Position numbers and translations under genes: made by a program. Source: Anaerolineales bacterium (GTDB taxonomy: Bacteria > Chloroflexota > Anaerolineae > Anaerolineales > E44-bin32). From it: DNA of 64,000 nt. Of the stretch, positions 1-64,000 are shown one piece after another. The notes under the pieces were generated by a model. It searched no databases and was not told the origin of the DNA. It saw only the letters and a list, made by a program, of their open reading frames with translations. The stretch is from contig JARGGH010000018.1 of NCBI GenBank assembly GCA_029210945.1, forward strand, positions 148-64,147, in the 5' to 3' direction. Within the stretch, counting starts at the first letter, position 1, and every line of letters begins with the position of its first letter.

Positions 1-172
1 CCTCCATGGCCACCCGGCAAGGCTGCAGAGTGGAGAACTTGCGCTGGAAGGATGCTTTTGTGGTGGGCAGGCGCGATTCTTCGATCAACTCACCCTCCTG
101 ATCGATAATCGTGATGTAGGAGACCTTGTCTCCCAGGTCTAATCCGATAAAGAATGTGCTATTGTTAAAAAT
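1..172 (-). mobile_element. IS110/IS1111-family transposase, N-terminal part (runs off the left edge)
   Basis: Manual translation of the minus strand from 172 gives IFNNSTFFIGLDLGDKVSYITIIDQEGELIEESRLPTTKASFQRKFSTLQPCRVAME, matching the DEDD RuvC-like IS110 N-terminus (IGLDL...VAME). GGAGG RBS lies 8 nt upstream, but the codon at the start position is ATT. Not in the ORF track. Confidence 0.8.
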
Positions 173-839
173 GGCTGGTTCCTCCTTTTGCGCCTTTGAG
201 TGCGCTGAGATGTGTGCTCATCGTACACGATGAAGCACGTATACGAGGAGCCAGCCTTCTCATTCCAATCTCGCTGGAGGCGACCTGGGACCACAGCGAA
301 GCTGGGCAGGTGTGCGCCGCGATTTGCATGCGATGGATCAGATTTGCGTTCTTGTGAAGCAATCGTTGAAACGATCCCAGGCGCATTGCCGATTTTGAGA
401 TCCCCAAGCGAAAACCGCTCGTCAGACCATATTTGATATTTAATTCCCGCTCTCTCGCTGGGCCACCCGCACATGCCCTCGAGGGTGAACTGGACGGACT
501 ATCTCACACAGCTGATCAAGCATGCCATTCTGGCGAGTCCCAGCTTGTATTCCTGCGTTTGACCCCTATCTAAACAGCTTAGTTTCTCACTCAACTCATA
601 GAAGCGGAGTGGGGCACGATTGATGAAGATAATGATTGGCTGGAGCATGATGGAGTTTCTCACAATTTCTCTGTAGTAGTATTAACTATATGGAAGGGCA
701 CAGAGATCGTCTCCCGAACAGTGCCCTCCCTGGAAACCACGATCACCAGGCTCTCGTCGAGCGCTCCACGAACCGCGGCCCGGGATGGAAAGCATATCCT
801 CGATAGGCTGGCGGAACTGGGTAAAGATGGAGGAACGAC

Positions 840-1487
840 ATAAACAGCACCACAAAGACCATTCTGATATCCGTCGCAGCCACGCTCATCATGGTCGCGA
901 TTGCCTTGACCGCCGTGTGGTGGTTTTCCCCGATGCGAGGGATGGGCTTCGGGTTGGTGGGGAACCCCATGTCCGCTGGCGTAATGGACGCCGACGAACT
1001 GGGACGTTTTGGTCCCACGGGCCGCGGCATGATGAACGAGATGGGCACGATGGCGGACATCGACAGCGAGTACGAGTACTTGAGCGGCATGATCCCGCAC
1101 CACGAGGAAGCCGTCGCGAAGGCACGTATTCTTCGGGAGGGGACAGACCGTGCCGAGATGCGCGAGTTCGCGCAAAGCATCATCGATGTACAGACCCGGG
1201 AGATCCAACAGATAGAGGAATGGCTCGCGCGCTGGTATCCGGACCAGCCAGCACGTGCCGACTACCAGCCGATGATGGGAGACTACAGCGGTATGAGCGG
1301 AGACGAGCTCGACGTCGCGTTTCTCGAGGACATGATCCATCATCACATGGCGGCCGTCATGATGTCCCAGCAACTTCTCGTAAGCGGGCTCGCGGAACAC
1401 GACGAGGTCGCCGGGCTTGCCGGCGATATCAGAGATGCGCAGCTGCGCGAGATCCGCCTGATGAGCGATTGGCTCGAGGATTACTGA
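840..1487 (+). CDS. DUF305 (ferritin-like, CopM-type) membrane-anchored/exported protein
   Basis: Two MIxHH motifs (MIPHHEEAV, MIHHHMAAV), Met-rich, N-terminal hydrophobic segment. GGAGG at ~829 points to an in-frame ATA at 840; first ATG is 891. Confidence 0.85.
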   Translation: MNSTTKTILISVAATLIMVAIALTAVWWFSPMRGMGFGLVGNPMSAGVMDADELGRFGPTGRGMMNEMGTMADIDSEYEYLSGMIPHHEEAVAKARILREGTDRAEMREFAQSIIDVQTREIQQIEEWLARWYPDQPARADYQPMMGDYSGMSGDELDVAFLEDMIHHHMAAVMMSQQLLVSGLAEHDEVAGLAGDIRDAQLREIRLMSDWLEDY

Positions 1488-1648
1488 CAGCGGCGCTGCA
1501 TGGGCACGGGTCGCCCCCGGCCTTATCCACGGCCTGCTCCGACTCGTCGCTTACACTGGGCTGCTGCGCGCGGCGATCTTAACCGCCATCCAAGCAGGGC
1601 TGGATGAAAGTAACAGTATCGTGCTTGCGGGCAGCCTCATCGCCGCGA

Positions 1649-1689
1649 CCGCTGAGAACGCGGGGTCAGGCAAAGCTCGAGGCCGTTAG
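1649..1689 (+). repeat. 41-bp direct repeat copy 1, attC-like 3' end (GCCGTTAG)
   Basis: ccgctgagaacgcggggtcaggcaaagctcgaggccgttag; 37/41 identical to 3294-3334; lies just upstream of the catalase gene. Confidence 0.75.
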
Positions 1690-1751
1690 CGAGTCAGTCA
1701 CATTGAAAACTGTTTACATGCACAAGCCCAATAATGAAAGGGAGTGTTATT

Positions 1752-3206
1752 GTGAAAGACAATGACCGCAAACCCACAACCAACGATGTGGGTATACCCG
1801 TATCCAGCGACGAGTTTTCCCTCACCGTAGGACCCGACGGCCCGATCCTGCTTCAAGACCACTACCTTGTTGAAAAGATGGCCAACTTCAACCGGGAGAT
1901 GATCCCGGACCGCCAGCCCCATGCGAAGGGCTCGGGGGCGTTCGGTCACTTTGAGGTGACCCGGGACATCGGCGCCTACACCAAGGCGGCCGTGTTCCAA
2001 CCGGGCACGAAGACCGAGGTGCTGGCCCGGTTCTCCACGGTGGCCGGCGAGAGCGGCAGTCCCGACACCTGGCGGGATGTGCGCGGCTTTGCGCTCAAAT
2101 TCTATACCCCCGAGGGCAACTACGACATGGTCGGGAACAACACGCCGGTGTTCTTCGTGCGCGATCCCATGAAGTTCCAGGACTTCATTCATTCGCAGAA
2201 GCGCCGTGCGGATAGCGGACTGCGGGACAACGACATGCAATGGGACTTCTGGACCCTGTCCCCTGAATCCGCCCATCAGGTCACCATCCTGATGAGCGAT
2301 CGCGGAGTCCCCAGGAGCTATAGGCACATGAACGGCTACTCGAGCCACACCTACATGTGGGTCAACGCCGAAGGCGAGCGCTTCTGGGTGAAATACCACT
2401 TCAAGACCGACCAGGGCATCGCTTCCCTCACCCAGGAGGAGGCCGACCGGATTGCCGGCGAGGACGCCGACTACCACCGCCGCGATCTCTTCGATGCGAT
2501 CAAGCGGGGGGACTACCCCAGCTGGACGCTAAAGGTGCAGATCATGCCCTTCGAAGAAGCCGAAACCTACCGCTTCAACCCCTTCGACCTGACCAAGGTC
2601 TGGCCCCACGGCGACTATCCGGTGCAGGAGGTCGGCCGGCTGACCCTGAACCGCAATCCAACCGATTTTCACACCGAGATCGAGCAGGCAGCTTTCGAGC
2701 CGAACAATCTCGTTCCCGGGATCGGTCCGAGCCCGGACAAGATGCTGCTGGCCCGCCTGATTTCCTATGGCGACGCTCACCGGGCACGCCTGGGCGTCAA
2801 CTACAAGCAGATCCCGGTCAACCGGCCGCAGAGCCCGGTGCACAGCTACAGCAAAGGCGGTGCGATGCGAGTAGAGAACGTGTCCGACCCGGTGTACGCG
2901 CCGAACTCCAAGGGGGGTCCCAAGGCCGATAGCGAGCGCTATCCCGAACAGGCTATCTGGAATGCCAGTGGCGAGTTCGTCCGTGCGGCCTATACCAAGC
3001 GTAAGGACGATGACGATTGGGGGCAGCCCGGCACCCTGGTGCGGGAGGTCATGGATGACGCCCAGCGCGATCGCCTGGTATCCAACGTCGTCGGGCACCT
3101 GAAGAACGGTCTGTCCGAACCGGTGCTGGAGCGTGCGTTGGAGTATTGGCGCAGCATCGACAAGGAGATCGGCGATCGCATTGCCAAGGGCGTACAAGGG
3201 GGCTGA
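1752..3206 (+). CDS. katA: Monofunctional heme catalase (small-subunit type)
   Basis: [22 protein letters not shown] (distal His), RFSTVAGE, and [14 protein letters not shown] (proximal Tyr). GTG start at 1752 after GGAG. Confidence 0.96.
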
Positions 3207-3293
3207 TCTCAGCATAATTGTGGGCAATATCAAGAGATAAAAGAAAAGGCCATCAGCCATCAACCGATTGCAGCAGGCGGCGCAGGCGCGCCG

Positions 3294-3334
3294 CCGCTAA
3301 AAACGCGCGGTCAGGGAAAGCTCGAGGCCGTTAG
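3294..3334 (+). repeat. 41-bp direct repeat copy 2, attC-like 3' end
   Basis: ccgctaaaaacgcgcggtcagggaaagctcgaggccgttag; preceded by a GGCGGCGC/GCGCCGCC hairpin (~3277-3295). Confidence 0.75.
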
Positions 3335-3383
3335 GGCTCACTATTACCATGATTAGATGTTTTCACAGATTGGAGGAAACATT

Positions 3384-3926
3384 ATGGATGAGAACAAACA
3401 AAACCTTTCTGAAAAATACATTAAATTCTTCGCGATGATAGGAACTTCAATGCTCCTCATGTATGGATTAATGTACTTGAATTCATACCAAATACTCGAG
3501 CATGCCCGGTTCAGCGAAACACGTTTATTCATGACCCTGATCATGGGTGGCTCAATGACGATCGTCATGATGGCATATATGCTTGAGATGTATCAGAACA
3601 AAAAAGCCAATATCGCAATCTTCACTGGTGCGATTTTGCTAATTTTGTCCTCGATTTGGCTTGTCCGGAGTCAAGCAACCGTTAGTGGCGTCGATTACAT
3701 GGAGGCCATGATCCCTCATCACTCAATTGCTATTCTTACCAGCGAGCGCTCTAATATCCGAGATCCTCGAGTTCGAAAACTTGCTGATGAGATAATCGAA
3801 GCGCAACACAGAGAAATCAAGGAGATGGAATGGTTAATTTCCGACATAAGGGAAAATGGAATCGCAGCAAGTGAGGAAGAAGCCGAGGCCAGACCAATTC
3901 CATCATTTTCTGGTAATAAGGAGTAA
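3384..3926 (+). CDS. DUF305 domain membrane protein
   Basis: Three TM segments followed by MIPHHSIAILTS...IIEAQHREIKEM; GGAGG RBS before ATG 3384; visibly AT-richer than its neighbours. Confidence 0.88.
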   Translation: MDENKQNLSEKYIKFFAMIGTSMLLMYGLMYLNSYQILEHARFSETRLFMTLIMGGSMTIVMMAYMLEMYQNKKANIAIFTGAILLILSSIWLVRSQATVSGVDYMEAMIPHHSIAILTSERSNIRDPRVRKLADEIIEAQHREIKEMEWLISDIRENGIAASEEEAEARPIPSFSGNKE

Positions 3927-3976
3927 GAAATAACTTTCCACCCAACTCGAATCCATTCAAGAGGGTGTTCGACCTG

Positions 3977-4837
3977 CTACGGGACGAGCCCGGCAGGGAT
4001 GCCTTCCGGATAGAGCGATTGAATTGCCTCTTCAATCCGAAGGATCCGGTTGTCAGGATTTGGGTGTGTGCTGAAGAATTCGGGCGGTCCGGCAGGATTG
4101 CTTTCGGCTAGAATCCGCATCATGCCGATCATTGCCCGCGGGTCATACCCCCCGTCCGCCATGATCTGCACCCCAAGGGCGTCAGCCTGGAGTTCATCAT
4201 CCCGCCCGTACTTCATGTTGATCAGCTGGCCTACCAGGATGGCCATCTGGGCGACTTGCTGAGTACTCGGATTCTCGGGATCGTAACTGGCGATAAGGAC
4301 CGCACCTGTTATTCCTTGAGTAAGTTCCGCCTGCGCCATCCGCTCGGAGCTGTGTCGTGCCAAGACGTGAACAACCTCGTGCGCCAGGACACCCGCCAGC
4401 TGGCCCTCCGTCTCGATGCGATCGACCAGGGCACGTGTAATGAACACCTGCCCGCCCGGAAGAGCGAAGGCATTTACGGTCTGCGGGTCCGCCAGCACAT
4501 GGAACTCAAACGGGTACCCGGAAGGAGCCACAATGCCGCCTCGAACGAGCGTCTGCCCAATCTCATCCACTACCGCCTGGTATTCAGGGTTAGGTTCGAG
4601 ACCGCCAAACTCAGCCGCCATCTCTGGCCCGGCCTGAAGACCTATGGCAATCTCCTGTTCCTTGGTTACGCTGACGTATTGGTCCTCACCGGTCACAGGA
4701 TTGAATTGCTTGGATCCAAGGAACGAAATCACCGCAAAGGCCGCCACGGCCAGCGCCAGGCCAATCCGCAGGCATCCGCTTGACGCGACTGAAGATCTGG
4801 GAGCTGCTCGCTGGCGAAGATACGAACTCTTGTTCAT
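3977..4837 (-). CDS. M48-family zinc metalloprotease
   Basis: NAFALPGG, HEVVH (HExxH), ELQAD and FFSTHP motifs. Confidence 0.93.
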   Translation of the reverse strand: MNKSSYLRQRAAPRSSVASSGCLRIGLALAVAAFAVISFLGSKQFNPVTGEDQYVSVTKEQEIAIGLQAGPEMAAEFGGLEPNPEYQAVVDEIGQTLVRGGIVAPSGYPFEFHVLADPQTVNAFALPGGQVFITRALVDRIETEGQLAGVLAHEVVHVLARHSSERMAQAELTQGITGAVLIASYDPENPSTQQVAQMAILVGQLINMKYGRDDELQADALGVQIMADGGYDPRAMIGMMRILAESNPAGPPEFFSTHPNPDNRILRIEEAIQSLYPEGIPAGLVP

Positions 4838-4849
4838 GGGGATTGCCTC

Positions 4850-5362
4850 CTAAGCGCCCGAGGCGGGGTAGGGAAGATCGTACTTGTCGAGGAGTTCGTA
4901 GACCACGCCGACCAACCCCCCCAGAATCATGTGCGTCAACAGGAGAAGCCAGTTCCGAAGCGGATAGATCCACGGAAAGAAGAAGCTCAAAGCGTAGATT
5001 TCGATCACATACAACGCCGCTCCAATCAACACCCCTCCGACAAGCCCCACGAGCAATCCCCAGCGGTGAATGACCAAAACAATCACCAGGCCATAGGCAA
5101 ATGAAAGAGCGAATTGAAGCAGCACGCCTATGAGAAGGACCAGTGCCGTGCTTCCCTCTGTCACAGGAATGACATCGGGCCCGAGCACAAGCGAGGCGGT
5201 GACCCGCAGGATGAAGCCTGGCTCACCTAGCACAACGCCGCAGAGCACGAGGCCGGCTATTAGCGTTGTCAGACCAGCGACGAGCGCTGTAACGAAGTAA
5301 GCGCGCCAGTCCAGATGGGGTCGGTCCAGCAGCCTTGATCGGTGAGTCTTAATCGTTTCCAT
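4850..5362 (-). CDS. Hypothetical integral membrane protein (4 TM)
   Basis: Hydrophobic ORF; likely start METIKTH at 5362. Confidence 0.7.
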   Translation of the reverse strand: METIKTHRSRLLDRPHLDWRAYFVTALVAGLTTLIAGLVLCGVVLGEPGFILRVTASLVLGPDVIPVTEGSTALVLLIGVLLQFALSFAYGLVIVLVIHRWGLLVGLVGGVLIGAALYVIEIYALSFFFPWIYPLRNWLLLLTHMILGGLVGVVYELLDKYDLPYPASGA

Positions 5363-5761
5363 ATGGACGTCTGCGCTGAAGGCCCTTCTCAGGTCTAAGG
5401 TTGAGGAAGCGCCTTCTCCTTTCTGACACGTGGCATCCTCCCTCCAATTATCCACCCTTTCTCGCTGCCTTACAACCTGATCGGGCTTTCCCGCCTAGCT
5501 GGGTGCGGCGGTAAGCGCGATCTAGGTCTCTGGCCGGGAGGATAATCCCGGGACCATTGGTCGTTCGCCAAGGCAGAATGCCGCGCGACCTGCGATCTCA
5601 AATCTCCACCATGTGGTGGAGAGCGATACTCCTCATTTGTAGGATGCGGCAGGGGCGCGATCGTCGCAAAATAGGGAGTACGTGCAAACGGTTTAGCAGG
5701 CGCAAGCCCATCACGGCTCACGTCCGCCACAAGCCGGCTAGATCAACTCCGGAGGCAAAAC

Positions 5762-6172
5762 ATGAAGAAGATGCTGTTTCTCCTGGCCCTGGTGGTCGCG
5801 ATGCTTGCAATGGTCGCAGGCTGTGCTCCCGGCACCGTCGCAGAGGTCAATACGCCAACCTCGAACACCAAGGCCGGTACGCCCACATCCAGCGGTGAAA
5901 TCAACGTTCCCGGCGTGAGCATTCAAGTCTATACGCCCGGCCCGAATCCAATGGCCGACACAGCCGATGCAAACGGTCACATCGCCAGCATCGGCTTAGG
6001 AATCTGGCACGGGATCATTTCCCCTGTGACGATGGTGCTTTCATTCGTCAACCAGGGTGGGCAGATGTACGAGGTGCACAACGACGGCAGCCAGTACAAC
6101 CTTGGCTTCTTGGTCGGAGTGGCTATCGTGTTTATACTTCTGAGCGTGACCGTAGGTTCGAGGCGGCGCTGA
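5762..6172 (+). CDS. Hypothetical lipoprotein/membrane protein
   Basis: GGAGG RBS, signal peptide with VAGC lipobox, GIWHGIISP...YEVHNDG..YNLGF segment. Confidence 0.8.
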   Translation: MKKMLFLLALVVAMLAMVAGCAPGTVAEVNTPTSNTKAGTPTSSGEINVPGVSIQVYTPGPNPMADTADANGHIASIGLGIWHGIISPVTMVLSFVNQGGQMYEVHNDGSQYNLGFLVGVAIVFILLSVTVGSRRR

Positions 6173-6301
6173 AGGCGAACATAAAATCACCTCACGAGGA
6201 CCCGGTCCCATATGTCTCGGCCGAAAATGCCGGCCAGCTCCGTTGATGAAAGCTGGCATTCCCCTCTTTTCCCCCTCCCAAAGAGATTGCGGTTTCGGTC
6301 C

Positions 6302-6511
6302 TCAGCGGTCTTTCTTGACCGAGAAGGCGACCTTCAGATCCGCACGGTATTCTACGATTAGCCCGTTTTCAACCCGGGCGGTCTGTCCCACGATCTCAAG
6401 CCCGGTGATGCAGCTAACCGTTTCCTGCGCATCCTTAACGGCATTGCTGGCCGCATCCTCCCAGCTTTCCTTCGAGGTCCCGATCAACTCGATGACTTTG
6501 ATGGTTGGCAT
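6302..6511 (-). CDS. Dodecin-family flavin-binding protein
   Basis: KVIELIGTSKESWEDAA...EYRADLKVAF; 69 aa; strong RBS. Confidence 0.92.
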   Translation of the reverse strand: MPTIKVIELIGTSKESWEDAASNAVKDAQETVSCITGLEIVGQTARVENGLIVEYRADLKVAFSVKKDR

Positions 6512-6703
6512 GCCTTCCTCCTGTTTTGTTCCTAAATGAAGCTTCCGTTACCTGAGTCCACGCGGAATTCAGTGGCTCTAACGATGTTGGCCGAATAGAT
6601 CGGGCACAATACCCATTCCACTTCGGCCTGACCCGCTTAACTAAATATACCATCTTATGATGTGAAGGTTTTGAAACTTCATCCGGCCCTCATGCAATCC
6701 GTC

Positions 6704-6825
6704 GCCTAACATCTGTGAGCCAAGGCGCGATCGATGGCCATTGATTGCCCGGCAATCGAAATCGGAGTAGAATGCCTCGTCGCGTGGGAAATCGGCCAAC
6801 CCACCTAAACGACCATCCGTTGGGC
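6704..6825 (+). repeat. Possible degenerate attC site
   Basis: Begins GCCTAAC (6704) and ends GTTGGGC (6819-6825), near-complementary RYYYAAC/GTTRRRY ends, 15 nt before the ATG at 6841; interior pairing is poor. Confidence 0.4.
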
Positions 6826-6840
6826 CCAGGGAGAAGGACA

Positions 6841-7068
6841 ATGACAACTACACTAGCGTTGATACTTATCATAGTCGGCGGATTGCTCTTTGTGTTGGGA
6901 ATTCTATACGTCACGAAGCCTGACATATTCCAGCAAGGGTTCTGGAGGAGCATAGACATATCTCGCCTAATCTCCACCCCAGAGGAGAACAGTGGATTCG
7001 TCAAGAGGTTTGGAGGCATACTGATCGTCGTCGGGTTGATCGTATTTATAATCGGAATGTTTACGTAG
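6841..7068 (+). CDS. Small hypothetical membrane protein (2 TM)
   Basis: GGAGAAGG RBS; MTTTLALILIIVGG... Confidence 0.7.
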   Translation: MTTTLALILIIVGGLLFVLGILYVTKPDIFQQGFWRSIDISRLISTPEENSGFVKRFGGILIVVGLIVFIIGMFT

Positions 7069-7338
7069 GCGGAGCGCCAGAGTCTCTTCAGTTTCCAACC
7101 AACGACGTGCAGATCGGAGTTGACGGAGACCAAGAAGACAAGATCATAACGAGACCAAACCGCCGCTTCATTATCCTTCTTGCCTCTCGGGCAACCCTGC
7201 GAGCCGCGCCGATTATGGCAACGTCACGCTTCCGCAGCAGTGATCCCACGCCGGGCGTGTGAGCCTGCTGCCAACGGCGTGGACCCCGGGAATGGCCCGG
7301 GCCATATCCCACCCCGGGGATCCACGCACACGAACGGC

Positions 7339-7512
7339 TTAGAGGTCTCTTAAGAGAGTCGCCAAAATCAGCAACAAGAGCCCGGCTGCGACCAGCCAAA
7401 ACGCGTATTCGCTCAGCGCGGCGACTGTGCCGAGATAGCCGAGCAATCCGAGTACGCCCAGTCCAACCGCGATCCACCAGGTAACAACTTTTGGAGCACT
7501 AAGGTTTCTCAT
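7339..7512 (-). CDS. Small 2-TM membrane protein, 57 aa (missed by ORF track)
   Basis: AGGAG RBS; MRNLSAPKVVTWWIAVGLGVLGLLGYLGTVAALSEYAFWLVAAGLLLLILATLLRDL; GC-rich hairpin downstream (~7281-7323). Confidence 0.75.
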   Translation of the reverse strand: MRNLSAPKVVTWWIAVGLGVLGLLGYLGTVAALSEYAFWLVAAGLLLLILATLLRDL

Positions 7513-7649
7513 CACATCTCCTTTTATTTCGATATCGCTTCGAATGGGGTCCGACGTTCGGCCCGGGTGTGGCAGTGTCGGACAACCTGCGGGGAGGGTA
7601 GCAGTGCGTTAACCTGCTTTTGTGAGCAGCGGATTTGATGGACCCGGCC

Positions 7650-7909
7650 AACCAGGGTTGACCGTCCCCCTCGAGCTGGTCCAAACGTGTATGGTAATCG
7701 CATAACTCCTCAAGGTGCGCCTATGCAATCTTGCCGGTGAGGAGCAGATCGTCCTTCGTTACGTCGGTTTCCGGATCGCGGGTGCCGTGTTCGAGTTCAA
7801 TCTCCAGACCCCGTCGAAATTGCTCCTGACCGATCTTCGTCCAGTCGAGCCCGAGCCTTTCACCGTTCGTACGCGCTTCTGCAGCGGAAATCTTCCGGTT
7901 GTCGCTCAT
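7650..7909 (-). pseudogene. DUF5661-like protein interrupted by an in-frame TAG
   Basis: FRRGLEIELEHG...TGKIA*AHLEELCDYHTRL; TAG at 7721-7723 sits where the family usually has Trp, and similarity continues past it. 3' boundary approximate. Confidence 0.6.
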
Positions 7910-8391
7910 CTTGATCCCATGTTGCTGGCTGTGTCTGCTGAAATTTCAATGCCCTTGCCATGCTCTACTTCCATAAATTCAGGCTGTGCGGTCTCACATT
8001 CTGGCTGCGATCTGGCAGTCGCTTATCTCATCCACCTCGGTAATTGTCAGGGCATAATTTTCGCGTCCTTTGTTCTCCAGCTGTGGATCCGTTCGCCCAG
8101 ACCTAGGATCTGGATGACGCACGCATCATGAACAACCGCGACGACACCCTCTTATTAGTGTATTCGACCTTTTCTGGACCGCAAGTCCTGCGCATCTTCC
8201 ATCGAGCCGCCTGCAAAGGCTATACCGCCGATGTAATAGAGCTGTCTCATTCTATCTGTGGTGAGTGCCTTGATTTCCACACTCCGGTCTTGAAAGCTCA
8301 CGACAACGGTCCGGTGGTGATCAACCCAGAGCTCTGCTTTGAATCTTCATGCGAAATCTACATTACCCGTTTGGATAACGGGGGCAAAGCT

Positions 8392-9900
8392 TCAGTCCTG
8401 GCGCTTCGATGAACTGATCTGCGTGAAATCAATATAACCTCGCTGGACATCCAGGGATGTCAACTGGACGCGCAGCCGGTCGCCAACATCCACCCCCTCG
8501 AACCCATGCACCAGCTTGCCTTCAACCGGGACATCAAGCAGCCGGACCCACGTTCCTTTCCCAGAAGCTCCGGTAACGATCGAATCAAATTGTTCTCCGA
8601 TCCTGGATTTAAGCAGGAGGGCGTTGGCAGATTTTTCGACCTTTCGTTCCACCTTGGTGGCCATGTCTTCGGCTTTGGTGCAGTGCGCGGCGAGGACCTC
8701 CAGCTCACTCTTGCGATACGGCGCAGGCTTGCCATCGATGGCGGCTTTCAACAAGCGCTGGGTGACCAGGTCAGGATAGCGGCGGTTGGGAGCCGTAGAG
8801 TGAGCATAGTCCTTGACCGCCAGGCCAAAATGTCCCGGGGCATTCCCTTCGGGAAGCTCGGCTATGTATTCGCCGGAACCCAGCAGCTTGATCACCGCCA
8901 GCGACAGATCAGGGAATCGCAGCGGATCGGCGGCTTTCTGCTTGATGAGAAATTCTTCCAACGCCCTTGAATCGGGCTTTTCCGGAAGCTTGAATCCATA
9001 TTCTCCGGCAATGGCGACGATCCGCTCCCAGCGCCTGGGCGTGCGCACGACACGGCGGATCGACGGAAACTTTCTGGCTGAGAGATAGCGGGCGGTCACA
9101 CCATTTGCCGCGATCATGAAATCCTCGATGATCTCCTTAGCCCGGTTCTTTCCTTGTACCTCCAGCGTTCGAATTTGATCACCGTCGAACACCGGCTTGG
9201 CTTCAATCGTTTCCAGGCTGAGTGCCCCATGCAGGTGCCGCAGCTTCTTCATGCTCTGCGCGGTCGTATCCTGCAGGCGCAGGCTCTCATCCAGACCAGC
9301 TACGGCCGAGAGGGCCTGCGGCGGACTGCCGCGCCCATCCAACCAGGCGGCTACGCTGTTGTAGGCGAGTCTGGCATGATTGGTGACGTGCGCCTGGTAG
9401 ACGTCGGAGTCCTGAAGCGTTCCATCCGAAGCAATTACCATCTCGATCACAAACGACAGGCGTTGTTCACCGAAATTGAGCGAGGTCAAATCGGTCGACA
9501 GTTTCTCGGGGAGCATAGGAAAGATCCGGGCGGCGGTGTAAACCGAGGTGGAGTTATGCCGAGCATGCTCATCGATCGCAGAGCCCTGTTTCACAAGCGA
9601 GACCACGTCCGCCACGGCAACAAAGAGTCGTACATTGCCATCAGGTATCTGCTCGGCAGCAGTGAGCTGATCCAGGTCGCGCGAATCATCATTGTCAATC
9701 GAAGCCCACCGCAGGTGCCGTAAATCACGAATGCCGGCTGAGCCGCTAGTCGGTCTGGCTGCACCTGTTTTATCCGGCTGAAGCTGTTGAAGCTCGGCGA
9801 GCACGGCCGCAGAAAAATCGGGTAGCAGCCCACGCTCGAGCATGGCTCGATGGGCGATGCGGTCCAGAATGGCACGGTCGTCGGCGCGATTTAAATTCAT
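8392..9900 (-). CDS. RNB-domain exoribonuclease (RNase II/R family, no N-terminal cold-shock domains)
   Basis: SIDNDDSRDLDQ metal motif, IIEDFMIAAN, YAHSTAPNRRYPDL, C-terminal S1-like segment. Confidence 0.92.
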   Translation of the reverse strand: MNLNRADDRAILDRIAHRAMLERGLLPDFSAAVLAELQQLQPDKTGAARPTSGSAGIRDLRHLRWASIDNDDSRDLDQLTAAEQIPDGNVRLFVAVADVVSLVKQGSAIDEHARHNSTSVYTAARIFPMLPEKLSTDLTSLNFGEQRLSFVIEMVIASDGTLQDSDVYQAHVTNHARLAYNSVAAWLDGRGSPPQALSAVAGLDESLRLQDTTAQSMKKLRHLHGALSLETIEAKPVFDGDQIRTLEVQGKNRAKEIIEDFMIAANGVTARYLSARKFPSIRRVVRTPRRWERIVAIAGEYGFKLPEKPDSRALEEFLIKQKAADPLRFPDLSLAVIKLLGSGEYIAELPEGNAPGHFGLAVKDYAHSTAPNRRYPDLVTQRLLKAAIDGKPAPYRKSELEVLAAHCTKAEDMATKVERKVEKSANALLLKSRIGEQFDSIVTGASGKGTWVRLLDVPVEGKLVHGFEGVDVGDRLRVQLTSLDVQRGYIDFTQISSSKRQD

Positions 9901-10224
9901 CAAGATATGGGCAGCAGAAACTGCCAGCTTGAACGGGCAGGAAAAGTCGCCCCCTTTTTATCCTCCAAACAAATATTTACCGCCAAAGAGGAACTCCCCT
10001 TTTTCGGAGCAGCGAAGGTGGCTCTTGGCCATCGGTACGCAGGCGTAACTGGCTGGAAACATCGCGAGCACAAGACCCGCTGCCTTAAAGCTGGCTGGCG
10101 GGCTTATGCTCGCTCTTGGATACTAGCCGATAGGATCCACATCCCAGCCGACCACGACGTGCGTTGAAGTCGCAACCGAATTCAGGCTTGAGCCGCTTGG
10201 GCGTCTGCTGGAATCTGGCTTTAC

Positions 10225-10386
10225 TTAAATAACCCCCAGCAGATTCAAGACAACCAGGATGATCACGATCACGATCAGGATATGGACCGCGTTACCGGTG
10301 CTCGGGAAGCTGGATGTGAACCTCGGACCTAAGAAGCCTAGCAGCCACAGGACGAGCAGTATGACGATAATCCAGGTAAGCATCAT
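10225..10386 (-). CDS. lmo0937/DUF5670-like small membrane protein, 53 aa (missed by ORF track)
   Basis: MMLTWIIVILLVLWLLGFLG...HILIVIVIILVVLNLLGVI; AAGGAG RBS. Confidence 0.8.
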   Translation of the reverse strand: MMLTWIIVILLVLWLLGFLGPRFTSSFPSTGNAVHILIVIVIILVVLNLLGVI

Positions 10387-10450
10387 GTTTCTCTCCTTTA
10401 ACTATTGATCACTCGGATGGTAGCGAGTTTGTTGACCGGATGGTATCAAA

Positions 10451-10600
10451 CTAACGGCCCAGCAGGATGAAGATGCCGGCCGCAATGGCCAGGATCGCCA
10501 GGATCGCGCCAAGACCGCCGATCCCGAGCAGCTGTACCAGGCCCCAGGCGATTAGAAAGATGGCGAGCAAGAGCATGCCGATATTTTTAGTGAATCTCAT
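10451..10600 (-). CDS. Small 2-TM membrane protein, 49 aa (missed by ORF track)
   Basis: MRFTKNIGMLLLAIFLIAWGLVQLLGIGGLGAILAILAIAAGIFILLGR. Confidence 0.75.
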   Translation of the reverse strand: MRFTKNIGMLLLAIFLIAWGLVQLLGIGGLGAILAILAIAAGIFILLGR

Positions 10601-10688
10601 GGTCGTCTTCCCTTCTACACAGAATGTGGGTGGCGTCCGTCAGGTCCAGCGGCTTTAGTCGGCTACTGGGCGAGCCACAGATTAAGGT

Positions 10689-11042
10689 TCAGGCATCCTT
10701 GATGGCACTTTTGCCGGTGTCGAGAACCCCGGAAACGTGATCCATCTGCTCAACGAGCTTGTCGAGGCCACGCTGCTTCATCTGCCCGGCCTTCTCTTGG
10801 ACTCCAGCCTTGACATTCTGGGTCTCCGAACGAACCTGCTCAATTGCATTATCTATAACATCGCTTGTCTGGTCGCGCAATTGGCTGCTCTTCAAACGAA
10901 TCTGGGAGCGCGTCCGCCGGCCTGATTGGGGTGCAAATATCAGCATCGTGGCTGCGCCAGCCAGGCCCCCAATCAGCAGACCGAGTACAACATTTCTTGA
11001 ATTACTTCCATCACTCGCGTGCTGCTCCAGATTATCTTCCAT
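10689..11042 (-). CDS. YtxH-domain protein
   Basis: GLLIGGLAGAATMLIFAPQSGRRTR motif followed by a helical tail; AAGGAGGT RBS before ATG 11042. Confidence 0.88.
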   Translation of the reverse strand: MEDNLEQHASDGSNSRNVVLGLLIGGLAGAATMLIFAPQSGRRTRSQIRLKSSQLRDQTSDVIDNAIEQVRSETQNVKAGVQEKAGQMKQRGLDKLVEQMDHVSGVLDTGKSAIKDA

Positions 11043-11131
11043 AAAGTGACCTCCTTTGACTGCATAGCGTAGTTGAATTCCCATTGGGTCTCTTTTTTTG
11101 CTGATCGGTGCGGGATACAGGCGGGCATAGG

Positions 11132-11308
11132 CTATTTCCCGCGCCCCTCGCCTCCTAAGTATATGCCCGCCTGTAATCGGTCCGCTTCTGTCAGTGTTAA
11201 GAACCCTACCAGCCGCTTGAAAGCTCCCAGCACGGTCCGAAAGACGGTGAATGGGAAAGGCTCCGTTTGATTTCCGTTCGATCTATATCGATCAACCGAA
11301 GTGTCCAT
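11132..11308 (-). CDS. Small hypothetical protein, 58 aa (missed by ORF track)
   Basis: MDTSVDRY...FLTLTEADRLQAGIYLGGEGRGK; starts 17 nt after the YggT-like gene on the same strand. Confidence 0.55.
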   Translation of the reverse strand: MDTSVDRYRSNGNQTEPFPFTVFRTVLGAFKRLVGFLTLTEADRLQAGIYLGGEGRGK

Positions 11309-11325
11309 TCGGTTTCTTTCTTTTC

Positions 11326-11739
11326 TTAATCAGGAGTGTGATGATCGGTGGTCGTTGTTCGCTCAACAGCCACCACGGATCCACCACGTGGGCGGTAGAA
11401 GACCACGTCGATTATTTTTACGAGCGCCCAGGCGATCAAGGCATACACCAGCAGGGCGATCACGGATGAGAGTTCCAGCACCATGCCGCCCGCACTCGGT
11501 GTCGCCGTCAGCCCTACAAAGGGCGCCAGGAACAGGTCGGTGATCCCATAGATAAACGCGGCAATTGGGCTGGCCGCGTTAGCGCCGATCAGCTTCAGCC
11601 CGATGCGCAGAGCGATCAGGGCTTCAAGTATGCCGAACAGCAGCCAAACCAACTGGGTAAATTTGAAGGTAAAGACCCGGCTTTCCTGGCCCGCCTCCTG
11701 TTGAGTCGTCCGAACCTCTGAAATTCTGTTGTCTGTCAT
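11326..11739 (-). CDS. YggT-family membrane protein
   Basis: LIALRIGLKLIGAN...FIYGITDLFLAPFVGL; AAGGAG RBS before MTDNR. Confidence 0.82.
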   Translation of the reverse strand: MTDNRISEVRTTQQEAGQESRVFTFKFTQLVWLLFGILEALIALRIGLKLIGANAASPIAAFIYGITDLFLAPFVGLTATPSAGGMVLELSSVIALLVYALIAWALVKIIDVVFYRPRGGSVVAVERTTTTDHHTPD

Positions 11740-11876
11740 TTTGAACTCCTTATCCCCTGCCACTACCAGTAGTCGCAGGGGGGAATCTATTGAGTGTTCC
11801 TTAAGGGGTGCGCATGCGCACCCCTGTAAGACCTCCGCGATGTGGCAAGAGGTGCCATCGGCGGGGGCGGGGCTGG

Positions 11877-12131
11877 CTAGACTCTCCGACGGACTAGATG
11901 GACTAGTGCGATGACGATGATGGCGCCCAGCAGGGTCACCAGCATGGTCGGAATGTTGACCGCGTCATTGATCGTCCCAACGTTGAAGATCGGGCTGAGG
12001 AAATAGCCGGCCAGGAAGGCACCTACAATGCCTACGATGATATTCATCAACAGGCTCGAGCGGTCTTTCATGATTTCGCTCGCCGCCCAGCCAACGATTG
12101 CTGCCGCAACCAGATATATAAGAATATTCAT
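11877..12131 (-). CDS. GlsB/YeaQ/YmgE-family stress response membrane protein (copy 2)
   Basis: IVGWAAS..M...LLMNIIVGIVGAFLAG...LLGAII; followed by palindrome GGGGTGCGCATGCGCACCCC (~11805-11824). Confidence 0.9.
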   Translation of the reverse strand: MNILIYLVAAAIVGWAASEIMKDRSSLLMNIIVGIVGAFLAGYFLSPIFNVGTINDAVNIPTMLVTLLGAIIVIALVHLVRRRV

Positions 12132-12381
12132 TTTTTCGTCCTCCTAATTTAGGTGTCTCAGATCCAGGAAAAGCTCCGTATTTAGAGCGGTGCTCTTCCC
12201 CTTGTGAATGGGTGTTACATTCGTAGTACCCTTGAAAAACTCGTTATCTTGCGCCTTGACATCCCTCCATGAGTGCGATGGCTTGTGAAGGTTGGAGACA
12301 CTATCGCCTGGGGTAGCCGGGGTGCGCATATGCGCACCCCGGCATGCTGGGCTCGATAACCGTGTGAGGAGATGGATTTGG

Positions 12382-12636
12382 TTATCGACCGCGTCGGGCG
12401 AAATGGATTATCGCCAGCAGGATGACGGCACCCAGCAGTGTTACCAGCATAGTAGGAATGGTGATCGCATCGTTGATCGTCCCAACCTTGAAGATAGGAC
12501 TCAGGAAAAAACCGGCCAGGAATGCGCCCACAACGGCCACGATGATATTAATCAGCAAGTTTGAACTGTCGTTCATCAGGCGGGTCGCCACGAAACCAAT
12601 GACTGCTGCGGCGAGAAGATAAATTAGAAGGTTCAT
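12382..12636 (-). CDS. GlsB/YeaQ/YmgE-family stress response membrane protein (copy 1)
   Basis: Close paralog of 11877-12131 (both 84 aa); followed by palindrome CCGGGGTGCGCATATGCGCACCCCGG (~12317-12342). Confidence 0.9.
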   Translation of the reverse strand: MNLLIYLLAAAVIGFVATRLMNDSSNLLINIIVAVVGAFLAGFFLSPIFKVGTINDAITIPTMLVTLLGAVILLAIIHFARRGR

Positions 12637-12738
12637 ACCCTAACCCCTTTGCGGATGATTGTGCATTTTGACTTCACGATCATGATTCTCTCCATGTCTA
12701 TTTGCTTTCCTCGTAACATCTATCAACCAGGAACATCA

Positions 12739-13107
12739 TCAAGCGGCGAGGGCAGTAGCTGCGATCCGCAGGCGTTCAGCCACACGGTCGGGCGCTTCCT
12801 CCTTGCTGATAAACACATCGGCCCCGGCAGAGAGGGCGGCTTGCTGCCGCGCATCGAGCTGGCTGACAAGAATTATGACCAGCGCGGCCGGGCAAGCCTT
12901 GCGCAGTAATTGGAGCGAGTCACTAGAATCACCCGGGATCATCGCCCAATCAATCAGCAACATATCAGTATGGCTGATCGGAGCTTGAGCCAGTGTGGTT
13001 GGCCAATCAGCCGCTTCGCCGGCAATTTCCAGCTGCATGTCCAGCAACAGCAGAATCAGGGCGGAGCGCTCATCAGCGCTTTCGTTCGCGACATATACTC
13101 GGGTCAT
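12739..13107 (-). CDS. Single-domain CheY-like response regulator
   Basis: Receiver fold: DMLLID, GADVFISK; first acidic pair atypical (ANE). Confidence 0.82.
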   Translation of the reverse strand: MTRVYVANESADERSALILLLLDMQLEIAGEAADWPTTLAQAPISHTDMLLIDWAMIPGDSSDSLQLLRKACPAALVIILVSQLDARQQAALSAGADVFISKEEAPDRVAERLRIAATALAA

Positions 13108-13195
13108 GTATATAGAGTAAAACAGCTAGCGCCCCGCCACATCCATCGGCCGGACAGTCTTTGTCTCCGCTAGTTAGGGGAGGTGAAATTCGTAG

Positions 13196-13840
13196 TTAGC
13201 TGATGAGGCCTTCCCGCAAGGCCAGGGTCACAGCCTCGGTGCGGCTGTAGACGCCGAACTTGGTCAGGATGTTGCTAACGTGGGATTTGATCGTAGACGG
13301 GCTGACATGCAATTCTTCTGCAATTTGTCGATTATTCAACCCCTCGACCAACAAGACCAGTACCTCACGCTCGCGAGGCGTCAGGTCATGACCAGGCCCG
13401 GGCGGCTTGTTGGCAGCCTGGACGAGGGCTTTGCCGATCTCGGGAGCGAGGGTTCCGTGCCCGGCGTGTGCGGAGCGGATGGCCCGGGCAAGCTCGTCGG
13501 CGGAGACATCTTTGAGCAGGTAGCTAATCGCACCTGCATCCAGCGCGTTCTTGATCAGTTTCATTTCCTTGAAACTGGTCAGCGCAATGATCTGAATTTG
13601 CGGGTGCTGTTCGCGCAGGGTGCGCGTTACGGTCGCTCCATCGATATCCGGCATCTTCATGTCCATCAAGATCACGTCCGGGCTGACCTCGGCGCAGAGT
13701 TCAAGCGCCTGCTGCCCACTTTCGGCCTCGCCCGCCACTTCGAGGTCGTCATAGGCCATCAAGAAGGTTGCCAGCCCACGGCGGACCATAGCATGGTCGT
13801 CGACAAGCATGACGCGAATTGGATTGGAAGGATTTTTCAT
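13196..13840 (-). CDS. NarL/LuxR-family DNA-binding response regulator
   Basis: LVDDH...DVILMD...YLLKD and LTPREREVL...SPSTIKSHVSNI HTH. Confidence 0.96.
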   Translation of the reverse strand: MKNPSNPIRVMLVDDHAMVRRGLATFLMAYDDLEVAGEAESGQQALELCAEVSPDVILMDMKMPDIDGATVTRTLREQHPQIQIIALTSFKEMKLIKNALDAGAISYLLKDVSADELARAIRSAHAGHGTLAPEIGKALVQAANKPPGPGHDLTPREREVLVLLVEGLNNRQIAEELHVSPSTIKSHVSNILTKFGVYSRTEAVTLALREGLIS

Positions 13841-15390
13841 CAGGACTCCTCCTGCCTGTCCCAGCGAAGTATAATCTCAGTTCCCTTTTCCGGCTGGCTG
13901 GATACCGTAAGCACAGCCCCTGCTGCTTCGGCTCGCTCACGCATCATGCTCAAGCCAAAGCTGCCGGTGGGTGTCAGTTCGGATGTGACGAACCCGCAGC
14001 CGTCGTCTTTGAGGCACAGTTCTAAGCCAGTGGATTCAAATCTCAAATCGATGCTCACATTGCTGGCCCTGGCATGCTTGGCGATATTGTTCATTCCCTC
14101 CTGGCAAATGCGGTAGGCGGCCACCTGCACATCAGCTGGCACACTGCCTGCGCCGCTAACCGTCACGGCCACCGGGATGCCTGTCCGCCCGGTGAAGGCA
14201 TTGCCCAGCTGGCGCAGCAGATCGCTCAATTCGGTGTCGATCAAGGTAGACGGGCGAAGTTCGGCCAGCAACGAGCGCATCTCGGCCAGCGCGCCGCGTA
14301 TCAGGCGGCGCAGATCCTTCAGCGATCGGCGTGCCTGTTCCGGCTCTTTCTCCCAGATACGTGGCAGCACCTCGGCGATCAGACCAGCGGAAAATAGCGA
14401 CTGGTTAACAGCATCGTGCAGATTGCGCGCCAGGCGCTGGCGTTCTTGCAGCGCGGCCAGTTCTTGGGCGTGTTCATAAAGCTCGGCATTGACGATGGCC
14501 ACCGCCGCCAGGTTGGCGATGGTCATCGCCAAGTTAGCCAGATGCGGGGTGAAGTAACTGCGCGCGGTGTATGCAATGCCGATTCCACCGAGCAGGCGCT
14601 GCTTAGCGACCAGCGGCACCCACATCCAGGATTGTACGCCTTCCAACATGACGGAGGCCTCATCCTGCAGGAGTGAACGCAGGAACTTCGCCGAAGGTTC
14701 GTCGCTCCATAAATCGGCAATGCGGATGGGGCTGTGTCCGTTGAAAAGTGCCTCCAGGTATCGCTTGCCATTCAACTGGATGCGGACCGGCATCGATTTC
14801 TCCAGCTCATCCGTTCCGCGTACTGCCAGTGCAACCAGGGTCGAGTCATCAAGGGTGAAAAGCCCGGCATGTGTATATTTGATGAGACGCCCCATCTGGT
14901 CGAGGATCAAGCCCGGCTGCAAATCCAGCTCTGAGGCTAGAGTCTTGGAGATCTCAAGCAGAATCGACTGCTCGTTCGCACGCACGCCAATTCGCTGCTG
15001 AAACCGGTCCTCCGCCTTGACCCGTCTGCTTACATCGCGCAAGAGCGCCAGGGCGCATTTGCGCCCCTGGTATGTGAAGGCTACCGCGCGCCATTCGACG
15101 CTGAACAACGAATCATCGCGGCGCACATGCTCGGCGAGAGTCTCGAACTGCCCGCCTTGGTTAATCAGCTCGACGAATCGGGAAAAACCGGGCTGGCTAT
15201 CGGCATGGACCAACGATGTCAGCTGCAGCCCGCGAAAAGTCTCCTGGGTGTAGCCGTGCATCGCTGCTGCGGCGGGGTTGGCGATTAGCACACTCACGGA
15301 CTCCAGATCCGTGATCAGCACTCCGTCACAGGCGGTTTCAAAGATTTTCGAATACAACTGATCGGCATCCATGGCGTCAGCACTCATCAT
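13840..15390 (-). CDS. PAS-GAF sensor histidine kinase (HisKA_3)
   Basis: ERQRLARNLHDAVNQ H-box, QEGMNNIAKHA, DDGCGF; N-terminal PAS and GAF; no TM segments. Confidence 0.93.
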   Translation of the reverse strand: MMSADAMDADQLYSKIFETACDGVLITDLESVSVLIANPAAAAMHGYTQETFRGLQLTSLVHADSQPGFSRFVELINQGGQFETLAEHVRRDDSLFSVEWRAVAFTYQGRKCALALLRDVSRRVKAEDRFQQRIGVRANEQSILLEISKTLASELDLQPGLILDQMGRLIKYTHAGLFTLDDSTLVALAVRGTDELEKSMPVRIQLNGKRYLEALFNGHSPIRIADLWSDEPSAKFLRSLLQDEASVMLEGVQSWMWVPLVAKQRLLGGIGIAYTARSYFTPHLANLAMTIANLAAVAIVNAELYEHAQELAALQERQRLARNLHDAVNQSLFSAGLIAEVLPRIWEKEPEQARRSLKDLRRLIRGALAEMRSLLAELRPSTLIDTELSDLLRQLGNAFTGRTGIPVAVTVSGAGSVPADVQVAAYRICQEGMNNIAKHARASNVSIDLRFESTGLELCLKDDGCGFVTSELTPTGSFGLSMMRERAEAAGAVLTVSSQPEKGTEIILRWDRQEES

Positions 15391-15828
15391 CGACTACTTT
15401 GCTATTTTACATTAAACGGCACTGGAGAATTCCACACGAGCTGCAGCAGCCGTCGGCCTGATCGACCTCTGCCCAATCGTGATGCCCTGCATAAAGGGTG
15501 AGCACTTCACGCTCGGTGCCGCGCAAGGCTCACCCCTGCTCGGGCCCGGAGCAGCTGATGAACGTCCTGTGGAAACGGGATTCGGAGCGAAGCTGCCGGC
15601 CATCTAGACCGTGGCGAAGATCCTTGTCGAGGCGGAGTGGGCGTCCGCTGCGATTTGCTATTAATGGAGCGAATTTGGTATCGTGGAGGGCAAGAGTTGG
15701 AGAATGCCCCGGCGCCTCCCCGCAACGCCACTCCGCTTCGGCTCGGGAACGCGGGGCCTCGCCGCTTGTGGCCGCCGTACGGAACGCGTCATCAAGAATA
15801 ACCGAGAATACTGAAGAGGTATCAAGAT

Positions 15829-16404
15829 ATGGACAAGAATGAACGCAATAGGCAGGAGCTGTCGTCAGAGCAACGCGAAGCGCTGCTCAAAGTATTAAAG
15901 GCCCGCTTCGAGAAAAATATGAACCGCCATCAAGGTCTTGAATGGGACGAGGTAGAAGCCAGGCTGAAAGCCCATCCTGAAAAGCTGTGGTCGCTCAACG
16001 AGATGGAAAGGACCGGCGGGGAGCCAGACGTCGTTGGCCACGATCAAAAGACGGACGAATACATCTATTTCGATTGCTCAGCGGAAAGCCCTAAAGGCCG
16101 CAGAAGTGTCTGCTACGACCTTGAAGGGCTGGAATCAAGGAAGGAACATAAACCGGAGAACAACGCCGTTGATATGGCCGCCGATATGAGTATTGAACTC
16201 CTGACGGAGCAGCAATACCGCGAGCTTCAGCAGCTTGGAGAGTTCGATACGAAAACCTCGAGCTGGGTGCAGACCCCACCCGAGATTAGAAAACTCGGCG
16301 GCGCACTCTTCTGTGATCGCCGCTACGACCACGTCTTCGTGTATCACAACAGCGCACCATCATACTACGCCGCCAGGGGATTCCGTGGCTCTCTAAGGGT
16401 CTAA
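15829..16404 (+). CDS. DUF4256 domain protein
   Basis: LWSLNEMERTGGEPDVV...ESPKGRRSVCYD...YYAARGFRGSL. Confidence 0.88.
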   Translation: MDKNERNRQELSSEQREALLKVLKARFEKNMNRHQGLEWDEVEARLKAHPEKLWSLNEMERTGGEPDVVGHDQKTDEYIYFDCSAESPKGRRSVCYDLEGLESRKEHKPENNAVDMAADMSIELLTEQQYRELQQLGEFDTKTSSWVQTPPEIRKLGGALFCDRRYDHVFVYHNSAPSYYAARGFRGSLRV

Positions 16405-16710
16405 ATTCTACCTGGCCAGTGGGTTGTCACCGGCATGAGTCTGCCTAAACCGTCAACGATGCTATCGGCAACACAAACGGGCTCCGCCTGGTCAATAAAC
16501 AGGCCGGCGCAGGTGGCGGCGCCTGAGCACCACAATCAGCCATCGCTTACGGGCCGTGCCAACGGTGGCCTGAATGTGACTTTGCTCAACCCTGAGGATC
16601 TTGCTGACCTGCTCGATGCGGTGGGGAGCGAGACCAACTCAGCGCATCGCGGGGCTGATTTGTCGCATCGCGAGATCGCATCCTCTTGACATACATTGTA
16701 TGATGGATAT

Positions 16711-16844
16711 AGGAGTGAGCGGTAATCACGGGTCCAAGTACCGGGCTGAGATCATTGTCCCGGAGCGTCAGGACAGGCTCCACGCCTAGGATCCCGAAAT
16801 CGGGAGCGCTAATCTCATTGTGAGCCGTTCACTCCTCTTCTTTT
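16711..16844 (+). ncRNA. Candidate structured ncRNA of unknown class
   Basis: Terminal stem AGGAGTGAGCGG (16711)/CCGTTCACTCCT (16825-16836), several inner stems, U-rich tail, TTGACA at 16686. Confidence 0.45.
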
Positions 16845-17187
16845 GCTCACAACCAAGATTTGTGTTCTGGTCACCTGGCCCATAGCTTAGCCAGCATAGA
16901 ACACGCCGCCGGCGAGATGCGGCCCCCACCGAGCGCGCAATTCGATGCTGGGACCACGGCGCAGACTGGCCGGTTGGCGCTGCTCGATCCAATCGTGCTC
17001 GCAATCAGCGCGAGCGCTGGCACATGCTGTGGCGTCTACTTCATCGGAATGCCCAGCTTTCAAATGGCATACCAAGATGATCCGCCGCAAGTGTTCTATT
17101 GGACCCAGTGCGCCCGGAGAAAAGCGCTCCTTCGATAGACCTTAACAACTGGATGGGTTAAGGCTCATGTGATAGATGTGTGCTGCG

Positions 17188-18522
17188 TCACGATTTTCCT
17201 GCATCCACCAGATCGTCCGTATAATCAATGTCTTGCAGGGCATCATCGCCTGCCGGGACCGCCTCGATCTGATAGCGTGAGAAAAGCTTCTTCGCACCAC
17301 GATCGCCGGTCAGCTCAGAGAATGCCGAAAAGGTGACACGGTCGAACAGCACAGGATTTCCCCATTCACCCTCCACCTGCGGCGCGACGACCGGTGCCAG
17401 CGTCTCGGCGTGGCGATCGATGAGCTCGTCTATCAACCCGGAGTCAACCCTGGGCATATCGCCCAGTGGGAAGACCGCCGCCTCGACACCACCGGCGACC
17501 GCCCCCAATCCAGCCTGGACCGATGTGCTCTGTCCTTGCTTCCAATCCTGGTTCTGAACAATCTCATAGCCCTCGTGATCGACGTTCGCCAGAACCTTTT
17601 CGTGTTCATGCCCCACGACCAGCAGCCTGCGGTGCGCCTTGCTCGCCCTCGCGGCGTCCATCACATGTTGAAGAATGGGCTTCCCGTTCCATTCCTGCAG
17701 CAGCTTATTTCGTTTGAAACGCTTCGATTCGCCAGCGGCAAGCACGATCGCCGCCACCCGGCCGCGCACCTCGCGCACCGGCTCTTTCGCCTGCACGACG
17801 CCGATCAGCACGCTCTTGATCTTCGGCTCCTCGAGTACAAGCTCGGCGATTCGCCGGGCTGTCTTGAGCCTATCTTTCGTGGTGACCTTGTTGATTAAAA
17901 CTCTAAGGACAGCGTGCAAGGGCAATTCCTTCAAACTGCCGGAGGGATGCTTCAAGAGGCTTGCAACGTGCTCGACCGTCAACTCCGTCCCGGATTCAAC
18001 ATCCAGCAGACTGCGCAGTTGGTCTGATCGATGGACAAGGTCGCTCTCGACGCTTTCACCAACGGCGTCAATCCCCACGACGGAAACCAGCAGGTCGAGG
18101 TTGTGCGGGAGCGCCGGCTCGTGCTCCGCCGGCGCCTTCAGCGAGCGCCCTGCAGCCCCGTCCGCTTCGATCAGAAGGACGACCTTCTTCTCCCGGGAGA
18201 ACTCGATGACGTCTTGCAGCTGCGCGAGAGGCAGGCCATCCCACTTGGGTTCGTCCGGGATCCGGGGGGCGGTCAGCAGCAGTGTGCGATCTCGATCCCA
18301 ATCGGATAGCGCAGAGAGCAGCCCGCCGGCGTCCTCGATAATCTTATGTTCGTCGGCGATATCTTTCTCATCCAACGCCAACTTGGTGGAGGTCGTGATC
18401 AATACCGGCATATCGCCGGCAAGTTCCTTAACCAGCCGGCGGATAGCGCTCGTCTTACCGCCCGCCCCGACGAACGCAATGACCTGTCCGGCTTCGACCC
18501 GCAGTGCCCAGGATAGTTCCAT
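17188..18522 (-). CDS. yqeC: YqeC (Se-dependent Mo hydroxylase accessory) fused to MocA-like nucleotidyltransferase
   Basis: VGAGGKTS, LIEADGA..RSLKAPAEHEP (YqeC), then IVLAAGESKRF...LGDMP...GNPVLF...GDRGAK (NTP_transf_3). Confidence 0.9.
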   Translation of the reverse strand: MELSWALRVEAGQVIAFVGAGGKTSAIRRLVKELAGDMPVLITTSTKLALDEKDIADEHKIIEDAGGLLSALSDWDRDRTLLLTAPRIPDEPKWDGLPLAQLQDVIEFSREKKVVLLIEADGAAGRSLKAPAEHEPALPHNLDLLVSVVGIDAVGESVESDLVHRSDQLRSLLDVESGTELTVEHVASLLKHPSGSLKELPLHAVLRVLINKVTTKDRLKTARRIAELVLEEPKIKSVLIGVVQAKEPVREVRGRVAAIVLAAGESKRFKRNKLLQEWNGKPILQHVMDAARASKAHRRLLVVGHEHEKVLANVDHEGYEIVQNQDWKQGQSTSVQAGLGAVAGGVEAAVFPLGDMPRVDSGLIDELIDRHAETLAPVVAPQVEGEWGNPVLFDRVTFSAFSELTGDRGAKKLFSRYQIEAVPAGDDALQDIDYTDDLVDAGKS

Positions 18523-18523
18523 C

Positions 18524-19345
18524 TCAGCCGCCCAACGCTTTGCGAATCGCTTCGAATGACAGCAGCGCTTCGAGGACCCCGCCCCCGACTGCCAGAGCTT
18601 TATCCGACACCGTGAAGCAGTGCTCGACAACACCGCGCGGGTCCAGATCGCCGACTTTCATCCCTGTTTTGACGGGCAGTCCATCGTGGATCAGCCCGCG
18701 CAGCACGCCGTCGAAAGGTGCCTGAACCGGGCGCTCGCCGACGCGCGCCAGCACATCTCCATCTTTCACCACCGTCCCGATCTCCAAGCCGCCCGTGAGA
18801 ACGCCGTCCGCAGGCGCCCGCAGCACGCGGTCGCCCCGATAATCCCCCACCGCCTCGGGCACACCGGTGTCTTCCTCTGCCGGGCCATCCCAGATCACGC
18901 GCCCCATCGCATGCCCGCGGTTGGTCTCGATCACGGCATGACAGTCGAGCCCTGCCGTGAAGCCCGGACCGAGACCAATGACGACTTCACCCGTTTCAAT
19001 CGTCCGTTCTGGCTGTCTCTTGCGCATGCGCGCATCCACGATCGCAGCCAGTCTTACGTCTTCCCGAACTCGTGCTTGTGGGTCGATCATGACAGGGACG
19101 ACATGCTCGCGCAGCGCGCTCGCGATCTCGGTGAGGGCTTGCACCCGGCGACCGGTCACTTCCTCGACCTGCACTTCACCAGTGTAAATCGCCTCGGCGA
19201 ACGCCACCGCCCGCCGCACGGCGAGCGGCTGCTTAATCTCGGCGATCAGCGCCGCGAAGCCAGAGCGGTGCAGCCGCAGCGCGACTCCACTGGCGAGATC
19301 ACCGCCCCCACGGATCAAGACGAGCGGTCGGGGTGAATTCAGCAA
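18524..19345 (-). CDS. yqeB: YqeB (EF2563-family) Se-dependent molybdenum hydroxylase system protein
   Basis: IRGGGDLASGVA..L, IGLGPGF, ETNRGH, GMKVGDLDPRG, SDKALAVGGGVLEA. Confidence 0.93.
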   Translation of the reverse strand: MLNSPRPLVLIRGGGDLASGVALRLHRSGFAALIAEIKQPLAVRRAVAFAEAIYTGEVQVEEVTGRRVQALTEIASALREHVVPVMIDPQARVREDVRLAAIVDARMRKRQPERTIETGEVVIGLGPGFTAGLDCHAVIETNRGHAMGRVIWDGPAEEDTGVPEAVGDYRGDRVLRAPADGVLTGGLEIGTVVKDGDVLARVGERPVQAPFDGVLRGLIHDGLPVKTGMKVGDLDPRGVVEHCFTVSDKALAVGGGVLEALLSFEAIRKALGG

Positions 19346-19347
19346 CC

Positions 19348-21567
19348 TTAAAGTTTTCCTAACCCTTTGAGGATCCTCTCGGCGGTCAGCGGAAAATCAT
19401 CGAACCAGACACCCACGGCGTCATGCACCGCAGCCGTGATCGCCGGGGCGAGCGGGATAAATGGCATCTCGGCCATCCCGCGCGCCCCCCACGGGCCGAT
19501 CGGATCAGGAATCTCCAGGATGACGGACTGCACCCGATCGGGGATATCGAGGATCGTCGGAATTAAGTAGGTCGACATCTGGTCGGTCTGTACGTAGCCG
19601 CCCTCCTGCTTGAAATCCTCCAGCACGGCGTAGCCCGCAGCCTGAACGACGCCACCTTCGATCTGCCCTTCGACCTGCTGGGGATTGAGCGCTTTGCCGA
19701 CATCATTCGCCGAGACCACATCGATGATTTGCAGTTCCCCCGTTTCGGTGTCCACCTCAACGGTTACCGTCTGGGCGACGTAGCCGTACGCAAAGTTAGG
19801 GTTGGATTCGCCCGTCTCTGGATCCAGCGGCGTCGTCGCCGGGGGCTTGTATTCATACTTCGCGATCGCCGGTCGTTCCTCGCCGCGCCATTTCTCAAGC
19901 GCGGCCTCGGCTGCGCCGCGAATCGCGTTGCCCGACATGAACGTCATGCGCGAGGCGGAGGATGAACCCGAATTACCCGTCGTGGCGGTGTCGGACACGA
20001 TCAGGCGAACTTTTTCAAGCGGCACACCGACCGCTTCGGCCGCCATCTGGGCCATCACGGTGTGAGCCCCCTGCCCGACATCTGCCCCCGCCTGATGGAG
20101 CACGACCTCTTCAATCTCAGAACCTCCGTGAAGCTCAATCTCAGCCCAAGCACGCTCCGGGGCGCCAAACGAAAAACCGACGTTTTTAAAGCCGCAGGCA
20201 AAGCCGATGCCGCGCATCCGTGATCCCCGATCGACGACGTCGGCCTGCGGATCGGAAGGCTTCAGCCAACCTGCATCGCTCTGCTCCCATCCTGCCTTCC
20301 TGGCGGCCGAGGCAACCACCTCGGTGATGCTCACGCCTTCAGGCAGCGGTGTGTTCACGGAGAGCAGCGAGCCTTCCCTGAGCAGGTTTCGCATGCGGAT
20401 TTCGACCGGATCGATGCCCAACGCTTCGGCGATTTTTTCCATCTGCGCTTCGGCTGCAAACGCGCCCTGCGGGCCGCCGAAACCGCGGAACGCGCCTCCG
20501 GGGATATGATTCGTATAAACGGAGTACGCATCGACATGGACATTCGGAATTTCATACGGACCGGTGCACATCAGTGTGGCATTGCCGAGCACCTTCGTCG
20601 AGGTATAGGCATAGGCACCGCCGTCCTGGATGACCTCCACCTCAGCGGCGGTGACGTGGCCTTCTCGATCTGCGCCCCACTTCGCACGCAGGACAAATGG
20701 ATGGCGTTTATGATGACCGAAGATCGACTCTTGACGGGACCAGACGATCTTGACCGGGCGATCCACGCCGCGCTCGTGCAGCCGCATGACCGCCAGCGCC
20801 AGCACGATTTGAACCGACAGATCTTCCCGGCCTCCAAACGCCCCGCCGATCGCCGGGTAGATTACGCGGATTTTCTCCAATGACACGCCCAGCGCATGGG
20901 CGATCTGCTCCTGATCCTCATGCGTCCATTGGCCGGCGACCTCCACCGTGATCCGGTCTTCTTCATCGATATACGCCAGCCCCGCCTCCGGCTGCAGGTA
21001 GGCATGTTCCTGCGCCGGCGTGTGGTACTCAGATTCTACAGCCACGGCGGCATCCTCAAATGCCTTCCCCACATCGCCTTTGCGTATCCGGTAGTGGCAG
21101 AAAACATTGCTCTTATTATCCGGGTGCACCATCTCGCTTGAAGCCTGCATCGCTTCGACCGGATCGAGCACGACCGGCAAATCTTCGAATTCCACGACGA
21201 TCTCGCCAAGCGCCTTTTCCGCGATCGCCTCGCTCTCCGCCACGACAACTGCGATCTGATCACCGACGAAACGCACCCGGTCTGCGTAGGGTTTCTCAGA
21301 ACCCGGACCGCAGAGAACGGGCTGATCCGGCATGATCAAACCGTATTCGTTTACCGGAACGTCGCCGGCGGTCAGAACGCAGAGCACACCCTCCACAGCC
21401 TCCGCCCCCGAGACGTCGAGGTGAGTGATGCGCGCGTGCGGGCGCCCGGCAAAGAGGATTTTCATGTGCGCCTGATCCGGCCGGTTAAGATCGCCAGGAA
21501 AGAGCGTCTCGCCCGTCACTTTGCCGTGGGCGTCGATGCGCAGTGATGATTCGCCAATCAGCGTCAT
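19348..21567 (-). CDS. Xanthine dehydrogenase-family molybdopterin-binding subunit
   Basis: GGAFGGR, GAFRGFG, GQIEGG, GARGMAE motifs. Confidence 0.94.
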   Translation of the reverse strand: MTLIGESSLRIDAHGKVTGETLFPGDLNRPDQAHMKILFAGRPHARITHLDVSGAEAVEGVLCVLTAGDVPVNEYGLIMPDQPVLCGPGSEKPYADRVRFVGDQIAVVVAESEAIAEKALGEIVVEFEDLPVVLDPVEAMQASSEMVHPDNKSNVFCHYRIRKGDVGKAFEDAAVAVESEYHTPAQEHAYLQPEAGLAYIDEEDRITVEVAGQWTHEDQEQIAHALGVSLEKIRVIYPAIGGAFGGREDLSVQIVLALAVMRLHERGVDRPVKIVWSRQESIFGHHKRHPFVLRAKWGADREGHVTAAEVEVIQDGGAYAYTSTKVLGNATLMCTGPYEIPNVHVDAYSVYTNHIPGGAFRGFGGPQGAFAAEAQMEKIAEALGIDPVEIRMRNLLREGSLLSVNTPLPEGVSITEVVASAARKAGWEQSDAGWLKPSDPQADVVDRGSRMRGIGFACGFKNVGFSFGAPERAWAEIELHGGSEIEEVVLHQAGADVGQGAHTVMAQMAAEAVGVPLEKVRLIVSDTATTGNSGSSSASRMTFMSGNAIRGAAEAALEKWRGEERPAIAKYEYKPPATTPLDPETGESNPNFAYGYVAQTVTVEVDTETGELQIIDVVSANDVGKALNPQQVEGQIEGGVVQAAGYAVLEDFKQEGGYVQTDQMSTYLIPTILDIPDRVQSVILEIPDPIGPWGARGMAEMPFIPLAPAITAAVHDAVGVWFDDFPLTAERILKGLGKL

Positions 21568-21615
21568 TGCTTGCTCCTGTATTTCACAGATTTGGTTCCA
21601 GCGCGTGCCATGCCA

Positions 21616-23322
21616 TCATGAACGCAGCTGTTCGATCTCCAGGTTAAATATGCGCCGCAATATTGCGACGCTGGTTGCATAGGTCGGGTCCATCCCGAAG
21701 TAGGAAAGTGAGCCCGCTCCCAAGTTCAGGCCCCTTGTTAGCGGCGTGTCCGAGGCGTAGTGCAGGATGCCCAGATCGAAAGGCAAGCCGTACAGATTGA
21801 CGATCTCATTCGTCGGGTATCGCTTCGGACGGAATAATTCGTAGACGCTCGAGAGATACGGACCTGCTTCCATCTCAATATCGGTGTAGCCTTCGCGATA
21901 GAAAACATCCATGTACTGGGGTGTTTGCAGGAAGGTCCCGCGCACACTGACCGCCTTCTGGTTGTCAAGCACGGTCCCATATACCAGCTCATCACGAATG
22001 TCGCCGGCATTGAATGAGTTTTTAAAAAGGTAGGTGTTCTGTGAGTGCTCGTCATGCACGACCGAGGGGATCATCACATCGCCGAGCACACCGTTCAGGA
22101 TGGCGGCTTTGCCCATGATGTACACGCCGCGCATCTCGCCAAAGCGCGTGGCGATATGCGAGAGGATGACATAAGCCGCCATGCCCAACGGGTAATCAAT
22201 GTTCACGATCAAGGCCTCGCTCCTGGCCAATTCCTCATACCCCGGGACCTGAAGGCGCGGGTCAATACGATCCGGGATCATGTCCCGCAGCGAGAAGACC
22301 TGCACCTCAACATCGAAACCCGTTTGGCTGTGTACCCGCCTGACACCGGCCTCGATCTCCGCCTGTGCTCGATCAAGCCGCGCTTGTTTGCCGGCTTCTG
22401 AACGAACGAATTTCTTGAGCACGTAGTATAAGAAGTTCTCGCGGCTGGAAGGGACCTCTCGCGCCTTGATGTCCTCCCATTCAACCAGCAAATCGCGGCA
22501 CTCCGGTTCCTCCAGGTAGCGAACGAGATCTTCCTCGTGCCGCAAAGCGTAGCCGGAGATTAGATTGACAATGCTGTGGCCGTTGCTGGAGACAAAATAC
22601 ACGGGGCGATCCATCACCGAAGGGACCGCAGCTTCCACCTGCTCCCACCAGGTCTGTGTCGCCTGCCGGTAATCCATCAAAGAGCCCGCGAGCAGCCGTA
22701 AGCGGAACCGCTTCTCGTGGTCTGCAATAGCCTGCAGGGTCTTCCAGAAATCAGCCTCCCAGACTGTGCGCAGGCGTGCAACCTCCTCCGCTTCGATCCC
22801 AATCCCGGTCGCCAGAACCGCCAGCCCTTCTTCCGAATCGAGCGGGGATTCGAGGAATTTCCGGACCTGCTCACCCTGCAGCAGCCGGTGCAGTTTGTTC
22901 CACTCGATCTGGTACGCGGTGAGGACCGGCACCATGTCATCAATGTCCGAACGGCTGCCGATATAGCACGCCAGCGTCGATTCACCATCGAAGAAACTGC
23001 GGCGGCGGCGCGCTTTCGCGGCGACTTCCTGCCACGTCTCAATATCCCCGATGCCCCGCTTAATAAATGCCCACAGACTCTGCCCGAGCACCACCCGGTC
23101 CACATCGACGATGCACTCTGGCAAACGCAGCGAGCTGTAAATCAAAGCAGAGATATCCGGCGTCAGCGCGCGCGCTGCAAGGTGCAGCGATGAACCCATA
23201 TTGGCGTGTACTTCTTCCAGGGAACGTACGCTCACATCGGTCGTCGAGCGCAGCAGCGAGTAGTACGTGCGGATATAGAGTTCGATCTCTTCAGAGCCCG
23301 TCCGGGGGACTTGTCGGTCCAT
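21616..23322 (-). CDS. DUF6909-like protein with nucleoside phosphorylase/nucleosidase-like C-terminus
   Basis: IELYIRTYYSLLRS N-terminus; C-terminal MGKAA..GDVMIP, DIEMEAG, HYASDTP. Confidence 0.7.
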   Translation of the reverse strand: MDRQVPRTGSEEIELYIRTYYSLLRSTTDVSVRSLEEVHANMGSSLHLAARALTPDISALIYSSLRLPECIVDVDRVVLGQSLWAFIKRGIGDIETWQEVAAKARRRRSFFDGESTLACYIGSRSDIDDMVPVLTAYQIEWNKLHRLLQGEQVRKFLESPLDSEEGLAVLATGIGIEAEEVARLRTVWEADFWKTLQAIADHEKRFRLRLLAGSLMDYRQATQTWWEQVEAAVPSVMDRPVYFVSSNGHSIVNLISGYALRHEEDLVRYLEEPECRDLLVEWEDIKAREVPSSRENFLYYVLKKFVRSEAGKQARLDRAQAEIEAGVRRVHSQTGFDVEVQVFSLRDMIPDRIDPRLQVPGYEELARSEALIVNIDYPLGMAAYVILSHIATRFGEMRGVYIMGKAAILNGVLGDVMIPSVVHDEHSQNTYLFKNSFNAGDIRDELVYGTVLDNQKAVSVRGTFLQTPQYMDVFYREGYTDIEMEAGPYLSSVYELFRPKRYPTNEIVNLYGLPFDLGILHYASDTPLTRGLNLGAGSLSYFGMDPTYATSVAILRRIFNLEIEQLRS

Positions 23323-23324
23323 GA

Positions 23325-23705
23325 TTAGCTCTTGCGCCGTCTCGGTCTGTTCGGCCGGCGTCTTGGTGGGGACGCATCCACTTCCGTCGGTTTAATCGGG
23401 AAGAGCAGCGCATAAATAAATGACAGCAAACCGTAGCTCAAAAGTAGGAACAGGAACGCGATGATCAGCCGCAGCAACAAACCGTCGCCCAGAAACGGTG
23501 CGAAGTCCGGGTTATAAGCCTCGTAAGGGAGGTTAATCCAGCCGTTCGTCGCGTTGGCGCGCACGAACCATCCCGCAAAGAAATAACCTCCCACAGAAAA
23601 ACCCGCGATAATCAGGCAGCCAACCCCGCGCCAGATCGGGTTGATCTGCCCCCTCATCTCCCGCTCTTTATCCAATTGCCGGTATCGAAAGGTGTCTCGT
23701 CCCAT
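23325..23705 (-). CDS. Small hypothetical membrane protein
   Basis: GGAGG RBS before MGRDTF; INPIWRGVGC, 2 TM, basic tail. Confidence 0.75.
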   Translation of the reverse strand: MGRDTFRYRQLDKEREMRGQINPIWRGVGCLIIAGFSVGGYFFAGWFVRANATNGWINLPYEAYNPDFAPFLGDGLLLRLIIAFLFLLLSYGLLSFIYALLFPIKPTEVDASPPRRRPNRPRRRKS

Positions 23706-23762
23706 GTTTACCTCCCGCTTGTAAATCGACCGTTCAGGCGGATCGACGTACACATCGTCAGC

Positions 23763-25190
23763 TTAAGCCTGCTGGTCTTCTAAAAGCTGCGCAGCGCGCT
23801 CGAACGCCGCGACGATCTTGTAGTAACCGGTGCAACGGCACAAGTTGCCCGTGATCGACTGTTTGATTGCATCCAGGTCAGGGTCAGGACGCTCCTCGAG
23901 CAGCTTCGCCCCTGACATCAGGAATCCAGGCGTGCAGTAACCGCACTGAACAGCCCCCTCCTGAATGAAGCTCTGTTGGATGGGATGAAGTTCCCCGTCC
24001 GGGGCGAGCCCTTCGATCGTCACGATCTCAGCGTTGTGCGCCCTTGGTGCAGGCACCAGGCACGCCATCACGGCAGCGCCATCCAGATACACAGTGCATG
24101 CGCCGCACTCACCCTCCGCACAACCCTCTTTTGTCCCGGTCAGGTGACCTTCTTCACGCAGCAAGCGCAGCAGCGTCTTCTCATGACCGCTTTCAAACCG
24201 GTAGGGCTGCCCGTTGATCGTCGTCTCAATCGGGGTGCCGGATCGATGCTCATAGGTGCTCTTGATCGGCTCAGTGATCATGGCGCGATTTGGCCCCCAA
24301 AGCATGACCGGCTTTTCGGGGATCACGCTGCGTTCGCTTCCCTCCGCGATACGTTTGAGCGCCCGGCGGGTGCACACCTCGACCATATAGCGCCGGTAAG
24401 CGGCCGAGCCGCGGATATCATCGATCGGCGCGGCGGCGTCCATCGCCAGGCGCGCTGCTTCTTGAATGTTTCCCTCGTCAAGCGGCTTGCCCTCCAGATA
24501 CTTTTCCGCTTCGACAGCGTGGACAATCCTGGGGGCGACCGACCCGAGCGTGATCTGAGCGGATTTGACGCCCCCGTCTGCCAGCACGACGACCACAGCC
24601 GCGTTCACGACGGAGATCGCCTGCGCCTTACGCAAGCCCAATTTATAGAAAGCGCTGCGCGATCCCTGCGGCGGGGCTGGAAAGGCGATGTCCACCAGGA
24701 TCTCGTCCGGCTGCATGACCGTCTTGCGCACGCCTTCGTAGAACTCGTTCAGGCGGACAACACGCTCAGCTTTTGTCGAGCGCAGCGTCACCTGGGCGTC
24801 GAGCGCAGTCAGCGGCGTGATCGCATCGTTTGCCGGCGAGGCGGTGATTAGATTGCCCGCAACGGTCGCCCGATTGCGGATCTGCGGTGCCCCGACCTCC
24901 CAGCAAGCATGTGCCAGGGCAAATGCATGTTCGCGGATCAGTTCAGACCCTGCGCAGTGGTTGTGCGTGACGAGAGGCCCAAGGTGGATCCACCCATCCT
25001 CGAGAGTGATCGAATCCAGCCCGGGGATGCGGGTGATATCGATCAATGTGTCCACCCCGGGCCGCACACCGCGTTCGAGTTCCAGGATAAGATCTGTCGA
25101 ACCGGCGATGATGCGCGCCTGCGGTCCTGCCTCCGCAAGCAGCTCAAGTGCACGGTCGAGATTGCTTGGAGTGTAATAACGCTTCCACAT
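23763..25190 (-). CDS. Mo-hydroxylase FAD subunit fused to C-terminal 2x[2Fe-2S] subunit
   Basis: IAGSTDL, GAPQIRNRATVAGN, then GTKEGCAEGECGAC, QCGYCTPG, NLCRCTGY. Confidence 0.93.
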   Translation of the reverse strand: MWKRYYTPSNLDRALELLAEAGPQARIIAGSTDLILELERGVRPGVDTLIDITRIPGLDSITLEDGWIHLGPLVTHNHCAGSELIREHAFALAHACWEVGAPQIRNRATVAGNLITASPANDAITPLTALDAQVTLRSTKAERVVRLNEFYEGVRKTVMQPDEILVDIAFPAPPQGSRSAFYKLGLRKAQAISVVNAAVVVVLADGGVKSAQITLGSVAPRIVHAVEAEKYLEGKPLDEGNIQEAARLAMDAAAPIDDIRGSAAYRRYMVEVCTRRALKRIAEGSERSVIPEKPVMLWGPNRAMITEPIKSTYEHRSGTPIETTINGQPYRFESGHEKTLLRLLREEGHLTGTKEGCAEGECGACTVYLDGAAVMACLVPAPRAHNAEIVTIEGLAPDGELHPIQQSFIQEGAVQCGYCTPGFLMSGAKLLEERPDPDLDAIKQSITGNLCRCTGYYKIVAAFERAAQLLEDQQA

Positions 25191-25211
25191 GAACGGCTCC
25201 CTTTGCCTCCT

Positions 25212-26015
25212 TTAATCGAGCTTCGGGTCGTGGCCCATGGGCTGACCCGTACCGCCCCGCTGATGCTGAATGATTTCGGCAAAAATACTCAAGGCGATCT
25301 CTTCGGGCGTCTCGGCGTTAATGTCCAGGCCCATCGGCGAGCTGACCTTTCGGAGATCCTCCTGCGGGACTCCTGCCTGCTGCAAGGCTTTCGCGGTGGT
25401 CTCCCACCTGCGCCGGGACCCGATGACACCGATGTAAGCTGCTGGTGATTCCAACAATTGTGGTAGAGCCTGCACATCGATTTCTACGCTGCGTGTCGTG
25501 AGCACGAGGAACGTGTTGGCGTGGATCTCGACATGCTTTGTGAGCGCATCCGGCTCACAGTGAACGAGCTCATCAGCCTCAGGGTTGGTACTCTCTGACG
25601 CGAACTCGACACGATCGTCGCAGACGACCACATGGTATCCGAGCCAGCGCCCGAGGTGCGCCAGGGCCTGACCCACATGCCCGGCCCCCAGGACGATCAA
25701 CTTCGGTGGGATCTGCACGGGTTCCACAAACACCTCCATCTCACCGCCGCACACCCCCACATCGCCCTCTGAAGGATCGCGGAACTCGTAGTTCACCAGC
25801 TCCGTCGCGCGGCTTTGAATGGCTTCAAGTGCGGTCTGGATCACGCGACTTTCCATCTCGCCGCCGCCGATCGTACCCTGCGTCGTTCCATCCGCAAAGA
25901 CGATCATCTTGCTGCCGGCGTGGCGCGGCACCGACCCCCGGGTGCGGATTACCGTCACCAGCGCCGCCGGCACACCACGTTCCTGTATGTCGGCCAGTTG
26001 ACGATACAAACCCAT
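25212..26015 (-). CDS. xdhC: XdhC/CoxI-family Moco insertion chaperone
   Basis: RGSVPR..GSKM, GTIGGG, CGG, GAGHVG, YIGVIGSRRR, AETPEEIALSI. Confidence 0.93.
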   Translation of the reverse strand: MGLYRQLADIQERGVPAALVTVIRTRGSVPRHAGSKMIVFADGTTQGTIGGGEMESRVIQTALEAIQSRATELVNYEFRDPSEGDVGVCGGEMEVFVEPVQIPPKLIVLGAGHVGQALAHLGRWLGYHVVVCDDRVEFASESTNPEADELVHCEPDALTKHVEIHANTFLVLTTRSVEIDVQALPQLLESPAAYIGVIGSRRRWETTAKALQQAGVPQEDLRKVSSPMGLDINAETPEEIALSIFAEIIQHQRGGTGQPMGHDPKLD

Positions 26016-27361
26016 CAGCGGTCCTCGAGCATCGCCAGGACGACCGGCAGCAGCTGCTTCTTTCTGGAAACCACCCCGCTCGCATCGAGCAAACCCTCAC
26101 CGAGACGCTTATAAGGCAGCTCTGACAAGACCGGCGGCGCCGAGTGCATCAGAATGCGGCTCGTCCCCTCAACGATGTCAGTGATCATCAGCATGGCGAA
26201 ATCCAAGCCGCGCTGTTCGATCAACGCCTTCAACGCCCCATCGAGCGGCGCCAAGTGCTCCTCAACCTCGACCAGATCGGTAACCTCCACCTGCGAGATC
26301 CCGAAGTGCATACCGGCCGCGTCGTAAATCTTCAAATCGCTCGTGATAACAGACATCGGATCGCGGGTCGACAGACCGGTACCAGCCTGGAGTAAACCCT
26401 TCCCGAAACTCTCGATCGTCTCGCCCTCAAGCGGTGACCCGCCGACGAACGCCCAGCGGGCAAGACGTTTGGCGGCGCGGTGGTCGCGGTCCGTCGTTGT
26501 CGGGGAGGTGAGCAGCAGCGTGTCGGAGAGGACACCTGCCAGCAGAAGCCCGGCCAGATCCGGTGGAGCTCCCATGCCGGCATCCTCGATCCGCTCGGAC
26601 ACAAGCGTGCTCGTGCTTCCGACCGGGTCAACCCGGAAACGGATCGGCAGGCGCGTGGGCGGGTTGCTCAAGCGGTGATGATCGAGCACCTCGAGCAGGT
26701 CCGCTTCATCCAGCGAGCGGATCGATTGCCCGACTTCATTATGATCGACCATAATCAGCTGCAGCCTTGGAGGGTTTAGCAGATCGCGCTGCCGGCAGAT
26801 CCCCTCATAGCGGCCATCCTCGCCCACAACCCAGAATTCGTTCCGTTCGCCGCGCAGCACGCGCGGGAGCGAGTCCCGGATGCGTGAACCCAGGCGGAAC
26901 TGGGGCACATTCTGGTCGGCTGCCTCGCCGCTTGGAAGGTCAAACAGCTGGGTCAGGTTCATATCTTCCAGCTCGGGGTTTACACCGACCAGATCGCTCA
27001 ACGACCGGAACAAGCTGAAGCCGGTGACCAACCCGAACGGTTTGCCGTCCGCCTCCACGACCGGGGCAACCGTGCCCGTGCGGTTGGCGATCGCCCACGC
27101 CTCCCGCAGCGGTCTGTCCGGCGTGACCGTGTCGAAACGCAGCGTCACCGACTCAAATCGTGGAGAGGCGTCGGTCAGCAGTTCCGGAGCAGTTAAACCG
27201 ACGCGGTCCAGCGCCCAGGCGGTCTGCGCGTTGACCGCCCCACCGCGCGCGGCGATGACTTCATCCTGCGATTTCTGCGCCCGGTACCACGCATACCCCA
27301 TCGCCGAGGCGATCGCGTCCGTATCCGGGTTGACATGTCCGATAACGTAAATGTCTGCCAT
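26015..27361 (-). CDS. ppaC: Family II (DHH) Mn-dependent inorganic pyrophosphatase with CBS-like insert
   Basis: GHVNPDTD, VDHNE, LDHH, LSDTL..SPTTT, VVSRKKQ. Confidence 0.88.
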   Translation of the reverse strand: MADIYVIGHVNPDTDAIASAMGYAWYRAQKSQDEVIAARGGAVNAQTAWALDRVGLTAPELLTDASPRFESVTLRFDTVTPDRPLREAWAIANRTGTVAPVVEADGKPFGLVTGFSLFRSLSDLVGVNPELEDMNLTQLFDLPSGEAADQNVPQFRLGSRIRDSLPRVLRGERNEFWVVGEDGRYEGICRQRDLLNPPRLQLIMVDHNEVGQSIRSLDEADLLEVLDHHRLSNPPTRLPIRFRVDPVGSTSTLVSERIEDAGMGAPPDLAGLLLAGVLSDTLLLTSPTTTDRDHRAAKRLARWAFVGGSPLEGETIESFGKGLLQAGTGLSTRDPMSVITSDLKIYDAAGMHFGISQVEVTDLVEVEEHLAPLDGALKALIEQRGLDFAMLMITDIVEGTSRILMHSAPPVLSELPYKRLGEGLLDASGVVSRKKQLLPVVLAMLEDR

Positions 27362-27404
27362 CAATACTCACTCTTCACTTGATCTCGGCACCTGGCGGAT
27401 TGCA

Positions 27405-30398
27405 TCAGCTCCGCAGCGATTTCCAGACCCGTTCCGGCGTCACCGGCGCGGCGAGCACATCCCCCCCGCAAGCATCCATGACGGCATTGGCGACGGCCGG
27501 AGCGACGCCATCGATGGGGATCTCCGCAACTGCCTTGACCCCGAAGGGATGCGAAGGCTCGATCGTCTCGACAAAGATCGTCTGCAGTTCAGGCATCTCA
27601 TGCGCTGCGAAGATATGGTAGTCCGTGAAGTCTACCTCTCTTGCCCGTCCTTGATCATCGTACAGCATCTCCTCGCAGACTGCATAACCCAGCGCCTGGG
27701 TCATGCCGCCCTCGACCTGGCCGGATGCGGTGAGCGGGTTCACGATGATGCCCGAATCCACCGCCATAACCAGCTTATCGACGACCACCTGCCCGGTCTC
27801 GATATCGACGGTCACTTCTGCAAACTGGGCCGCAAATGGCGGTGGGGCGACCGGCGACATGTACGAACCGACCGCCATGATCTGCTCCTGGTCCTCCTGG
27901 TGCAGCGAATGCAGCGCCACTTCGGCGAGCGTCACCGAACGGCCATCTGGCGACCAGGCTTGTTTATTCGCCAGCCGGATAGCTTCTGGTCGAACCGGGT
28001 CGCCCTCCTCGCCAAACATCTTGGCCGCCCGTGCGCGAATGCGCTCGGCGACCTGACGGGCCGCCCGGACCACCGCGGCTCCCGAAATATACGTCGTGCT
28101 GGAAGCATAGGCGCCTTTATCAAACGGTGTGAAATCTGTATCCGAGGAGTAGACGATGATGTCATCGATCGGCACGCCCAGCACCTCCGCAGCCTGCTGC
28201 GCGAGCACGGTGTCTGAACCCGTGCCGAGATCTGTCGCTCCGATCAGCAAATTAAACGAGCCGTCATCGTTGATCTTGATGCTCGCCCCGCCCATATCCA
28301 GATACGGGATGGCGGTGCCCTGCATGACCAGCGCTACCCCGATGCCCCTCCGCAGGTGCGGTTTGTCTTCCACTCGCTGCCAATCAGGTCGGTTGAACTT
28401 GCTGAACCAGTCGATCGCCAGCGAACCCTGCTTGGCGCAATCTTCAAGTCCGCAGGTGTTGATCGTCTCCGGCCGCGGTTCACGTCCCTCAGACCAGGCG
28501 GTGCTGAACGGATGGACCTCTCCGGCACGCAGCGCGTTCTTCAACCGGAATTCCAACGGGTCCAGTCCGAGTTCTCGGACGATGCGCTCCATGTGCCTTT
28601 CAACCGCCCAGAAACCCTGCGGCACCCCATAGCCGCGGTAAGCGCCGGAAGGCGGCGTGTTTGTGTAGACAATGTCGGCGTAGAAGCGGATGTTGGGCTC
28701 TTGCCGATATTCGCCATCACCGACGTAGAGAGCCATCGCTTTATGACCGGTGTTGCCCGTGACGGTCAGCGCGTGGCAGCCATAGGCGCCCGTGTCGCTC
28801 AACGCGTACATCTCGTTCGCCGTGATGGTTCCGTCGTTTTTAACGCCCGTCTTCATCCTGATGCGCATCGGGTGCCGCGAGCGTGATGCGAAAAACTCTT
28901 CGGCGCGCGTGTACTCGATGCGCACGGGCCGTCCGGTCGCGATCGTCAGGTGAGCGGCTACGTCTTCAACAAGCACTTCCTGCTTCCCGCCGAATCCACC
29001 CCCGATGCGGGGCTTTATCACGCGGATGCGCTTCGCCGGCAGCCCGAGGACTGGTGCCAGCTGGCGGCGAGCGTGGAATGGGACCTGGGTGCTCGTGCGG
29101 ATCACCAGACGGTCATCCTCATCCCAATAGGTAATGGCGATATGCGGCTCGATGTGTGCTTGCTGGACTTTAGGCACTTCATAGGTCGCTTCGAAAATGT
29201 GATCAGCTTCATCAAACCCGCGCTCGACCTCGCCAATATCGATCCGGATCTTGGCCGCCAGGTTTCGCCCGGGGTCGGAAAGGTCGAAATTCACATAATC
29301 TGGTTCATCATGGATTTGAGCTGCCCCTTCTTCCAGCGCATCCGCAGGATCCAGGATTGCGGGAAGCTGTTCGTATTCGACCTCGATCAGAGCCAGTGCC
29401 TGCTCGGCGATCGCTTCGTTTTCAGCGGCGACGAACGCCACCCGATCGCCCACGAAACGCACCTTGTTATCCAGCGAGAAGCTGTCGAGCGGTCCCGGGA
29501 TCGGGTGAGATTGACCCGCAGTGGAATAGGCCACCCGCGGGATATCCTTCCACGTCAGCACGGCGGCGACGCCCTCCAGGGCGCGCGCCTTTGAAGCGTC
29601 GATGTGCTTAATGCGGGCATGTGCAACCGGGCTGTGCAAGATTTTCGCGACCAGCATGCCGCGCAGCTCAACATCCGCCGTGAATGCGGGTTTTCCCTGG
29701 ACCAGCTTGACAGCGTCAACTTTCGGCTCAGGATGGCCAACGGTATGCAGCGGTTCTGGATGATGGGCGACCTGTATGCGGGGCATCACCGTCGTTTCCA
29801 ATGAGACCTGCGTTCCACCGGGATCCCACCCTGCACGGCTTTCCCGTTCAGGTGCCGGCGTGATCAAGTCTTTCGGGGCTAGAATCGGACCGTCAATCGG
29901 TTCGACCTGTTCGCCACGCAGGACTGCCGCGGCGCGCAGGATAGCCTGCACCGGCTTGATATAGCCGGTGCAGCGGCAGAGCACCCCCGACAGAGATTCA
30001 CGCACTTCCTCTTCCGAAGGTTCCGGGTTCGCAGCCAAAAGCGACCGCGCCGCGAGCACCATGGCGGGCGTGCAGAATCCGCACTGGATCGCCCCGGTCT
30101 CGACAAACGCTTGCTGGACTGCATCCAGGCCGGCGCCGCTGCGCCAACCCTGGTCAGGGTGCTCGCCAACCGATTCGATCGTCGTGATCGAATGGCCTTC
30201 AACCTGCGCGGCGAGCATCACGCAGCTGTTCACTGGCTGCCCATCAAACAGCACCGTACAGGCGCCGCACTCACCCGTTTCGCAGCCGTGTTTCACACCG
30301 AAGAGGCCAAACTCATCCCGCAGGGCGTCGAGCAGCAGCGTATCCCCGGCAACGTCGAGTTCAACCGGTTCACCATTCAATAGAAATTGGATCTGCAT
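27405..30398 (-). CDS. xdhD: XdhD-like Mo-hydroxylase ([2Fe-2S] + molybdopterin fusion)
   Basis: GCETGECGAC, QCGFCTP, CRCTGY, GGGFGGKQE, AYRGYG, FDKGAYASSTT; architecture like E. coli XdhD. Confidence 0.85.
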   Translation of the reverse strand: MQIQFLLNGEPVELDVAGDTLLLDALRDEFGLFGVKHGCETGECGACTVLFDGQPVNSCVMLAAQVEGHSITTIESVGEHPDQGWRSGAGLDAVQQAFVETGAIQCGFCTPAMVLAARSLLAANPEPSEEEVRESLSGVLCRCTGYIKPVQAILRAAAVLRGEQVEPIDGPILAPKDLITPAPERESRAGWDPGGTQVSLETTVMPRIQVAHHPEPLHTVGHPEPKVDAVKLVQGKPAFTADVELRGMLVAKILHSPVAHARIKHIDASKARALEGVAAVLTWKDIPRVAYSTAGQSHPIPGPLDSFSLDNKVRFVGDRVAFVAAENEAIAEQALALIEVEYEQLPAILDPADALEEGAAQIHDEPDYVNFDLSDPGRNLAAKIRIDIGEVERGFDEADHIFEATYEVPKVQQAHIEPHIAITYWDEDDRLVIRTSTQVPFHARRQLAPVLGLPAKRIRVIKPRIGGGFGGKQEVLVEDVAAHLTIATGRPVRIEYTRAEEFFASRSRHPMRIRMKTGVKNDGTITANEMYALSDTGAYGCHALTVTGNTGHKAMALYVGDGEYRQEPNIRFYADIVYTNTPPSGAYRGYGVPQGFWAVERHMERIVRELGLDPLEFRLKNALRAGEVHPFSTAWSEGREPRPETINTCGLEDCAKQGSLAIDWFSKFNRPDWQRVEDKPHLRRGIGVALVMQGTAIPYLDMGGASIKINDDGSFNLLIGATDLGTGSDTVLAQQAAEVLGVPIDDIIVYSSDTDFTPFDKGAYASSTTYISGAAVVRAARQVAERIRARAAKMFGEEGDPVRPEAIRLANKQAWSPDGRSVTLAEVALHSLHQEDQEQIMAVGSYMSPVAPPPFAAQFAEVTVDIETGQVVVDKLVMAVDSGIIVNPLTASGQVEGGMTQALGYAVCEEMLYDDQGRAREVDFTDYHIFAAHEMPELQTIFVETIEPSHPFGVKAVAEIPIDGVAPAVANAVMDACGGDVLAAPVTPERVWKSLRS

Positions 30399-31147
30399 CA
30401 GCTTTGCACCTCTTCCAGCACGCGTTCAACCAGGATCGAGACGACCTCGGAACGATATTCCGCGCTCGCAAATACATCACCGGCGTCTGAGTAGCGCCGT
30501 GCCGCCTGCTGCCTGGCCGCCTCAACCGCATCTCCCGCCACAGGATCAAGCAGCCGCGGTCGTTCACCATAGCCACCGATCGCGATGGAGTACTTCTTCC
30601 CGTCAGCCGGAGCTACCGCGGCAGCACTCACCAACGGCCGGTCGGCCGGTGAGCGCGCGACGTATTCATAATGCAGGGCTCCTGGCAAAGCGAATGCGAT
30701 GCGCTCGATGAGAAAGGGAGTCTCCCCCGTCATACGATTATCAAGGAGCTTGTCCAGGGGGACCTCAGAAGCCTCGCCGCTGATCGAAACGCTCGTCTGC
30801 AGAGCGAGCAGGACCAGCACTAGCGGCGAGCGGGCGTTGGCAGTCATAATCGTGCCACCCAGAGTGGCCATATTGCGCAAATTCAAGCTTGCCTCAAACC
30901 GGGCTGCCCGGCGCAGCTGTGCGGGCAGTTCGAAATCGGGATCCAGTAAACGCTGGATCCTGGTCGCGGCGCCGATCCTGACCGTCCCGGACTGGATCTC
31001 AATCTGGTCAAGGCCCAATCTGTCGAGATCAACGACCGCTTCGAGCGTGCGCCGCTCGGGAGCCAGCGCCGTGCCGCCTGCCAGCGGAACGCCCTCCGAG
31101 AGCAGCTCCAGCGCTTCCTCAATCGTTTCCGGTCGGTAATATTTCAT
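30398..31147 (-). CDS. YgfM-like FAD-binding subunit
   Basis: YYRPETIEEAL, PLAGGT, LRNMATLGG, SAEYR; translationally coupled to the xdhD-like gene. Confidence 0.85.
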   Translation of the reverse strand: MKYYRPETIEEALELLSEGVPLAGGTALAPERRTLEAVVDLDRLGLDQIEIQSGTVRIGAATRIQRLLDPDFELPAQLRRAARFEASLNLRNMATLGGTIMTANARSPLVLVLLALQTSVSISGEASEVPLDKLLDNRMTGETPFLIERIAFALPGALHYEYVARSPADRPLVSAAAVAPADGKKYSIAIGGYGERPRLLDPVAGDAVEAARQQAARRYSDAGDVFASAEYRSEVVSILVERVLEEVQS

Positions 31148-31671
31148 CTCCCACTTCCTTGTTCATCTTCGGCATCCGCATACACTCTCCACCCCAGCGC
31201 CTCCAGGACCTCCGTCTCCTCCGGGGCTTCAGACAGATCCGCCAGCACGGCTTCGGCTTCAGCAGCCAGGGTGCCGTCGTTAAGTCGGACCTCAGCGTGA
31301 GCGGTGACCAATCTGCCCCGGTCCTCCTCCACCCAGCCCTGCAAACGGATCGTTTCACCGGTCGGCACCGGACGTCGGTAGCGGATAGCCAGTTTGGCGG
31401 TCAGGCGGAAATGCGTGTGGTCATCGATCATCGCCGCCCTTCCAGCGACCTCATCCAGCATGGCCGCGACGATCCCGCCATGAACGATGCCAGGATAGCC
31501 CTGATAGGATTCGGGCAGGCAGGGTTCGGCAGCTACGCGGCCTTGCCCGTCCTCGAAGAATTCCAGACCCAGACCGCTCTTATTCTCAACACCGCAAACG
31601 AAACAGTGTCTGGAATTCGGCTGCTTGATGCGCGCCGGAGCGCCGGACTGCTCAGATCGCTTCTCCTTCAT
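31144..31671 (-). CDS. PaaI-family hotdog thioesterase
   Basis: CFVCGVEN..GL, YQGYPGIVHGGIVAAMLDE. Confidence 0.9.
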   Translation of the reverse strand: MKEKRSEQSGAPARIKQPNSRHCFVCGVENKSGLGLEFFEDGQGRVAAEPCLPESYQGYPGIVHGGIVAAMLDEVAGRAAMIDDHTHFRLTAKLAIRYRRPVPTGETIRLQGWVEEDRGRLVTAHAEVRLNDGTLAAEAEAVLADLSEAPEETEVLEALGWRVYADAEDEQGSGR

Positions 31672-31717
31672 GGGCTTATCTCCTTGAAGCTAGTTTGGCG
31701 CCCAATTTTCCTGCTGG

Positions 31718-32722
31718 TCAGTTATGCGGGCTGAAGGTGTCTACAAGCAGTTTTACATCCCCGCCGACCGGGTAGAGGATCGGGGAGGTCGCGCCGTTAT
31801 CCAGATACTCCTGAACCTTCGCCCGCGCCTGTTCCGGCGTTCCCGAGGCGGTGATCCTGGTGACCAATTCGTCGGGCACAAGGTGCTTTGCACGCTGAAT
31901 CTGCTCGTGCGTGGCCGGCCAGCCAAGAATCGACTGGATTTCATCGACCACACTCTGGTCCACCTCGCTGGCCTTGGCGATGTGCGGCTGCTGGGCCAGA
32001 TACTGTGTGAGCAGTTCGCGGCTGGTGTCGAGCGCCTTAGCCTCATCTTCATCCACCGAACAAACCACAAGCTGAGGCCGGTCGAGATCATCGATCCGGC
32101 GCCCGGCTTTCTTTGCGCCCGCTTCCAGCCGGTCCATCGCCTGCAGGTTGTAGCTCGGCGGGACGCAGTAGTTGAGCACAGCTCCATCTGCGATTTCGCC
32201 GGTCAACTCCATCATCTTGGGGCCTGTCGCCCCGATATAGATGGGGACATTGCGTGGCTCCTTGCGACCGTGCACGACGTCTAATTCGATGCCTTCAACA
32301 TCGTGGAATTCGCCGTGAAAGGTGACCTGCTCCATGTTCAGCAGCCGGCGCAGGACCTCAACGGTCTCGCGCATGGCGGTCAGCGGTTTGCGGCGGTCGA
32401 TGCCGACGTTCTTAGCCAACGGATCCCACCACGCCCCGATGCCGCAGATAATCCGGTCGGGAGCCAGGTCGTCCAGCGTGAGGAACGTTGCCGCTAACAA
32501 TCCAATATTGCGCGTCCAGTTGTTGATCACGCCCGACCCCACCTTGATCCGTTCGGTGACTGCGGCGTAGGCTGCCATCGGTACAATTGCATCGCGGACG
32601 AGCCTGGATTCCGCCTGCCACACCGCTTCAAAGCCTTTCTCCTCAGCATAGCGAGCGTAATCCAGCTCATCTCTCAGATCATGGGCATCCTGCAGATAAA
32701 GCGCTACTCGTTCGAGACTCAT
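31718..32722 (-). CDS. LLM-class (luciferase-like), probably F420-dependent, Mer-like reductase
   Basis: [40 protein letters not shown]; overlaps cofC by 4 nt. Confidence 0.9.
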
Positions 32723-33348
32723 CCTTCACCCTCCTGCACTATTAGGTTTGATTTCAATCCTGCTTGCAGCACTTCGAGATCCTCCGGCAGGTCAAGATCC
32801 AGACCCAACGAAGAAATTTCGCAGATCTCAACCCGGGCGCCGGCTTCTTTCGCACGATGAACGTGGTGCTCGAAGCTGTCCGGGCCAAAATCGTAATCAA
32901 TCAGACCCGGCGGCGAAGCCAGCAGGGCATTCGTGCCGCTCCGGCGTCGATCCGGGGCGATGACCACCACGGGCGGGTCCTTCGCCTTAGCGACCAACAT
33001 CTGAATATCTTCAACCGTGATCAGGGGCAAGTCCGCCGGCAGGACGAGCACACCGGATACGCCGTAGCCCTGGGCGACGATCGTTGCGCGCACCAGGGCG
33101 CGGTTAAGTTTCGGAGAGCCGCGTTCAGCGACGGTGCGGGCACCATGCTGACGGGCGATGGACAAAGCTTGAGTGTCCCTGCTCACCACTAATGTATGCT
33201 CAATTTCCTGCACACCATTGAGCGTATTCAGCGTATGGACCAACATCTTGCGACTCAATTCGGCACGTTCCTCATCCGATAGTACGCCTGACAGCCGTGA
33301 CTTCGACCGTCGCAACGGTTTGATGGGGACGATCGCCCAGTAAGTCAT
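32719..33348 (-). CDS. cofC: 2-phospho-L-lactate/PEP guanylyltransferase
   Basis: AIVPIK....[31 protein letters not shown]. Confidence 0.93.
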
Positions 33349-34292
33349 GTGGAGCGCATCCTTTCCTGGATCTGCTGCGCGAACTCGAGAATGGTGTCGG
33401 CCAAGTTTCTTCGGTCATGGTAATCGTTCATCACGGTCTGTGTTACGCAAGTCTGAAGGCCGAGAACCTGCACTTGTGATTCTAATTCAAGATCGGCATG
33501 ATCGAGCACAAATCCGTCGAGCAGTGATCGGTAGTGTTCGGCCACGGTGAGGGCCGAGGCTTCAAACCCCAGCTGCTGATACATCATCGCCGCCGGTCCT
33601 TTGAGCGCGCGGCCGCCAATGATAGGCGATACCCCGACCACAGGCTTCTGGCCAACTGCGCTGCGAACACCCTCGATGGCAAGAATCGGATCGAGGCTCA
33701 CCCAGGGGTTCGACGGGCAAAGCACAACCAGATCTGCTTCACCTATGGCCTCGAGGACGCCGGCGGCCGGTTTCGCAGAGTCAAGCCCTTCGAAACGAAA
33801 GCCGCGCACCTCGGGCTCACAACGCAGGGCCACGAAATAGGTCTGGAAGGCGAGCTCGCCCCCCTCTGTCTGGACCTTCGTCGCGACGCGCTCGTCGGAC
33901 ATCGGCAGGATCGTTGATCGCACCCCCAGCGTAGAACAGAAATCACCGGTGATCGCTGTGAGCGTTTCGCCTTGTCCAAGCCTGCGGGTCCGTTCCAGAT
34001 GCAGCGCCAGGTCTTTGTCTCCAAGCCGGAACCACGTTGGGCCGCCAAGCAACCTGAGCGTGTCGAGACAAATCCAGCTCTCATCCGCGCGCCCCCAGCC
34101 CTTCTCTGGATCTGCCAGGCCCGCCAGCGTATACATAACCGTGTCGAGGTCAGGTGAAATCCTGAGTCCGAGATATTCGAAGTCATCGCCGGTGTTGACG
34201 ATGACGGTTAAATCCCCCGCCGGCAGCACCTGGTCCAAGCCATGTGCCAGTTTTGCCCCTCCGACTCCACCTGCCAGCGCGGCGACTTTCAT
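33345..34292 (-). CDS. cofD: 2-phospho-L-lactate transferase
   Basis: LAGGVGGAK, VNTGDD, ISPDLDTVMY, WFRLGDKD, PSNPWVS, ALKGPA. Confidence 0.95.
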   Translation of the reverse strand: MKVAALAGGVGGAKLAHGLDQVLPAGDLTVIVNTGDDFEYLGLRISPDLDTVMYTLAGLADPEKGWGRADESWICLDTLRLLGGPTWFRLGDKDLALHLERTRRLGQGETLTAITGDFCSTLGVRSTILPMSDERVATKVQTEGGELAFQTYFVALRCEPEVRGFRFEGLDSAKPAAGVLEAIGEADLVVLCPSNPWVSLDPILAIEGVRSAVGQKPVVGVSPIIGGRALKGPAAMMYQQLGFEASALTVAEHYRSLLDGFVLDHADLELESQVQVLGLQTCVTQTVMNDYHDRRNLADTILEFAQQIQERMRST

Positions 34293-34903
34293 TTCCAGAG
34301 CGTAACCTCCCCCAGCCGCTTGCGCCCGCGTGCCTTTCCCGGATCGGCCGGATACCCCAGCAGGATCAAGCCCTGCGGCGACCAGCTCTGCGGAAGCCCG
34401 AGCTCATCTCTGACAAGGTTGGGTACGAACAACGGGGCACAGATCCAGCAGCCGCCGAGACCTTCCGCATGCGCAGCGAGCAAGATGTTCTGACCTGCCA
34501 TCGCCACACCCTGGACACCCATCAGAAACTCGGCCTGACGGCGCGCTGGATCCGGGTATTCATCCATTGTCTCCTGATCCATGCATACGACGACGACGAC
34601 CGGCGCCCCGCTGATGCGGGCGTACGAGCGCTCGACGTCTCGCTCGATCGCAGCCGGTTCCAGACCATCCCGCTCGAGGTCTTCACGCAGCCGTTCGCCC
34701 ATCCTGCGGGCCAGGCGCTCTCTTGCCTCCAGTGCCCGCAACACCACGAAGCGCCACGGCTGGCGATTGTGTGCAGAAGGCGCGTGAATGCCGGCCGCGA
34801 GGATCCGTTTCAGCACGCCCTCAACGACCGGCGTACCCTTGAAACGCCGCACGGAATGGCGGCCCTCAATAAGCTTGTAAAACGAGTCTGCGGGGTCGCT
34901 CAT
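34289..34903 (-). CDS. Nitroreductase-family protein (FbiB C-terminal-like, putative dehydro-F420 reductase)
   Basis: RHSVRRF, APSAHNRQPWRF, QNILLAAHAEGLGGCW; located between cofE and cofD. Confidence 0.85.
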   Translation of the reverse strand: MSDPADSFYKLIEGRHSVRRFKGTPVVEGVLKRILAAGIHAPSAHNRQPWRFVVLRALEARERLARRMGERLREDLERDGLEPAAIERDVERSYARISGAPVVVVVCMDQETMDEYPDPARRQAEFLMGVQGVAMAGQNILLAAHAEGLGGCWICAPLFVPNLVRDELGLPQSWSPQGLILLGYPADPGKARGRKRLGEVTLWK

Positions 34904-35298
34904 CCGCGTACGCTGACCGAGTTCGCTTCAATCACAAACATCACCCGTCCCTCGCGCTGATATCCCCGGAATTCGCGTTCTCCTGTGTACTTATCTGCAA
35001 GTTTGTGGATGTGCTCCAGGGCGCCATCTTCGATGCGATCCACAACACGACCTCGAACCTGCAGATATCGATAGGGATTCTTGGGATCAATAACTAGGAA
35101 TGCCACCCGGGGACGGCTGCTCATGTTCTGTTCCTTAACCCGCCCTTTGGCGGTGTTCACCCGAATCCTACCATCGATGAAATCAAACCAAACCGGTGTA
35201 ACCTGCGGCGACCCGTCGGGCATTATTGTTGCCAGAGATGCTAAGACCTCAGCCTCATCCGTCAACAGGTCACGATGCGTATAGGGAATCTCAACCAT
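34900..35298 (-). CDS. PPOX-class F420-dependent oxidoreductase
   Basis: LATIMPDGSPQVTPVWF, GRVKEQN, NPYRYLQVRG, LADKY. Confidence 0.9.
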   Translation of the reverse strand: MVEIPYTHRDLLTDEAEVLASLATIMPDGSPQVTPVWFDFIDGRIRVNTAKGRVKEQNMSSRPRVAFLVIDPKNPYRYLQVRGRVVDRIEDGALEHIHKLADKYTGEREFRGYQREGRVMFVIEANSVSVRG

Positions 35299-35351
35299 AA
35301 ATCACCGCCGACCTTACTCGTTCGAAGGGTTATTGGAAGAGCTTGAGCAAT

Positions 35352-36128
35352 TTATCGGAATAGATCATCCTCCTTCGAACGGACAATTTCTCTTACCGAT
35401 CCCTCCCGCAGCGGGTAGGGAAGGCCCCGCAGGTGTATCACCGGTCGGCCCTCATTCGCCTGCCCCATTAGGACGGATGCGCCCGATGCAATCTCGTCCG
35501 CCAAGCCCACTTCCGTGCTCTTTAATATGACGTCGAACAGATCCGGCTCGCCGCGCAGGTCAAGCAACACGGGGAATCCGGCCGCCCCGATGCACACCCC
35601 GGCAGTCCCCATGCGCCAGGCGCGTCCGTGTGAGTCGATGATCAACACGGCTACCTGCTTGCCAGTCTCCCGAACCAGCCCATCTCGCAGCAGGTGCGCG
35701 GAGCGATCTGGATCCTCGGGCAGCAGCAGGACCCAGTCGTCATCCTCTCCATACTCTCCTCGCACGTTAGAGCGGTCCACACCGGCATTGGCGCACACAA
35801 ATCCCAGCCGATGCTCAACGACGATCAAGCCTTCACGTAGCCGCAGGATCGAGCTGCTTTCGCCCAAAATAATTTCGAGAATACGGGGGTCTTTGCCAAT
35901 CTTCTCTGCCAGCTCAAGTGCTTCGGCGGAGGGTTCAATCTCCGGGAGATAAACTAAGCGACCTTCGGACTTCGAGACGATTTTCTGAGCGAGGATGAAG
36001 ACATCGCCCTCCTCGGCGGTAAGCTCTGCTCGATCCATTCCATCAACGATCAGCTGCACCAAATCGTCTCCGGGGTGAATAAGAGGAAGTTCTGGCAGAG
36101 CCGTGAAGATGAGCTGCTTGGCTTGCAT
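35352..36128 (-). CDS. cofE: Coenzyme F420-0:L-glutamate ligase
   Basis: GDDL, QKIVSKSEG, ANAGVDRSN, LLPEDPD, DSHGRAWR, DLFR. Confidence 0.95.
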   Translation of the reverse strand: MQAKQLIFTALPELPLIHPGDDLVQLIVDGMDRAELTAEEGDVFILAQKIVSKSEGRLVYLPEIEPSAEALELAEKIGKDPRILEIILGESSSILRLREGLIVVEHRLGFVCANAGVDRSNVRGEYGEDDDWVLLLPEDPDRSAHLLRDGLVRETGKQVAVLIIDSHGRAWRMGTAGVCIGAAGFPVLLDLRGEPDLFDVILKSTEVGLADEIASGASVLMGQANEGRPVIHLRGLPYPLREGSVREIVRSKEDDLFR

Positions 36129-36130
36129 CC

Positions 36131-36793
36131 CTATCTCACGCCAGTGACGCGGATGCTGGCTTTCTTCGTATCGTAATGCTTGTTCATGGCGATCAGGATC
36201 GCTGTGAGTCCTTCGACCACGATCGCGTTGTCCAGGCTGCCAGCGTAATATCCGTTTAACCCCGCTCCCTCAACGAGTTTGACAACCTCGAATGCAGCAT
36301 CGATATCATCGGAGCAAATCAGCACATCAAGATCGAGCGGCTCGTCGACCGCTTCCTTCAAGCGGTGTGCGGGAACCGTCTGAAATGCGGCCACGACGCG
36401 CGCCTCAGGCCCGATTTCATCCTGCGCATAACGGGGTGCCGAGGGCGGTTCCGGTGGTTTTGGATCGCGGAAATCCACCCGCGCCGTCGTGTCGACGACG
36501 ATTTTGCCGTGCAGCCCCTCTTTAAGCGATCTCACGGTGGCAGCATGCGCGTCCTGCTTAACGGTCAGGACAACGATGTCAGCCCGCTCAATCGCTTCGC
36601 TGTTCTCCAGGCCGAGGATGCTTTCGATGCCAAGCTGCTCATTCAGTTCATCAGCCACGGCCTGCGCTTTCTCAGCCTGGCGAGAGCCGATGATGACCCG
36701 GTAGCCAGCCTGTGCCCAGCGCATGGCCAGACCTGGCCCGAGTTTTCCTGTCCCTCCAACCAGCGCAAGCGTAAGGATCAATTTATCTGACAT
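36131..36793 (-). CDS. npdG: NADPH-dependent F420 reductase
   Basis: GGTGKLGPGLAMRW, IGSRQAEKA, VVAAFQTV, NAIVVEGLT. Confidence 0.9.
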   Translation of the reverse strand: MSDKLILTLALVGGTGKLGPGLAMRWAQAGYRVIIGSRQAEKAQAVADELNEQLGIESILGLENSEAIERADIVVLTVKQDAHAATVRSLKEGLHGKIVVDTTARVDFRDPKPPEPPSAPRYAQDEIGPEARVVAAFQTVPAHRLKEAVDEPLDLDVLICSDDIDAAFEVVKLVEGAGLNGYYAGSLDNAIVVEGLTAILIAMNKHYDTKKASIRVTGVR

Positions 36794-36817
36794 ATCCTCT
36801 CCCGATCGATTCTTAGG

Positions 36818-38173
36818 TTACTCGTCCTCAGGCACATACGTTTGGTAGCGCTCCCACACCTGTGGTACGAGAGCGCGTGCCCGGGCGGTGATCTCTTCCT
36901 CATCCAGCGTCAACAACTGTCCATCCTTCATCAGGATTTCTCCGGCGACGATCGTCGTGGTGATCATCGACTCGTGGAACCCGAAGAGAATATGCCAGGG
37001 CAGATTCCCAATCGTAAGCGGGGTTGTCGGGTGATAATCCACGAGAATGAGGTCTGCAGCCGCGCCGGTCTCGATCTTCCCCGGAGGTTGATCCGGGAAG
37101 AACCCGCTCGCCAGCGCAGCGTTGTTTTCAACGGCCAATTTAATGATCGTGTCCCCTGGCATGCGCCGGGGATCGCGATGCCAGACCTTATGGAGCAGGT
37201 AGGCCGTTTTCCACTCCGCCCACATCGCATTGGAGAATCCGTCATTGCCGAGCCCGACCCGCACACCGGCGCGCAGCATCGATTCGACGGCAGCCGCTCC
37301 AACCCCGTTATTCATGTTCGAGCGCGGTTGATGCGTGACCCAGGTCTGCGTGTCAGCGAGGATCTGCACCTCCCGGGCATCGACGTGAATCGCATGAGCG
37401 ACAATCGTGTGCTCCCCCAGGATCTCGTGCTCGAGCAAACGGTCCACGACCCGTTTCCCGGACCTGGCCAGGCTGTCATATTCATCCGCTTCGTGTTCTG
37501 CCACGTGGATGTGAAACCCGGCCTCCGGGGGGGCAGCTTCCCGGCAGGCCTGCAGTGTCTCGTCAGAGAGCGTCAGGCTGGCATGCAGGCCGAACGTACC
37601 GCGCACCCGTCCGCCGGCGATACCACCATCGGCTGCCATCTGCATGAAGCGCACATTTTCCCGGATACCCGCTGCCGCCTTCTGCTCGCCGTCACGGTCG
37701 GTGACCTCGTAGCAGAGCACTCCACGCAGACCGGATCGATCCAGCGTCTCGGCGATCACGTCGAGCGAGCCGTCAATCGCGTTAGGTGAAGCGTGGTGGT
37801 CGATGAGGGTTGTCGTTCCGTGCTTGATCGCATCAACCAAACTCACAAGCGCCGAGTAGCGGACACTCTCTTCATCCAGCGATTTGTCAAGCGGCCACCA
37901 CAGTTTCTCGAGGATCTCCGGGAAGTCTTTCGGCGCCCGACCCGGGATCGCCATCCCGCGTGCAAACGCGCCGTAGAAGTGAGTGTGCGCACAAATATTG
38001 CCCGGCATTAAGAACTGTCCCCCGGCGTCCAACTGTCCTTCGCCGGGATATTTTTCTGCAAGGGCCTGGCTGGTCCCAACCTCCGCGATCTTCCCATCCC
38101 GAATGAGGACGCCATGCTCCTCGAGGATCTGCTCGCCCGTCCAGGTTACCAGTTTCGCATTGGTGATCAACAT
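36818..38173 (-). CDS. ssnA: SsnA-family aminohydrolase
   Basis: MPGNICAHTHFY, LEKLWWPLD, IDHHASP, FGLHAS, HIHVAE, HQPRSNMNNGVG. Confidence 0.92.
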   Translation of the reverse strand: MLITNAKLVTWTGEQILEEHGVLIRDGKIAEVGTSQALAEKYPGEGQLDAGGQFLMPGNICAHTHFYGAFARGMAIPGRAPKDFPEILEKLWWPLDKSLDEESVRYSALVSLVDAIKHGTTTLIDHHASPNAIDGSLDVIAETLDRSGLRGVLCYEVTDRDGEQKAAAGIRENVRFMQMAADGGIAGGRVRGTFGLHASLTLSDETLQACREAAPPEAGFHIHVAEHEADEYDSLARSGKRVVDRLLEHEILGEHTIVAHAIHVDAREVQILADTQTWVTHQPRSNMNNGVGAAAVESMLRAGVRVGLGNDGFSNAMWAEWKTAYLLHKVWHRDPRRMPGDTIIKLAVENNAALASGFFPDQPPGKIETGAAADLILVDYHPTTPLTIGNLPWHILFGFHESMITTTIVAGEILMKDGQLLTLDEEEITARARALVPQVWERYQTYVPEDE

Positions 38174-38187
38174 CGGCCGTCTTCCTT

Positions 38188-38820
38188 TCAGTCAAAAACC
38201 GCAGGCGCGTCCTGTTGGCGGAAAGCCCGGAACACATCCTCAAGATGCTGCGGGGTCGTCCGGAAACCTGAGAGCGGCTCGGGCAGATCATCCTGAGAGA
38301 AGAACCCGCCTTCCGTGGTTTCATGACTTGTCCGGATCTCCCCGGAGTGTAAGTCACAGAGGAAGATCAATTTATAAGCGTGAAATAAGTCCAGCGAGCC
38401 CGGGATGCGGTTTGCATCATAGACACCAACCAGGCGCACCGCATTAACTTTCAGCCCGGCCTCCTCCAGCACCTCGCGTTCGATCGCCAGGGCCGGCGAT
38501 TCGCCGACATCCGCCCACCCACCGGGCAGCGTCCAGCCGCCGTCCATGACCTCACGCACCATCAGCAGCTTACCCTGCTTGAACACCGCCCCGCGCACAT
38601 CCACTTTGGGAGTGACATAGCCCGGCTGCTGTTCGAAGGCCAATTGCACCTGCTCAAAGGTCAGGCTGCTGTGTGCGGCGACCATCTCGGCGGCGATCTC
38701 CAGCAGTCTCTCCGCACGTTCTTCCTCGAACGGGTTGCGCGCGTAGTGCCGGCCGGTCTTGGCCAGCGCCTGGATTTCACGCGCCCAGTGAAGCCACTGA
38801 TCCCCTCCTTTACGCTCCAT
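38188..38820 (-). CDS. Nudix hydrolase with Nudix_N domain
   Basis: WLHWAREIQALA, GYVTPKVDVRG, GGWADVGES....EREVLEEAG; likely start MERKGG at 38820. Confidence 0.9.
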   Translation of the reverse strand: MERKGGDQWLHWAREIQALAKTGRHYARNPFEEERAERLLEIAAEMVAAHSSLTFEQVQLAFEQQPGYVTPKVDVRGAVFKQGKLLMVREVMDGGWTLPGGWADVGESPALAIEREVLEEAGLKVNAVRLVGVYDANRIPGSLDLFHAYKLIFLCDLHSGEIRTSHETTEGGFFSQDDLPEPLSGFRTTPQHLEDVFRAFRQQDAPAVFD

Positions 38821-41593
38821 CCGGGGCCTTCCGGGCGATTTCCAACGCCAGCCAATCCTGATCAACCGGGATCTTGCGCAAACGCACGCCGCAGGCATTG
38901 TAGATCGCGTTCGTGATCGCTGGGATGGTCGGCATGGATGAGATCTCGCCAACACCCTTAGCGCCGTATGGCCCTTCGGAGGTAGGATGCTCGACCACGA
39001 TCGATTCGATCTCGGGCGTCTGTGCGATGGAGGGCATGCGGTAGCGGGCCAACTGATCCGTCCACACCTCGCCACCCTCCAGGATGAACTCCTCGGTCAG
39101 CGCGTGCCCGACTCCCATGATCACGCCACCCTCCACCTGGCCGAGCAGACCAAGCGGGTTGATCGCCCGGCCGACATCATTGGCGGCGATAACCCGCAGC
39201 ACACGCACCTCACCGGTCAGCAAATCGACTTCGACCTCCGCTGCCTGGGCCGCGAACGAAAACGCAAAGTGCTTATCACCTTCGGTGCCCAGCGGATACG
39301 TCTCCGGTGCCCAGTATTCAAACGAAACGAGCGGCTTGCGACCTTCTTCATTCATGATCGAAGCGACCCGGTCCATCATGATCTGCTGGCCGTTGACCTG
39401 TGCCAGCCCTTCGACGTAGCGGATCGACCCGGGCGGGACTTCGAATTTCTCGGCGAGCGTGGCCGAGATCGAATCTCGCAGCGCACTGGCTGCGTGGCGC
39501 ACGGCGTTGCCGCTGATGTACGTCTGGCGCGAACCCGTCGTCGGCCCTCCGTCAGGCGTAAGGTCTGTGTCGGAAAGCAGCACCCGAACGCTTTCGAGCG
39601 GCAGGCCCATTTCTTCGGCGGCAATCAACTGCAGAACCGTCACCAGACCCTGTCCAATTTCGGCCGAGGACGTGCGCGCCTCGACGGTTCCGTCCGGGAG
39701 CAATTCGACCTCAGCCGTCGCCCGGTCCGGGGCGCCCTCACCCAGGCCGGTGTTCTTGAACGCTACTGCAAACCCCCACGCCCGGCTTAAATGAGGCTCC
39801 CCCACGACTTGACGCGCCGTGAATGGATCCTTGCCGGCAACCTCTTCTAAACGCGCCTGGACCCGTTCGATACAGTCTATCAACCCGACACTCTCATCCA
39901 GGATCTGACCGGTGTTGGCAATCGAACCTTTCCGGAGCGCGTTCTTGCGCCGCAGAGTAACCCGCTCGATGTCCAGCATTTCAGCGAGCTCATCCATCGC
40001 GGTCTCAATCGCAAAGATCGACTGCAGGGCGCCAAACCCCCGGAACGCGCCCGCCGGCGGGTTGTTGGTGTACATCGCATAACAATCCGATTTCACATGT
40101 GGGATTACATAGGGACCTGCTGAATGTGTGGTAGCGCGCCCCATAACCTTGTCGCCCAGCGAGGCGTAGGCGCCGGTATCGCCATAGAGTTCCGTTTGCG
40201 CCGCTACGAGCGTGCCGTCCCGCTTAGCGCCCAACCGCACCCGGATCTGGGTGGCATGGCGCTTGGGGTGGACGATCAGGCTCTCATGCCGGTCAAAGAG
40301 GATCTTGACCGGGCGGCCAGTGTGGTAGGCAGCCAGCGCGGCATGGATCTGACCGGCAATATCTTCCTTGCCGCCGAAGCCACCCCCGATCAATGTCCCG
40401 ATCACCCGGACACGGCTCTCGTCGACTCCCAACGCCGCAGCGATTTGCTCACGATCTTCATACGGGATCTGTGAGCCGACATACACCTCCACACGATCAT
40501 CGTCAGTGATGCGTGCGATGCTGCACTCCGGCTCCATGAATACATGATCCATCGCCGGGGTGAAATAGACCCGGTCCAGGATCACATCCGCCTGTTCAAA
40601 ACCCAAATCTACGTCACCTTTACGAACCTTGATGTGTTTCAGGAGATTGCCGTCCTGATGCACTCTGGGGGCGTCCGACTGGTAAGCTTCGACCGGATCG
40701 GTAACGACCGGGAGTGCTTCGATTTCAACCCCGATCCTCCCGAGCGCTTGCTCCGCAATCCCGCGCGTGTCTGCAACGACGATGGCGATCGCGTCGCCGA
40801 CATAACGCACCTTCTCTCCGATCCCGACCAGGGCGGGCCAGTCGTGATAGACGACGCCATGGTTGACCCGACCGGGAACATCCGGCGCGGTGAGGATCGT
40901 GTGCACCCCTTCAACTGCACGCGCCTGCTCGAGCTCGATCGCACGCACGATTCCATGCGGCACACCGGCCCGCAACACCGCGCCATGCAGCATACCCGGA
41001 AACTCGTAATCGTCGCTGTACATGGCCGTGCCATCAACTTTGGCGATTGCGTCGGGTCTCCAGGCATAGCGGCCGACGACGCGCTCATCACCGCTGACCT
41101 GCATGACCGGCTCACTCACCGGTGAACCCGATCGCAAGCTCTGGGCGGCAGCCTGGACCGCCGTAATGATGCGCGGGTAGGCGCCGCACCGGCAGAGGGT
41201 ATCCCGCAGCGCGTAACGGATGTCTTCTTCCGAAGGATCCTGGTTGTCGGTCAGCAGCGCGTAGCCGGTCATGATCTGACCGGGGATGCAGAAACCGCAC
41301 TGCACGGCACCGTGTTTCACGAATGCATCCTGGAGCGGATGAAGCTCCCCGTTCGATCGAAGCCCCTCGATCGTGAGCAGCGTTTTTCCGTCAGTCTTCA
41401 TGGCGGGCATTGTGCAGGAGAGGACCGGCTGGTCCTCCAGCAGCACGGTGCAGGCGCCGCATTCAGCTTCCTCGCACGCGATTTTCGTACCGGTCAGTCC
41501 AAGACGATAGCGGAGCACGTCCGAAAGCATCTCGCCCGGTGCGACCTCAACCACATGCTCTTCACCGTTCACCATTAATTTCAATCGATCCAC
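38810..41593 (-). CDS. Xanthine dehydrogenase-family [2Fe-2S]+molybdopterin subunit
   Basis: CEEAECGAC, QCGFCIPG, CRCGAY, GGGFGGKE, AFRGFG, GAKGVGE; GTG start at 41593 after AAGGAG. Confidence 0.93.
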   Translation of the reverse strand: MDRLKLMVNGEEHVVEVAPGEMLSDVLRYRLGLTGTKIACEEAECGACTVLLEDQPVLSCTMPAMKTDGKTLLTIEGLRSNGELHPLQDAFVKHGAVQCGFCIPGQIMTGYALLTDNQDPSEEDIRYALRDTLCRCGAYPRIITAVQAAAQSLRSGSPVSEPVMQVSGDERVVGRYAWRPDAIAKVDGTAMYSDDYEFPGMLHGAVLRAGVPHGIVRAIELEQARAVEGVHTILTAPDVPGRVNHGVVYHDWPALVGIGEKVRYVGDAIAIVVADTRGIAEQALGRIGVEIEALPVVTDPVEAYQSDAPRVHQDGNLLKHIKVRKGDVDLGFEQADVILDRVYFTPAMDHVFMEPECSIARITDDDRVEVYVGSQIPYEDREQIAAALGVDESRVRVIGTLIGGGFGGKEDIAGQIHAALAAYHTGRPVKILFDRHESLIVHPKRHATQIRVRLGAKRDGTLVAAQTELYGDTGAYASLGDKVMGRATTHSAGPYVIPHVKSDCYAMYTNNPPAGAFRGFGALQSIFAIETAMDELAEMLDIERVTLRRKNALRKGSIANTGQILDESVGLIDCIERVQARLEEVAGKDPFTARQVVGEPHLSRAWGFAVAFKNTGLGEGAPDRATAEVELLPDGTVEARTSSAEIGQGLVTVLQLIAAEEMGLPLESVRVLLSDTDLTPDGGPTTGSRQTYISGNAVRHAASALRDSISATLAEKFEVPPGSIRYVEGLAQVNGQQIMMDRVASIMNEEGRKPLVSFEYWAPETYPLGTEGDKHFAFSFAAQAAEVEVDLLTGEVRVLRVIAANDVGRAINPLGLLGQVEGGVIMGVGHALTEEFILEGGEVWTDQLARYRMPSIAQTPEIESIVVEHPTSEGPYGAKGVGEISSMPTIPAITNAIYNACGVRLRKIPVDQDWLALEIARKAPDGA

Positions 41594-41639
41594 CTGAGAA
41601 ACTCCTTCATTTACCTGCATACCAACACATGTTGACTTC

Positions 41640-42518
41640 TCACTCCAGCAGCTGTGCGGAAATCCGTCCAATTGTTCTATCAAGAAGCGTCGCGATCAGG
41701 TGACGGCGGTAGGCTTCGGTCGCCCGGTATGGGCTGGTGCGCAACTTTATCTCGTCCTGCAGGGTCCGTGCAGATTCATGCAGAGTGTCCGCATCGATGA
41801 TACGACCAGACAGAAGATCTTCAAGGGCGTGCGCTCTGAACGGGGTCGGACCGCCAGGTCCGACCGCGATGCGCGCCGATTCGATCGAGCCGTCGGAGGC
41901 GAAGCGCATCCACACCGCCATATTAAGAATGGCAATGGCGACGCCCTGCGGCCGCATGACACGATCAAAAGCAGACCCCTCACCGGGTCCGCTGAGCGGG
42001 ATCCGGAAACCCTTGATCAGCTCACGCGAGCGATCAAATGTGGTCACTCCTGGCCCTGCAAACAGATCCCCGATCGGCAGCCAGGTCTCGCCCTCTGAGT
42101 TCACGATGCATGCTTGTGCGTCCAGTGCGACGAGCGCGATCGTCCCGTCGCCGGCCGGCAGGGCATGGGCGACGTTGCCGCCGATCGTGGCGACGTTGCG
42201 CACCTGCGGGCCACCGATTAGCCCGCAGCCCTCCACTAAACAGCGGACATTTTCTTTGAGAACGGGGTTGTGAATGATCTCGTTGTGGGTCACGGCTGCG
42301 CCGATAAAGATGCCTTCAGGTTCGACACGCACCTGCTGGAGTTCATCGATCCTTGTGATATCCACCATCGTGTCTACCGGGGGATGCCGCCCTTGATCCA
42401 GGTCTAGCAGCAAATCGGTGCCCCCGGCAATCACAGCCGAGGTGCCATCGAGTTCGCTCAAAGCGTCAACCGCTTCCTGAATTGAAGTCGGGAGGAGGTA
42501 ATGTTTCCATAGGCTCAT
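41640..42518 (-). CDS. Mo-hydroxylase FAD-binding subunit
   Basis: IAGGTDL, GGPQVRNVATIGGN. Confidence 0.92.
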   Translation of the reverse strand: MSLWKHYLLPTSIQEAVDALSELDGTSAVIAGGTDLLLDLDQGRHPPVDTMVDITRIDELQQVRVEPEGIFIGAAVTHNEIIHNPVLKENVRCLVEGCGLIGGPQVRNVATIGGNVAHALPAGDGTIALVALDAQACIVNSEGETWLPIGDLFAGPGVTTFDRSRELIKGFRIPLSGPGEGSAFDRVMRPQGVAIAILNMAVWMRFASDGSIESARIAVGPGGPTPFRAHALEDLLSGRIIDADTLHESARTLQDEIKLRTSPYRATEAYRRHLIATLLDRTIGRISAQLLE

Positions 42519-42631
42519 ATTTTCGCTCACTTATCATGCAGATATGAGCTAACTGGCACTTTTCGACGGACGAGGCTGCCCGACGCCGCCCATTTGGTAC
42601 GTGTTGGCGACCACCAGCTCGAGGTAGGCTG

Positions 42632-42660
42632 ATTCTAGCACCTCCACAATCGATCATCAA
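42632..42660 (-). promoter_or_regulatory. Putative sigma70 promoter
   Basis: TTGATG-N17-TAGAAT with extended TG, ~115 nt upstream of the FAD-subunit gene. Confidence 0.55.
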
Positions 42661-42665
42661 GATAT

Positions 42666-44087
42666 CTAGAGTACGGGTGCATGCGGTTTTCTTTTAATGA
42701 AGCGACCCATCCCGCGTTCGCCCAGCCATTGATCCCCATCGACAATCAGCGTCCCACGCAGAATAACCTTATCCGGGTATCCTTTAAGCGCCCACCCTTC
42801 GTAGAGATTGTAATCCGTGCGATGGCGGGCTATCTCAACCCCGTATGTCAGTTCTCGCTCAGGATCCCAGACAACGATATCCGCGTCGGATCCGGGAAGG
42901 AGTGCTCCCTTCTGAGGGTAGAGCCCGAAAATCCGGGCCGGGTTCGTGCTCGTCTGGGCGACGAACTGCCGCATCGTAATCCGGCCTTGACCGACGCCAT
43001 AAGACCAGAGAATCGGCATGCGATCACCGACACCGGGTAAGCCGTTCGGTATTTTGGTGAAATCGTCACTGCCCAGCTCTTTGCCCGGGATGGAAACCGG
43101 CTCACCTTCGTATTCAATGGGCGAGGTGCCGTCATAGAAGAACGGACAATGATCGGTACCCATGACCTGCAGTGAATCGTCGGAGAGGCCCTGCCAGAGC
43201 GCCTCGTTATCGACTTCCGATCGCATAGGGGGTGAGCAAACCCACTTCGCGCCGTCCGGCCTCTTCAGGTGGTCGACATTGAAAAAGAGATACTGCGGGC
43301 AGGTCTCGCCCATCACGGGAAGGCCTTGTCCACGGGCATACTGGATCTGATCGATCCCGCCGGCAGTGTTAACATGCACGATGTAGAGCGGAGCGCCGGC
43401 CTGGGCTGCAAGCGCGGCGCTTCTCAGGACCGCATCGACCGCCCCCCATGCCGGGCGGGTGTGCGCATGCCACTCCGGGTCCTTCTTGCCTGCGGCCACC
43501 GCCTCACGCGTCAGGATCTCGATCACATCGCCATTTTCTGCATGGATCATGGGGAGCATACCGTGCTCCGCCGCGACCCTCATCACACGGAAGATTTCGC
43601 CGTCCTGCAAGCGCAAACGCCCGTTGTAGGCGGTGAACATTTTCAGGGTCGTGATCCCCCGCTCCAGCAGCTGCGGGATCTCTATCAGAACCGCGTCGTT
43701 CAAGCGGGTGATATTCATGTGAAAGCTGTAATCGATGGCTGCTTTCGGCTCAGCTTTCTGCTGCCAGACATCGATCGACTCGGCCAGCCGTTCATGATCC
43801 TGGGGGACAAAATCCATGACGGTCGTCGTTCCGCCGAACGCGGCGGCCTTGTGCCCCGTGTAGTGATCATCCGACGATACCGTATCGAACATCGGCAGGT
43901 CAAAATGAGTATGCGGGTCGACGCCACCGGGCAGGATAAGTTTGCCGCTCACGTCGACCACCTCGGCTCCATCGGGAGCCAAGTCCTCACCGATTTCGGC
44001 AATCTGCTCACCGAGGATGCGCAAATCCTGTTCGTAGATCCCATCCTCGGTGATGATCGTGCCACCCTTTAATAGAATCGCCTGCAT
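42666..44087 (-). CDS. hydA: Dihydropyrimidinase/hydantoinase
   Basis: PGGVDPHTH, AAFGGTTT, LKMFTAY, HAENG, GETCPQYL, CSPP, TDHCPF, KIPNGLPG. Confidence 0.95.
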   Translation of the reverse strand: MQAILLKGGTIITEDGIYEQDLRILGEQIAEIGEDLAPDGAEVVDVSGKLILPGGVDPHTHFDLPMFDTVSSDDHYTGHKAAAFGGTTTVMDFVPQDHERLAESIDVWQQKAEPKAAIDYSFHMNITRLNDAVLIEIPQLLERGITTLKMFTAYNGRLRLQDGEIFRVMRVAAEHGMLPMIHAENGDVIEILTREAVAAGKKDPEWHAHTRPAWGAVDAVLRSAALAAQAGAPLYIVHVNTAGGIDQIQYARGQGLPVMGETCPQYLFFNVDHLKRPDGAKWVCSPPMRSEVDNEALWQGLSDDSLQVMGTDHCPFFYDGTSPIEYEGEPVSIPGKELGSDDFTKIPNGLPGVGDRMPILWSYGVGQGRITMRQFVAQTSTNPARIFGLYPQKGALLPGSDADIVVWDPERELTYGVEIARHRTDYNLYEGWALKGYPDKVILRGTLIVDGDQWLGERGMGRFIKRKPHAPVL

Positions 44088-44132
44088 TCGAATGTCATCC
44101 TTAATAGGTCGCCCAAACTGGGATATCAGCGA

Positions 44133-44633
44133 TCACTCAATCCGGTTGGCGGATTTTTCGTCCCGTTGTCCGTCTGTTGATCTCTCACGCATCATCCGCC
44201 ACAGCAGCGCTCGTTCGCCCGGAGAGTCGACGCGGAGATCGGATAACGAACGAGCCCGCTGCAGCTTCTCACCGGTAGTGTAGAGGAATGTGAAGCGCCT
44301 CCACTTCTCGGCAGGAATCGGTCTGGGCAGTTTGAAAAGCCGGCCCAGTTGGAGCTTGAAATAAGGCTCCTTCGCCCGGGGATGCCCGGATTCAGCCCCT
44401 AGCAGCTCCCTGCGGGTGACCAATTCATGCCCTTGAACTGGCGCCATATAGCGCACAGCCCATTTCTCGTCCCCGAATGCGGATGTCAGATAGAACGCGA
44501 TCCAATCTACATCCACGGTTTTCGGCGCGCTCTGTACGGGTATCCGGTACCAACCCAGAACACGGGCGATCTCAAGATCGCGCCTGGACGGGAGGATCGC
44601 CACCAGAACAAGATCCTCAGGTCGAACTTCCAT
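44133..44633 (-). CDS. Conserved hypothetical protein
   Basis: VLVAIL...DLEIARVLGWYRIP...WRRFTFLYTTGE; co-oriented and coding-like. Confidence 0.75.
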   Translation of the reverse strand: MEVRPEDLVLVAILPSRRDLEIARVLGWYRIPVQSAPKTVDVDWIAFYLTSAFGDEKWAVRYMAPVQGHELVTRRELLGAESGHPRAKEPYFKLQLGRLFKLPRPIPAEKWRRFTFLYTTGEKLQRARSLSDLRVDSPGERALLWRMMRERSTDGQRDEKSANRIE

Positions 44634-44741
44634 GAGCTTTCCCCCTTTCTGAAACCTCCCCGGCGGTTTAGTTCTAAAACGGACCAGCGGTGAACTGATC
44701 CGTCTTAAACGATCTACCCTGCTGCGCCGGCTTTACTCGAA

Positions 44742-46199
44742 CTACAAGCCGACTTCACGGTTGAAATCCTGGATCAGCCTGTCGATCTCAGGGATCTGCT
44801 CCTGGATCGAAGTCCAGTAATCATGATCGTACCACTGCGCGACCAGTTCATCGTGTTCGCGACCCTGCTGCTCGACCCAGGTGAAGTATTTCAGGTTATG
44901 CACCCGGCGCCTGTCTGTGTAACGCATGTCAAGCATATGATCGGTGGTTAAGCCCATCAGATAGCGGGCATAGTCAGCCGCCGCTTCAATCTCCCCGTAG
45001 CTGCCCATGCTCTCATGCATTTCATCAAGCCGGCTTTGATAAAGCTCCATCGAGTCGGTCAGAACCGTGATGACGACGTCATTGGAATTCAGTTCATAGT
45101 ATTTCGAGAATTGGATCGCCATCGCCAGATTGGCAATCCCTGAAAATCCAAGCAGATCCAGCTGGGAAACCACATCCTCTTCGACTCCCTGCTTGACGAG
45201 ATACTCCCTCCCGGCAGGCTCGTTGAACAGACGTGCGGTGTTGACGATCACGGCGTCATCGAGTGCGATAATCATATCGGTGTTCTTGACGTTGTGGATC
45301 CAGGGCACGTGTTTATCCCCGATCCCCTCGATGCGGTGGGCGCCGAACCCGTTCTCCAAAAGGGTCGGGCACTGCCAGGCTTCTCCCGCAGCGATCCTGC
45401 TATTGGGGAAGACCTGTTTGAGGTAGTCACCGCACCCGATCGTTCCGGCCGATCCGGTCGTAAGCGTCACACCGGAAAAACGATCACCTGGACCCATAAC
45501 ATGCTGGAGGACCTCCTCCATCGCATGACCGGTCACATCGTAATGCCAGAGGTAATTGCCGAACTCTTCAAACTGGTTGAAGATCATCAGATCTTCACCT
45601 GATTCGCGCAGTTCCCAGCACTTATCGAAGATTTCCTTGACGTTCGACTCGCTGCCGGGCGTCTTGATGACCTCCCCGGCGATGTTCGCCAGCCAGTCGA
45701 AACGCTCCTTGCTCATCCCTTCCGGCAGAATGGCGATCGATTCGCAAGCCAGCAGAGCCGAGTCATAAGCGCCCCCGCGGCAGTAGTTGCCGGTGGAGGG
45801 CCAGACCGCTTTCTGCGAGGTGGGGTCGAATTGCCCGGTCACGAGTCTCGGCACGAGGCAGCCAAAAGCCGCACCGACTTTATGGGCACCGGTGGGAAAC
45901 CACTTGCCGGCGAGACCGATGATGCGTGCGTCGACGCCGGTGAGTTCTGAGGGGAATTCGATGTAGTTGACGCCGTCGAAACCGCCTCCGCTCTCTTGCG
46001 GTTCGTTCTTCCAGGTGATGCGGAACAAGTTGCGCGGGTTGATATCCCACAAGCCGATGCCGGACAGTTCTTTCTTAATTGAATCAGGAATTAGCGATGG
46101 ATCCTTCATTTGAGCGAACGTCGGGATGATGATGTTGCGTTCACGCGCCCGTTCGACTGCTTTTTCAAATCCACTCTCAATGACTTTAAGGTCGATCAT
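44742..46199 (-). CDS. Fold-type II PLP-dependent enzyme (cysteine synthase-like)
   Basis: FPTGAHKVGA (PLP Lys), PSTGNY, TGSAGT, HRIEGIG. Confidence 0.88.
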   Translation of the reverse strand: MIDLKVIESGFEKAVERARERNIIIPTFAQMKDPSLIPDSIKKELSGIGLWDINPRNLFRITWKNEPQESGGGFDGVNYIEFPSELTGVDARIIGLAGKWFPTGAHKVGAAFGCLVPRLVTGQFDPTSQKAVWPSTGNYCRGGAYDSALLACESIAILPEGMSKERFDWLANIAGEVIKTPGSESNVKEIFDKCWELRESGEDLMIFNQFEEFGNYLWHYDVTGHAMEEVLQHVMGPGDRFSGVTLTTGSAGTIGCGDYLKQVFPNSRIAAGEAWQCPTLLENGFGAHRIEGIGDKHVPWIHNVKNTDMIIALDDAVIVNTARLFNEPAGREYLVKQGVEEDVVSQLDLLGFSGIANLAMAIQFSKYYELNSNDVVITVLTDSMELYQSRLDEMHESMGSYGEIEAAADYARYLMGLTTDHMLDMRYTDRRRVHNLKYFTWVEQQGREHDELVAQWYDHDYWTSIQEQIPEIDRLIQDFNREVGL

Positions 46200-46221
46200 T
46201 CTACTTTCTCACTCCTTTAAT

Positions 46222-47169
46222 CTAAGGTTGACCGGGTTTCTCAGGCGCCTCTCGCACGATGTACAGCGGCCGGCCTTTGGCTTCATCATAAAGCCGACCA
46301 ATGTACTCGCCCAGAATTCCCAATGATATTAATTGTACGCCACCAAGGAACAATACGGCGATCAGTGTTGTTGCCTGCCCGAAGAAGGCCTGGCTGCCCA
46401 TCAAGCGCAGCGCGATCACGACCGGGATCGCCAGGATGCTGATCCCAGCACTGAAAAAACCGAGATAGGTCGCGATTTGCAGTGGAAAATACGAGAATCC
46501 GGTGATCGCATTCAACGCCAACCGCAGCATCTTCCTGAATGGGTATTTCGTCTCGCCTGCATAGCGGGCCGCACGCGTATAGGGCACACCAATCTGGCGG
46601 AACCCGACCCAGGCGACCATCGCCCGCGGGAAGCGGTGGCGTTCGCGCATGCCCGAGAGCACGTTAACAACCTGGCGGTCCATCAAGCGGAAATCGCCGG
46701 TGTCGACCGGGATATCCACGTCGGTGATGCGATTGATCAGACGGTAGAACAACGCCGCCGTCGCTTTCTTAAACCAGGTTTCGCCCTCACGCTCGGCCCG
46801 GACAGCGTAGACGACTTCAAATCCATCACGCCACTTCTCAATCAGGTCGGCGATCACCTCGGGCGGGTCCTGCAGATCGGCGTCCATGATCACGACCGCC
46901 TGGCCGCGGCTGTAATCCAGCCCGGCCGTCACGGCGATCTGGTGGCCGAAATTGCGGGCAAAGATGACAGGCTTGATATGGGCATCTTCCTGGGCCTTTG
47001 CGAGGATCCAGTCGGTCGAGCCGTCGGTCGAGCCGTCGTCGATCAGCAGCAGCTCCCACGGTTCGCCCACCTGCTCCATGATCTCGGTCACGCGCCGGTG
47101 CAGTTCGGGGAGCGATTCGACCTCGTTGTAGACAGGCACTGCGATGGAGAAGACAACATCCGGTTCCAT
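46222..47169 (-). CDS. GT2 glycosyltransferase (GtrB/ArnC-like) with 2 C-terminal TM
   Basis: [43 protein letters not shown]. Confidence 0.94.
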
Positions 47170-47187
47170 CGATTTCATCCTTCCCAA

Positions 47188-48453
47188 CTACGCTTCAAGT
47201 GCAGATTGCAGCGCGCTCAACAGTGGTTCGATCACAGGCGCCTTACCGGTGGCTTGCATACTGGCGCCCACATCTTTCAACCCGCTGCCGGTGTTCATCA
47301 CAAGCACTTCATCGTTCGCCCCGATGAGCCCCTGCTCGATGGCGACTTTCATGCCTGCATAGGCTGTCGAGCCGGCCGGCTCTGCAAAGACAGCGACGTC
47401 CTTGCCGAGTTCAACCATCGCATCCAGAATGGCCTGATCGGAAACCGCCAGGTAGGCACCGCCTGTCTCTGTCGCGGCACGCAGCGCCCGCAGGCCATCG
47501 CGCGGCAGGTCGACCGAGATGCTGTCCGCCAGCGTGTCCGCTGCAACCGGCTTGATCTCTTCTGTGCCGGCGCGATAGGCGTTCGCGATCGCTGCTGAGC
47601 CTTCCGATTGGATGCCGTAGATGCGCGGCACGCGCTCGATCCATCCCAGCGAGGATAGCTCTTTGAAGCCTTTGTGCAGTCCGGAAATGATGTTCCCATC
47701 ACCGACGGAGACGAAAACCGCATCGGGCACGTACCAGTTAGATTGCAGAGCCTGTCCGACCATCCCGCTCAATTGCTCACAGATCTCAAACGCGGCGGTC
47801 TTCTTGCCTTCGGCGGTGAACGGGTTGTAGCCGGTGTTGCGGCAGTACCACCCCAGAGCGTTGGCGGCTTCGACGCTGAGATCGAACGCGTCGTCGTAAT
47901 TCCCATCGACGAGGAACACGCGCGCGCCGAAGATCATCAACTGGGCGACCTTGGCTGGCGGGGCCGTTTTCGGCGCCAGAATGACCGCCGGATGGGACGC
48001 TGCCGCTGCCATACCGGCGAGCGCCGCGCCGGCGTTACCAGTGGAGGCGGTGATCGTCACCTCCACACCGGTCTGCTGGGCGCGCGCCACGACAACCGCG
48101 CTGGCACGGTCCTTGAACGAGGCGGTCGGGTTGCGGCCGTCATCTTTGAGCCAGAGCCTCTTCAAACCAAATTCAGCCGCTTTTACGGACAGATCGAAAA
48201 CCGGCGTCCAGCCTACTGCCCACAGCGGCGTCCCGGTATGCCCCGGGTCGGCCACAGGCAGCAGATCGAGATAGCGCCAGATCGAGAAATCCCTTGAAGC
48301 AGCAATTTTTCCTGGGGAGGAGGTGTTCTTGATGCGGTCATAATCAAGGATCACATCCACATTCCCGCCGTCGTTTGGGCAGGTGTAAGTCAGTTCGTCC
48401 TGTTCATACGTCTTCCCGCAAACAGAACAGCGATAACCGATAAAAGACTGCAT
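47188..48453 (-). CDS. thrC: Threonine synthase-like PLP enzyme
   Basis: N-terminal CxxC..CxxD, NPTASFKDR, ASTGNAG, SVGDGN, AEPA, TGSGLKD. Confidence 0.82.
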   Translation of the reverse strand: MQSFIGYRCSVCGKTYEQDELTYTCPNDGGNVDVILDYDRIKNTSSPGKIAASRDFSIWRYLDLLPVADPGHTGTPLWAVGWTPVFDLSVKAAEFGLKRLWLKDDGRNPTASFKDRASAVVVARAQQTGVEVTITASTGNAGAALAGMAAAASHPAVILAPKTAPPAKVAQLMIFGARVFLVDGNYDDAFDLSVEAANALGWYCRNTGYNPFTAEGKKTAAFEICEQLSGMVGQALQSNWYVPDAVFVSVGDGNIISGLHKGFKELSSLGWIERVPRIYGIQSEGSAAIANAYRAGTEEIKPVAADTLADSISVDLPRDGLRALRAATETGGAYLAVSDQAILDAMVELGKDVAVFAEPAGSTAYAGMKVAIEQGLIGANDEVLVMNTGSGLKDVGASMQATGKAPVIEPLLSALQSALEA

Positions 48454-48457
48454 GTTA

Positions 48458-49447
48458 TTAGCTTTCTCCTGAACTGCTCGGCGAGAACGGCTTCCCCAGT
48501 GCAGCCGGGGGTCTCACTCGTAGAATATGACGCAACCTTGATTGAAAGCGCCTAGGCGCGAACAAGATTAAGCGCTCGCTCACGTCGCTCCCAACCAATG
48601 TCAGAACCGTGATCATCAAAACCCACGGAAGCGCGTTAAACGCCACGACAGACACCTCCGGGAAACGGCGCTGAAGCACGGTTGCGAGCGCTTTGCTTGC
48701 CCCGAACAGCAGCGCGCCAAGCGCGCCGCGTATCGGCGACCAGCCACCGAAGATCACGATCGCAAGGGCGATCCACCCCAATCCGCGCGTGTGCCCTTCG
48801 CTCCAGCCAAGCTTGATATCCAGTGAGTATGCGGCGCCGGCGATGCCGACCAGCGCACCACCTACGATCGTATATAGATATCGCAGCCGCTGAATGTTCA
48901 CGCCGCGCGCAAAACCGGTTTCGGGGCGATCCCCGGCGCTGCGCAATTTCAATCCTGGCTTCGTGCGGAAGATCCACCACCATGTGAGACCCACCAGCAC
49001 GAACGCAAAATACACAACCGGATCATGATCGAAGAAGATCGGGCCGATCACCGGGATGTCTTTCAAGATCGGGATCCCCCAATGCCGCACCGATTCTCCC
49101 GGGATGCGTGTGTAGTTCTGTCCCAGAAAAGCGCTCAATTCCTCACCCAGAAGCGTGAGCACGAAACCGACCGCGAATTGATCTTTGCGCAATCGGATGG
49201 TGCTGAATGCCAGAATAGAGGCGAACAAACCGCCAATCAGCGCAGCCGCCAGGAAACCCAGCCACACACTTCCGGTAAGCAAGCCGGCGATGAAACCGAT
49301 CATAGCTGAGAGCAGCATGGTGCCATCAAGCGAGAGATTCACGATTCCGGCCCGCTCGGTGATCGTTTCACCACAAACCGCGATCATCAGCGGGGTCGCC
49401 TGCAGCACGATCGAAGAAAGCACGCGTACCCATTCAACTTCATTCAT
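48458..49447 (-). CDS. Nucleoside-type ABC transporter permease
   Basis: GETITERAGIVNL, GLGWIALAIVIFGGW. Confidence 0.92.
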   Translation of the reverse strand: MNEVEWVRVLSSIVLQATPLMIAVCGETITERAGIVNLSLDGTMLLSAMIGFIAGLLTGSVWLGFLAAALIGGLFASILAFSTIRLRKDQFAVGFVLTLLGEELSAFLGQNYTRIPGESVRHWGIPILKDIPVIGPIFFDHDPVVYFAFVLVGLTWWWIFRTKPGLKLRSAGDRPETGFARGVNIQRLRYLYTIVGGALVGIAGAAYSLDIKLGWSEGHTRGLGWIALAIVIFGGWSPIRGALGALLFGASKALATVLQRRFPEVSVVAFNALPWVLMITVLTLVGSDVSERLILFAPRRFQSRLRHILRVRPPAALGKPFSPSSSGES

Positions 49448-50495
49448 CAGCCAGCGCCTTCCCTCCTCTGGATCCAAAAATACCCAGTTGGCGATAGTCC
49501 CCGAACAGCAGGACAAGCAGGACCATGACGCTGGTCAGAATCCCTCCAAGCGAAGAATGCAGCTGTGTTCTCAATTGGAGCGAGATGCTTCCACTTAACA
49601 CCGCCGAGAAAAAGAACGCGACAAACGGCACCAGCACAACCCGGAAGAGCGCAAGCATAACCACCAGGAGCGCCAGGAAACCGATGCCTCCTGAAATGCT
49701 CTGGCGAAGACTGTCGAACCAACTCAGCACGCGCACAGAGCCACCCAGACCAGCCAATGCTCCGCAGAACATCATCGCCAAGATCATCTCGCGTTCGCTC
49801 GACACCCCGAGCAAGAAGGCTGATTTCGGATTGCGCCCCAGAGCATCCAACTTCAGCCCCCAGTAGGTCCCGCGTAAGATGAAGTAAACTGCAGCCAGCG
49901 CGCCAAGTGTGAGCGCGATCGAAAGCGGGCTTAAACGCGAAACGCCAAGCAGCGGGAACAGCGCTTTCTCCGGGAAAGGAACGGTGCCACGGAACGTTCC
50001 ACCTTCAGGCGGCTGCCATGGCCCCGAGATGAGATAGTTTGTAAAGATGATTGCGATGTTGTTGAGCGCAAGCCCGCCGAAAATTTCATGCACCCCACCC
50101 CGGGTCTTAAAGATCGCGACAACGCCAGCCCATAGAGCACCGGCTGCCATCGCCACGAGGATCTCAGCGACGAGCAGGATCGGGCGCGGGGCGTCGAATC
50201 GAAGCGCCAGCCAGCTGGACGCGACGGCGCCCATCACGATTTGCCCCTCCACACCGATGTTCCAGAGCCCAGCCGTGAACGCCACCACAAGACCCGCGGC
50301 GGCGAGCGTTAACGGCACCCAGAACGCAGCCACGCTGAGCACCTTGGCTTCAGTGCCAAAAGCCCCTTGAAGCAATGCGCCAAACCCTTCGAACGGTGAG
50401 ACTCCAAAAAGGAGCAGCAGACCGCTTGTGATGACTAATGCGCCCAGGACGGGCGCCAGCGGCCAGAGTCTTCTCAGCCATGCGCGCCCGGTCAC
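49440..50495 (-). CDS. Nucleoside-type ABC transporter permease
   Basis: GLWNIGVEGQ; multiple TM segments. Confidence 0.92.
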   Translation of the reverse strand: MTGRAWLRRLWPLAPVLGALVITSGLLLLFGVSPFEGFGALLQGAFGTEAKVLSVAAFWVPLTLAAAGLVVAFTAGLWNIGVEGQIVMGAVASSWLALRFDAPRPILLVAEILVAMAAGALWAGVVAIFKTRGGVHEIFGGLALNNIAIIFTNYLISGPWQPPEGGTFRGTVPFPEKALFPLLGVSRLSPLSIALTLGALAAVYFILRGTYWGLKLDALGRNPKSAFLLGVSSEREMILAMMFCGALAGLGGSVRVLSWFDSLRQSISGGIGFLALLVVMLALFRVVLVPFVAFFFSAVLSGSISLQLRTQLHSSLGGILTSVMVLLVLLFGDYRQLGIFGSRGGKALADE

Positions 50496-51955
50496 AACTC
50501 GCCCCCGATCATATGGCCCAATTCGTCGGTTGTCGTTTGATCGGCTGTGACGATCCTGGACATCTGACCTCCGGAAAATGCTGCGATGCGGTCGCTTCGC
50601 TCGATAATTTCATCCAGGTCGGCGGAGAAAAAGATGATCCCGGCCCCCTCGGCAGCGCGTTGGAACAGCACCTGCCAGATCCACTCTGCGGAACGCACAT
50701 CGAGACCGCGCGTGGGATGCTCTAACAATATCAGCCGGGCTGACTTGCGCAGCAACGCGAGCAGCGCGCGTTGTTGGTTCCCTCCGGATAATTCTTCAAC
50801 CCTCGAGGTCGATTGGCCGACGATCTGGTACTCATCTATGCGTTCTTCTGTCAACTGCTGGTAGCGTTCACGCTGGATGACAAATCCATGCTGCGGCTCT
50901 GCCAGCACGAAATGGTCAGTAAGGCTCAACCCCTCGACCAGTCCTTCCTCCAGGCGCCCAGAAGGCATGTAAGCCACACCTTCCTCCCGGCGCTTGTGGT
51001 ACCCAAACCTGGTCATATCCCGCTCTTCGATGATGATCTTGCCGCTCTCGGCCTCGACCAATCCAGCACACGCTCGCAGCAGCAACTGCTGGCCGCTCCC
51101 CTCTAACCCCGCAAGGCCAAGCACCTCGCCGGCATGCAGCTCCAGATTCAGCGGACCGACAAGAATACGTCCATCGGAAAGCTGCAGGTCCTGCAGCTGC
51201 ATGATCGTATGCTCACGAATGTATGATGCACGCTCTGTCCGTTTGGGAAGCTCCTCAAACATCAGCGAAACGAGGCTCTGTTTCGTGGCCGGCAGAGTGA
51301 CTCCACCGACCTTCCTGCCACGCCGCAGAACATAGACCTCGTCACAGAGTTCCTGGACCTCAGACAGTTTGTGTGAAACAAGGATGATGATCTTGCCATC
51401 TTTCCCAGCGAGCTTCTGCAGTGAATTGAAGAGCTGTTCTTTCTGGTCGGCGCTGATGCCGGTTGTAGGTTCATCGAGAATCAACAGGTCCGCGCCAAGT
51501 GATAAAAGCCGAATGAGTTCAAGCTGCTGTCTCTCACCGAGCGAAAGTGTGTCGATATAGGCGCGCGGGTTCACTTCAAAGCCGACCGTGCTCGCAAATG
51601 CGGTCAGTTCCTCCTCCGCCTTCCCCAGATCAACAGCCAGCGCCCCGCTGCGACCGAGGACGTAGTTCTCCACTGTCCGCATGCTGGGCACATCCAGGGG
51701 ATCCTGGTAAATCATGCCGATCCCTGCCGCCAGCGCGTCGGCGGGCGAAAAGAACGATCTATCTGTCCAATCAATTACGATCGTGCCATGATCAGGCTTA
51801 TGATAGCCAGAGAGGACCTTCATTAACGTCGTTTTTCCGGCACCGTTTTCGCCCAGCACGCCGTAGATCTTGCCAGGCTCGAACTCCAATGTGATGCCAT
51901 CATTGGCTTTCACATCTCCAAAGTGTTTGTGGATATTTTGAAGCTGAATATGCAT
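50492..51955 (-). CDS. ABC transporter ATP-binding protein (tandem NBD)
   Basis: GENGAGKT, LDEPT, LSGGNQQ. Confidence 0.94.
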   Translation of the reverse strand: MHIQLQNIHKHFGDVKANDGITLEFEPGKIYGVLGENGAGKTTLMKVLSGYHKPDHGTIVIDWTDRSFFSPADALAAGIGMIYQDPLDVPSMRTVENYVLGRSGALAVDLGKAEEELTAFASTVGFEVNPRAYIDTLSLGERQQLELIRLLSLGADLLILDEPTTGISADQKEQLFNSLQKLAGKDGKIIILVSHKLSEVQELCDEVYVLRRGRKVGGVTLPATKQSLVSLMFEELPKRTERASYIREHTIMQLQDLQLSDGRILVGPLNLELHAGEVLGLAGLEGSGQQLLLRACAGLVEAESGKIIIEERDMTRFGYHKRREEGVAYMPSGRLEEGLVEGLSLTDHFVLAEPQHGFVIQRERYQQLTEERIDEYQIVGQSTSRVEELSGGNQQRALLALLRKSARLILLEHPTRGLDVRSAEWIWQVLFQRAAEGAGIIFFSADLDEIIERSDRIAAFSGGQMSRIVTADQTTTDELGHMIGGEL

Positions 51956-51976
51956 AACGCCGGTAGGATCCAATCC

Positions 51977-52007
51977 GAGGGGAGAGCGTCATAGACGCTC
52001 CCCCCTC
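51977..52007 (-). terminator. Stem-loop downstream of BMP gene
   Basis: GAGGGGAGAGCGTC-ATA-GACGCTCCCCCCTC inverted repeat. Confidence 0.7.
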
Positions 52008-52030
52008 AGGTTATTGAGGTGTGATCCGAA

Positions 52031-53236
52031 CTATTTGCTCGGGCCTTCCATACCTTCTAGAAGCTGGGGCAGATACCAGATCTGCTGGCCGGTAGCAACT
52101 TCACCCTCCTCAAGATAGGTCGTCCCATCCTGAAGATTGAGGGGGCCTTTCCACACGACAACGTCGCCGGAGGCCATACCATCGATGAAGGTCTCAAGAT
52201 CCGCTTTCCACTCGTCCGTCAGGCCGGGTCCGTGAATCCAGCCAATCGGTGTCTTGGTGCGGTCATCGAGCGCGTCCCATGCAGCTTTGTTCCATTCCCA
52301 CTCCTGCTCCCAGGATCCAGCCTCAACCGCGCTGGCGGTCTCAAGATAGTCAGGACCCCAATTAAAGTAGGGGACACCCAGGCAGATCTCGGGTTTTTCG
52401 TCACAGGCGCCGACGAAGTCGTACGGCACTGCGAAGACGCGTTCACCTTGATCGGCGCGCTGGCCGCTCACTACGATCGCTTCCGTGGTATCGATCCCGC
52501 TCAGGACGACATCCGCGCCGGAATCGATAAAGTTCGTTGTGACCTCGGTGGGATCCAGGGTCACGCCAGGGATATTGAACCAGAATCCGATCCACGTCAC
52601 GGTGTACTCCAGATCATCGGGATCCATGCCACGGAACTCATCATAGCAGTAACGCGCGCCGAGATAGGCTGAGGCCGCCAGGCGCCGCGTCTCGAAATTG
52701 ATCAGCGGTCCGAGATAGGCCAGCTTGCCGGTCTCGGTTGCAAGGGCGGCCGCGCACCCGGCAACCGCTTTCATGTCGGGCATCCGTCCCATGATATTGC
52801 CAAGGTTTGGCGGAGCTTTTCCAGCATCTTGTCCTTCTGCCCAGGCATCATCACCCGAAATGCTGATGAAGGTGACCTCTGGATATTTCTCGGCCGCACC
52901 GAGAGTGTCCTCCTCAAATTCGTCAGAGGTCGTAAATACCAGCTGTGCCCCATCGGCGACCATGTCGTCCACAACGCCCTCCAGCGTCGCTTCGGGTTTA
53001 TCAGCCGGGTTCAGGCTTTCAAACACGATCATGCGTGCGCCAGGCATGTTCTCCTCGACATACTGCCCGCCCTCATAATGCGCCTGGCTCCAGCCACGAT
53101 CATTCTTCGGCCCAACGAGCACTACGCCGAAAACAAACTCCTGCTCCTCTTCCACCGTGCCGCCAGCGCAGGCGGAAAGCAAGAGCGCAGGGATGATCAG
53201 CAGTGCCATCAATCGAAATAGGAATCTCTTAGACAT
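52031..53236 (-). CDS. BMP-family ABC substrate-binding lipoprotein
   Basis: LSAC lipobox, DRGWSQAH, WIGFWF, FNWG. Confidence 0.92.
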   Translation of the reverse strand: MSKRFLFRLMALLIIPALLLSACAGGTVEEEQEFVFGVVLVGPKNDRGWSQAHYEGGQYVEENMPGARMIVFESLNPADKPEATLEGVVDDMVADGAQLVFTTSDEFEEDTLGAAEKYPEVTFISISGDDAWAEGQDAGKAPPNLGNIMGRMPDMKAVAGCAAALATETGKLAYLGPLINFETRRLAASAYLGARYCYDEFRGMDPDDLEYTVTWIGFWFNIPGVTLDPTEVTTNFIDSGADVVLSGIDTTEAIVVSGQRADQGERVFAVPYDFVGACDEKPEICLGVPYFNWGPDYLETASAVEAGSWEQEWEWNKAAWDALDDRTKTPIGWIHGPGLTDEWKADLETFIDGMASGDVVVWKGPLNLQDGTTYLEEGEVATGQQIWYLPQLLEGMEGPSK

Positions 53237-53414
53237 GTGATGCTTCTCCTGTTCGGATAAAGTCGTTCGGAGTTCTCTCCTGCATCCAGATCAATCTCTA
53301 TGTTGACGACCACCTCCTCCACTGGTTCCACACTGATGCCCAATCCCGAGAAAGATCGGTAGAGAACCGCTTCTGCCAGTGTCAACGGTCAGCCATCTTG
53401 TTCGCTCCACTGGG

Positions 53415-54371
53415 TCAGTGTTTCTCCTCACGGGCATAAGGAAGCCCTAAAGCGGCGGGAGCACCCAATCGCTTACTGATCGCCTCCCACCACGTGATGA
53501 TCACCAGCACAACAATCGTAAAGATATACGGCATCATGTTCAGAAATGGCGCCGGGATGGTCGTACCCGCCGCCTGCATGCGGAATTGGATCGCGTTGAT
53601 ACCGCCGAAGAGCATCGCGCCGATCACCGCCCGGAGCGGATCCCAGGTGGCGAAAATGACCAGCGCGATCGCGATCCAACCGCGCCCTCCGGTGATATTA
53701 TCCGCCCACCCCTGCAGGTAGCCCAGCGATAAATGGGCGCCCGCGACGCCCATCAACATGCCGCCGAAGATTGTGTAAATGTAGCGCGTGCGGATCACGG
53801 GAACACCCATCGCATCAGCAGCCAGCGGCTTTTCGCCAACCGCCCTCAAATGCAGCCCGGGCTGGGTCCTGTAGAGGAAGAACCAGAGCAGCGGGAGCAG
53901 CAAATACAGACCGTAGGTCAGCACATCCTGATTGAAGAAGGAAGGGCCCAGGATCGGAATATCGCTCAAGAGCGGCAGCGGGGTGCGCACAAATTTGGGG
54001 CCCTGGAGCCCGACCATGGTTGTGCCGCCCGGACCCAATCGCTGGCCCATGAAGCTTGCCAGGCCGGTGCCAAAGATGGTCAGCGCCAGACCGCTCACCA
54101 CCTGATCGGCACGCATCGTATTCGACAGGAAGGCGTGAATCAGCGCCAGTAATCCACCCACCAGCACGGCACCCAGCAGCCCGATCCACGCACTCCCGCT
54201 GTGGTATGAAACGGCGAATGCAGTCGCCGCGCCCATCATCATGATGCCTTCCACCCCCAGGTTGAGGATGCCGACCCGCTCGGTATAGATCTCACCCAGA
54301 GTCGCGTAAAGCAACGAGGTTCCCGCACGGATAGTAATTATGAGGATGGATACAATCAATGCTTCTGTCAT
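53415..54371 (-). CDS. Nucleoside-type ABC transporter permease
   Basis: GEIYTERVGILNLGVEG, GRGWIAIALVIFATW, PAALGLPY. Confidence 0.93.
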   Translation of the reverse strand: MTEALIVSILIITIRAGTSLLYATLGEIYTERVGILNLGVEGIMMMGAATAFAVSYHSGSAWIGLLGAVLVGGLLALIHAFLSNTMRADQVVSGLALTIFGTGLASFMGQRLGPGGTTMVGLQGPKFVRTPLPLLSDIPILGPSFFNQDVLTYGLYLLLPLLWFFLYRTQPGLHLRAVGEKPLAADAMGVPVIRTRYIYTIFGGMLMGVAGAHLSLGYLQGWADNITGGRGWIAIALVIFATWDPLRAVIGAMLFGGINAIQFRMQAAGTTIPAPFLNMMPYIFTIVVLVIITWWEAISKRLGAPAALGLPYAREEKH

Positions 54372-55456
54372 GAGAGCTCGTCTGCGGCAGCGGGCTCAGA
54401 GGGTCGGAGCAGACGGATGCGGTAGTTGACAAAGATCCAGCCCCCCAGCACGAAGAACAGGATCGCACCCTGCAGCACCAGCGCCACAGCGGCCGGAGTT
54501 TGAAGCGCGATCTGAATTTGATCGCCGCCAACAAGCAGCGCGGCCATAAAGAAGCCGACAAACAACACCGCCCAGGGGTTCAAATTCGCCATCCACGCGA
54601 CGATGATGGCGGTGTAGCCGTACCCGACGGTCAAGCCCTGGTAGAGACGGCGAGCAATCCCGGAGACCTCCGCCATCCCGGCTAGGCCAGCCAACCCTCC
54701 TGAGAGCAGCATGACGAGCAGGATATTTTTGCCGATGTTGATCCCGGTGTAGCGGGCGGCGCGCTGATTCTCACCGATAACCCGGATTTCGTATCCCCAG
54801 CGACTGCGGCTGAGAACGAACCAGACGATGAAGGCGGCGATAATCGCAAAAATGATCCCGAGGTGCACTCGCCCGACAAGGCGCGGCAGGATCGCCTCCG
54901 GAGGAAAGGGCGCCGTTCCAGGGAAACCATAGCCATCAGGATCCCGCCAGGGCCCGAGGTACAGGTATTCCACCATTAGGATGGCGATGTAATTCATCAT
55001 CAACGTGGTCAGGATTTCATTTACGCCGATGAACGCCTTCAGCAAAGCGGGTATTAAGCCCCAGATCGCGCCGGCGAGCATACCTAAAAGGACCATGGTG
55101 GGTATCGTCAGCGCACCAGGAAGCGAATCGCTCAGGAAGAGCGCAACGTAGGTCGCGGCGATGCCGCCCATCGCGAGCTGACCCTCCGCCCCGATATTCC
55201 AGAAAAGCATCCGGAAGGCAATCGAGACGCTCAGCCCAGTGAGCATCAATGGTATCGCCTTGACGAGCGTTTCTGTCAGCGCATACTGCGATCCAAGCGA
55301 ACCCACCGCCATCACGCGGTAAGCTTCCAGCGGGTTGACACCAAAAGCCAACAAGATCAGCGAGCCAAAGAGCAGCGCCAGGATGAATGAGATAATCGGG
55401 ACGAGGACAGCCGCGCGACGTGAGCGTGAGAGGCGCTTTTCAAAAACGATATTCAT
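54368..55456 (-). CDS. Nucleoside-type ABC transporter permease
   Basis: WNIGAEGQ, NEILTTLM, GYGYTAI. Confidence 0.93.
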   Translation of the reverse strand: MNIVFEKRLSRSRRAAVLVPIISFILALLFGSLILLAFGVNPLEAYRVMAVGSLGSQYALTETLVKAIPLMLTGLSVSIAFRMLFWNIGAEGQLAMGGIAATYVALFLSDSLPGALTIPTMVLLGMLAGAIWGLIPALLKAFIGVNEILTTLMMNYIAILMVEYLYLGPWRDPDGYGFPGTAPFPPEAILPRLVGRVHLGIIFAIIAAFIVWFVLSRSRWGYEIRVIGENQRAARYTGINIGKNILLVMLLSGGLAGLAGMAEVSGIARRLYQGLTVGYGYTAIIVAWMANLNPWAVLFVGFFMAALLVGGDQIQIALQTPAAVALVLQGAILFFVLGGWIFVNYRIRLLRPSEPAAADELS

Positions 55457-57015
55457 CGTGGCCTCCCATCATCTTCTATCGATGGGGTTTGAGAGATCCG
55501 TTTCTCGCCCGCCATCATCAACCCGAGTTCTTCTGTATCTGCCTCTTCATCGTCCACGATGCCCATAATCTCGCCCTCGTAGAAGACCGCGATGTGATCG
55601 GAAAGCTGCATCAATTCGTCCAGCTCCTCGGAGATCAAAAGGATCGCTGCGCCGTTATCGCGCTGCTCCAGAAGCGTCTTCCGGACCGCCTCGGTCGCGC
55701 CGACATCCAACCCCCGGCTCGGGTGCACCGCTACCAACATGCCGCTGCTTGCATCAATCTCTCGCGCCAACACGACTTTTTGCTGGTTTCCGCCGGATAG
55801 CAAGCGCGTGTCGGTCTGAATTGACGGTGTGGTGATATTGAAACCTTTCACAAGATTGCGCGCAAAATTTCGCAGCGCCTCATAATTGAGCAGCGGCCCG
55901 CTTGCCAGGGGTGGCCGCCGGTACGCCTTCATCGCCAGGTTATCGGAGACGGGCAGGTTAGGGACTAATCCCACCCCCAGACGATCACCAGGGATATGGC
56001 TTACACCAGTCTCGATCGCCTGGCGCGGCGTGCAGTTGGTGATCTCAACATCATTGACATAGATTGATCCGCCCGTCACCGGTCGCAAGCCGGTGATCAC
56101 CTCGGCGATTTCACGCTGCCCGTTGCCGGCTACGCCGGCGACACCCAGAATCTCGCCGCTGCGGATGGAAAAAGACATGCCTTTCAAGGCTGGCAGACCC
56201 TTATCGTTGAGCGCTCTAACGCCCTCGACGACGAGCACATCCGGCCCTTTCTGGCATGGTTCCTTTTCGAGGCGGAAGAGCACTTCGCGACCGACCATCA
56301 GGCGCGCTAGTTCGGATTTGGTCGTCTCGCTCGTCTTGGGCGTGGCGACGACCTCACCACCGCGAAGCACGGTCACCCAATCGGAAAACCTCATGACCTC
56401 GTCAAGTTTATGGGTGATGAAAATGATGGCCTTGCCTTCGGCTGTCATCTGGCGCAGGATATTGGCGAGTTCCTGCGATTCCTGGGGCGTTAGAACCGCC
56501 GTCGGTTCATCAAGAATGAGCATATCCGCGCCGCGATAGAGCAGTTTGAGGATCTCAACCCGCTGTTGTTCTCCAACCGACAACTGCCAGATAAATGCTT
56601 TTGGATCGACGTTTAAGTGATAACGTTTGGATAATTCCCGCACCTGCTCCTCAACCCGCTCGTGGTCGATCACGAACCGGGCTGGCCGCTGACCAAGAAT
56701 GACGTTTTCAGCGACGGTCAGGCTTTCTACCAGCATGAAATGTTGATGGACCATGCCTATGCCATGGTCAATTGCATCCCGTGGCGAGTTGAAGCGGACT
56801 CGATTTCCATTCAGAAGAATGAACCCTTCTTCCGCCTGGTAAAGGCCCGCCAGGACGTTCATAAGCGTGCTTTTCCCGGCGCCGTTCTCCCCCAGAAGCG
56901 CGTGAATGTGGCCGGGGGTTACCGTGAGGTCCACATCCCGGTTTGCCACCACTCCTGGAAACCGCTTGGTGATACCACGCATCTCGACTGCGCTGATCGT
57001 CTGTGATTCGCTCAT
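55453..57015 (-). CDS. ABC transporter ATP-binding protein (tandem NBD)
   Basis: GENGAGKS, LSVGEQQR, LDEPTAVL, LSGGNQQK. Confidence 0.95.
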   Translation of the reverse strand: MSESQTISAVEMRGITKRFPGVVANRDVDLTVTPGHIHALLGENGAGKSTLMNVLAGLYQAEEGFILLNGNRVRFNSPRDAIDHGIGMVHQHFMLVESLTVAENVILGQRPARFVIDHERVEEQVRELSKRYHLNVDPKAFIWQLSVGEQQRVEILKLLYRGADMLILDEPTAVLTPQESQELANILRQMTAEGKAIIFITHKLDEVMRFSDWVTVLRGGEVVATPKTSETTKSELARLMVGREVLFRLEKEPCQKGPDVLVVEGVRALNDKGLPALKGMSFSIRSGEILGVAGVAGNGQREIAEVITGLRPVTGGSIYVNDVEITNCTPRQAIETGVSHIPGDRLGVGLVPNLPVSDNLAMKAYRRPPLASGPLLNYEALRNFARNLVKGFNITTPSIQTDTRLLSGGNQQKVVLAREIDASSGMLVAVHPSRGLDVGATEAVRKTLLEQRDNGAAILLISEELDELMQLSDHIAVFYEGEIMGIVDDEEADTEELGLMMAGEKRISQTPSIEDDGRPR

Positions 57016-57041
57016 CGGTTGTTTCATCCGCTGTTAGATGT

Positions 57042-57074
57042 GGTTCCCTCCGGCCTCATCGGCCGGAGGGAACC
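57042..57074 (-). terminator. Stem-loop downstream of BMP gene
   Basis: Perfect 14-bp stem GGTTCCCTCCGGCC/GGCCGGAGGGAACC. Confidence 0.75.
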
Positions 57075-57087
57075 TGGAAAACGAAAC

Positions 57088-58191
57088 CTACTCTTCTAGC
57101 GTTCCAACCACGCCTTCGACGAACCAATCCATGCTGAGCATATCGCCATCGCTCATGCACTCGCCGTCGGCGATCTTGACAGAACCATCCTGAGCGTTGA
57201 TCGGTCCGCAGAACACATCCCATTCGCCAGAGACGATGCGGGTGTGTTCGCTCTCAACCTTCGAGGCGACATCTGCAGGTACGCGCGGGCTCAGCTCAGC
57301 CAGCTCGACGACACCGTCCGCCAGGCCGCCCCAGAACTGGTGCGTCTCCCAGCTTCCGTCGATGACCTTGCCGACCGTGTCGACGTAGTAGGTGCCCCAG
57401 TTCCAGATGGGGCTGGTCAGCACGGTGTCGCCGACGAACTGTGCCATGTCAGAGTCATAACCGATGCTCAGCGCGCCGCGCTCCTGGGCGGCCTTCTGCG
57501 GCTCGGTCGTATCCTGGTGCTGGGCGATGATGTCAGCGCCCTCATCCAGGAGTGCCTCAGCGGCTTCGCGCTCTTTCACCGGGTCGTACCAGGTGTTGGT
57601 CCATACAACGCGGACTTCCGCATCGGGGTTTACTTCGCGGACACCAAGCGTGAAGGCGTTGATGCCACGGACAACCTCGGGGATCGGGAAGGCAGCCACA
57701 TACCCGATCAGATTCGCCTCGGTCATGCTGCCTGCCACGAGACCGGAAAGATAGCGCGGCTGATAGATCCTTCCGAAGTACGTGGACATATTCTCAGCAG
57801 TCTTGAACCCGGAGCAGTGCTCAAAGATCACATCGGAGTTCTCTTCCGCCACGGTCAGCGTGGGATCCATGTAGCCAAAGCTCGTCGTGAAAACGACATC
57901 GGCGCCATTGTTGACCACATCGCGAATGGCTTTTTCGGCATCCGGCCCTTCCGGCACATCCGGCACCGTCACGGTTTCAACCTGGTCACCCAGCTCTTCC
58001 TCGAGCATCAGCCGCCCGCGTTCGTGTTCGTAGGTCCAGCCCAAATCGCCGGGCTGTCCGATATAAATGAACGCGACCTTCAGTTCTTCCGATGGTTCTT
58101 CTACTTCAGCCTGCCCACCGCCACAGGCGGTGATCGCCAACGCCAGAACCATCAACAGGGCGGCGCTTTTCCATAACGTCTTCAATGTCAT
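57088..58191 (-). CDS. BMP-family purine/nucleoside-binding lipoprotein
   Basis: ITAC lipobox, DLGWTYEH, TSFGY, PIPEVVRGINAF, WYDP, QHQD. Confidence 0.94.
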   Translation of the reverse strand: MTLKTLWKSAALLMVLALAITACGGGQAEVEEPSEELKVAFIYIGQPGDLGWTYEHERGRLMLEEELGDQVETVTVPDVPEGPDAEKAIRDVVNNGADVVFTTSFGYMDPTLTVAEENSDVIFEHCSGFKTAENMSTYFGRIYQPRYLSGLVAGSMTEANLIGYVAAFPIPEVVRGINAFTLGVREVNPDAEVRVVWTNTWYDPVKEREAAEALLDEGADIIAQHQDTTEPQKAAQERGALSIGYDSDMAQFVGDTVLTSPIWNWGTYYVDTVGKVIDGSWETHQFWGGLADGVVELAELSPRVPADVASKVESEHTRIVSGEWDVFCGPINAQDGSVKIADGECMSDGDMLSMDWFVEGVVGTLEE

Positions 58192-58320
58192 TCCGAACTC
58201 CTCTCCTCGATAAGATACGTGTTTACGTCGTGATTTCCGCTATCGGCTTGCACTTCACTCATAATCAACTCCAGATTGACACCTCCTGATTGTTTGACAT
58301 TCCTTATTGTCTTGCCAGTT

Positions 58321-59268
58321 TCATGGGACGATGAGCGTCCCTGTTTCACCTTTCAACGCGCGTTCGATGTTCTCCGGGTTGGTGATCAGCGCCTGCCTGC
58401 CGCCTCTCTCCAGGAAACCAAGGATGGCGCGGACCTTCGGCTCCATGCTGCCCTTGCCGAAGTGGCCTTGTTCCAGATACTCTTTGGCCTCGGCCAGCGT
58501 CATGCGATCAAGCCATTCCTGGTTGGGCTGGTTGAAATTAATCGCAACTTTCTCGACGGCTGTTGAGATTAGCAAGAGATCGGCATTTAGGCTAGTCGCC
58601 AGGAGTGCAGATGCGAAATCTTTATCGATCACCGCCTCCACACCGAGCAGCTCACCGCCCTCGCCCTCCACGACCGGGATACCGCCACCCCCCACGCTGA
58701 TGACCACGAAGCCATCACGTACAAGCGTGCTGATTGCGTCCGCCTCGATGATCCGCACCGGCAGCGGGGATGGGACAACCCGCCGCCAGCCGCGGCCTGC
58801 ATCCTCCACGACTGCCCAGCCCTCCGCCTCTTTGCGCTGCATGGCAGTGCTCTCATCCATGAACGCCCCGATCGGTTTGGAGGGGTTCTTAAAAGCGGGG
58901 TCGTGCTTATCCACAAGCACCTGCGTCACGACCGTGGCCGCCAGCTTGTCCATCGAGCGCTTCTGGAATTGCCCGTACAGCGCGCGCTGGAACATATACC
59001 CGATGGCTCCCTGAGTGTCTGCCCCGCAGTAATCCAACGGAACGGGGTGCAGTTCGTGCAGCGATAGCTCGGCCCGGCGCAGAATAAACCCCACCTGTGG
59101 GCCATTTCCGTGCGTGACGATCACCTCCCAGCCCTGCTCGATCATCCCGGCGATGTGCTCCATCGATTGGCTCGCCGCTTCGTACTGATCCGGGATCGCC
59201 TGGTGGTCCTTATCCTTAATCAGTGAGTTGCCACCCACCGCGACCACGGCAACTTTTTTCTCACCCAT
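58321..59268 (-). CDS. arcC: Carbamate kinase
   Basis: AVGGNSL, THGNGPQVG, PSKPIG, RRVVPSP, EAVIDKD, GSMEPKV. Confidence 0.96.
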   Translation of the reverse strand: MGEKKVAVVAVGGNSLIKDKDHQAIPDQYEAASQSMEHIAGMIEQGWEVIVTHGNGPQVGFILRRAELSLHELHPVPLDYCGADTQGAIGYMFQRALYGQFQKRSMDKLAATVVTQVLVDKHDPAFKNPSKPIGAFMDESTAMQRKEAEGWAVVEDAGRGWRRVVPSPLPVRIIEADAISTLVRDGFVVISVGGGGIPVVEGEGGELLGVEAVIDKDFASALLATSLNADLLLISTAVEKVAINFNQPNQEWLDRMTLAEAKEYLEQGHFGKGSMEPKVRAILGFLERGGRQALITNPENIERALKGETGTLIVP

Positions 59269-59292
59269 AATTTCTGCTTCTCCTCCTGAGAT

Positions 59293-60270
59293 TTACATTG
59301 TCAAAGCCATCACGGCTTTTTGTGCGTGCAGTCGATTTTCGGCTTCATCAAAGACGACGCTCTGCGGCCCGTCCAACACTTCGGAGGTGACCTCGATATC
59401 CCGGTCCGCCGGGAGCGGGTGCATGTAAATCGCGTCATCCTTGGCGAGCGACATCAGTTTCTGATCGGCGATCCAATCTTTGTACTGGTCCTGGATTTTC
59501 TTGCCCTCATCCTGGTCACGCGTTGTCAGCAACGGCCCCCAGGATTTCGCATAAACGACGTCGGCGCCTTCGACGGCGTCCTGCATGTCGTCCACGACCT
59601 CGAATGAGGTCTTGTGCTTCTCAGCCTGCTCGCGGGCCTGTTCCATGATTTCCGGCATGAGCTCGAATTCCTTCGGGTGCGCCAGCGTCACGTCCAGTCC
59701 GAAGCGCGGCATCTGCAGGATCAGGGATTGCGGCACCGAAATCGGCTTCAAGTACGAAGACGCATAAGCCCACGAGACGACGATTTTTCGGCCGCGCAGA
59801 TCGCGACCCTTCTTCTCCATGATCGTCATCAGGTCCGCCAGGCACTGGTGCGGATGGTAGTACTCGCACTGCATGTTCAGCACGGGCACCCGCGAAGCCT
59901 CCGCCACCAGATTCAGGTAGCGGTTGCCGATCCCCCAGTCGACATGCCGGATGGCGATCCCGTCGAAGTAGCGCCCGAAGATCTCGCCCATCTCGGTTTC
60001 CGTATCGCCATGGGAGATCTGGGTCGTGCGCGACTCGATGAACGCCGCGTGCCCGCCGAGCTGCGCCATGCCGGCTTCGAACGAGCCGCGCGTGCGCGTG
60101 CTCGAGAAGAAGAACAGCATCGCCAGCACCTTGTCACGCAAGTAGGCGTGCTCTTCGCCGAGCGCCCGTTTGCGCTTCAAATCAAATGCGACATCCAGGA
60201 TCGTCTCGACCTCTTCTTTCGTGAAATCCAGGTCGCCGATCAGATCCCTTCCTTTTAGATAGGTTTGCAT
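59293..60270 (-). CDS. Ornithine carbamoyltransferase-like (AOTCase/YgeW-related) transcarbamylase
   Basis: SSTRTR, HPHQCLAD, YAKSW, MHPLPADR, FDEAENRLH; lacks the OTCase SMG loop. Confidence 0.88.
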   Translation of the reverse strand: MQTYLKGRDLIGDLDFTKEEVETILDVAFDLKRKRALGEEHAYLRDKVLAMLFFFSSTRTRGSFEAGMAQLGGHAAFIESRTTQISHGDTETEMGEIFGRYFDGIAIRHVDWGIGNRYLNLVAEASRVPVLNMQCEYYHPHQCLADLMTIMEKKGRDLRGRKIVVSWAYASSYLKPISVPQSLILQMPRFGLDVTLAHPKEFELMPEIMEQAREQAEKHKTSFEVVDDMQDAVEGADVVYAKSWGPLLTTRDQDEGKKIQDQYKDWIADQKLMSLAKDDAIYMHPLPADRDIEVTSEVLDGPQSVVFDEAENRLHAQKAVMALTM

Positions 60271-60327
60271 GGGTTCGTAGTCTCCTTATAGTTCCTGATA
60301 GTCAAATCCCCTGCTGCTTTTCAGACA

Positions 60328-60427
60328 GGGCACCCCGTCACTCCGGCACCCGGGCACCCAGGGAGGGCAGGGCTACCCCTTCGAAAACCCACCCGGAATT
60401 ACCCGGTGACCGAGTGACCGAGTGACC
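60328..60427. repeat. Intergenic 8-bp periodic inverted repeats
   Basis: GGGCACCC CGTCACTC CGGCACCC GGGCACCC ... CCGGTGAC CGAGTGAC CGAGTGAC. Confidence 0.65.
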
Positions 60428-60462
60428 TCCTCAAAACGTCAATTTCAAAGGCTCTTTCGCGG

Positions 60463-61416
60463 TCACTCCATCGCCCCCAGAATCGACGCCAGGATGCCCA
60501 TGCGCATGACCACGCCGTTGAAGGCCTCCTGCCAGTAGCGCGACCAGCGCGTGATGTCCACGTCGGGCGGGATCTCGTCCATGCGCGGCAGCGAGTGCAG
60601 CAGGATCGCGTCCGACTTCGCTTTCGTCTCCAGCAGCTCGCGCGTGATCTTGTAGTTCGCCGGCGTCATGCCGACATCCTCGCCGCGCTCATCGCGCGAC
60701 TTGGTGTAGTCCGGCTGCACGACCGGCTCAACCAGGATCACGTCTGCGTCTGCAATCGCCTCTTCGACGTGTTCGGCTTCCTTGTAATCCAGGCTGTAGC
60801 CTTTGATTTCCTCTTTGAATTCGTCGGTGAGGGACATATCGGGAGGTGAAACAAACGTGATCGGGCAGTCAAACTGGGTCAGACCATGCGCCAGCGAATG
60901 CATCGTGCGCATGCGCATGTCCCCGACGGCCAGCCAGCGCAGGCCGTCGATGCGGCCTTTTTCCGTCAGCACGGTGTACAGGTCGGTGAGGATCTGCGTC
61001 GGGTGCTCGCCCCAGCCGTCGCCACCGTTGATGATCGGCACGGAAGCCCATTTCGCGGCTTCGTGCGGCGCACCCTGCTGGAAATGGCGCATCACGATCA
61101 CATCGCCGTAGAACTCGAGCATCTTGACCGTGTCTTTGATCGATTCCTGGTAGAAATCCCCGGCGCGGGTCATCTTCGCATCGGCGAAGCCGGTCACCTG
61201 CCCGCCAAGGCGGATCATACCTGCCTCGTGCGCCAGCCGTGTGCGCGTGCTCGGCTGGTAGAACGCGGTGACGAGTGTTTTGCCCGCCAGCAAGTCCGTG
61301 TTCCTCCGGTCCCGGGCAATCGGCGCCAGACGGTCGCAGATCTCAAACAAACGGAAGAATTCGTTTCGTTCGAAATCCTTTAGTGAAAGTATGTCCCTTC
61401 CCATAAAACTTCGCAT
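60463..61416 (-). CDS. Aspartate carbamoyltransferase-like transcarbamylase (divergent)
   Basis: FYQPSTRTR, ESIKDT, INGGDG..EHPTQ, HSLPRMDEI, NGVVMRM. Confidence 0.88.
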   Translation of the reverse strand: MRSFMGRDILSLKDFERNEFFRLFEICDRLAPIARDRRNTDLLAGKTLVTAFYQPSTRTRLAHEAGMIRLGGQVTGFADAKMTRAGDFYQESIKDTVKMLEFYGDVIVMRHFQQGAPHEAAKWASVPIINGGDGWGEHPTQILTDLYTVLTEKGRIDGLRWLAVGDMRMRTMHSLAHGLTQFDCPITFVSPPDMSLTDEFKEEIKGYSLDYKEAEHVEEAIADADVILVEPVVQPDYTKSRDERGEDVGMTPANYKITRELLETKAKSDAILLHSLPRMDEIPPDVDITRWSRYWQEAFNGVVMRMGILASILGAME

Positions 61417-61479
61417 TGTATTGCCTCCTGATTTGGCTCGCCTCGCGGCGGCATGTTTGTGGAATGCTCAGATTTGAAC

Positions 61480-62241
61480 TCAGACTCCTTGCACCCTCCG
61501 TACAATAGAAAACCGGAACGTCCCCGGAAGAAAATAGCTGAATGAATGGTCGATCAGATCACCTTCTCTGGTTCGAAGCCAGGCTTCCATGCAGAGCAGA
61601 ACATCGCCACGCTGAATCCCTAGTTCGCGCGCCACCTCCGCCGAGGCGGAAACTGCGGTGATCTCGGTGAGCGAGGTGTTTACGCTCGGCTTTTGCTTGC
61701 GCACGAGAAGATCGAGGATTGAACCCTTGAAGCGCCTCTGCTGGACCTGCTCCGGAAGGTAATGCTCGGGGAGCGAATCGACAAGGTAAGCAATCGGTCG
61801 TTCTTCTGTGGAGATGACTCTCGAGACATCGACCACCCGGGCGCCGTTCTCGAGGGCGAAACGCTCGATCTCCAGATCGGTCGCCTCCCGCTCCTCGATC
61901 TCCAGCTCACCCATCTCGACCTGCAGCCCAATCCGCCCGGCGAGCGTCTCGAGGCTCTCGAGTTTCTCTATGCCCGTTTCAATCACATGTGGTGGGTGGG
62001 TCACCATCGTGCCGACACCCTGCTTGCGCACGATCACACCTTGCCCCTCAAAAACCCGCATGGCTTCACGCAACGTGGCGCGCGAGACGCCAAGCTGACG
62101 CGCCAATTTCGGCTCCGACGGCAGGTAGCTACCCGGCTCAACATCCTTGATAACGGCTGCCAGCGCGTCGGTCGTCCTCTGGTAAAGGGGGCGTGAATCT
62201 TCGCGACCGGACATGACTCGCTTCATCTCAACCCTGTCCAT
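61480..62241 (-). CDS. GntR (HutC/UTRA)-family transcriptional regulator
   Basis: LPSEPKLARQLGVSRATLREA...GVGT HTH plus UTRA-like C-terminus; exact start uncertain. Confidence 0.93.
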   Translation of the reverse strand: MDRVEMKRVMSGREDSRPLYQRTTDALAAVIKDVEPGSYLPSEPKLARQLGVSRATLREAMRVFEGQGVIVRKQGVGTMVTHPPHVIETGIEKLESLETLAGRIGLQVEMGELEIEEREATDLEIERFALENGARVVDVSRVISTEERPIAYLVDSLPEHYLPEQVQQRRFKGSILDLLVRKQKPSVNTSLTEITAVSASAEVARELGIQRGDVLLCMEAWLRTREGDLIDHSFSYFLPGTFRFSIVRRVQGV

Positions 62242-62244
62242 CAC

Positions 62245-64000
62245 TCAATCGGCTTCGATCGGTATGACTTGAAACGCGTTTACATCAACAAGGCCTTTAT
62301 CCGAGATCCGCAGATCGGGGATGACGACCAGCGCCAGCAGGCTGAGCTGCATGTTGGCGTTGTTGAGCGTGCAGCCACAATCCCGGAATGCCTCAAGGAG
62401 AGCTTCGGCTTTGTCCGCTACAACTTCGGCGCGTTCATTGGACATCAACCCAGCGATGGGGAGTTCAACCTCCGCGCGAACCTCGCCATCTTTGATCACG
62501 ACCTGCCCGCCTCGAATCTCCGCCAGGCGGTTTGCTGCCAGCGCCATCGCCTCTTCATCCGATCCAACCACAATCATGTGGTGGGAGTCGTGCGCCACGG
62601 TTGATCCGATGGCGCAGTTCGCGTCCAGACCGAAACCCTGAACGAGCGCGACCTGCACCTCCCCGGTGCCCTTGTGACGTTCGACGAGGGCGACCTTGAG
62701 CAGATCTCTGTCCAGATCGATCGGCAGCTCACCAGCGACCACCGGAACGCTTAGCCGCAGATGCCTGGTGGGCGCCTGGTTCTCGACGATGCCGATCACG
62801 TTAGCGATCACTTCATCACCGGCTGATGTGGGTATCTTGAAATCGCCGGCGGTTAAAGCCCTCCCCAGGTTGACTGAATTTTTCACCTCTTCCGGGTAGG
62901 AGAACGTGGGCAGGTCGATGACCAGCTTGCCATCCCGGGCGACGACCTCACCACGCGCGATCACCATCTGCACATCGAGCGCTTCCAGATCACCGACCAG
63001 CAAGATATCCGCATAGCGGCCCGGCGCAATCTGACCCACGTCCCGGCTGACACCGAAGTGTTCCGCCGTATTCAGCGTCGCCATCTGGATGGCAGTGACC
63101 GGCTCGGCTCCCTGTTCGATCGCGTGCCGGACAACACGGTCCATGTGCCCTTCGTTGACCAGCGTGCCCGAATGAGAGTCGTCGGTGACAAGGATGAAGT
63201 GGCGTGGATCCATGCCCATCTCGGTCACCGCCTTGATCTGGGAGGCTACATCGTGCCAGGCCGAACCCAGACGCAGCATGACCTTCATCCCCTGCCGGAC
63301 ACGGGCGACCGCATCCTCCAAACGTGTACCTTCATGATCGTCCTCCGGCCCTCCGGCGACGTAACCGTGGAACGGCAACCCGAGGTCGAGCGAGGCGTAG
63401 TGTCCTCCGATCACTTTACCGGCCTGGCGCGTGCGGGCCATCTCGGCGTGCATCTTGTCATCGTTGAAATAGACCCCCGGGAAGTTCATCATCTCGCCCA
63501 GGCCGATGATCCCGGGCCAGCTCATCGCCTGCTCGACTTCGTCCGGCCCGATCGCGGCACCGGGGGTCTCCAGGCCTGGAGCGGACGGGACGCAGGAGGG
63601 CATCTGAACCCAGACATGCATTGGCTGCAGGGCAGCTTCATCGACCATCAAGCGGACACCCTTCAAGCCAAACACATTGGCAATCTCGTGCGGGTCGACA
63701 AACATGCCCGTCGTGCCGCGCGGGAGCACGGCGCGGACAAACTCGGTGATCGTGACCATGCCAGATTCAATGTGCATGTGACCATCGAGTAAGCCGGGGA
63801 CGATGAAACGGCCCTCGGCCTCGATGATCTTCGTGTCCGGCCCGATGGTGTGGCCGGCATCCTCACCCACGAAAGCCACACGGCCGCCCCGAACCGCCAC
63901 GCTGATTCCGGGCAGTATCTCGCCGCTCTGAACACAGACCCAGCGGCCGTCGCGCACCAACAAATCGGCGAAGGCGCGACCCATCGCGACGTCCACCAGT
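62245..64000 (-). CDS. ade: Adenine deaminase (5' end outside window)
   Basis: PGLLDGHMHIES, DPHEIANV, LGEMMNFPG, DDHE, TDD, TVAHDSHH. Confidence 0.94.
   Translation of the reverse strand, partial: LVDVAMGRAFADLLVRDGRWVCVQSGEILPGISVAVRGGRVAFVGEDAGHTIGPDTKIIEAEGRFIVPGLLDGHMHIESGMVTITEFVRAVLPRGTTGMFVDPHEIANVFGLKGVRLMVDEAALQPMHVWVQMPSCVPSAPGLETPGAAIGPDEVEQAMSWPGIIGLGEMMNFPGVYFNDDKMHAEMARTRQAGKVIGGHYASLDLGLPFHGYVAGGPEDDHEGTRLEDAVARVRQGMKVMLRLGSAWHDVASQIKAVTEMGMDPRHFILVTDDSHSGTLVNEGHMDRVVRHAIEQGAEPVTAIQMATLNTAEHFGVSRDVGQIAPGRYADILLVGDLEALDVQMVIARGEVVARDGKLVIDLPTFSYPEEVKNSVNLGRALTAGDFKIPTSAGDEVIANVIGIVENQAPTRHLRLSVPVVAGELPIDLDRDLLKVALVERHKGTGEVQVALVQGFGLDANCAIGSTVAHDSHHMIVVGSDEEAMALAANRLAEIRGGQVVIKDGEVRAEVELPIAGLMSNERAEVVADKAEALLEAFRDCGCTLNNANMQLSLLALVVIPDLRISDKGLVDVNAFQVIPIEAD

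Follow-up and report, generated by a model that had tools for sequence, protein, structure and literature searches.

A Mer-like, F420-class LLM enzyme as candidate 2,8-dioxopurine reductase in place of YgfK in a purine cluster of Anaerolineales

In a purine cluster of an Anaerolineales bacterium (Chloroflexota), a Mer-like LLM enzyme supplied with hydride by the NADPH-dependent F420 reductase NpdG probably takes over the reduction of 2,8-dioxopurine from YgfK; among the readings considered, we regard this one as the most likely. The cluster lies on a stretch of 64,000 nt (GCA_029210945.1, JARGGH010000018.1:148-64147), in the following called the window, which belongs to a MAG with a completeness of 79% (the source genome). 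An initial annotation had listed eleven consecutive genes at 27405-38173, many of them overlapping by 1-4 nt, within a purine cluster of about 47 kb. This layout was confirmed: all 11 ORFs are found at these positions on the minus strand in the order ssnA-npdG-cofE-PPOX-nitroreductase-cofD-cofC-LLM-hotdog-ygfM-xdhD, and the cluster spans the window between about 17.2 kb and 64 kb. According to the ORF coordinates, there are six overlaps at the ten junctions between ssnA and xdhD: 1 nt is shared at ygfM/xdhD and 4 nt at each of PPOX/nitroreductase, nitroreductase/cofD, cofD/cofC, cofC/LLM, and hotdog/ygfM. Gaps of 24, 2, 53, and 46 nt account for the rest. The cluster also contains unrelated genes, namely a GT2 glycosyltransferase, a threonine-synthase-like gene, and pyrB. 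The relevant features, all on the minus strand, are listed below with profile scores and cut-offs in bits.

36818..38173, minus: SsnA, cyclic amidohydrolase (NF005540, 503.6 > 444)
36131..36793, minus: NpdG/Fno, NADPH-dependent F420 reductase (TIGR01915, 172.8 > 149.8; PF03807)
35352..36128, minus: CofE, F420-0:gamma-glutamyl ligase (TIGR01916, 258.9 > 180.65)
34900..35298, minus: PPOX-class (FDOR-B type) F420-dependent oxidoreductase (TIGR03618, 98.3 > 79.05)
34289..34903, minus: stand-alone nitroreductase, like the C-terminal domain of FbiB (TIGR03553, 159.2 < 249.55)
33345..34292, minus: CofD, 2-phospho-L-lactate transferase (TIGR01819, 308.9 > 257.45)
32719..33348, minus: CofC, guanylyltransferase of F420 tail synthesis (TIGR03552, 166.9 > 105)
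31718..32722, minus: Mer-like F420-class LLM, proposed F420H2:2,8-dioxopurine reductase (PF00296, 240)
31144..31671, minus: hotdog-fold (PaaI-like) thioesterase (PF03061)
30398..31147, minus: YgfM-like FAD-binding subunit of a Mo enzyme (PF00941 and PF03450)
27405..30398, minus: XdhD-like fused 2Fe-2S/molybdopterin subunit, 997 aa (best match of E. coli XdhD)
42666..44087, minus: HyuA-type D-hydantoinase/dihydropyrimidinase (TIGR02033, 527.1 > 393.25)
59293..60270, minus: YgeW-like carbamoyltransferase (best match of E. coli YgeW, 34%; NF005538, 194 < 453)
58321..59268, minus: carbamate kinase, YqeA-like (PF00696; 50.6% identity to E. coli YqeA)
38810..42530, minus: second Mo hydroxylase, Se-dependent-XDH-like FeS+Mo subunit (TIGR03311, 775 < 830) and XdhB FAD subunit (NF043083, 191)
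17188..27364, minus: third Mo hydroxylase with maturation genes (YqeC-MocA fusion, PucD-like Mo subunit, DUF6909, FAD+FeS subunit, XdhC, DHH-family protein)

The LLM has a TIM-barrel fold, and its sequence places it in the F420 class rather than in the FMN class. Its top 17 NCBIfam matches are all F420-class LLM families, none of which reaches its cut-off; the scores amount to up to 179 bits for these families and to at most 43 bits for FMN-class families. As a Mer equivalog, the protein stays below both cut-offs (NF002619, 179 < 276; TIGR03555, 166.7 < 348.7). Among sequences in the PDB, Mer is the best relative with an E-value of 6e-38, followed by FGD and Adf, and a Foldseek search with the AF2 model (pLDDT 95.9) gave Mer for the top 8 matches at TM values of 0.85-0.89, with FGD and Adf also matched. 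The nearest solved structures, in both fold and sequence, are those of Mer, the F420-dependent methylene-tetrahydromethanopterin reductase (PDB 1Z69, 8QPL; TM 0.88-0.89, 24-28% identity). Like Mer, the LLM would transfer a hydride from F420H2 to a nitrogen-bound carbon of a bicyclic N-heterocycle; unlike Mer, which belongs to C1 metabolism, it is encoded in a context of purine catabolism. Orthologs with 68-93% identity occur in 115 of 151 sampled Anaerolineales genomes, and few genes of the cluster are as strongly conserved as the LLM; internal stops are limited to five copies from four genomes among the matches listed. The source genome encodes two more F420-class LLMs. A paralog with 49% identity adjoins a UbiD decarboxylase, i.e. 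it is found in a different context.

The assignment to urate degradation is based on the comparison with the E. coli genes ygfK-ssnA-ygfM-xdhD, ygeW/X/Y, hyuA, and yqeA (PMC12507026; 10.1101/2025.04.24.650524). The best matches of SsnA, YgfM, XdhD, HyuA, YgeW, and YqeA in the source genome all lie in the window, with identities of 30-51%, among them 32.5% for SsnA, 30.5% for YgfM, and 39% for HyuA. E. coli XdhD aligns to 27405..30398 with 36.7% identity over 1025 aa (573 bits), whereas the other three Mo enzymes score only 267-290 bits; the same protein reaches 675 bits with TIGR03313, which is below the cut-off of 1101.9. Note that the column of Glu606 does not discriminate, as Glu is present in E. 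coli XdhD and in all three Mo subunits of the window. E. coli YgeX and YgeY gave no tblastn match in the source genome at an E-value of 1e-6. Next to hyuA lies a different PLP enzyme of 485 aa. In both organisms a reductase gene is linked to ssnA; however, the window lacks YgfK and has the Mer-like F420 LLM, NpdG, and cofC/D/E instead, and it adds hotdog, DHH, and Nudix genes as well as two further Mo hydroxylases.

From these gene assignments, we infer the substrate and the direction of the LLM reaction as follows. By orthology to E. coli, XdhD-YgfM would remove the 6-oxo group from urate, giving 2,8-dioxopurine. A relay of two enzymes would then stand in for the NAD(P)H-dependent flavo-FeS protein YgfK: NpdG would move a hydride from NADPH to F420, and the LLM would deliver it from F420H2 to the purine ring, with the N1=C6 bond as the probable site. 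Hydrolysis of the labile reduced product by SsnA would pull the reaction forward; HyuA (second ring opening), the YgeW-like carbamoyltransferase, and carbamate kinase would act downstream. YgfK is an NAD(P)H:2,8-dioxopurine reductase whose product is obtained only when it is coupled to SsnA (Li et al., PMC12507026; Liu et al., 10.1101/2025.04.24.650524), which matches the tight linkage of the LLM with SsnA.

This linkage recurs across the order. Upstream flanks of 7 kb or more are available for 55 LLM loci; SsnA, NpdG, CofE, and CofC each precede the LLM on the same strand in 53 of them, CofD in 45, the stand-alone nitroreductase in 25, and PPOX in 20. In the 59 loci whose downstream flank measures 5 kb or more, XdhD follows in 38, YgfM in 36, and the hotdog thioesterase in 29. 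The initial annotation had let its proposal depend on a synteny of cof/LLM and ssnA in other genomes and had described the LLM as carried along with F420 genes; both the synteny and the co-inheritance of cofC/D/E and npdG are borne out by these numbers. SsnA scores above the cut-off in 117 of the 151 genomes. The proposed co-occurrence of the LLM with ssnA is likewise found: SsnA is present in 105 of the 115 LLM-positive genomes, or in 110 if SsnA genes cut off at contig ends are included. Where the block is split, the LLM travels with SsnA and not with the cof genes. In genome G076, one contig carries Nudix-NpdG-CofE-PPOX-CofD-CofC-hotdog-YgfM-XdhD without SsnA and LLM, which form an adjacent pair on another contig; direct adjacency of the two is also seen in three other genomes and, judged by coordinates, in seven more. 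The LLM is absent from 12 genomes with SsnA above the cut-off. Contig ends explain two of these cases; in one family and in genus g61, SsnA is accompanied by SecDF and housekeeping genes but by no reductase in the vicinity, and a locus SsnA-CofC-YgfM-XdhD was found in a genome in which neither LLM nor YgfK was detected.

The initial annotation had also noted that a YgfK-like flavo-FeS protein is missing from the window. This holds for the window and for its whole contig. A search of the source genome with TIGR03315 gave no match above the cut-off; weak matches occur on four other contigs, and the best of these YgfK-like matches is closer to E. coli YgfT (41.7% vs 32.3%). A protein of the UacX/PydA type (PF01180) was not found in the source genome either, with even pyrD, which contains this domain, absent from the results. 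As only 79% of the genome is represented, YgfK or UacX may have been missed. Another Anaerolineales genome, G109, has the gene order SeXDH-Nudix-?-CofC-YgfK-SsnA-hotdog-DHH, where YgfK is joined across two contig ends. Here, a true YgfK occupies the position of the LLM in the same neighbourhood, the hotdog thioesterase is kept beside SsnA, and LLM, CofD, CofE, and NpdG were not found. The predicted anti-correlation of LLM and ygfK is only partial: of nine YgfK-positive genomes, four lack the LLM, and all four also lack CofD, but five, all from genus g30, possess both enzymes. Because of these five genomes, and because YgfK is located away from the purine genes in g30 and g61, the argument for a swap rests mainly on G109.

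With respect to the cofactor, the cluster appears to encode the synthesis of the F420 tail only. CofC, CofD, and CofE, all above curated cut-offs, would build it together with the nitroreductase, which aligns to positions 260-445 of the fused FbiB model NF009810 and which we take to be a candidate dehydro-F420-0 reductase. NpdG is present as a single copy in the source genome. The claim that the block carries its own cofactor assembly has thus to be restricted, since the FO synthase genes cofG and cofH gave no match to TIGR03550 or TIGR03551 in the cluster or in the 79%-complete source genome, for which reason the deazaflavin head group would have to be taken up. In agreement with this finding, cofH is above the cut-off in only 5 of the 151 genomes compared with 129 for cofD, pointing to salvage; FO is probably acquired from outside. 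Eight LLM-positive genomes, one of them complete (G012), lack a CofD equivalog and have only a YvcK-like PF01933 protein, and 25 LLM-negative genomes have CofD. The latter and the two additional F420-class LLMs of the source genome indicate that F420 is not private to the purine pathway. F420 and NADPH differ little in standard potential, F420 being slightly the lower; therefore, no large thermodynamic gain is evident.

The wide distribution of CofD, the additional LLMs including the paralog beside UbiD, the genomes with SsnA and without LLM, and the coexistence of YgfK and LLM in g30 would all fit a different explanation, in which the block of cof, npdG, and LLM genes provides F420 for general use and lies in the purine cluster by chance. 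The LLM would then act on another purine intermediate (xanthine, urate, a ureido compound) or on an unrelated metabolite, possibly in the oxidative direction with formation of F420H2, and the real 2,8-dioxopurine reductase would be encoded at another site or by the 21% of the genome that is missing. We consider this explanation unlikely, although it deserves to be taken seriously: upon splitting of the block the LLM separates from the cof genes and keeps its place next to SsnA, YgfK takes its position in G109, the order-wide identity of 68-93% suggests one conserved substrate, and the supply of F420H2 is already covered by NpdG.

The initial annotation had named the LLM and/or the PPOX enzyme as the replacement of YgfK, and the comparison of genomes favours the former, together with NpdG. 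That PPOX reduces the purine ring and the LLM is accessory is highly improbable, even though PPOX passes the cut-off for F420-dependent PPOX enzymes, is part of the operon, and has a fold whose members reduce heterocyclic C=C bonds (tabulated by Grinter and Greening 2021). It is found in only 20 of the 55 loci, it remains with the cof genes when SsnA and LLM leave (G076), and its median identity across loci is 51% compared with 82% for the LLM, a comparison that favours the LLM because the loci were picked by LLM similarity. Least probable of all is that the F420 genes are relics or non-functional because no head group can be made, and that the pathway uses another reductant. The missing cofG and cofH, the rarity of cofH, and the eight LLM-positive genomes without CofD would be compatible with this idea; however, all genes are intact and tightly packed, and the strong conservation of the LLM across the order, with its few internal stops, is not expected under decay.

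The initial annotation knew of no F420-linked route of purine degradation; such a route had, however, already been suggested. According to Fig. 3c and the Discussion of Li et al. 2025 (Life Metab, PMC12507026), the place of YgfK or UacX in SsnA neighbourhoods of Chloroflexota is taken by a putative F420-dependent LLM, a PF00296 protein no more than 15 ORFs away from SsnA. The window is an instance of this variant, and the same inference was reached there independently. The UacX variant of C. difficile (PydA-like, PF01180) described in that article is a precedent for non-orthologous 2,8-dioxopurine reductases with different reductants; it differs from the present case, which features an LLM TIM barrel and F420, not FMN/FeS. 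The passages on this variant in that article, in whose text F420 occurs four times, make no mention of cofC/D/E, npdG, a missing FO synthase, or YgfK-bearing Anaerolineales. Relative to these passages, the embedding of cof and npdG genes in the cluster and the swap of YgfK and LLM are new. Together with the assignment of the LLM as substitute for YgfK, with which it forms one joint explanation, the region would most plausibly represent the anaerobic urate (2,8-dioxopurine / isoxanthine) pathway in its upper, reductive half.

The initial annotation had read 27405-38173 as a block of purine and F420 genes, and ORF coordinates together with profile searches confirmed this for eleven minus-strand ORFs. 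They are given here with their profile scores, followed by other minus-strand features needed below.

Minus strand, SsnA (NF005540, 503.6, cut-off 444)
Minus strand, NpdG (TIGR01915, 172.8, cut-off 149.8)
Minus strand, CofE (258.9, cut-off 180.65)
Minus strand, PPOX-class F420 enzyme (TIGR03618, 98.3, cut-off 79.05)
Minus strand, nitroreductase resembling the FbiB C-terminal domain (159.2, below the cut-off of 249.55)
Minus strand, CofD (308.9, cut-off 257.45)
Minus strand, CofC (166.9, cut-off 105)
31718-32722, minus strand, luciferase-like protein, LLM (PF00296, 240 bits)
31144-31671, minus strand, hotdog thioesterase (profile search)
Minus strand, YgfM-like FAD subunit (profile search)
Minus strand, XdhD-like FeS/Mo protein of 997 aa (profile search)
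26015-27364, minus strand, DHH-family (Mn-pyrophosphatase-like) protein
46222-47187, minus strand, GT2 glycosyltransferase
47188-48453, minus strand, threonine-synthase-like gene
48458-58191, minus strand, two complete PnrA/Bmp-type ABC transporters inside the cluster

According to the ORF coordinates, six of the ten junctions within 27405-38173 are overlaps of 1-4 nt and the rest are gaps of 2-53 nt. A promoter and terminator scan of 27000-39500 found two promoter-like and eight terminator-like sites against shuffle means of 3.3 and 8.9; this is no excess and has no bearing on operon structure. An Rfam scan of the whole 64-kb window gave 0 matches. By analogy with the revised F420 pathway, the FbiB-C-like nitroreductase is a candidate dehydro-F420-0 reductase. 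The core is flanked by two further Mo hydroxylases, accompanied by the maturation genes XdhC, a YqeC-MocA fusion and DUF6909. Also in its surroundings are a HyuA-type hydantoinase, a carbamate kinase, a YgeW-like carbamoyltransferase, an adenine deaminase, a GntR regulator, and the two PnrA/Bmp-type transporters. The latter are presumably nucleoside or purine importers; the substrate-binding protein of the first (52031-53236) is a weak Bmp match, and to give them a part in taking up flavin or FO would be pure speculation. Two assignments were rejected: 60463-61416 is not a second YgeW-like gene but pyrB (TIGR00670, 240.5, above 236.95), and the plus-strand ORFs 46333-47598 and 47674-48297, which match no family, are shadows of the glycosyltransferase and threonine-synthase-like genes.

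Several other genes of the cluster deserve mention. In the third hydroxylase, the FAD/FeS subunit is separated from the Mo subunit by two proteins at 21616-23753 (minus strand): one of 568 aa with a DUF6909 match (753 bits), and one of 142 aa that has three hydrophobic segments. Both are seen again in related loci. At 17188-19336 (minus strand), the fused YqeC-MocA protein (481 aa) adjoins a stretch that shares 47% identity with E. coli YqeB across 259 aa; both are markers of selenium-dependent Mo-hydroxylase maturation. Upstream of hyuA, at 44133-46199 (minus strand), lie a 485-aa PLP enzyme (weakly PALP/CysK-like) and a 166-aa protein matching no known family, a trio with hyuA that recurs in genome G080 and, in part, at locus L012.

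The reference pathway, from E. coli and Clostridium, is set out in the accessible parts of Li et al. 2025 (PMC12507026) and Liu et al. 2025 (bioRxiv 10.1101/2025.04.24.650524): XdhD-YgfM (DOPDH) reductively converts urate to 2,8-dioxopurine, the ring is then reduced by YgfK (DOPOR) at the expense of NAD(P)H, and SsnA and HyuA open the rings. The same parts of Li et al. state that the YgfK product is detectable only with SsnA present. For E. coli XdhD, YgfM, SsnA, HyuA, YgeW and YqeA, the best matches in the window's genome (G000) all lie within the window, at 30-51% identity. The best match of E. coli YgfK, in contrast, lies outside it, on contig C55, and this protein is closer to YgfT. A search for YgfK across the genome was likewise negative: in the 79%-complete assembly (2.69 Mb in 98 contigs, the window being C9:148-64147), the YgfK profile TIGR03315 found nothing over cut-off, its weak matches all being off the window's contig (C9), and the PF01180 family, to which the C. 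difficile substitute UacX belongs, was not found there either. YgeX and YgeY of E. coli are also unmatched in this genome, so that non-orthologous enzymes may likewise carry out the final steps. The Glu606 column does not discriminate among the Mo subunits, as E. coli XdhD and the window's three all carry Glu.

The candidate for the missing reductase is the LLM. It matches no NCBIfam model at cut-off, but its best 17 are all F420-class LLM families with Mer first, whereas FMN-class families reach at most 43 bits. By sequence, Mer is its nearest relative among solved structures (E 6e-38), with FGD and Adf next. An AlphaFold model (pLDDT 95.9, 73-sequence alignment) retrieved Mer structures as the best eight Foldseek matches (TM 0.85-0.89, 24-28% identity), followed by other F420 LLMs and, lower, FMN monooxygenases. 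On the strength of this profile ranking and of the Mer relatives in sequence and fold, the LLM is predicted to be a Mer-like F420 hydride transferase, though no Mer equivalog.

It forms a narrow clade. Among 1.84 billion cluster representatives, 389 match it at E <= 1e-30, the best full-length ones being 50-51% identical. A public search found a relative encoded by 570 of 600 candidate stretches; the best 80 loci all carry one of 79-93% identity, all in Chloroflexota MAGs, mostly Anaerolineales. One MAG in which the cluster is found (locus L022) bears the label Anaerolinea thermophila. In an even sample of 151 Anaerolineales genomes, each at least 90% complete except the window's own, 115 have an ortholog (68-93% identity); in a phylum-wide sample 45 of 301 have it, some of them from other classes, where identity is 64-75%. 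G123, from the window's own genus, has two copies with one SsnA to each: on contig C188 an LLM of 85% identity in the cof-type arrangement, and on C115 one of 73% identity directly after the second SsnA. A paralog of 49% identity in G140 (locus L098, C6:93000-112000) directly follows a UbiD-family decarboxylase; in its vicinity are 2-oxoacid dehydrogenase genes and a pair of amidohydrolases, one SsnA-like (33%) and one HyuA-like (42%). Match coordinates place similar pairs in about ten other genomes, and the locus may represent a second F420-linked heterocycle pathway.

The expected linkage of the LLM with SsnA and XdhD was borne out in relatives. Synteny was counted at 55 loci whose flank upstream of the LLM spans 7 kb or more and at 59 whose downstream flank spans 5 kb or more. 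SsnA, NpdG, CofE and CofC lie upstream on the same strand at 53/55 loci, CofD at 45/55, the nitroreductase at 25/55 and the PPOX gene at 20/55; downstream, XdhD is present at 38/59, YgfM at 36/59 and the hotdog gene at 29/59. SsnA exceeds its cut-off in 105 of the 115 genomes with the LLM, or in 110 when SsnA genes cut by contig ends are counted; across the 151 genomes, five have the LLM without any SsnA, 12 SsnA without the LLM, and 24 neither. The two can leave the block together. One contig of G076 carries Nudix-NpdG-CofE-PPOX-CofD-CofC-hotdog-YgfM-XdhD-DHH, with SsnA and the LLM both absent, while another carries them as a directly adjacent pair (43% and 79% identical, respectively, to those of the window). 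Direct adjacency is also found in G056, G141 and G117 and, by match coordinates, in seven more genomes; the LLM travels with SsnA.

The initial annotation had further expected ygfK and the LLM to be anti-correlated, which holds in part. YgfK exceeds its cut-off in nine of the 151 genomes. Four of these lack the LLM, and CofD was not found in any of the four; CofE and NpdG were not found in G109, G119 and G103. In G109, two joined contig ends read SeXDH-Nudix-?-CofC-YgfK-SsnA-hotdog-DHH, with YgfK in the LLM's usual position. The other five, however, all from a single genus, have the LLM as well. In that genus and in G119, YgfK lies away from purine genes, none being found within about 8 kb of it in G140 and G119. 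The in-place swap therefore rests on one genome, G109. The DHH and hotdog genes, conserved beside XdhD and SsnA, are retained in this YgfK-type locus; the E. coli urate cluster has no counterpart of either.

The 12 genomes with SsnA but no LLM also have to be weighed. Two (G080 and G146) are contig-end artefacts, and in G133 the order is SsnA-CofC-YgfM-XdhD, no reductase being found. In family f5 and in genus g61, SsnA stands beside SecDF and housekeeping genes. The same neighbours, and no reductase, were found next to SsnA in the LLM-less G119, G020 and G047 (loci L090, L092 and L091), where SsnA exceeds the NCBIfam cut-off at 57-64% identity to the window's and no purine genes are nearby. 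SsnA family membership alone is thus no marker of the urate cluster. F420 has other clients too: the window's genome encodes two more F420-class LLMs, and CofD is present in 25 genomes lacking the LLM.

As to cofactor supply, neither cofG nor cofH was found in the 79%-complete genome; the tail genes are present, so that the cluster provides for assembly of the F420 tail but not for synthesis of the deazaflavin head group. In the order, cofH exceeds its cut-off in only 5/151 genomes versus 129/151 for CofD, and 110 genomes with the LLM are without it; as the five matches are strong (506-520 bits), the search was sensitive enough. FO salvage would be the simplest reading of the missing FO synthase, and the disparity suggests an order-wide dependence on external head group. 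The CofD equivalog was not found in eight genomes with the LLM (G012, a complete genome, G017, G023, G050, G061, G071, G092 and G107); in G012, SsnA-NpdG-CofE nevertheless adjoin the LLM. A PF01933 search of G012, G017, G023, G071 and G107 returned only proteins of 439-482 aa, taken to be putative YvcK-like proteins. A literature search gave nothing relevant on FO salvage or F420 in Anaerolineae.

In the proposed mechanism, NpdG would transfer hydride from NADPH to F420, and the LLM from F420H2 to 2,8-dioxopurine, where C6 of the N1=C6 bond would probably be the site of attack. SsnA would hydrolyse the reduced product to ureidomethyl-hydantoin and so pull the unfavourable reduction forward, mirroring the YgfK/SsnA coupling in the available text of Li et al. 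(PMC12507026). The mass balance (152 + 2H + H2O = 172) agrees with the m/z 173 transition given there and fits a single two-electron reduction.

The claim that no F420-linked purine route had been described does not stand: the accessible text of Li et al. (PMC12507026) already suggests one for Chloroflexota. That text mentions F420 four times, with no cof/npdG genes, FO synthase or YgfK-bearing Anaerolineales, and a full-text search for a later test of the enzyme found only this paper. The LLM as F420-linked purine reductase is hence a prediction of the literature. What is added here is that cofactor genes lie within the cluster, that SsnA and the LLM form a pair, that YgfK takes the place of the LLM in one genome, and that FO synthase genes were not found. 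Assays for 2,8-dioxopurine (Li et al., PMC12507026; Liu et al., 10.1101/2025.04.24.650524) and F420-producing E. coli are both available, which opens the idea to direct testing.

If the LLM is the reductase, it would be a third, unrelated solution for the dearomatisation that is central to anaerobic urate breakdown. Its cofactor would be one not linked to the catabolism of purines before: in the accessible text of the 2021 F420 review (Grinter and Greening 2021) 'purine', like 'Anaerolin' and 'scaveng', never occurs. A small, FeS-free reductase could serve the engineering of urate-degrading strains, though only in F420-making hosts. F420 would have a core catabolic role in Anaerolineales, whose metabolism would thereby be tied to head group supplied from outside. 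More tentatively, and with the balance somewhat against it, most Anaerolineales might lack head-group synthesis, make F420 from their neighbours' FO (or a later precursor) and spend it mainly on a Mer-derived, 2,8-dioxopurine-dearomatising enzyme. No F420 enzyme would have been described in primary purine catabolism before this one, and purine fermentation would depend on cross-fed deazaflavin. Anaerolineales reach very high abundance in digesters and in sediments; if this picture is true, a lineage abundant in these habitats would depend on FO-releasing neighbours such as methanogens.

Follow-up and report, generated by a model that had tools for sequence, protein, structure and literature searches.

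By combining family-model searches, alignments, a phylogenetic tree, structure models and a census of related genomes, we propose, with a probability of about 60%, that three adjacent genes form the end of an F420-type reductive urate pathway, in which two transcarbamylases (hereafter CT2 and CT1) would phosphorolyse both ureido groups of the pathway intermediate. In this Chloroflexota genome, both urea-like groups of the intermediate would thus probably be converted into ATP, instead of one. In the window (the whole 64,000-nucleotide stretch of DNA analysed, located on contig C9 of a 2.69 Mb assembly that is 79% complete), the three genes were called as minus-strand open reading frames encoding CT1 (317 amino acids), CT2 (325 amino acids) and a carbamate kinase (315 amino acids). 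Their coordinates and Pfam/TIGRFAM matches (Table 1) confirm what the preliminary description of this DNA had noticed, namely an ATCase-like gene, an OTCase-family gene and arcC side by side. CT1 adjoins CT2 in 71 of 80 related loci.

A reductive urate-degradation locus without YgeY

As currently known, and as the preliminary description had recounted it, the pathway proceeds via 2,3-diureidopropionate with a single transcarbamylase, YgeW, and a hydrolase, YgeY (Li et al. 2025; Liu et al. 2025). Homologues of XdhD, YgfM, SsnA, HyuA, YgeW and YqeA (33-52% identity) all lie on contig C9, and the presence of those of XdhD/YgfM, SsnA, HyuA and YqeA in the window bears out the earlier placing of CT1 and CT2 in a reductive urate-degradation locus. 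The hydantoinase is 39% identical to E. coli HyuA and scores 247 bits vs 358 with the allantoinase model, while the carbamate kinase (NF009007, 402.8 vs cut-off 266) is 52% identical to E. coli YqeA, of which it is the sole match in the genome. The gene of the luciferase-like oxidoreductase is flanked by cofC, cofD and cofE (F420 biosynthesis). A luciferase-like enzyme instead of YgfK has been described in Chloroflexota (Li et al. 2025, section 9), and in this 79%-complete genome YgfK has only a GltD-like partial match, on contig C55. The locus represents the reductive urate pathway in its F420-type Chloroflexota form.

Table 1. Features of the urate-degradation locus in the window.
Feature	Coordinates	Strand	Evidence
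XdhD-like molybdoenzyme	27405-30398	-	37% identity to E. coli XdhD over 1025 aa; Pfam domains
YgfM-like FAD subunit	30398-31147	-	40% identity to YgfM over 105 aa; Pfam domains
Luciferase-like (F420-dependent) oxidoreductase, proposed 2,8-dioxopurine reductase replacing YgfK	31718-32722	-	PF00296, 240 bits
SsnA amidohydrolase	36818-38173	-	NF005540, 503.6 vs 444; TIGR03314, 475.1 vs 455.5
HyuA-type D-hydantoinase (hydantoin ring to 2,3-diureidopropionate)	42666-44087	-	TIGR02033, 527.1 vs 393.25
Distant cysteine-synthase-fold PLP enzyme (485 aa), co-conserved with the module	44742-46199	-	PALP, 38.6 bits
Threonine-synthase-like PLP enzyme, candidate YgeX stand-in (2,3-diaminopropionate ammonia-lyase)	47188-48453	-	PALP domain
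Two Bmp/PnrA-type ABC transporters (each binding protein, ATPase, two permeases)	48458-58191	-	Pfam Bmp, ABC_tran, BPD_transp_2
Carbamate kinase (ArcC/YqeA equivalent)	58321-59268	-	TIGR00746, 371.3 vs cut-off 358.25
CT2, minimal YgeW-type transcarbamylase, proposed 2,3-diureidopropionate phosphorylase	59293-60270	-	Pfam OTCace_N + OTCace
CT1, ATCase-like "pseudo-ATCase", proposed ureido-acid phosphorylase replacing YgeY	60463-61416	-	Pfam OTCace_N + OTCace
GntR/UTRA regulator, directly upstream of CT1	61480-62244	-	Pfam GntR + UTRA
Adenine deaminase	62245-63999	-	TIGR01178, 518.4 vs 472.5

Several neighbours recur in the related loci: the regulator lies upstream of CT1 in 57 of 80, arcC is followed by either of the transporter sets in about 31 of 80, and the threonine-synthase-like gene comes directly after arcC in many. 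The latter enzyme, which among solved structures comes nearest to threonine synthase 2ZSJ (164 bits), is a candidate for the YgeX role. The 485-residue PLP enzyme, matched by cysteine synthases at no more than 58 bits, has its gene in 21 of the 80 loci. Just past the window, the gene following that of adenine deaminase encodes an 8-oxoguanine deaminase.

The preliminary description had remarked on the lack of YgeY in the window. It contains no M20 hydrolase (PF01546 has nine matches in the genome, none of them on contig C9), and the lack extends to the 79%-complete genome, where the YgeY-family model reaches at best 26 bits vs a cut-off of 321.5. Neither YgeY nor YgeX gave a tblastn match at E<1e-8 in this genome, in which the YgeX-family model scores far under its cut-off, and neither uricase nor OHCU decarboxylase was found there. 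Such absences are provisional because the assembly is 79% complete.

CT2 is related to YgeW

CT2 retains SSTRTR and HPHQ, reads HPLPA for HCLPA and, in the alignment to a solved OTCase, has KSWGPLL (A-K-S-W-G-P-L-L) at the D..WASMG position, so that SMG is missing, as had been reported. The label "OTCase-like" then given to it has nevertheless to be abandoned: judged by its sequence, CT2 is a pared-down YgeW-type transcarbamylase and not usefully OTCase-like, from the following lines of evidence. First, CT2 and E. coli YgeW are reciprocal best matches (34% identity, 189 bits), no other protein of this genome matching YgeW as well. Second, the two proteins share a clade in the tree (SH-aLRT 97). 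Third, the proline-rich loop of CT2 (S-W-A-Y-A-S-S-Y-L-K-P-I-S-V-P-Q) aligns with that of YgeW (T-W-A-Y-S-P-S-Y-G-K-P-L-S-V-P-Q), and CT2 has a longer 120s loop than ArgI and ArgF; a proline-rich loop and an extended 120s loop are the signatures of the knotted group in Shi et al. (2015). Fourth, of the six second-substrate residues that the same source proposes for YgeW (Q160, K270, D124, S200, K203 and L331), five are conserved, D124 being V or C in the CT2 orthologues. Since CT2 is YgeW-type, the earlier argument that albizziin is a short citrulline homolog loses its basis.

CT2 falls under every NCBIfam cut-off tested, both for OTCase (TIGR00658, 255 vs 280.85; NF001986, 270.6 vs 306) and for YgeW (TIGR03316, 186.8 vs 500; NF005538, 194.2 vs 453). 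With respect to YgeW, it is missing the N-terminal 14 residues, an 11-residue insertion, about 16 residues of the 240s loop and the C-terminal tail, and it may differ from YgeW in its exact substrate because D124 and the extended 240s loop are absent. As regards the trefoil knot that YgeW-type enzymes have in the C-terminal domain, the AF2 model of CT2 (pLDDT 83.6) describes the proline-rich loop poorly (residues 171-174 below 50), and Foldseek ranks the knotted AOTCase 3KZM (1.7e-29) and the unknotted OTCase 1A1S (2.1e-29) equally. CT2 is not the housekeeping ArgF either: it lies below the OTCase cut-offs, and a true ArgF (407 bits) is encoded on contig C11.

CT1 is a pseudo-ATCase

The translation of CT1 and its alignments to a solved ATCase reveal an intact carbamoyl-phosphate site (S56-T59, STRTR; R110-H111; H138-P-T-Q141) and verify the motif changes already described (STRT and HPxQ kept, TRAGDFYQES and EPVVQPDY acquired). 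At the S..KKGE motif of the ATCase 80s loop CT1 reads TRAGDFYQES, the equivalents of Ser80 and Lys84 being gone, and at the TRxQxER motif it reads VEPVVQPDY. Aligned without gaps to 1ML4 and E. coli PyrB, the 229-234 stretch is P-V-V-Q-P-D, the equivalents of Arg229, Gln231 and Arg234 being lost. The equivalent of R167, the alpha-carboxylate arginine, is retained as R170, and HSLPR stands for the HPLPR of ATCases. The acidic residues D87, E230 and D236 occur in the loops that lost Lys84, Arg229 and Arg234, an acidity that would fit a neutral or cationic side chain instead of the carboxylate of aspartate.

CT1 passes the TIGR00670 cut-off by 3.5 bits (240.5 vs 236.95) and stays below that of NF002032 (211.6 vs 263); the best Foldseek match of its AF2 model (pLDDT 92.6) is 1ML4 (E 1.3e-33). 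A phylogeny, which the preliminary description had proposed as a check, groups CT2 with E. coli YgeW and CT1 with the non-RxQ sequences, whose 33-row clade (SH-aLRT 93) is separate from the 33-row clade of genuine ATCases. With STRT and HPTQ kept, H-P-L-P altered, RxQ lost and a position outside the genuine ATCases, CT1 belongs with the pseudo-ATCases of Barba et al. (2013). The name of the CT1 family in public records is aspartate carbamoyltransferase; for CT1 it is a misnomer.

The genomic context of CT1 is purine catabolism, not pyr genes. Among 28 relatives carrying a CT1 orthologue, 15 have a second ATCase-type gene (37-40% identity), and a congener (G018) has, besides its CT1 orthologue, a true PyrB (366 bits) in a pyrC-pyrB-pyrF/E-pyrD operon. 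The lost residues, the tree and this separate pyr operon indicate that CT1 is not the housekeeping PyrB. The suggested search for housekeeping genes elsewhere was successful for ArgF but not for ATCase: CT1 is the sole ATCase-like gene in this 79%-complete assembly, where the whole pyr operon is missing. In two congeners, a paralogue 46% identical to CT1 has an arcC of its own and belongs to an unrelated operon of deiminase/aminotransferase genes.

CT1 and YgeY alternate in related genomes

CT2 was found in 116 of 151 genomes of the order, of which 51 have CT1 only, 41 YgeY only, 19 both and 5 neither; these genomes are relatives rather than independent samples, their families show mixed patterns, and the counts are purely descriptive. 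As to the five genomes with neither gene, two have only a CT2 paralogue (about 52% identity), two are 59% and 81% complete, and the last one, 83% complete, has only a CT2 fragment. CT1 always occurs with CT2 (70/70 CT1 genomes), and YgeY is found in none of the 12 genomes of the window's family. In three of four CT1-less loci examined, a YgeY-family gene fills the operon slot of CT1 beside CT2-arcC; the slot gene that was scanned, that of G036, is a true YgeY-family member (TIGR03526, 466.6 vs 321.5). In G027, CT2-arcC is flanked by neither gene and YgeY lies elsewhere in the genome.

Because CT1 and YgeY alternate in the census, which we regard as the decisive evidence, CT1 most likely performs the YgeY step by phosphorolysis, which would add one carbamoyl phosphate and one ATP. 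The preliminary description had anticipated two carbamoyl phosphates and so two ATP; the alternation is as expected from this idea, but the replacement is not strict because 19 of the 116 CT2 genomes keep both genes. CT1 and YgeY are neighbours in 17 of these 19 genomes, and the two enzymes could have distinct substrates.

Proposed pathway and alternatives

We propose that CT2 would phosphorolyse one ureido group of 2,3-diureidopropionate and CT1 the remaining one, a step carried out by the M20 hydrolase YgeY in E. coli and Clostridium. Both carbamoyl phosphates would be turned into ATP by the single carbamate kinase, i.e., two ATP per urate, not one, and the deamination of 2,3-diaminopropionate would probably follow, catalysed by either of the co-conserved PLP enzymes. 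The use of CT1 for YgeY, proposed from gene content and sequence, is probably a variant of the known urate pathway; the substrates, the ATP yield and the regiochemistry are those that we infer. It is worth noting that YgeW and YqeA yield ATP from diureidopropionate in vitro (Liu et al. 2025), and that the pseudo-ATCase Rxyl_2847, whose gene adjoins a carbamate kinase gene, converts the diureido acid allantoate into ureidoglycine and carbamoyl phosphate by phosphorolysis (Barba et al. 2013). As ureido-group phosphorolysis is thermodynamically unfavourable (Li et al. 2025), two such steps in series need a strong kinase pull. The pathway intermediates are reported to be R (D-) configured (Liu et al. 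2025), whereas the substrate of ATCase is L-aspartate, a point against the proposal for CT1.

Li et al. (2025) and Liu et al. (2025) disagree on the ureido group cut by YgeW, and a commentary calls the matter open. We prefer, by roughly two to one, that CT2 acts first on the 3-ureido group, which YgeW cuts first according to Liu et al. (2025), and CT1 then on 3-amino-2-ureidopropanoate; the specificity of CT1, as an ATCase-like enzyme, should be for the ureido group on the carboxylate-bearing carbon. If the order of Liu et al. is right, the regiochemistry of the preliminary description (alpha-ureido group for the ATCase-like enzyme, side-chain group for the other) would hold with the order reversed; if Li et al. 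are right, the side-chain ureido group would be the target of CT1. The latter possibility, in which CT2 forms albizziin by cleaving off the 2-ureido group and CT1 then cleaves off the side-chain 3-ureido group of albizziin, is somewhat doubtful, and is counted inside the probability given above for double phosphorolysis. It agrees with the detection of albizziin from HyuA, YgeW and phosphate, and of pyruvate from albizziin, YgeY and YgeX (Li et al. 2025); if this holds, albizziin would be the substrate of YgeY, hence of CT1. It is opposed by the R170 arginine, by the order found by Liu et al. (2025), and by the sole characterised relatives of CT1, ATCase and UGTCase, both of which act on the ureido or amino group at the carboxylate-bearing carbon.

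It is unlikely that CT1 supplies the kinase from a separate catabolic route, e.g., as a ureidoglycine/allantoate transcarbamylase or with a different N-carbamoyl amino acid as substrate, which would leave the second ureido group of diureidopropionate to an enzyme other than CT1. In favour of such a route are the diversity of pseudo-ATCases, one of which is a UGTCase, the paralogue with its own arcC in two congeners, and the retention of YgeY in 19 CT1 genomes. However, CT1 never occurs without CT2, which it usually adjoins, and the 51 CT2 genomes with CT1 but without YgeY have no other obvious ureido-cleaving enzyme in the conserved module. Furthermore, uricase and OHCU decarboxylase were not found in the 79%-complete genome and the ring-opening amidohydrolase is of the hydantoinase type, not an allantoinase; the locus thus does not match the UGTCase context of uricase, allantoinase and related genes.

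An improbable alternative is that the ureido group left on albizziin is released as urea in a PLP-dependent beta-elimination by the cysteine-synthase-fold or the threonine-synthase-like enzyme, CT1 being regulatory or accessory. Two fold-type-II PLP enzymes are indeed tightly co-conserved with CT1-CT2-arcC, and one would suffice as a YgeX replacement, but the YgeY-type operon of G038 holds the same two PLP genes as the window locus, so that these genes fail to explain the missing YgeY, and every carbamoyl-phosphate-binding residue is kept in CT1. Finally, that CT1 is the aspartate carbamoyltransferase of the organism and CT2 a second ornithine-type enzyme is scarcely credible: the narrow TIGR00670 match, the name in public records and the lack of another ATCase in the 79%-complete genome are outweighed by the loss of the Asp-binding Arg229, Gln231 and Lys84 equivalents, the position of CT1 in the tree, the second ATCase-type genes of its relatives (that of G018 in a pyr operon), the true ArgF on C11 and the absence of the entire pyr operon, not pyrB alone, from the assembly.

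Returning to double phosphorolysis, we tentatively suggest that CT1 could be a new catabolic carbamoyltransferase for ureido acids derived from 2,3-diaminopropionate, and that many Anaerolineae might harvest both ureido groups for two ATP per urate. If true, these two ATP would come by substrate-level phosphorylation from the C3 core of urate, and the "T-R-A-G-D loop" proteins, a large group now annotated as aspartate carbamoyltransferase, would form a family of catabolic ureido-acid phosphorylases.

Comparison with known systems

Similarly to the YgeW-YqeA-YgeY-YgeX module of E. coli and Clostridium, the present locus combines XdhD/YgfM, SsnA and HyuA with a YgeW-type gene beside that of carbamate kinase, in a context of purine salvage and transport. 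It differs by CT1 standing for YgeY, by two other PLP enzymes and no YgeX, and by an F420-type luciferase-like reductase for YgfK; CT2 is 70 residues shorter than YgeW, without its extra helices, and scores 187-194 bits vs cut-offs of 453-500.

CT1 resembles the pseudo-ATCases of Barba et al. (2013) in being a paralogue of ATCase found together with a genuine PyrB in related genomes, in keeping STRT and HPTQ, in having HSLP for HPLP and no RxQ, and in adjoining carbamate kinase and purine-catabolic genes. These authors already noted in 2013 that a group 2 pseudo-ATCase of Nocardioides JS614, without assigned function, adjoins a ygeW homologue, xdhABC and hyuA. CT1 shares the adjoining YgeW-type gene with group 2, but its residues at the RxQ position (P-V-V, or V-Q-P if shifted by two) mismatch the group 2 motif GX[SC]; it resembles group 3 (HSLP, VXP) when compared by motif alone, the context of group 3 being different. 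Groups 2 and 3 never received a functional assignment; Rxyl_2847 belongs to group 1 (Barba et al. 2013). With the PyrB catalytic chain (33-39% identity) CT1 shares the fold, the carbamoyl-phosphate site and the R167 equivalent, but not the Ser80/Lys84, Arg229, Gln231 and Arg234 equivalents, nor a place in a pyr operon.

Hydrolytic and phosphorolytic alternatives are also known for UacY vs YgeW (Li et al. 2025) and for allantoate amidohydrolase vs UGTCase (Barba et al. 2013). In both pairs a hydrolase is likewise interchanged with a transcarbamylase plus carbamate kinase, the latter conserving energy; in the present case it is for the second ureido group that the two solutions alternate (YgeY vs CT1), an exchange of which we found no description in the literature searched. 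Lastly, the L-2,3-diaminopropionate transcarbamylase (DPTCase) of zwittermicin/viomycin biosynthesis, as reviewed by Shi et al. (2015), uses carbamoyl phosphate in the interconversion of diaminopropionate and beta-ureidoalanine (albizziin); this enzyme is anabolic and OTCase-like with an HDLP motif, whereas CT1 has HSLP and CT2 has HPLP.

Gene content of the locus

The window is a single long purine-catabolic locus, whose genes of interest all lie on the minus strand and are transcribed toward lower coordinates, with upstream denoting higher coordinates (see the table). Its centre is formed by an ATCase-like gene (CT1), a second transcarbamylase gene (CT2) and the carbamate kinase gene arcC, the product of which is 52% identical to E. 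coli YqeA. The ORF list placed these three genes exactly where the preliminary description had put them, and the translations, together with HMMER alignments to solved ATCase and OTCase, bore out all of its motif statements. CT1 retains STRTR, R-H and HPTQ, and it reads T-R-A-G-D-F-Y-Q-E-S at the position of the ATCase Ser80/Lys84 loop, V-E-P-V-V-Q-P-D-Y at that of T-R-x-Q-x-E-R, and HSLPR where ATCases read HPLPR; its R170 is the retained counterpart of E. coli R167, the arginine that holds the alpha-carboxylate. CT2 retains SSTRTR and HPHQ, reads K-S-W-G-P-L-L at the position of the OTCase D-x-W-A-S-M-G motif, and has HPLPA instead of HCLPA. CT1 and CT2 are paralogues of one trimeric fold. 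Their AF2 models (pLDDT 92.6 for CT1 and 83.6 for CT2) both match transcarbamylase structures, and the matches found with the CT2 model do not discriminate knotted from unknotted enzymes.

Features of the purine-catabolic locus
Feature	Position	Strand	Length (aa)	Match or location
8-oxoguanine deaminase				same contig, just outside the window on the upstream side; NF006055, 678.6 bits (cut-off 532)
Adenine deaminase				upstream of CT1
GntR/UTRA regulator				upstream of CT1
CT1	60463-61416	-	317	both Pfam transcarbamylase domains
CT2	59293-60270	-	325	both Pfam transcarbamylase domains
Carbamate kinase (arcC)	58321-59268	-	315	TIGR00746, 371.3 bits (cut-off 358.25)
Two Bmp-type ABC transporters				downstream of arcC
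Threonine-synthase-like PLP enzyme	47188-48453			downstream of arcC
GT2 glycosyltransferase	46222-47187	-		PgfS/ArnC-like, 267 bits, under its cut-off
PLP enzyme, distant cysteine-synthase fold	44742-46199		485	downstream of arcC
166-aa ORF	44133-44633	-	166	no Pfam or NCBIfam match
HyuA-type D-hydantoinase				downstream of arcC
Three xanthine-dehydrogenase (XDH)-family enzymes				downstream of arcC
XDH-type call	38810-41683
Nudix hydrolase	38188-39075	-		Nudix_N domain
FAD subunit	30398-31147			best match of E. coli YgfM
XdhD match	27405-30398			best match of E. coli XdhD among the three XDH-family enzymes
SsnA				downstream of arcC
F420 biosynthesis genes and luciferase-like oxidoreductase				downstream of arcC
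XdhC, YqeB-like and YqeC-MobA cofactor genes				downstream of arcC
DUF6909 protein	21616-23322	-		753 bits; among molybdoenzyme genes
273-aa protein	18524-19345	-	273	no Pfam match; 47% identity to part of E. coli YqeB
YqeC-MobA fusion	17188-18633	-		among molybdoenzyme genes

The DUF6909, YqeB-like and YqeC-MobA genes probably serve cofactor maturation of the XDH-family enzymes. No counterparts of E. coli YgfK, YgeY and YgeX were found in the window's genome (79% complete), where the YgeX family gave at best 45.6 bits (cut-off 276) and the YgeY family nothing above 26 bits. According to Li et al. 2025, a luciferase-family F420 enzyme takes the place of YgfK in Chloroflexota. A reading of the locus as pyrimidine-catabolic, prompted by the dihydropyrimidinase-type HyuA, was discarded, as no PF01180-family dehydrogenase was matched in this genome and the context is purine throughout. 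The Rfam search of positions 57900-62400 returned nothing at E<=0.1, and the promoter- and terminator-like sites around the genes do not clearly exceed the shuffled expectation.

The 80 loci in public genomes closest by CT1 similarity come nearly all from MAGs labelled as Anaerolineae or other Chloroflexota, the exceptions being two bins labelled Neomarinimicrobiota and Eisenbacteria; one of the 80 belongs to the cultured Ornatilinea apprima P3M-1 (L087), in which GntR, CT1, CT2 and arcC are arranged as in the window. The GT2 gene, which has no evident role in purine catabolism, separates the two PLP genes in 15 of the 80 loci too, and likewise in G038, a genome of the same order, and the 166-aa ORF is also found between the 485-aa PLP gene and HyuA in G038 and in several related loci. 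According to the ORF list, the Nudix gene overlaps the 3' end of the XDH-type call by about 265 bases; one of the two start codons has probably been called too far upstream.

Assignment of CT2

Though CT2 falls under every curated family cut-off, the evidence from sequence comparison points to an enzyme of the YgeW type. First, E. coli YgeW finds its best match within the genome in CT2 (34% identity, 189 bits), while ArgI gives 130 bits. Second, the proline-rich loop of YgeW recurs almost letter-for-letter in CT2, as does the extended 120s loop, and both proteins have the N-x-Q-C-x-x-x-H-P-x-Q and P/A-K-S-W-A/G-P stretches. Third, five of the six residues proposed for the second substrate of YgeW, as listed by Shi et al. 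2015, are conserved. Fourth, CT2 groups with E. coli YgeW (SH-aLRT 97), apart from ArgI/ArgF, in a tree that holds no AOTCase, SOTCase or PTCase rows. This placement takes away the ground for the earlier argument that an OTCase-like CT2 would accept albizziin as a short citrulline homologue. As compared with E. coli YgeW, CT2 lacks the extra terminal helices, the 11-residue insertion and the extended 240s loop, and it differs at D124.

The tree is a quick IQ-TREE maximum-likelihood reconstruction of 79 rows with SH-aLRT support only, which omits four fragment-like rows and 25 of the 95 full-length representatives, and which was built without DPTCase, Rxyl_2847 and the Nocardioides pseudo-ATCase as well.

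CT1 and the housekeeping transcarbamylases

The window's genome, a 2.69 Mb MAG of 98 contigs (79% complete), holds three transcarbamylase genes only, the third of which is a genuine ArgF (TIGR00658, 407 bits) located on contig C11. No classical PyrB was found in this assembly, which would suit CT1 being the aspartate enzyme of the cell, the circumstance in which the preliminary description would have given up its proposal; this reading is set aside here, on the evidence that follows. Relatives carry CT1 beside a second ATCase-type gene. CT1 orthologues (82-98% identity) occur in 28 of 40 relatives, and 15 of these 28 also have the second gene (37-40% identity). In G018, a genome of the same genus, the latter (TIGR00670, 366 bits) sits in a pyrC-pyrB-pyrF/E-x-pyrD operon, no gene of which was matched in the window's genome, so that the whole operon, and not pyrB alone, is unassembled or lost there. 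Of 24 same-genus genomes, 12 likewise give no classical PyrB-type match, the closest one (G009, 93% complete) among them; the missing pyr genes in part of the genus reflect either a binning gap or pyrimidine auxotrophy. A lone OMP-decarboxylase-family gene lies on contig C2 of the window's genome.

Phylogeny, which the preliminary description had proposed as a check, places CT1 outside the genuine PyrB clade. CT1 and the two representatives closest to it (73% and 69% identity) stand inside a 33-row ATCase-like clade of non-RxQ type (SH-aLRT 93), and E. coli PyrB and the Chloroflexota PyrBs form a separate clade of 33 rows (SH-aLRT 87). Among representatives taken at 50% identity, the CT1 clade is compact; beyond it lies a broad tier (34-49% identity) in which many members have the T-R-A/S-G-D...E loop without TRxQxER. 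By their sequences, CT1 and the members of this tier with the T-R-A/S-G-D loop belong to what Barba et al. 2013 called pseudo-ATCases; CT1, which has the altered HSLP motif, is placed among them at the level of the group as a whole.

A CT1 paralogue (46% identity, same T-R-A-G-D loop) occurs at L111:4030-6021 (G021:C67) and L112:3656-5647 (G004:C52), directly upstream of a second carbamate kinase that is 75% identical to that of the window. The operon also encodes an arginine-deiminase-superfamily protein with a C_GCAxxG_C_C domain, a metallo-beta-lactamase-fold protein, a zinc alcohol dehydrogenase, a class-III aminotransferase and an aldehyde dehydrogenase, and it looks like another ATP-yielding catabolic route for guanidino or ureido compounds. 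Two apparent CT1-CT2 fusions, frames of 604 aa (G168) and 486 aa (G152), were rejected, since they span 200 and 100 N, that is, scaffold gaps.

CT1 and YgeY across the order

The CT2 loci were compared in four genomes of the same order that lack CT1. In G036, the order 8-oxoguanine deaminase, adenine deaminase, GntR, M20 protein, CT2, arcC is that of the window, with the M20 protein in the slot of CT1, and the arrangement is the same in G028. In G038, the M20 gene stands just upstream of GntR-CT2-arcC, after which come the two PLP genes known from the window, GT2, the 166-aa gene and HyuA; in G027, CT2-arcC has neither gene alongside, a YgeY homologue being encoded at another site. The M20 protein is a genuine YgeY, with 466.6 bits on TIGR03526 for that of G036 (cut-off 321.5) and 40-44% identity to E. 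coli YgeY. Nearly all relatives have SsnA, several of those without CT1 among them.

CT1, CT2 and this YgeY served as queries (E<=1e-90) against 151 genomes of the order, drawn evenly as one sample. CT2 was present in 116 genomes, CT1 in 70 and YgeY in 65; CT2 was accompanied by CT1 only in 51 genomes, by YgeY only in 41, by both in 19 and by neither in five. These counts are uncorrected for phylogeny, relatives among the genomes are not independent samples, and the state is mixed within several families. CT1 was found with CT2 in all 70 cases and in none of the 35 genomes without CT2, five of which had YgeY. Of the 12 genomes in the window's own family, 10 have CT1 and none has YgeY.

This pattern is what non-orthologous displacement looks like, on three grounds. 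First, CT2 is nearly always accompanied by one of the two partners; among the five genomes with neither, a CT2 paralogue (about 52% identity) is all that two of them carry, a third (83% complete) has just a CT2 fragment, and the remaining two are 59% and 81% complete. Second, a side-by-side intermediate state exists: where a genome has both, YgeY and CT1 are immediate neighbours in 17 of 19 cases and lie on separate contigs in the other two. Third, the two genes use the same operon slot. Because 19 genomes retain the pair, CT1 and YgeY are not strictly redundant.

The CT1 of the window's genus is 85-89% identical to its counterparts in other families of the order but 72-74% identical to those in the other genera of its own family, and CT2 shows no such inversion (77-84% within the family), which may point to lateral transfer of CT1 within the order. 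A special conservation of CT1 (median identity 86%, versus 79% for CT2 and 64% for arcC, in the 80 loci) was dropped as a claim, because these loci had been chosen by CT1 similarity and the unbiased census reversed the ranking (72-74% for CT1 versus 77-84% for CT2 among same-family genera).

A second, paralogous cluster at L117:612-13965 (G164:C61) comprises an XDH-family gene, a luciferase-like enzyme (50% identity to that of the window), two SsnA/8-oxoguanine-deaminase-like amidohydrolases (28-30%), a YgeY-like M20 protein (36%) and a CT2 paralogue (55%). It may represent a parallel pathway for another oxopurine or analogue.

Proposed pathway and regiochemistry

We propose that the steps down to 2,3-diureidopropionate would be those of the published urate pathway, with the F420 enzyme as the reductase; that CT2 would act as YgeW does; and that CT1 would phosphorolyse the remaining ureido group, in place of its hydrolysis by YgeY. 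Both carbamoyl phosphates would yield ATP through the single carbamate kinase, and one of the two PLP enzymes would probably carry out the final deamination. YgeW and YqeA are reported to form ATP from diureidopropionate (Liu et al. 2025).

As to the groups attacked, Liu et al. 2025 assign the 3-ureido group to YgeW and the 2-ureido group to YgeY, Li et al. 2025 assign them in reverse, and the commentary by Percudani describes the matter as still disputed between the two papers. We favour, at odds of roughly two to one, an action of CT1 on the 2-ureido group of 3-amino-2-ureidopropanoate, from the following lines of evidence. First, CT1 keeps the alpha-carboxylate arginine. Second, those of its relatives that have been characterised act at the carbon that bears the carboxylate. 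Third, it has acidic residues (D87, E230 and D236) where basic residues hold the beta-carboxylate of aspartate. The preliminary description had likewise given the alpha-ureido group to the ATCase-like enzyme and the side-chain group to its neighbour; our preference keeps this assignment and differs in the order of the two steps.

Several points count against the proposal: ureido phosphorolysis is thermodynamically uphill (Li et al. 2025), the pathway intermediates are reported as R-configured (Liu et al. 2025), D124 and the extended 240s loop of YgeW are not shared by CT2, 19 genomes retain YgeY together with CT1, G027 has neither of them next to CT2-arcC, and the genome is incomplete.

Significance and comparison with known systems

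If the proposal is true, phosphorolysis of the two ureido groups would yield twice as much substrate-level ATP when purines are fermented and would give the Anaerolineae, which are abundant in sediments and digesters, an energetic reason to scavenge purines. This natural enzyme swap could also help to decide which ureido group YgeW and YgeY each attack. Among the named entries of the best 120 relatives listed for each, the CT1 family goes under aspartate carbamoyltransferase and the CT2 family under ornithine or N-acetylornithine carbamoyltransferase; knowing that CT1 relatives are encoded in at least 534 genome stretches, metabolic reconstructions may wrongly credit such genomes with pyrB or argF. 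Furthermore, CT1 would be a candidate part for the design of uricolytic probiotics, for which Li et al. 2025 raised the balance between flux and energy conservation.

In the literature found, as judged mostly from titles and abstract openings and with the supplementary figures of Li et al. and the extended data of Liu et al. aside, neither a two-transcarbamylase form of the reductive urate pathway nor a function for ygeW-linked pseudo-ATCases is proposed. The parts are of known kinds, and a first glimpse of their combination dates from 2013; what is new is the functional reading and how widely the combination is distributed. As described by Barba et al. 2013, the group 1 pseudo-ATCase Rxyl_2847, which adjoins a carbamate kinase gene, converts allantoate by phosphorolysis to ureidoglycine and carbamoyl phosphate in vitro, and the group 2 pseudo-ATCase of Nocardioides JS614, left there without an assigned function, adjoins a ygeW homologue, xdhABC and hyuA. 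The anaerobic urate pathway itself was worked out only in 2025, its energy yield being ascribed to one transcarbamylase and carbamate kinase. Li et al. 2025 present hydrolysis by UacY and phosphorolysis by YgeW as two alternative energy strategies for the first ureido group; CT1 and YgeY would represent the same choice at the second.
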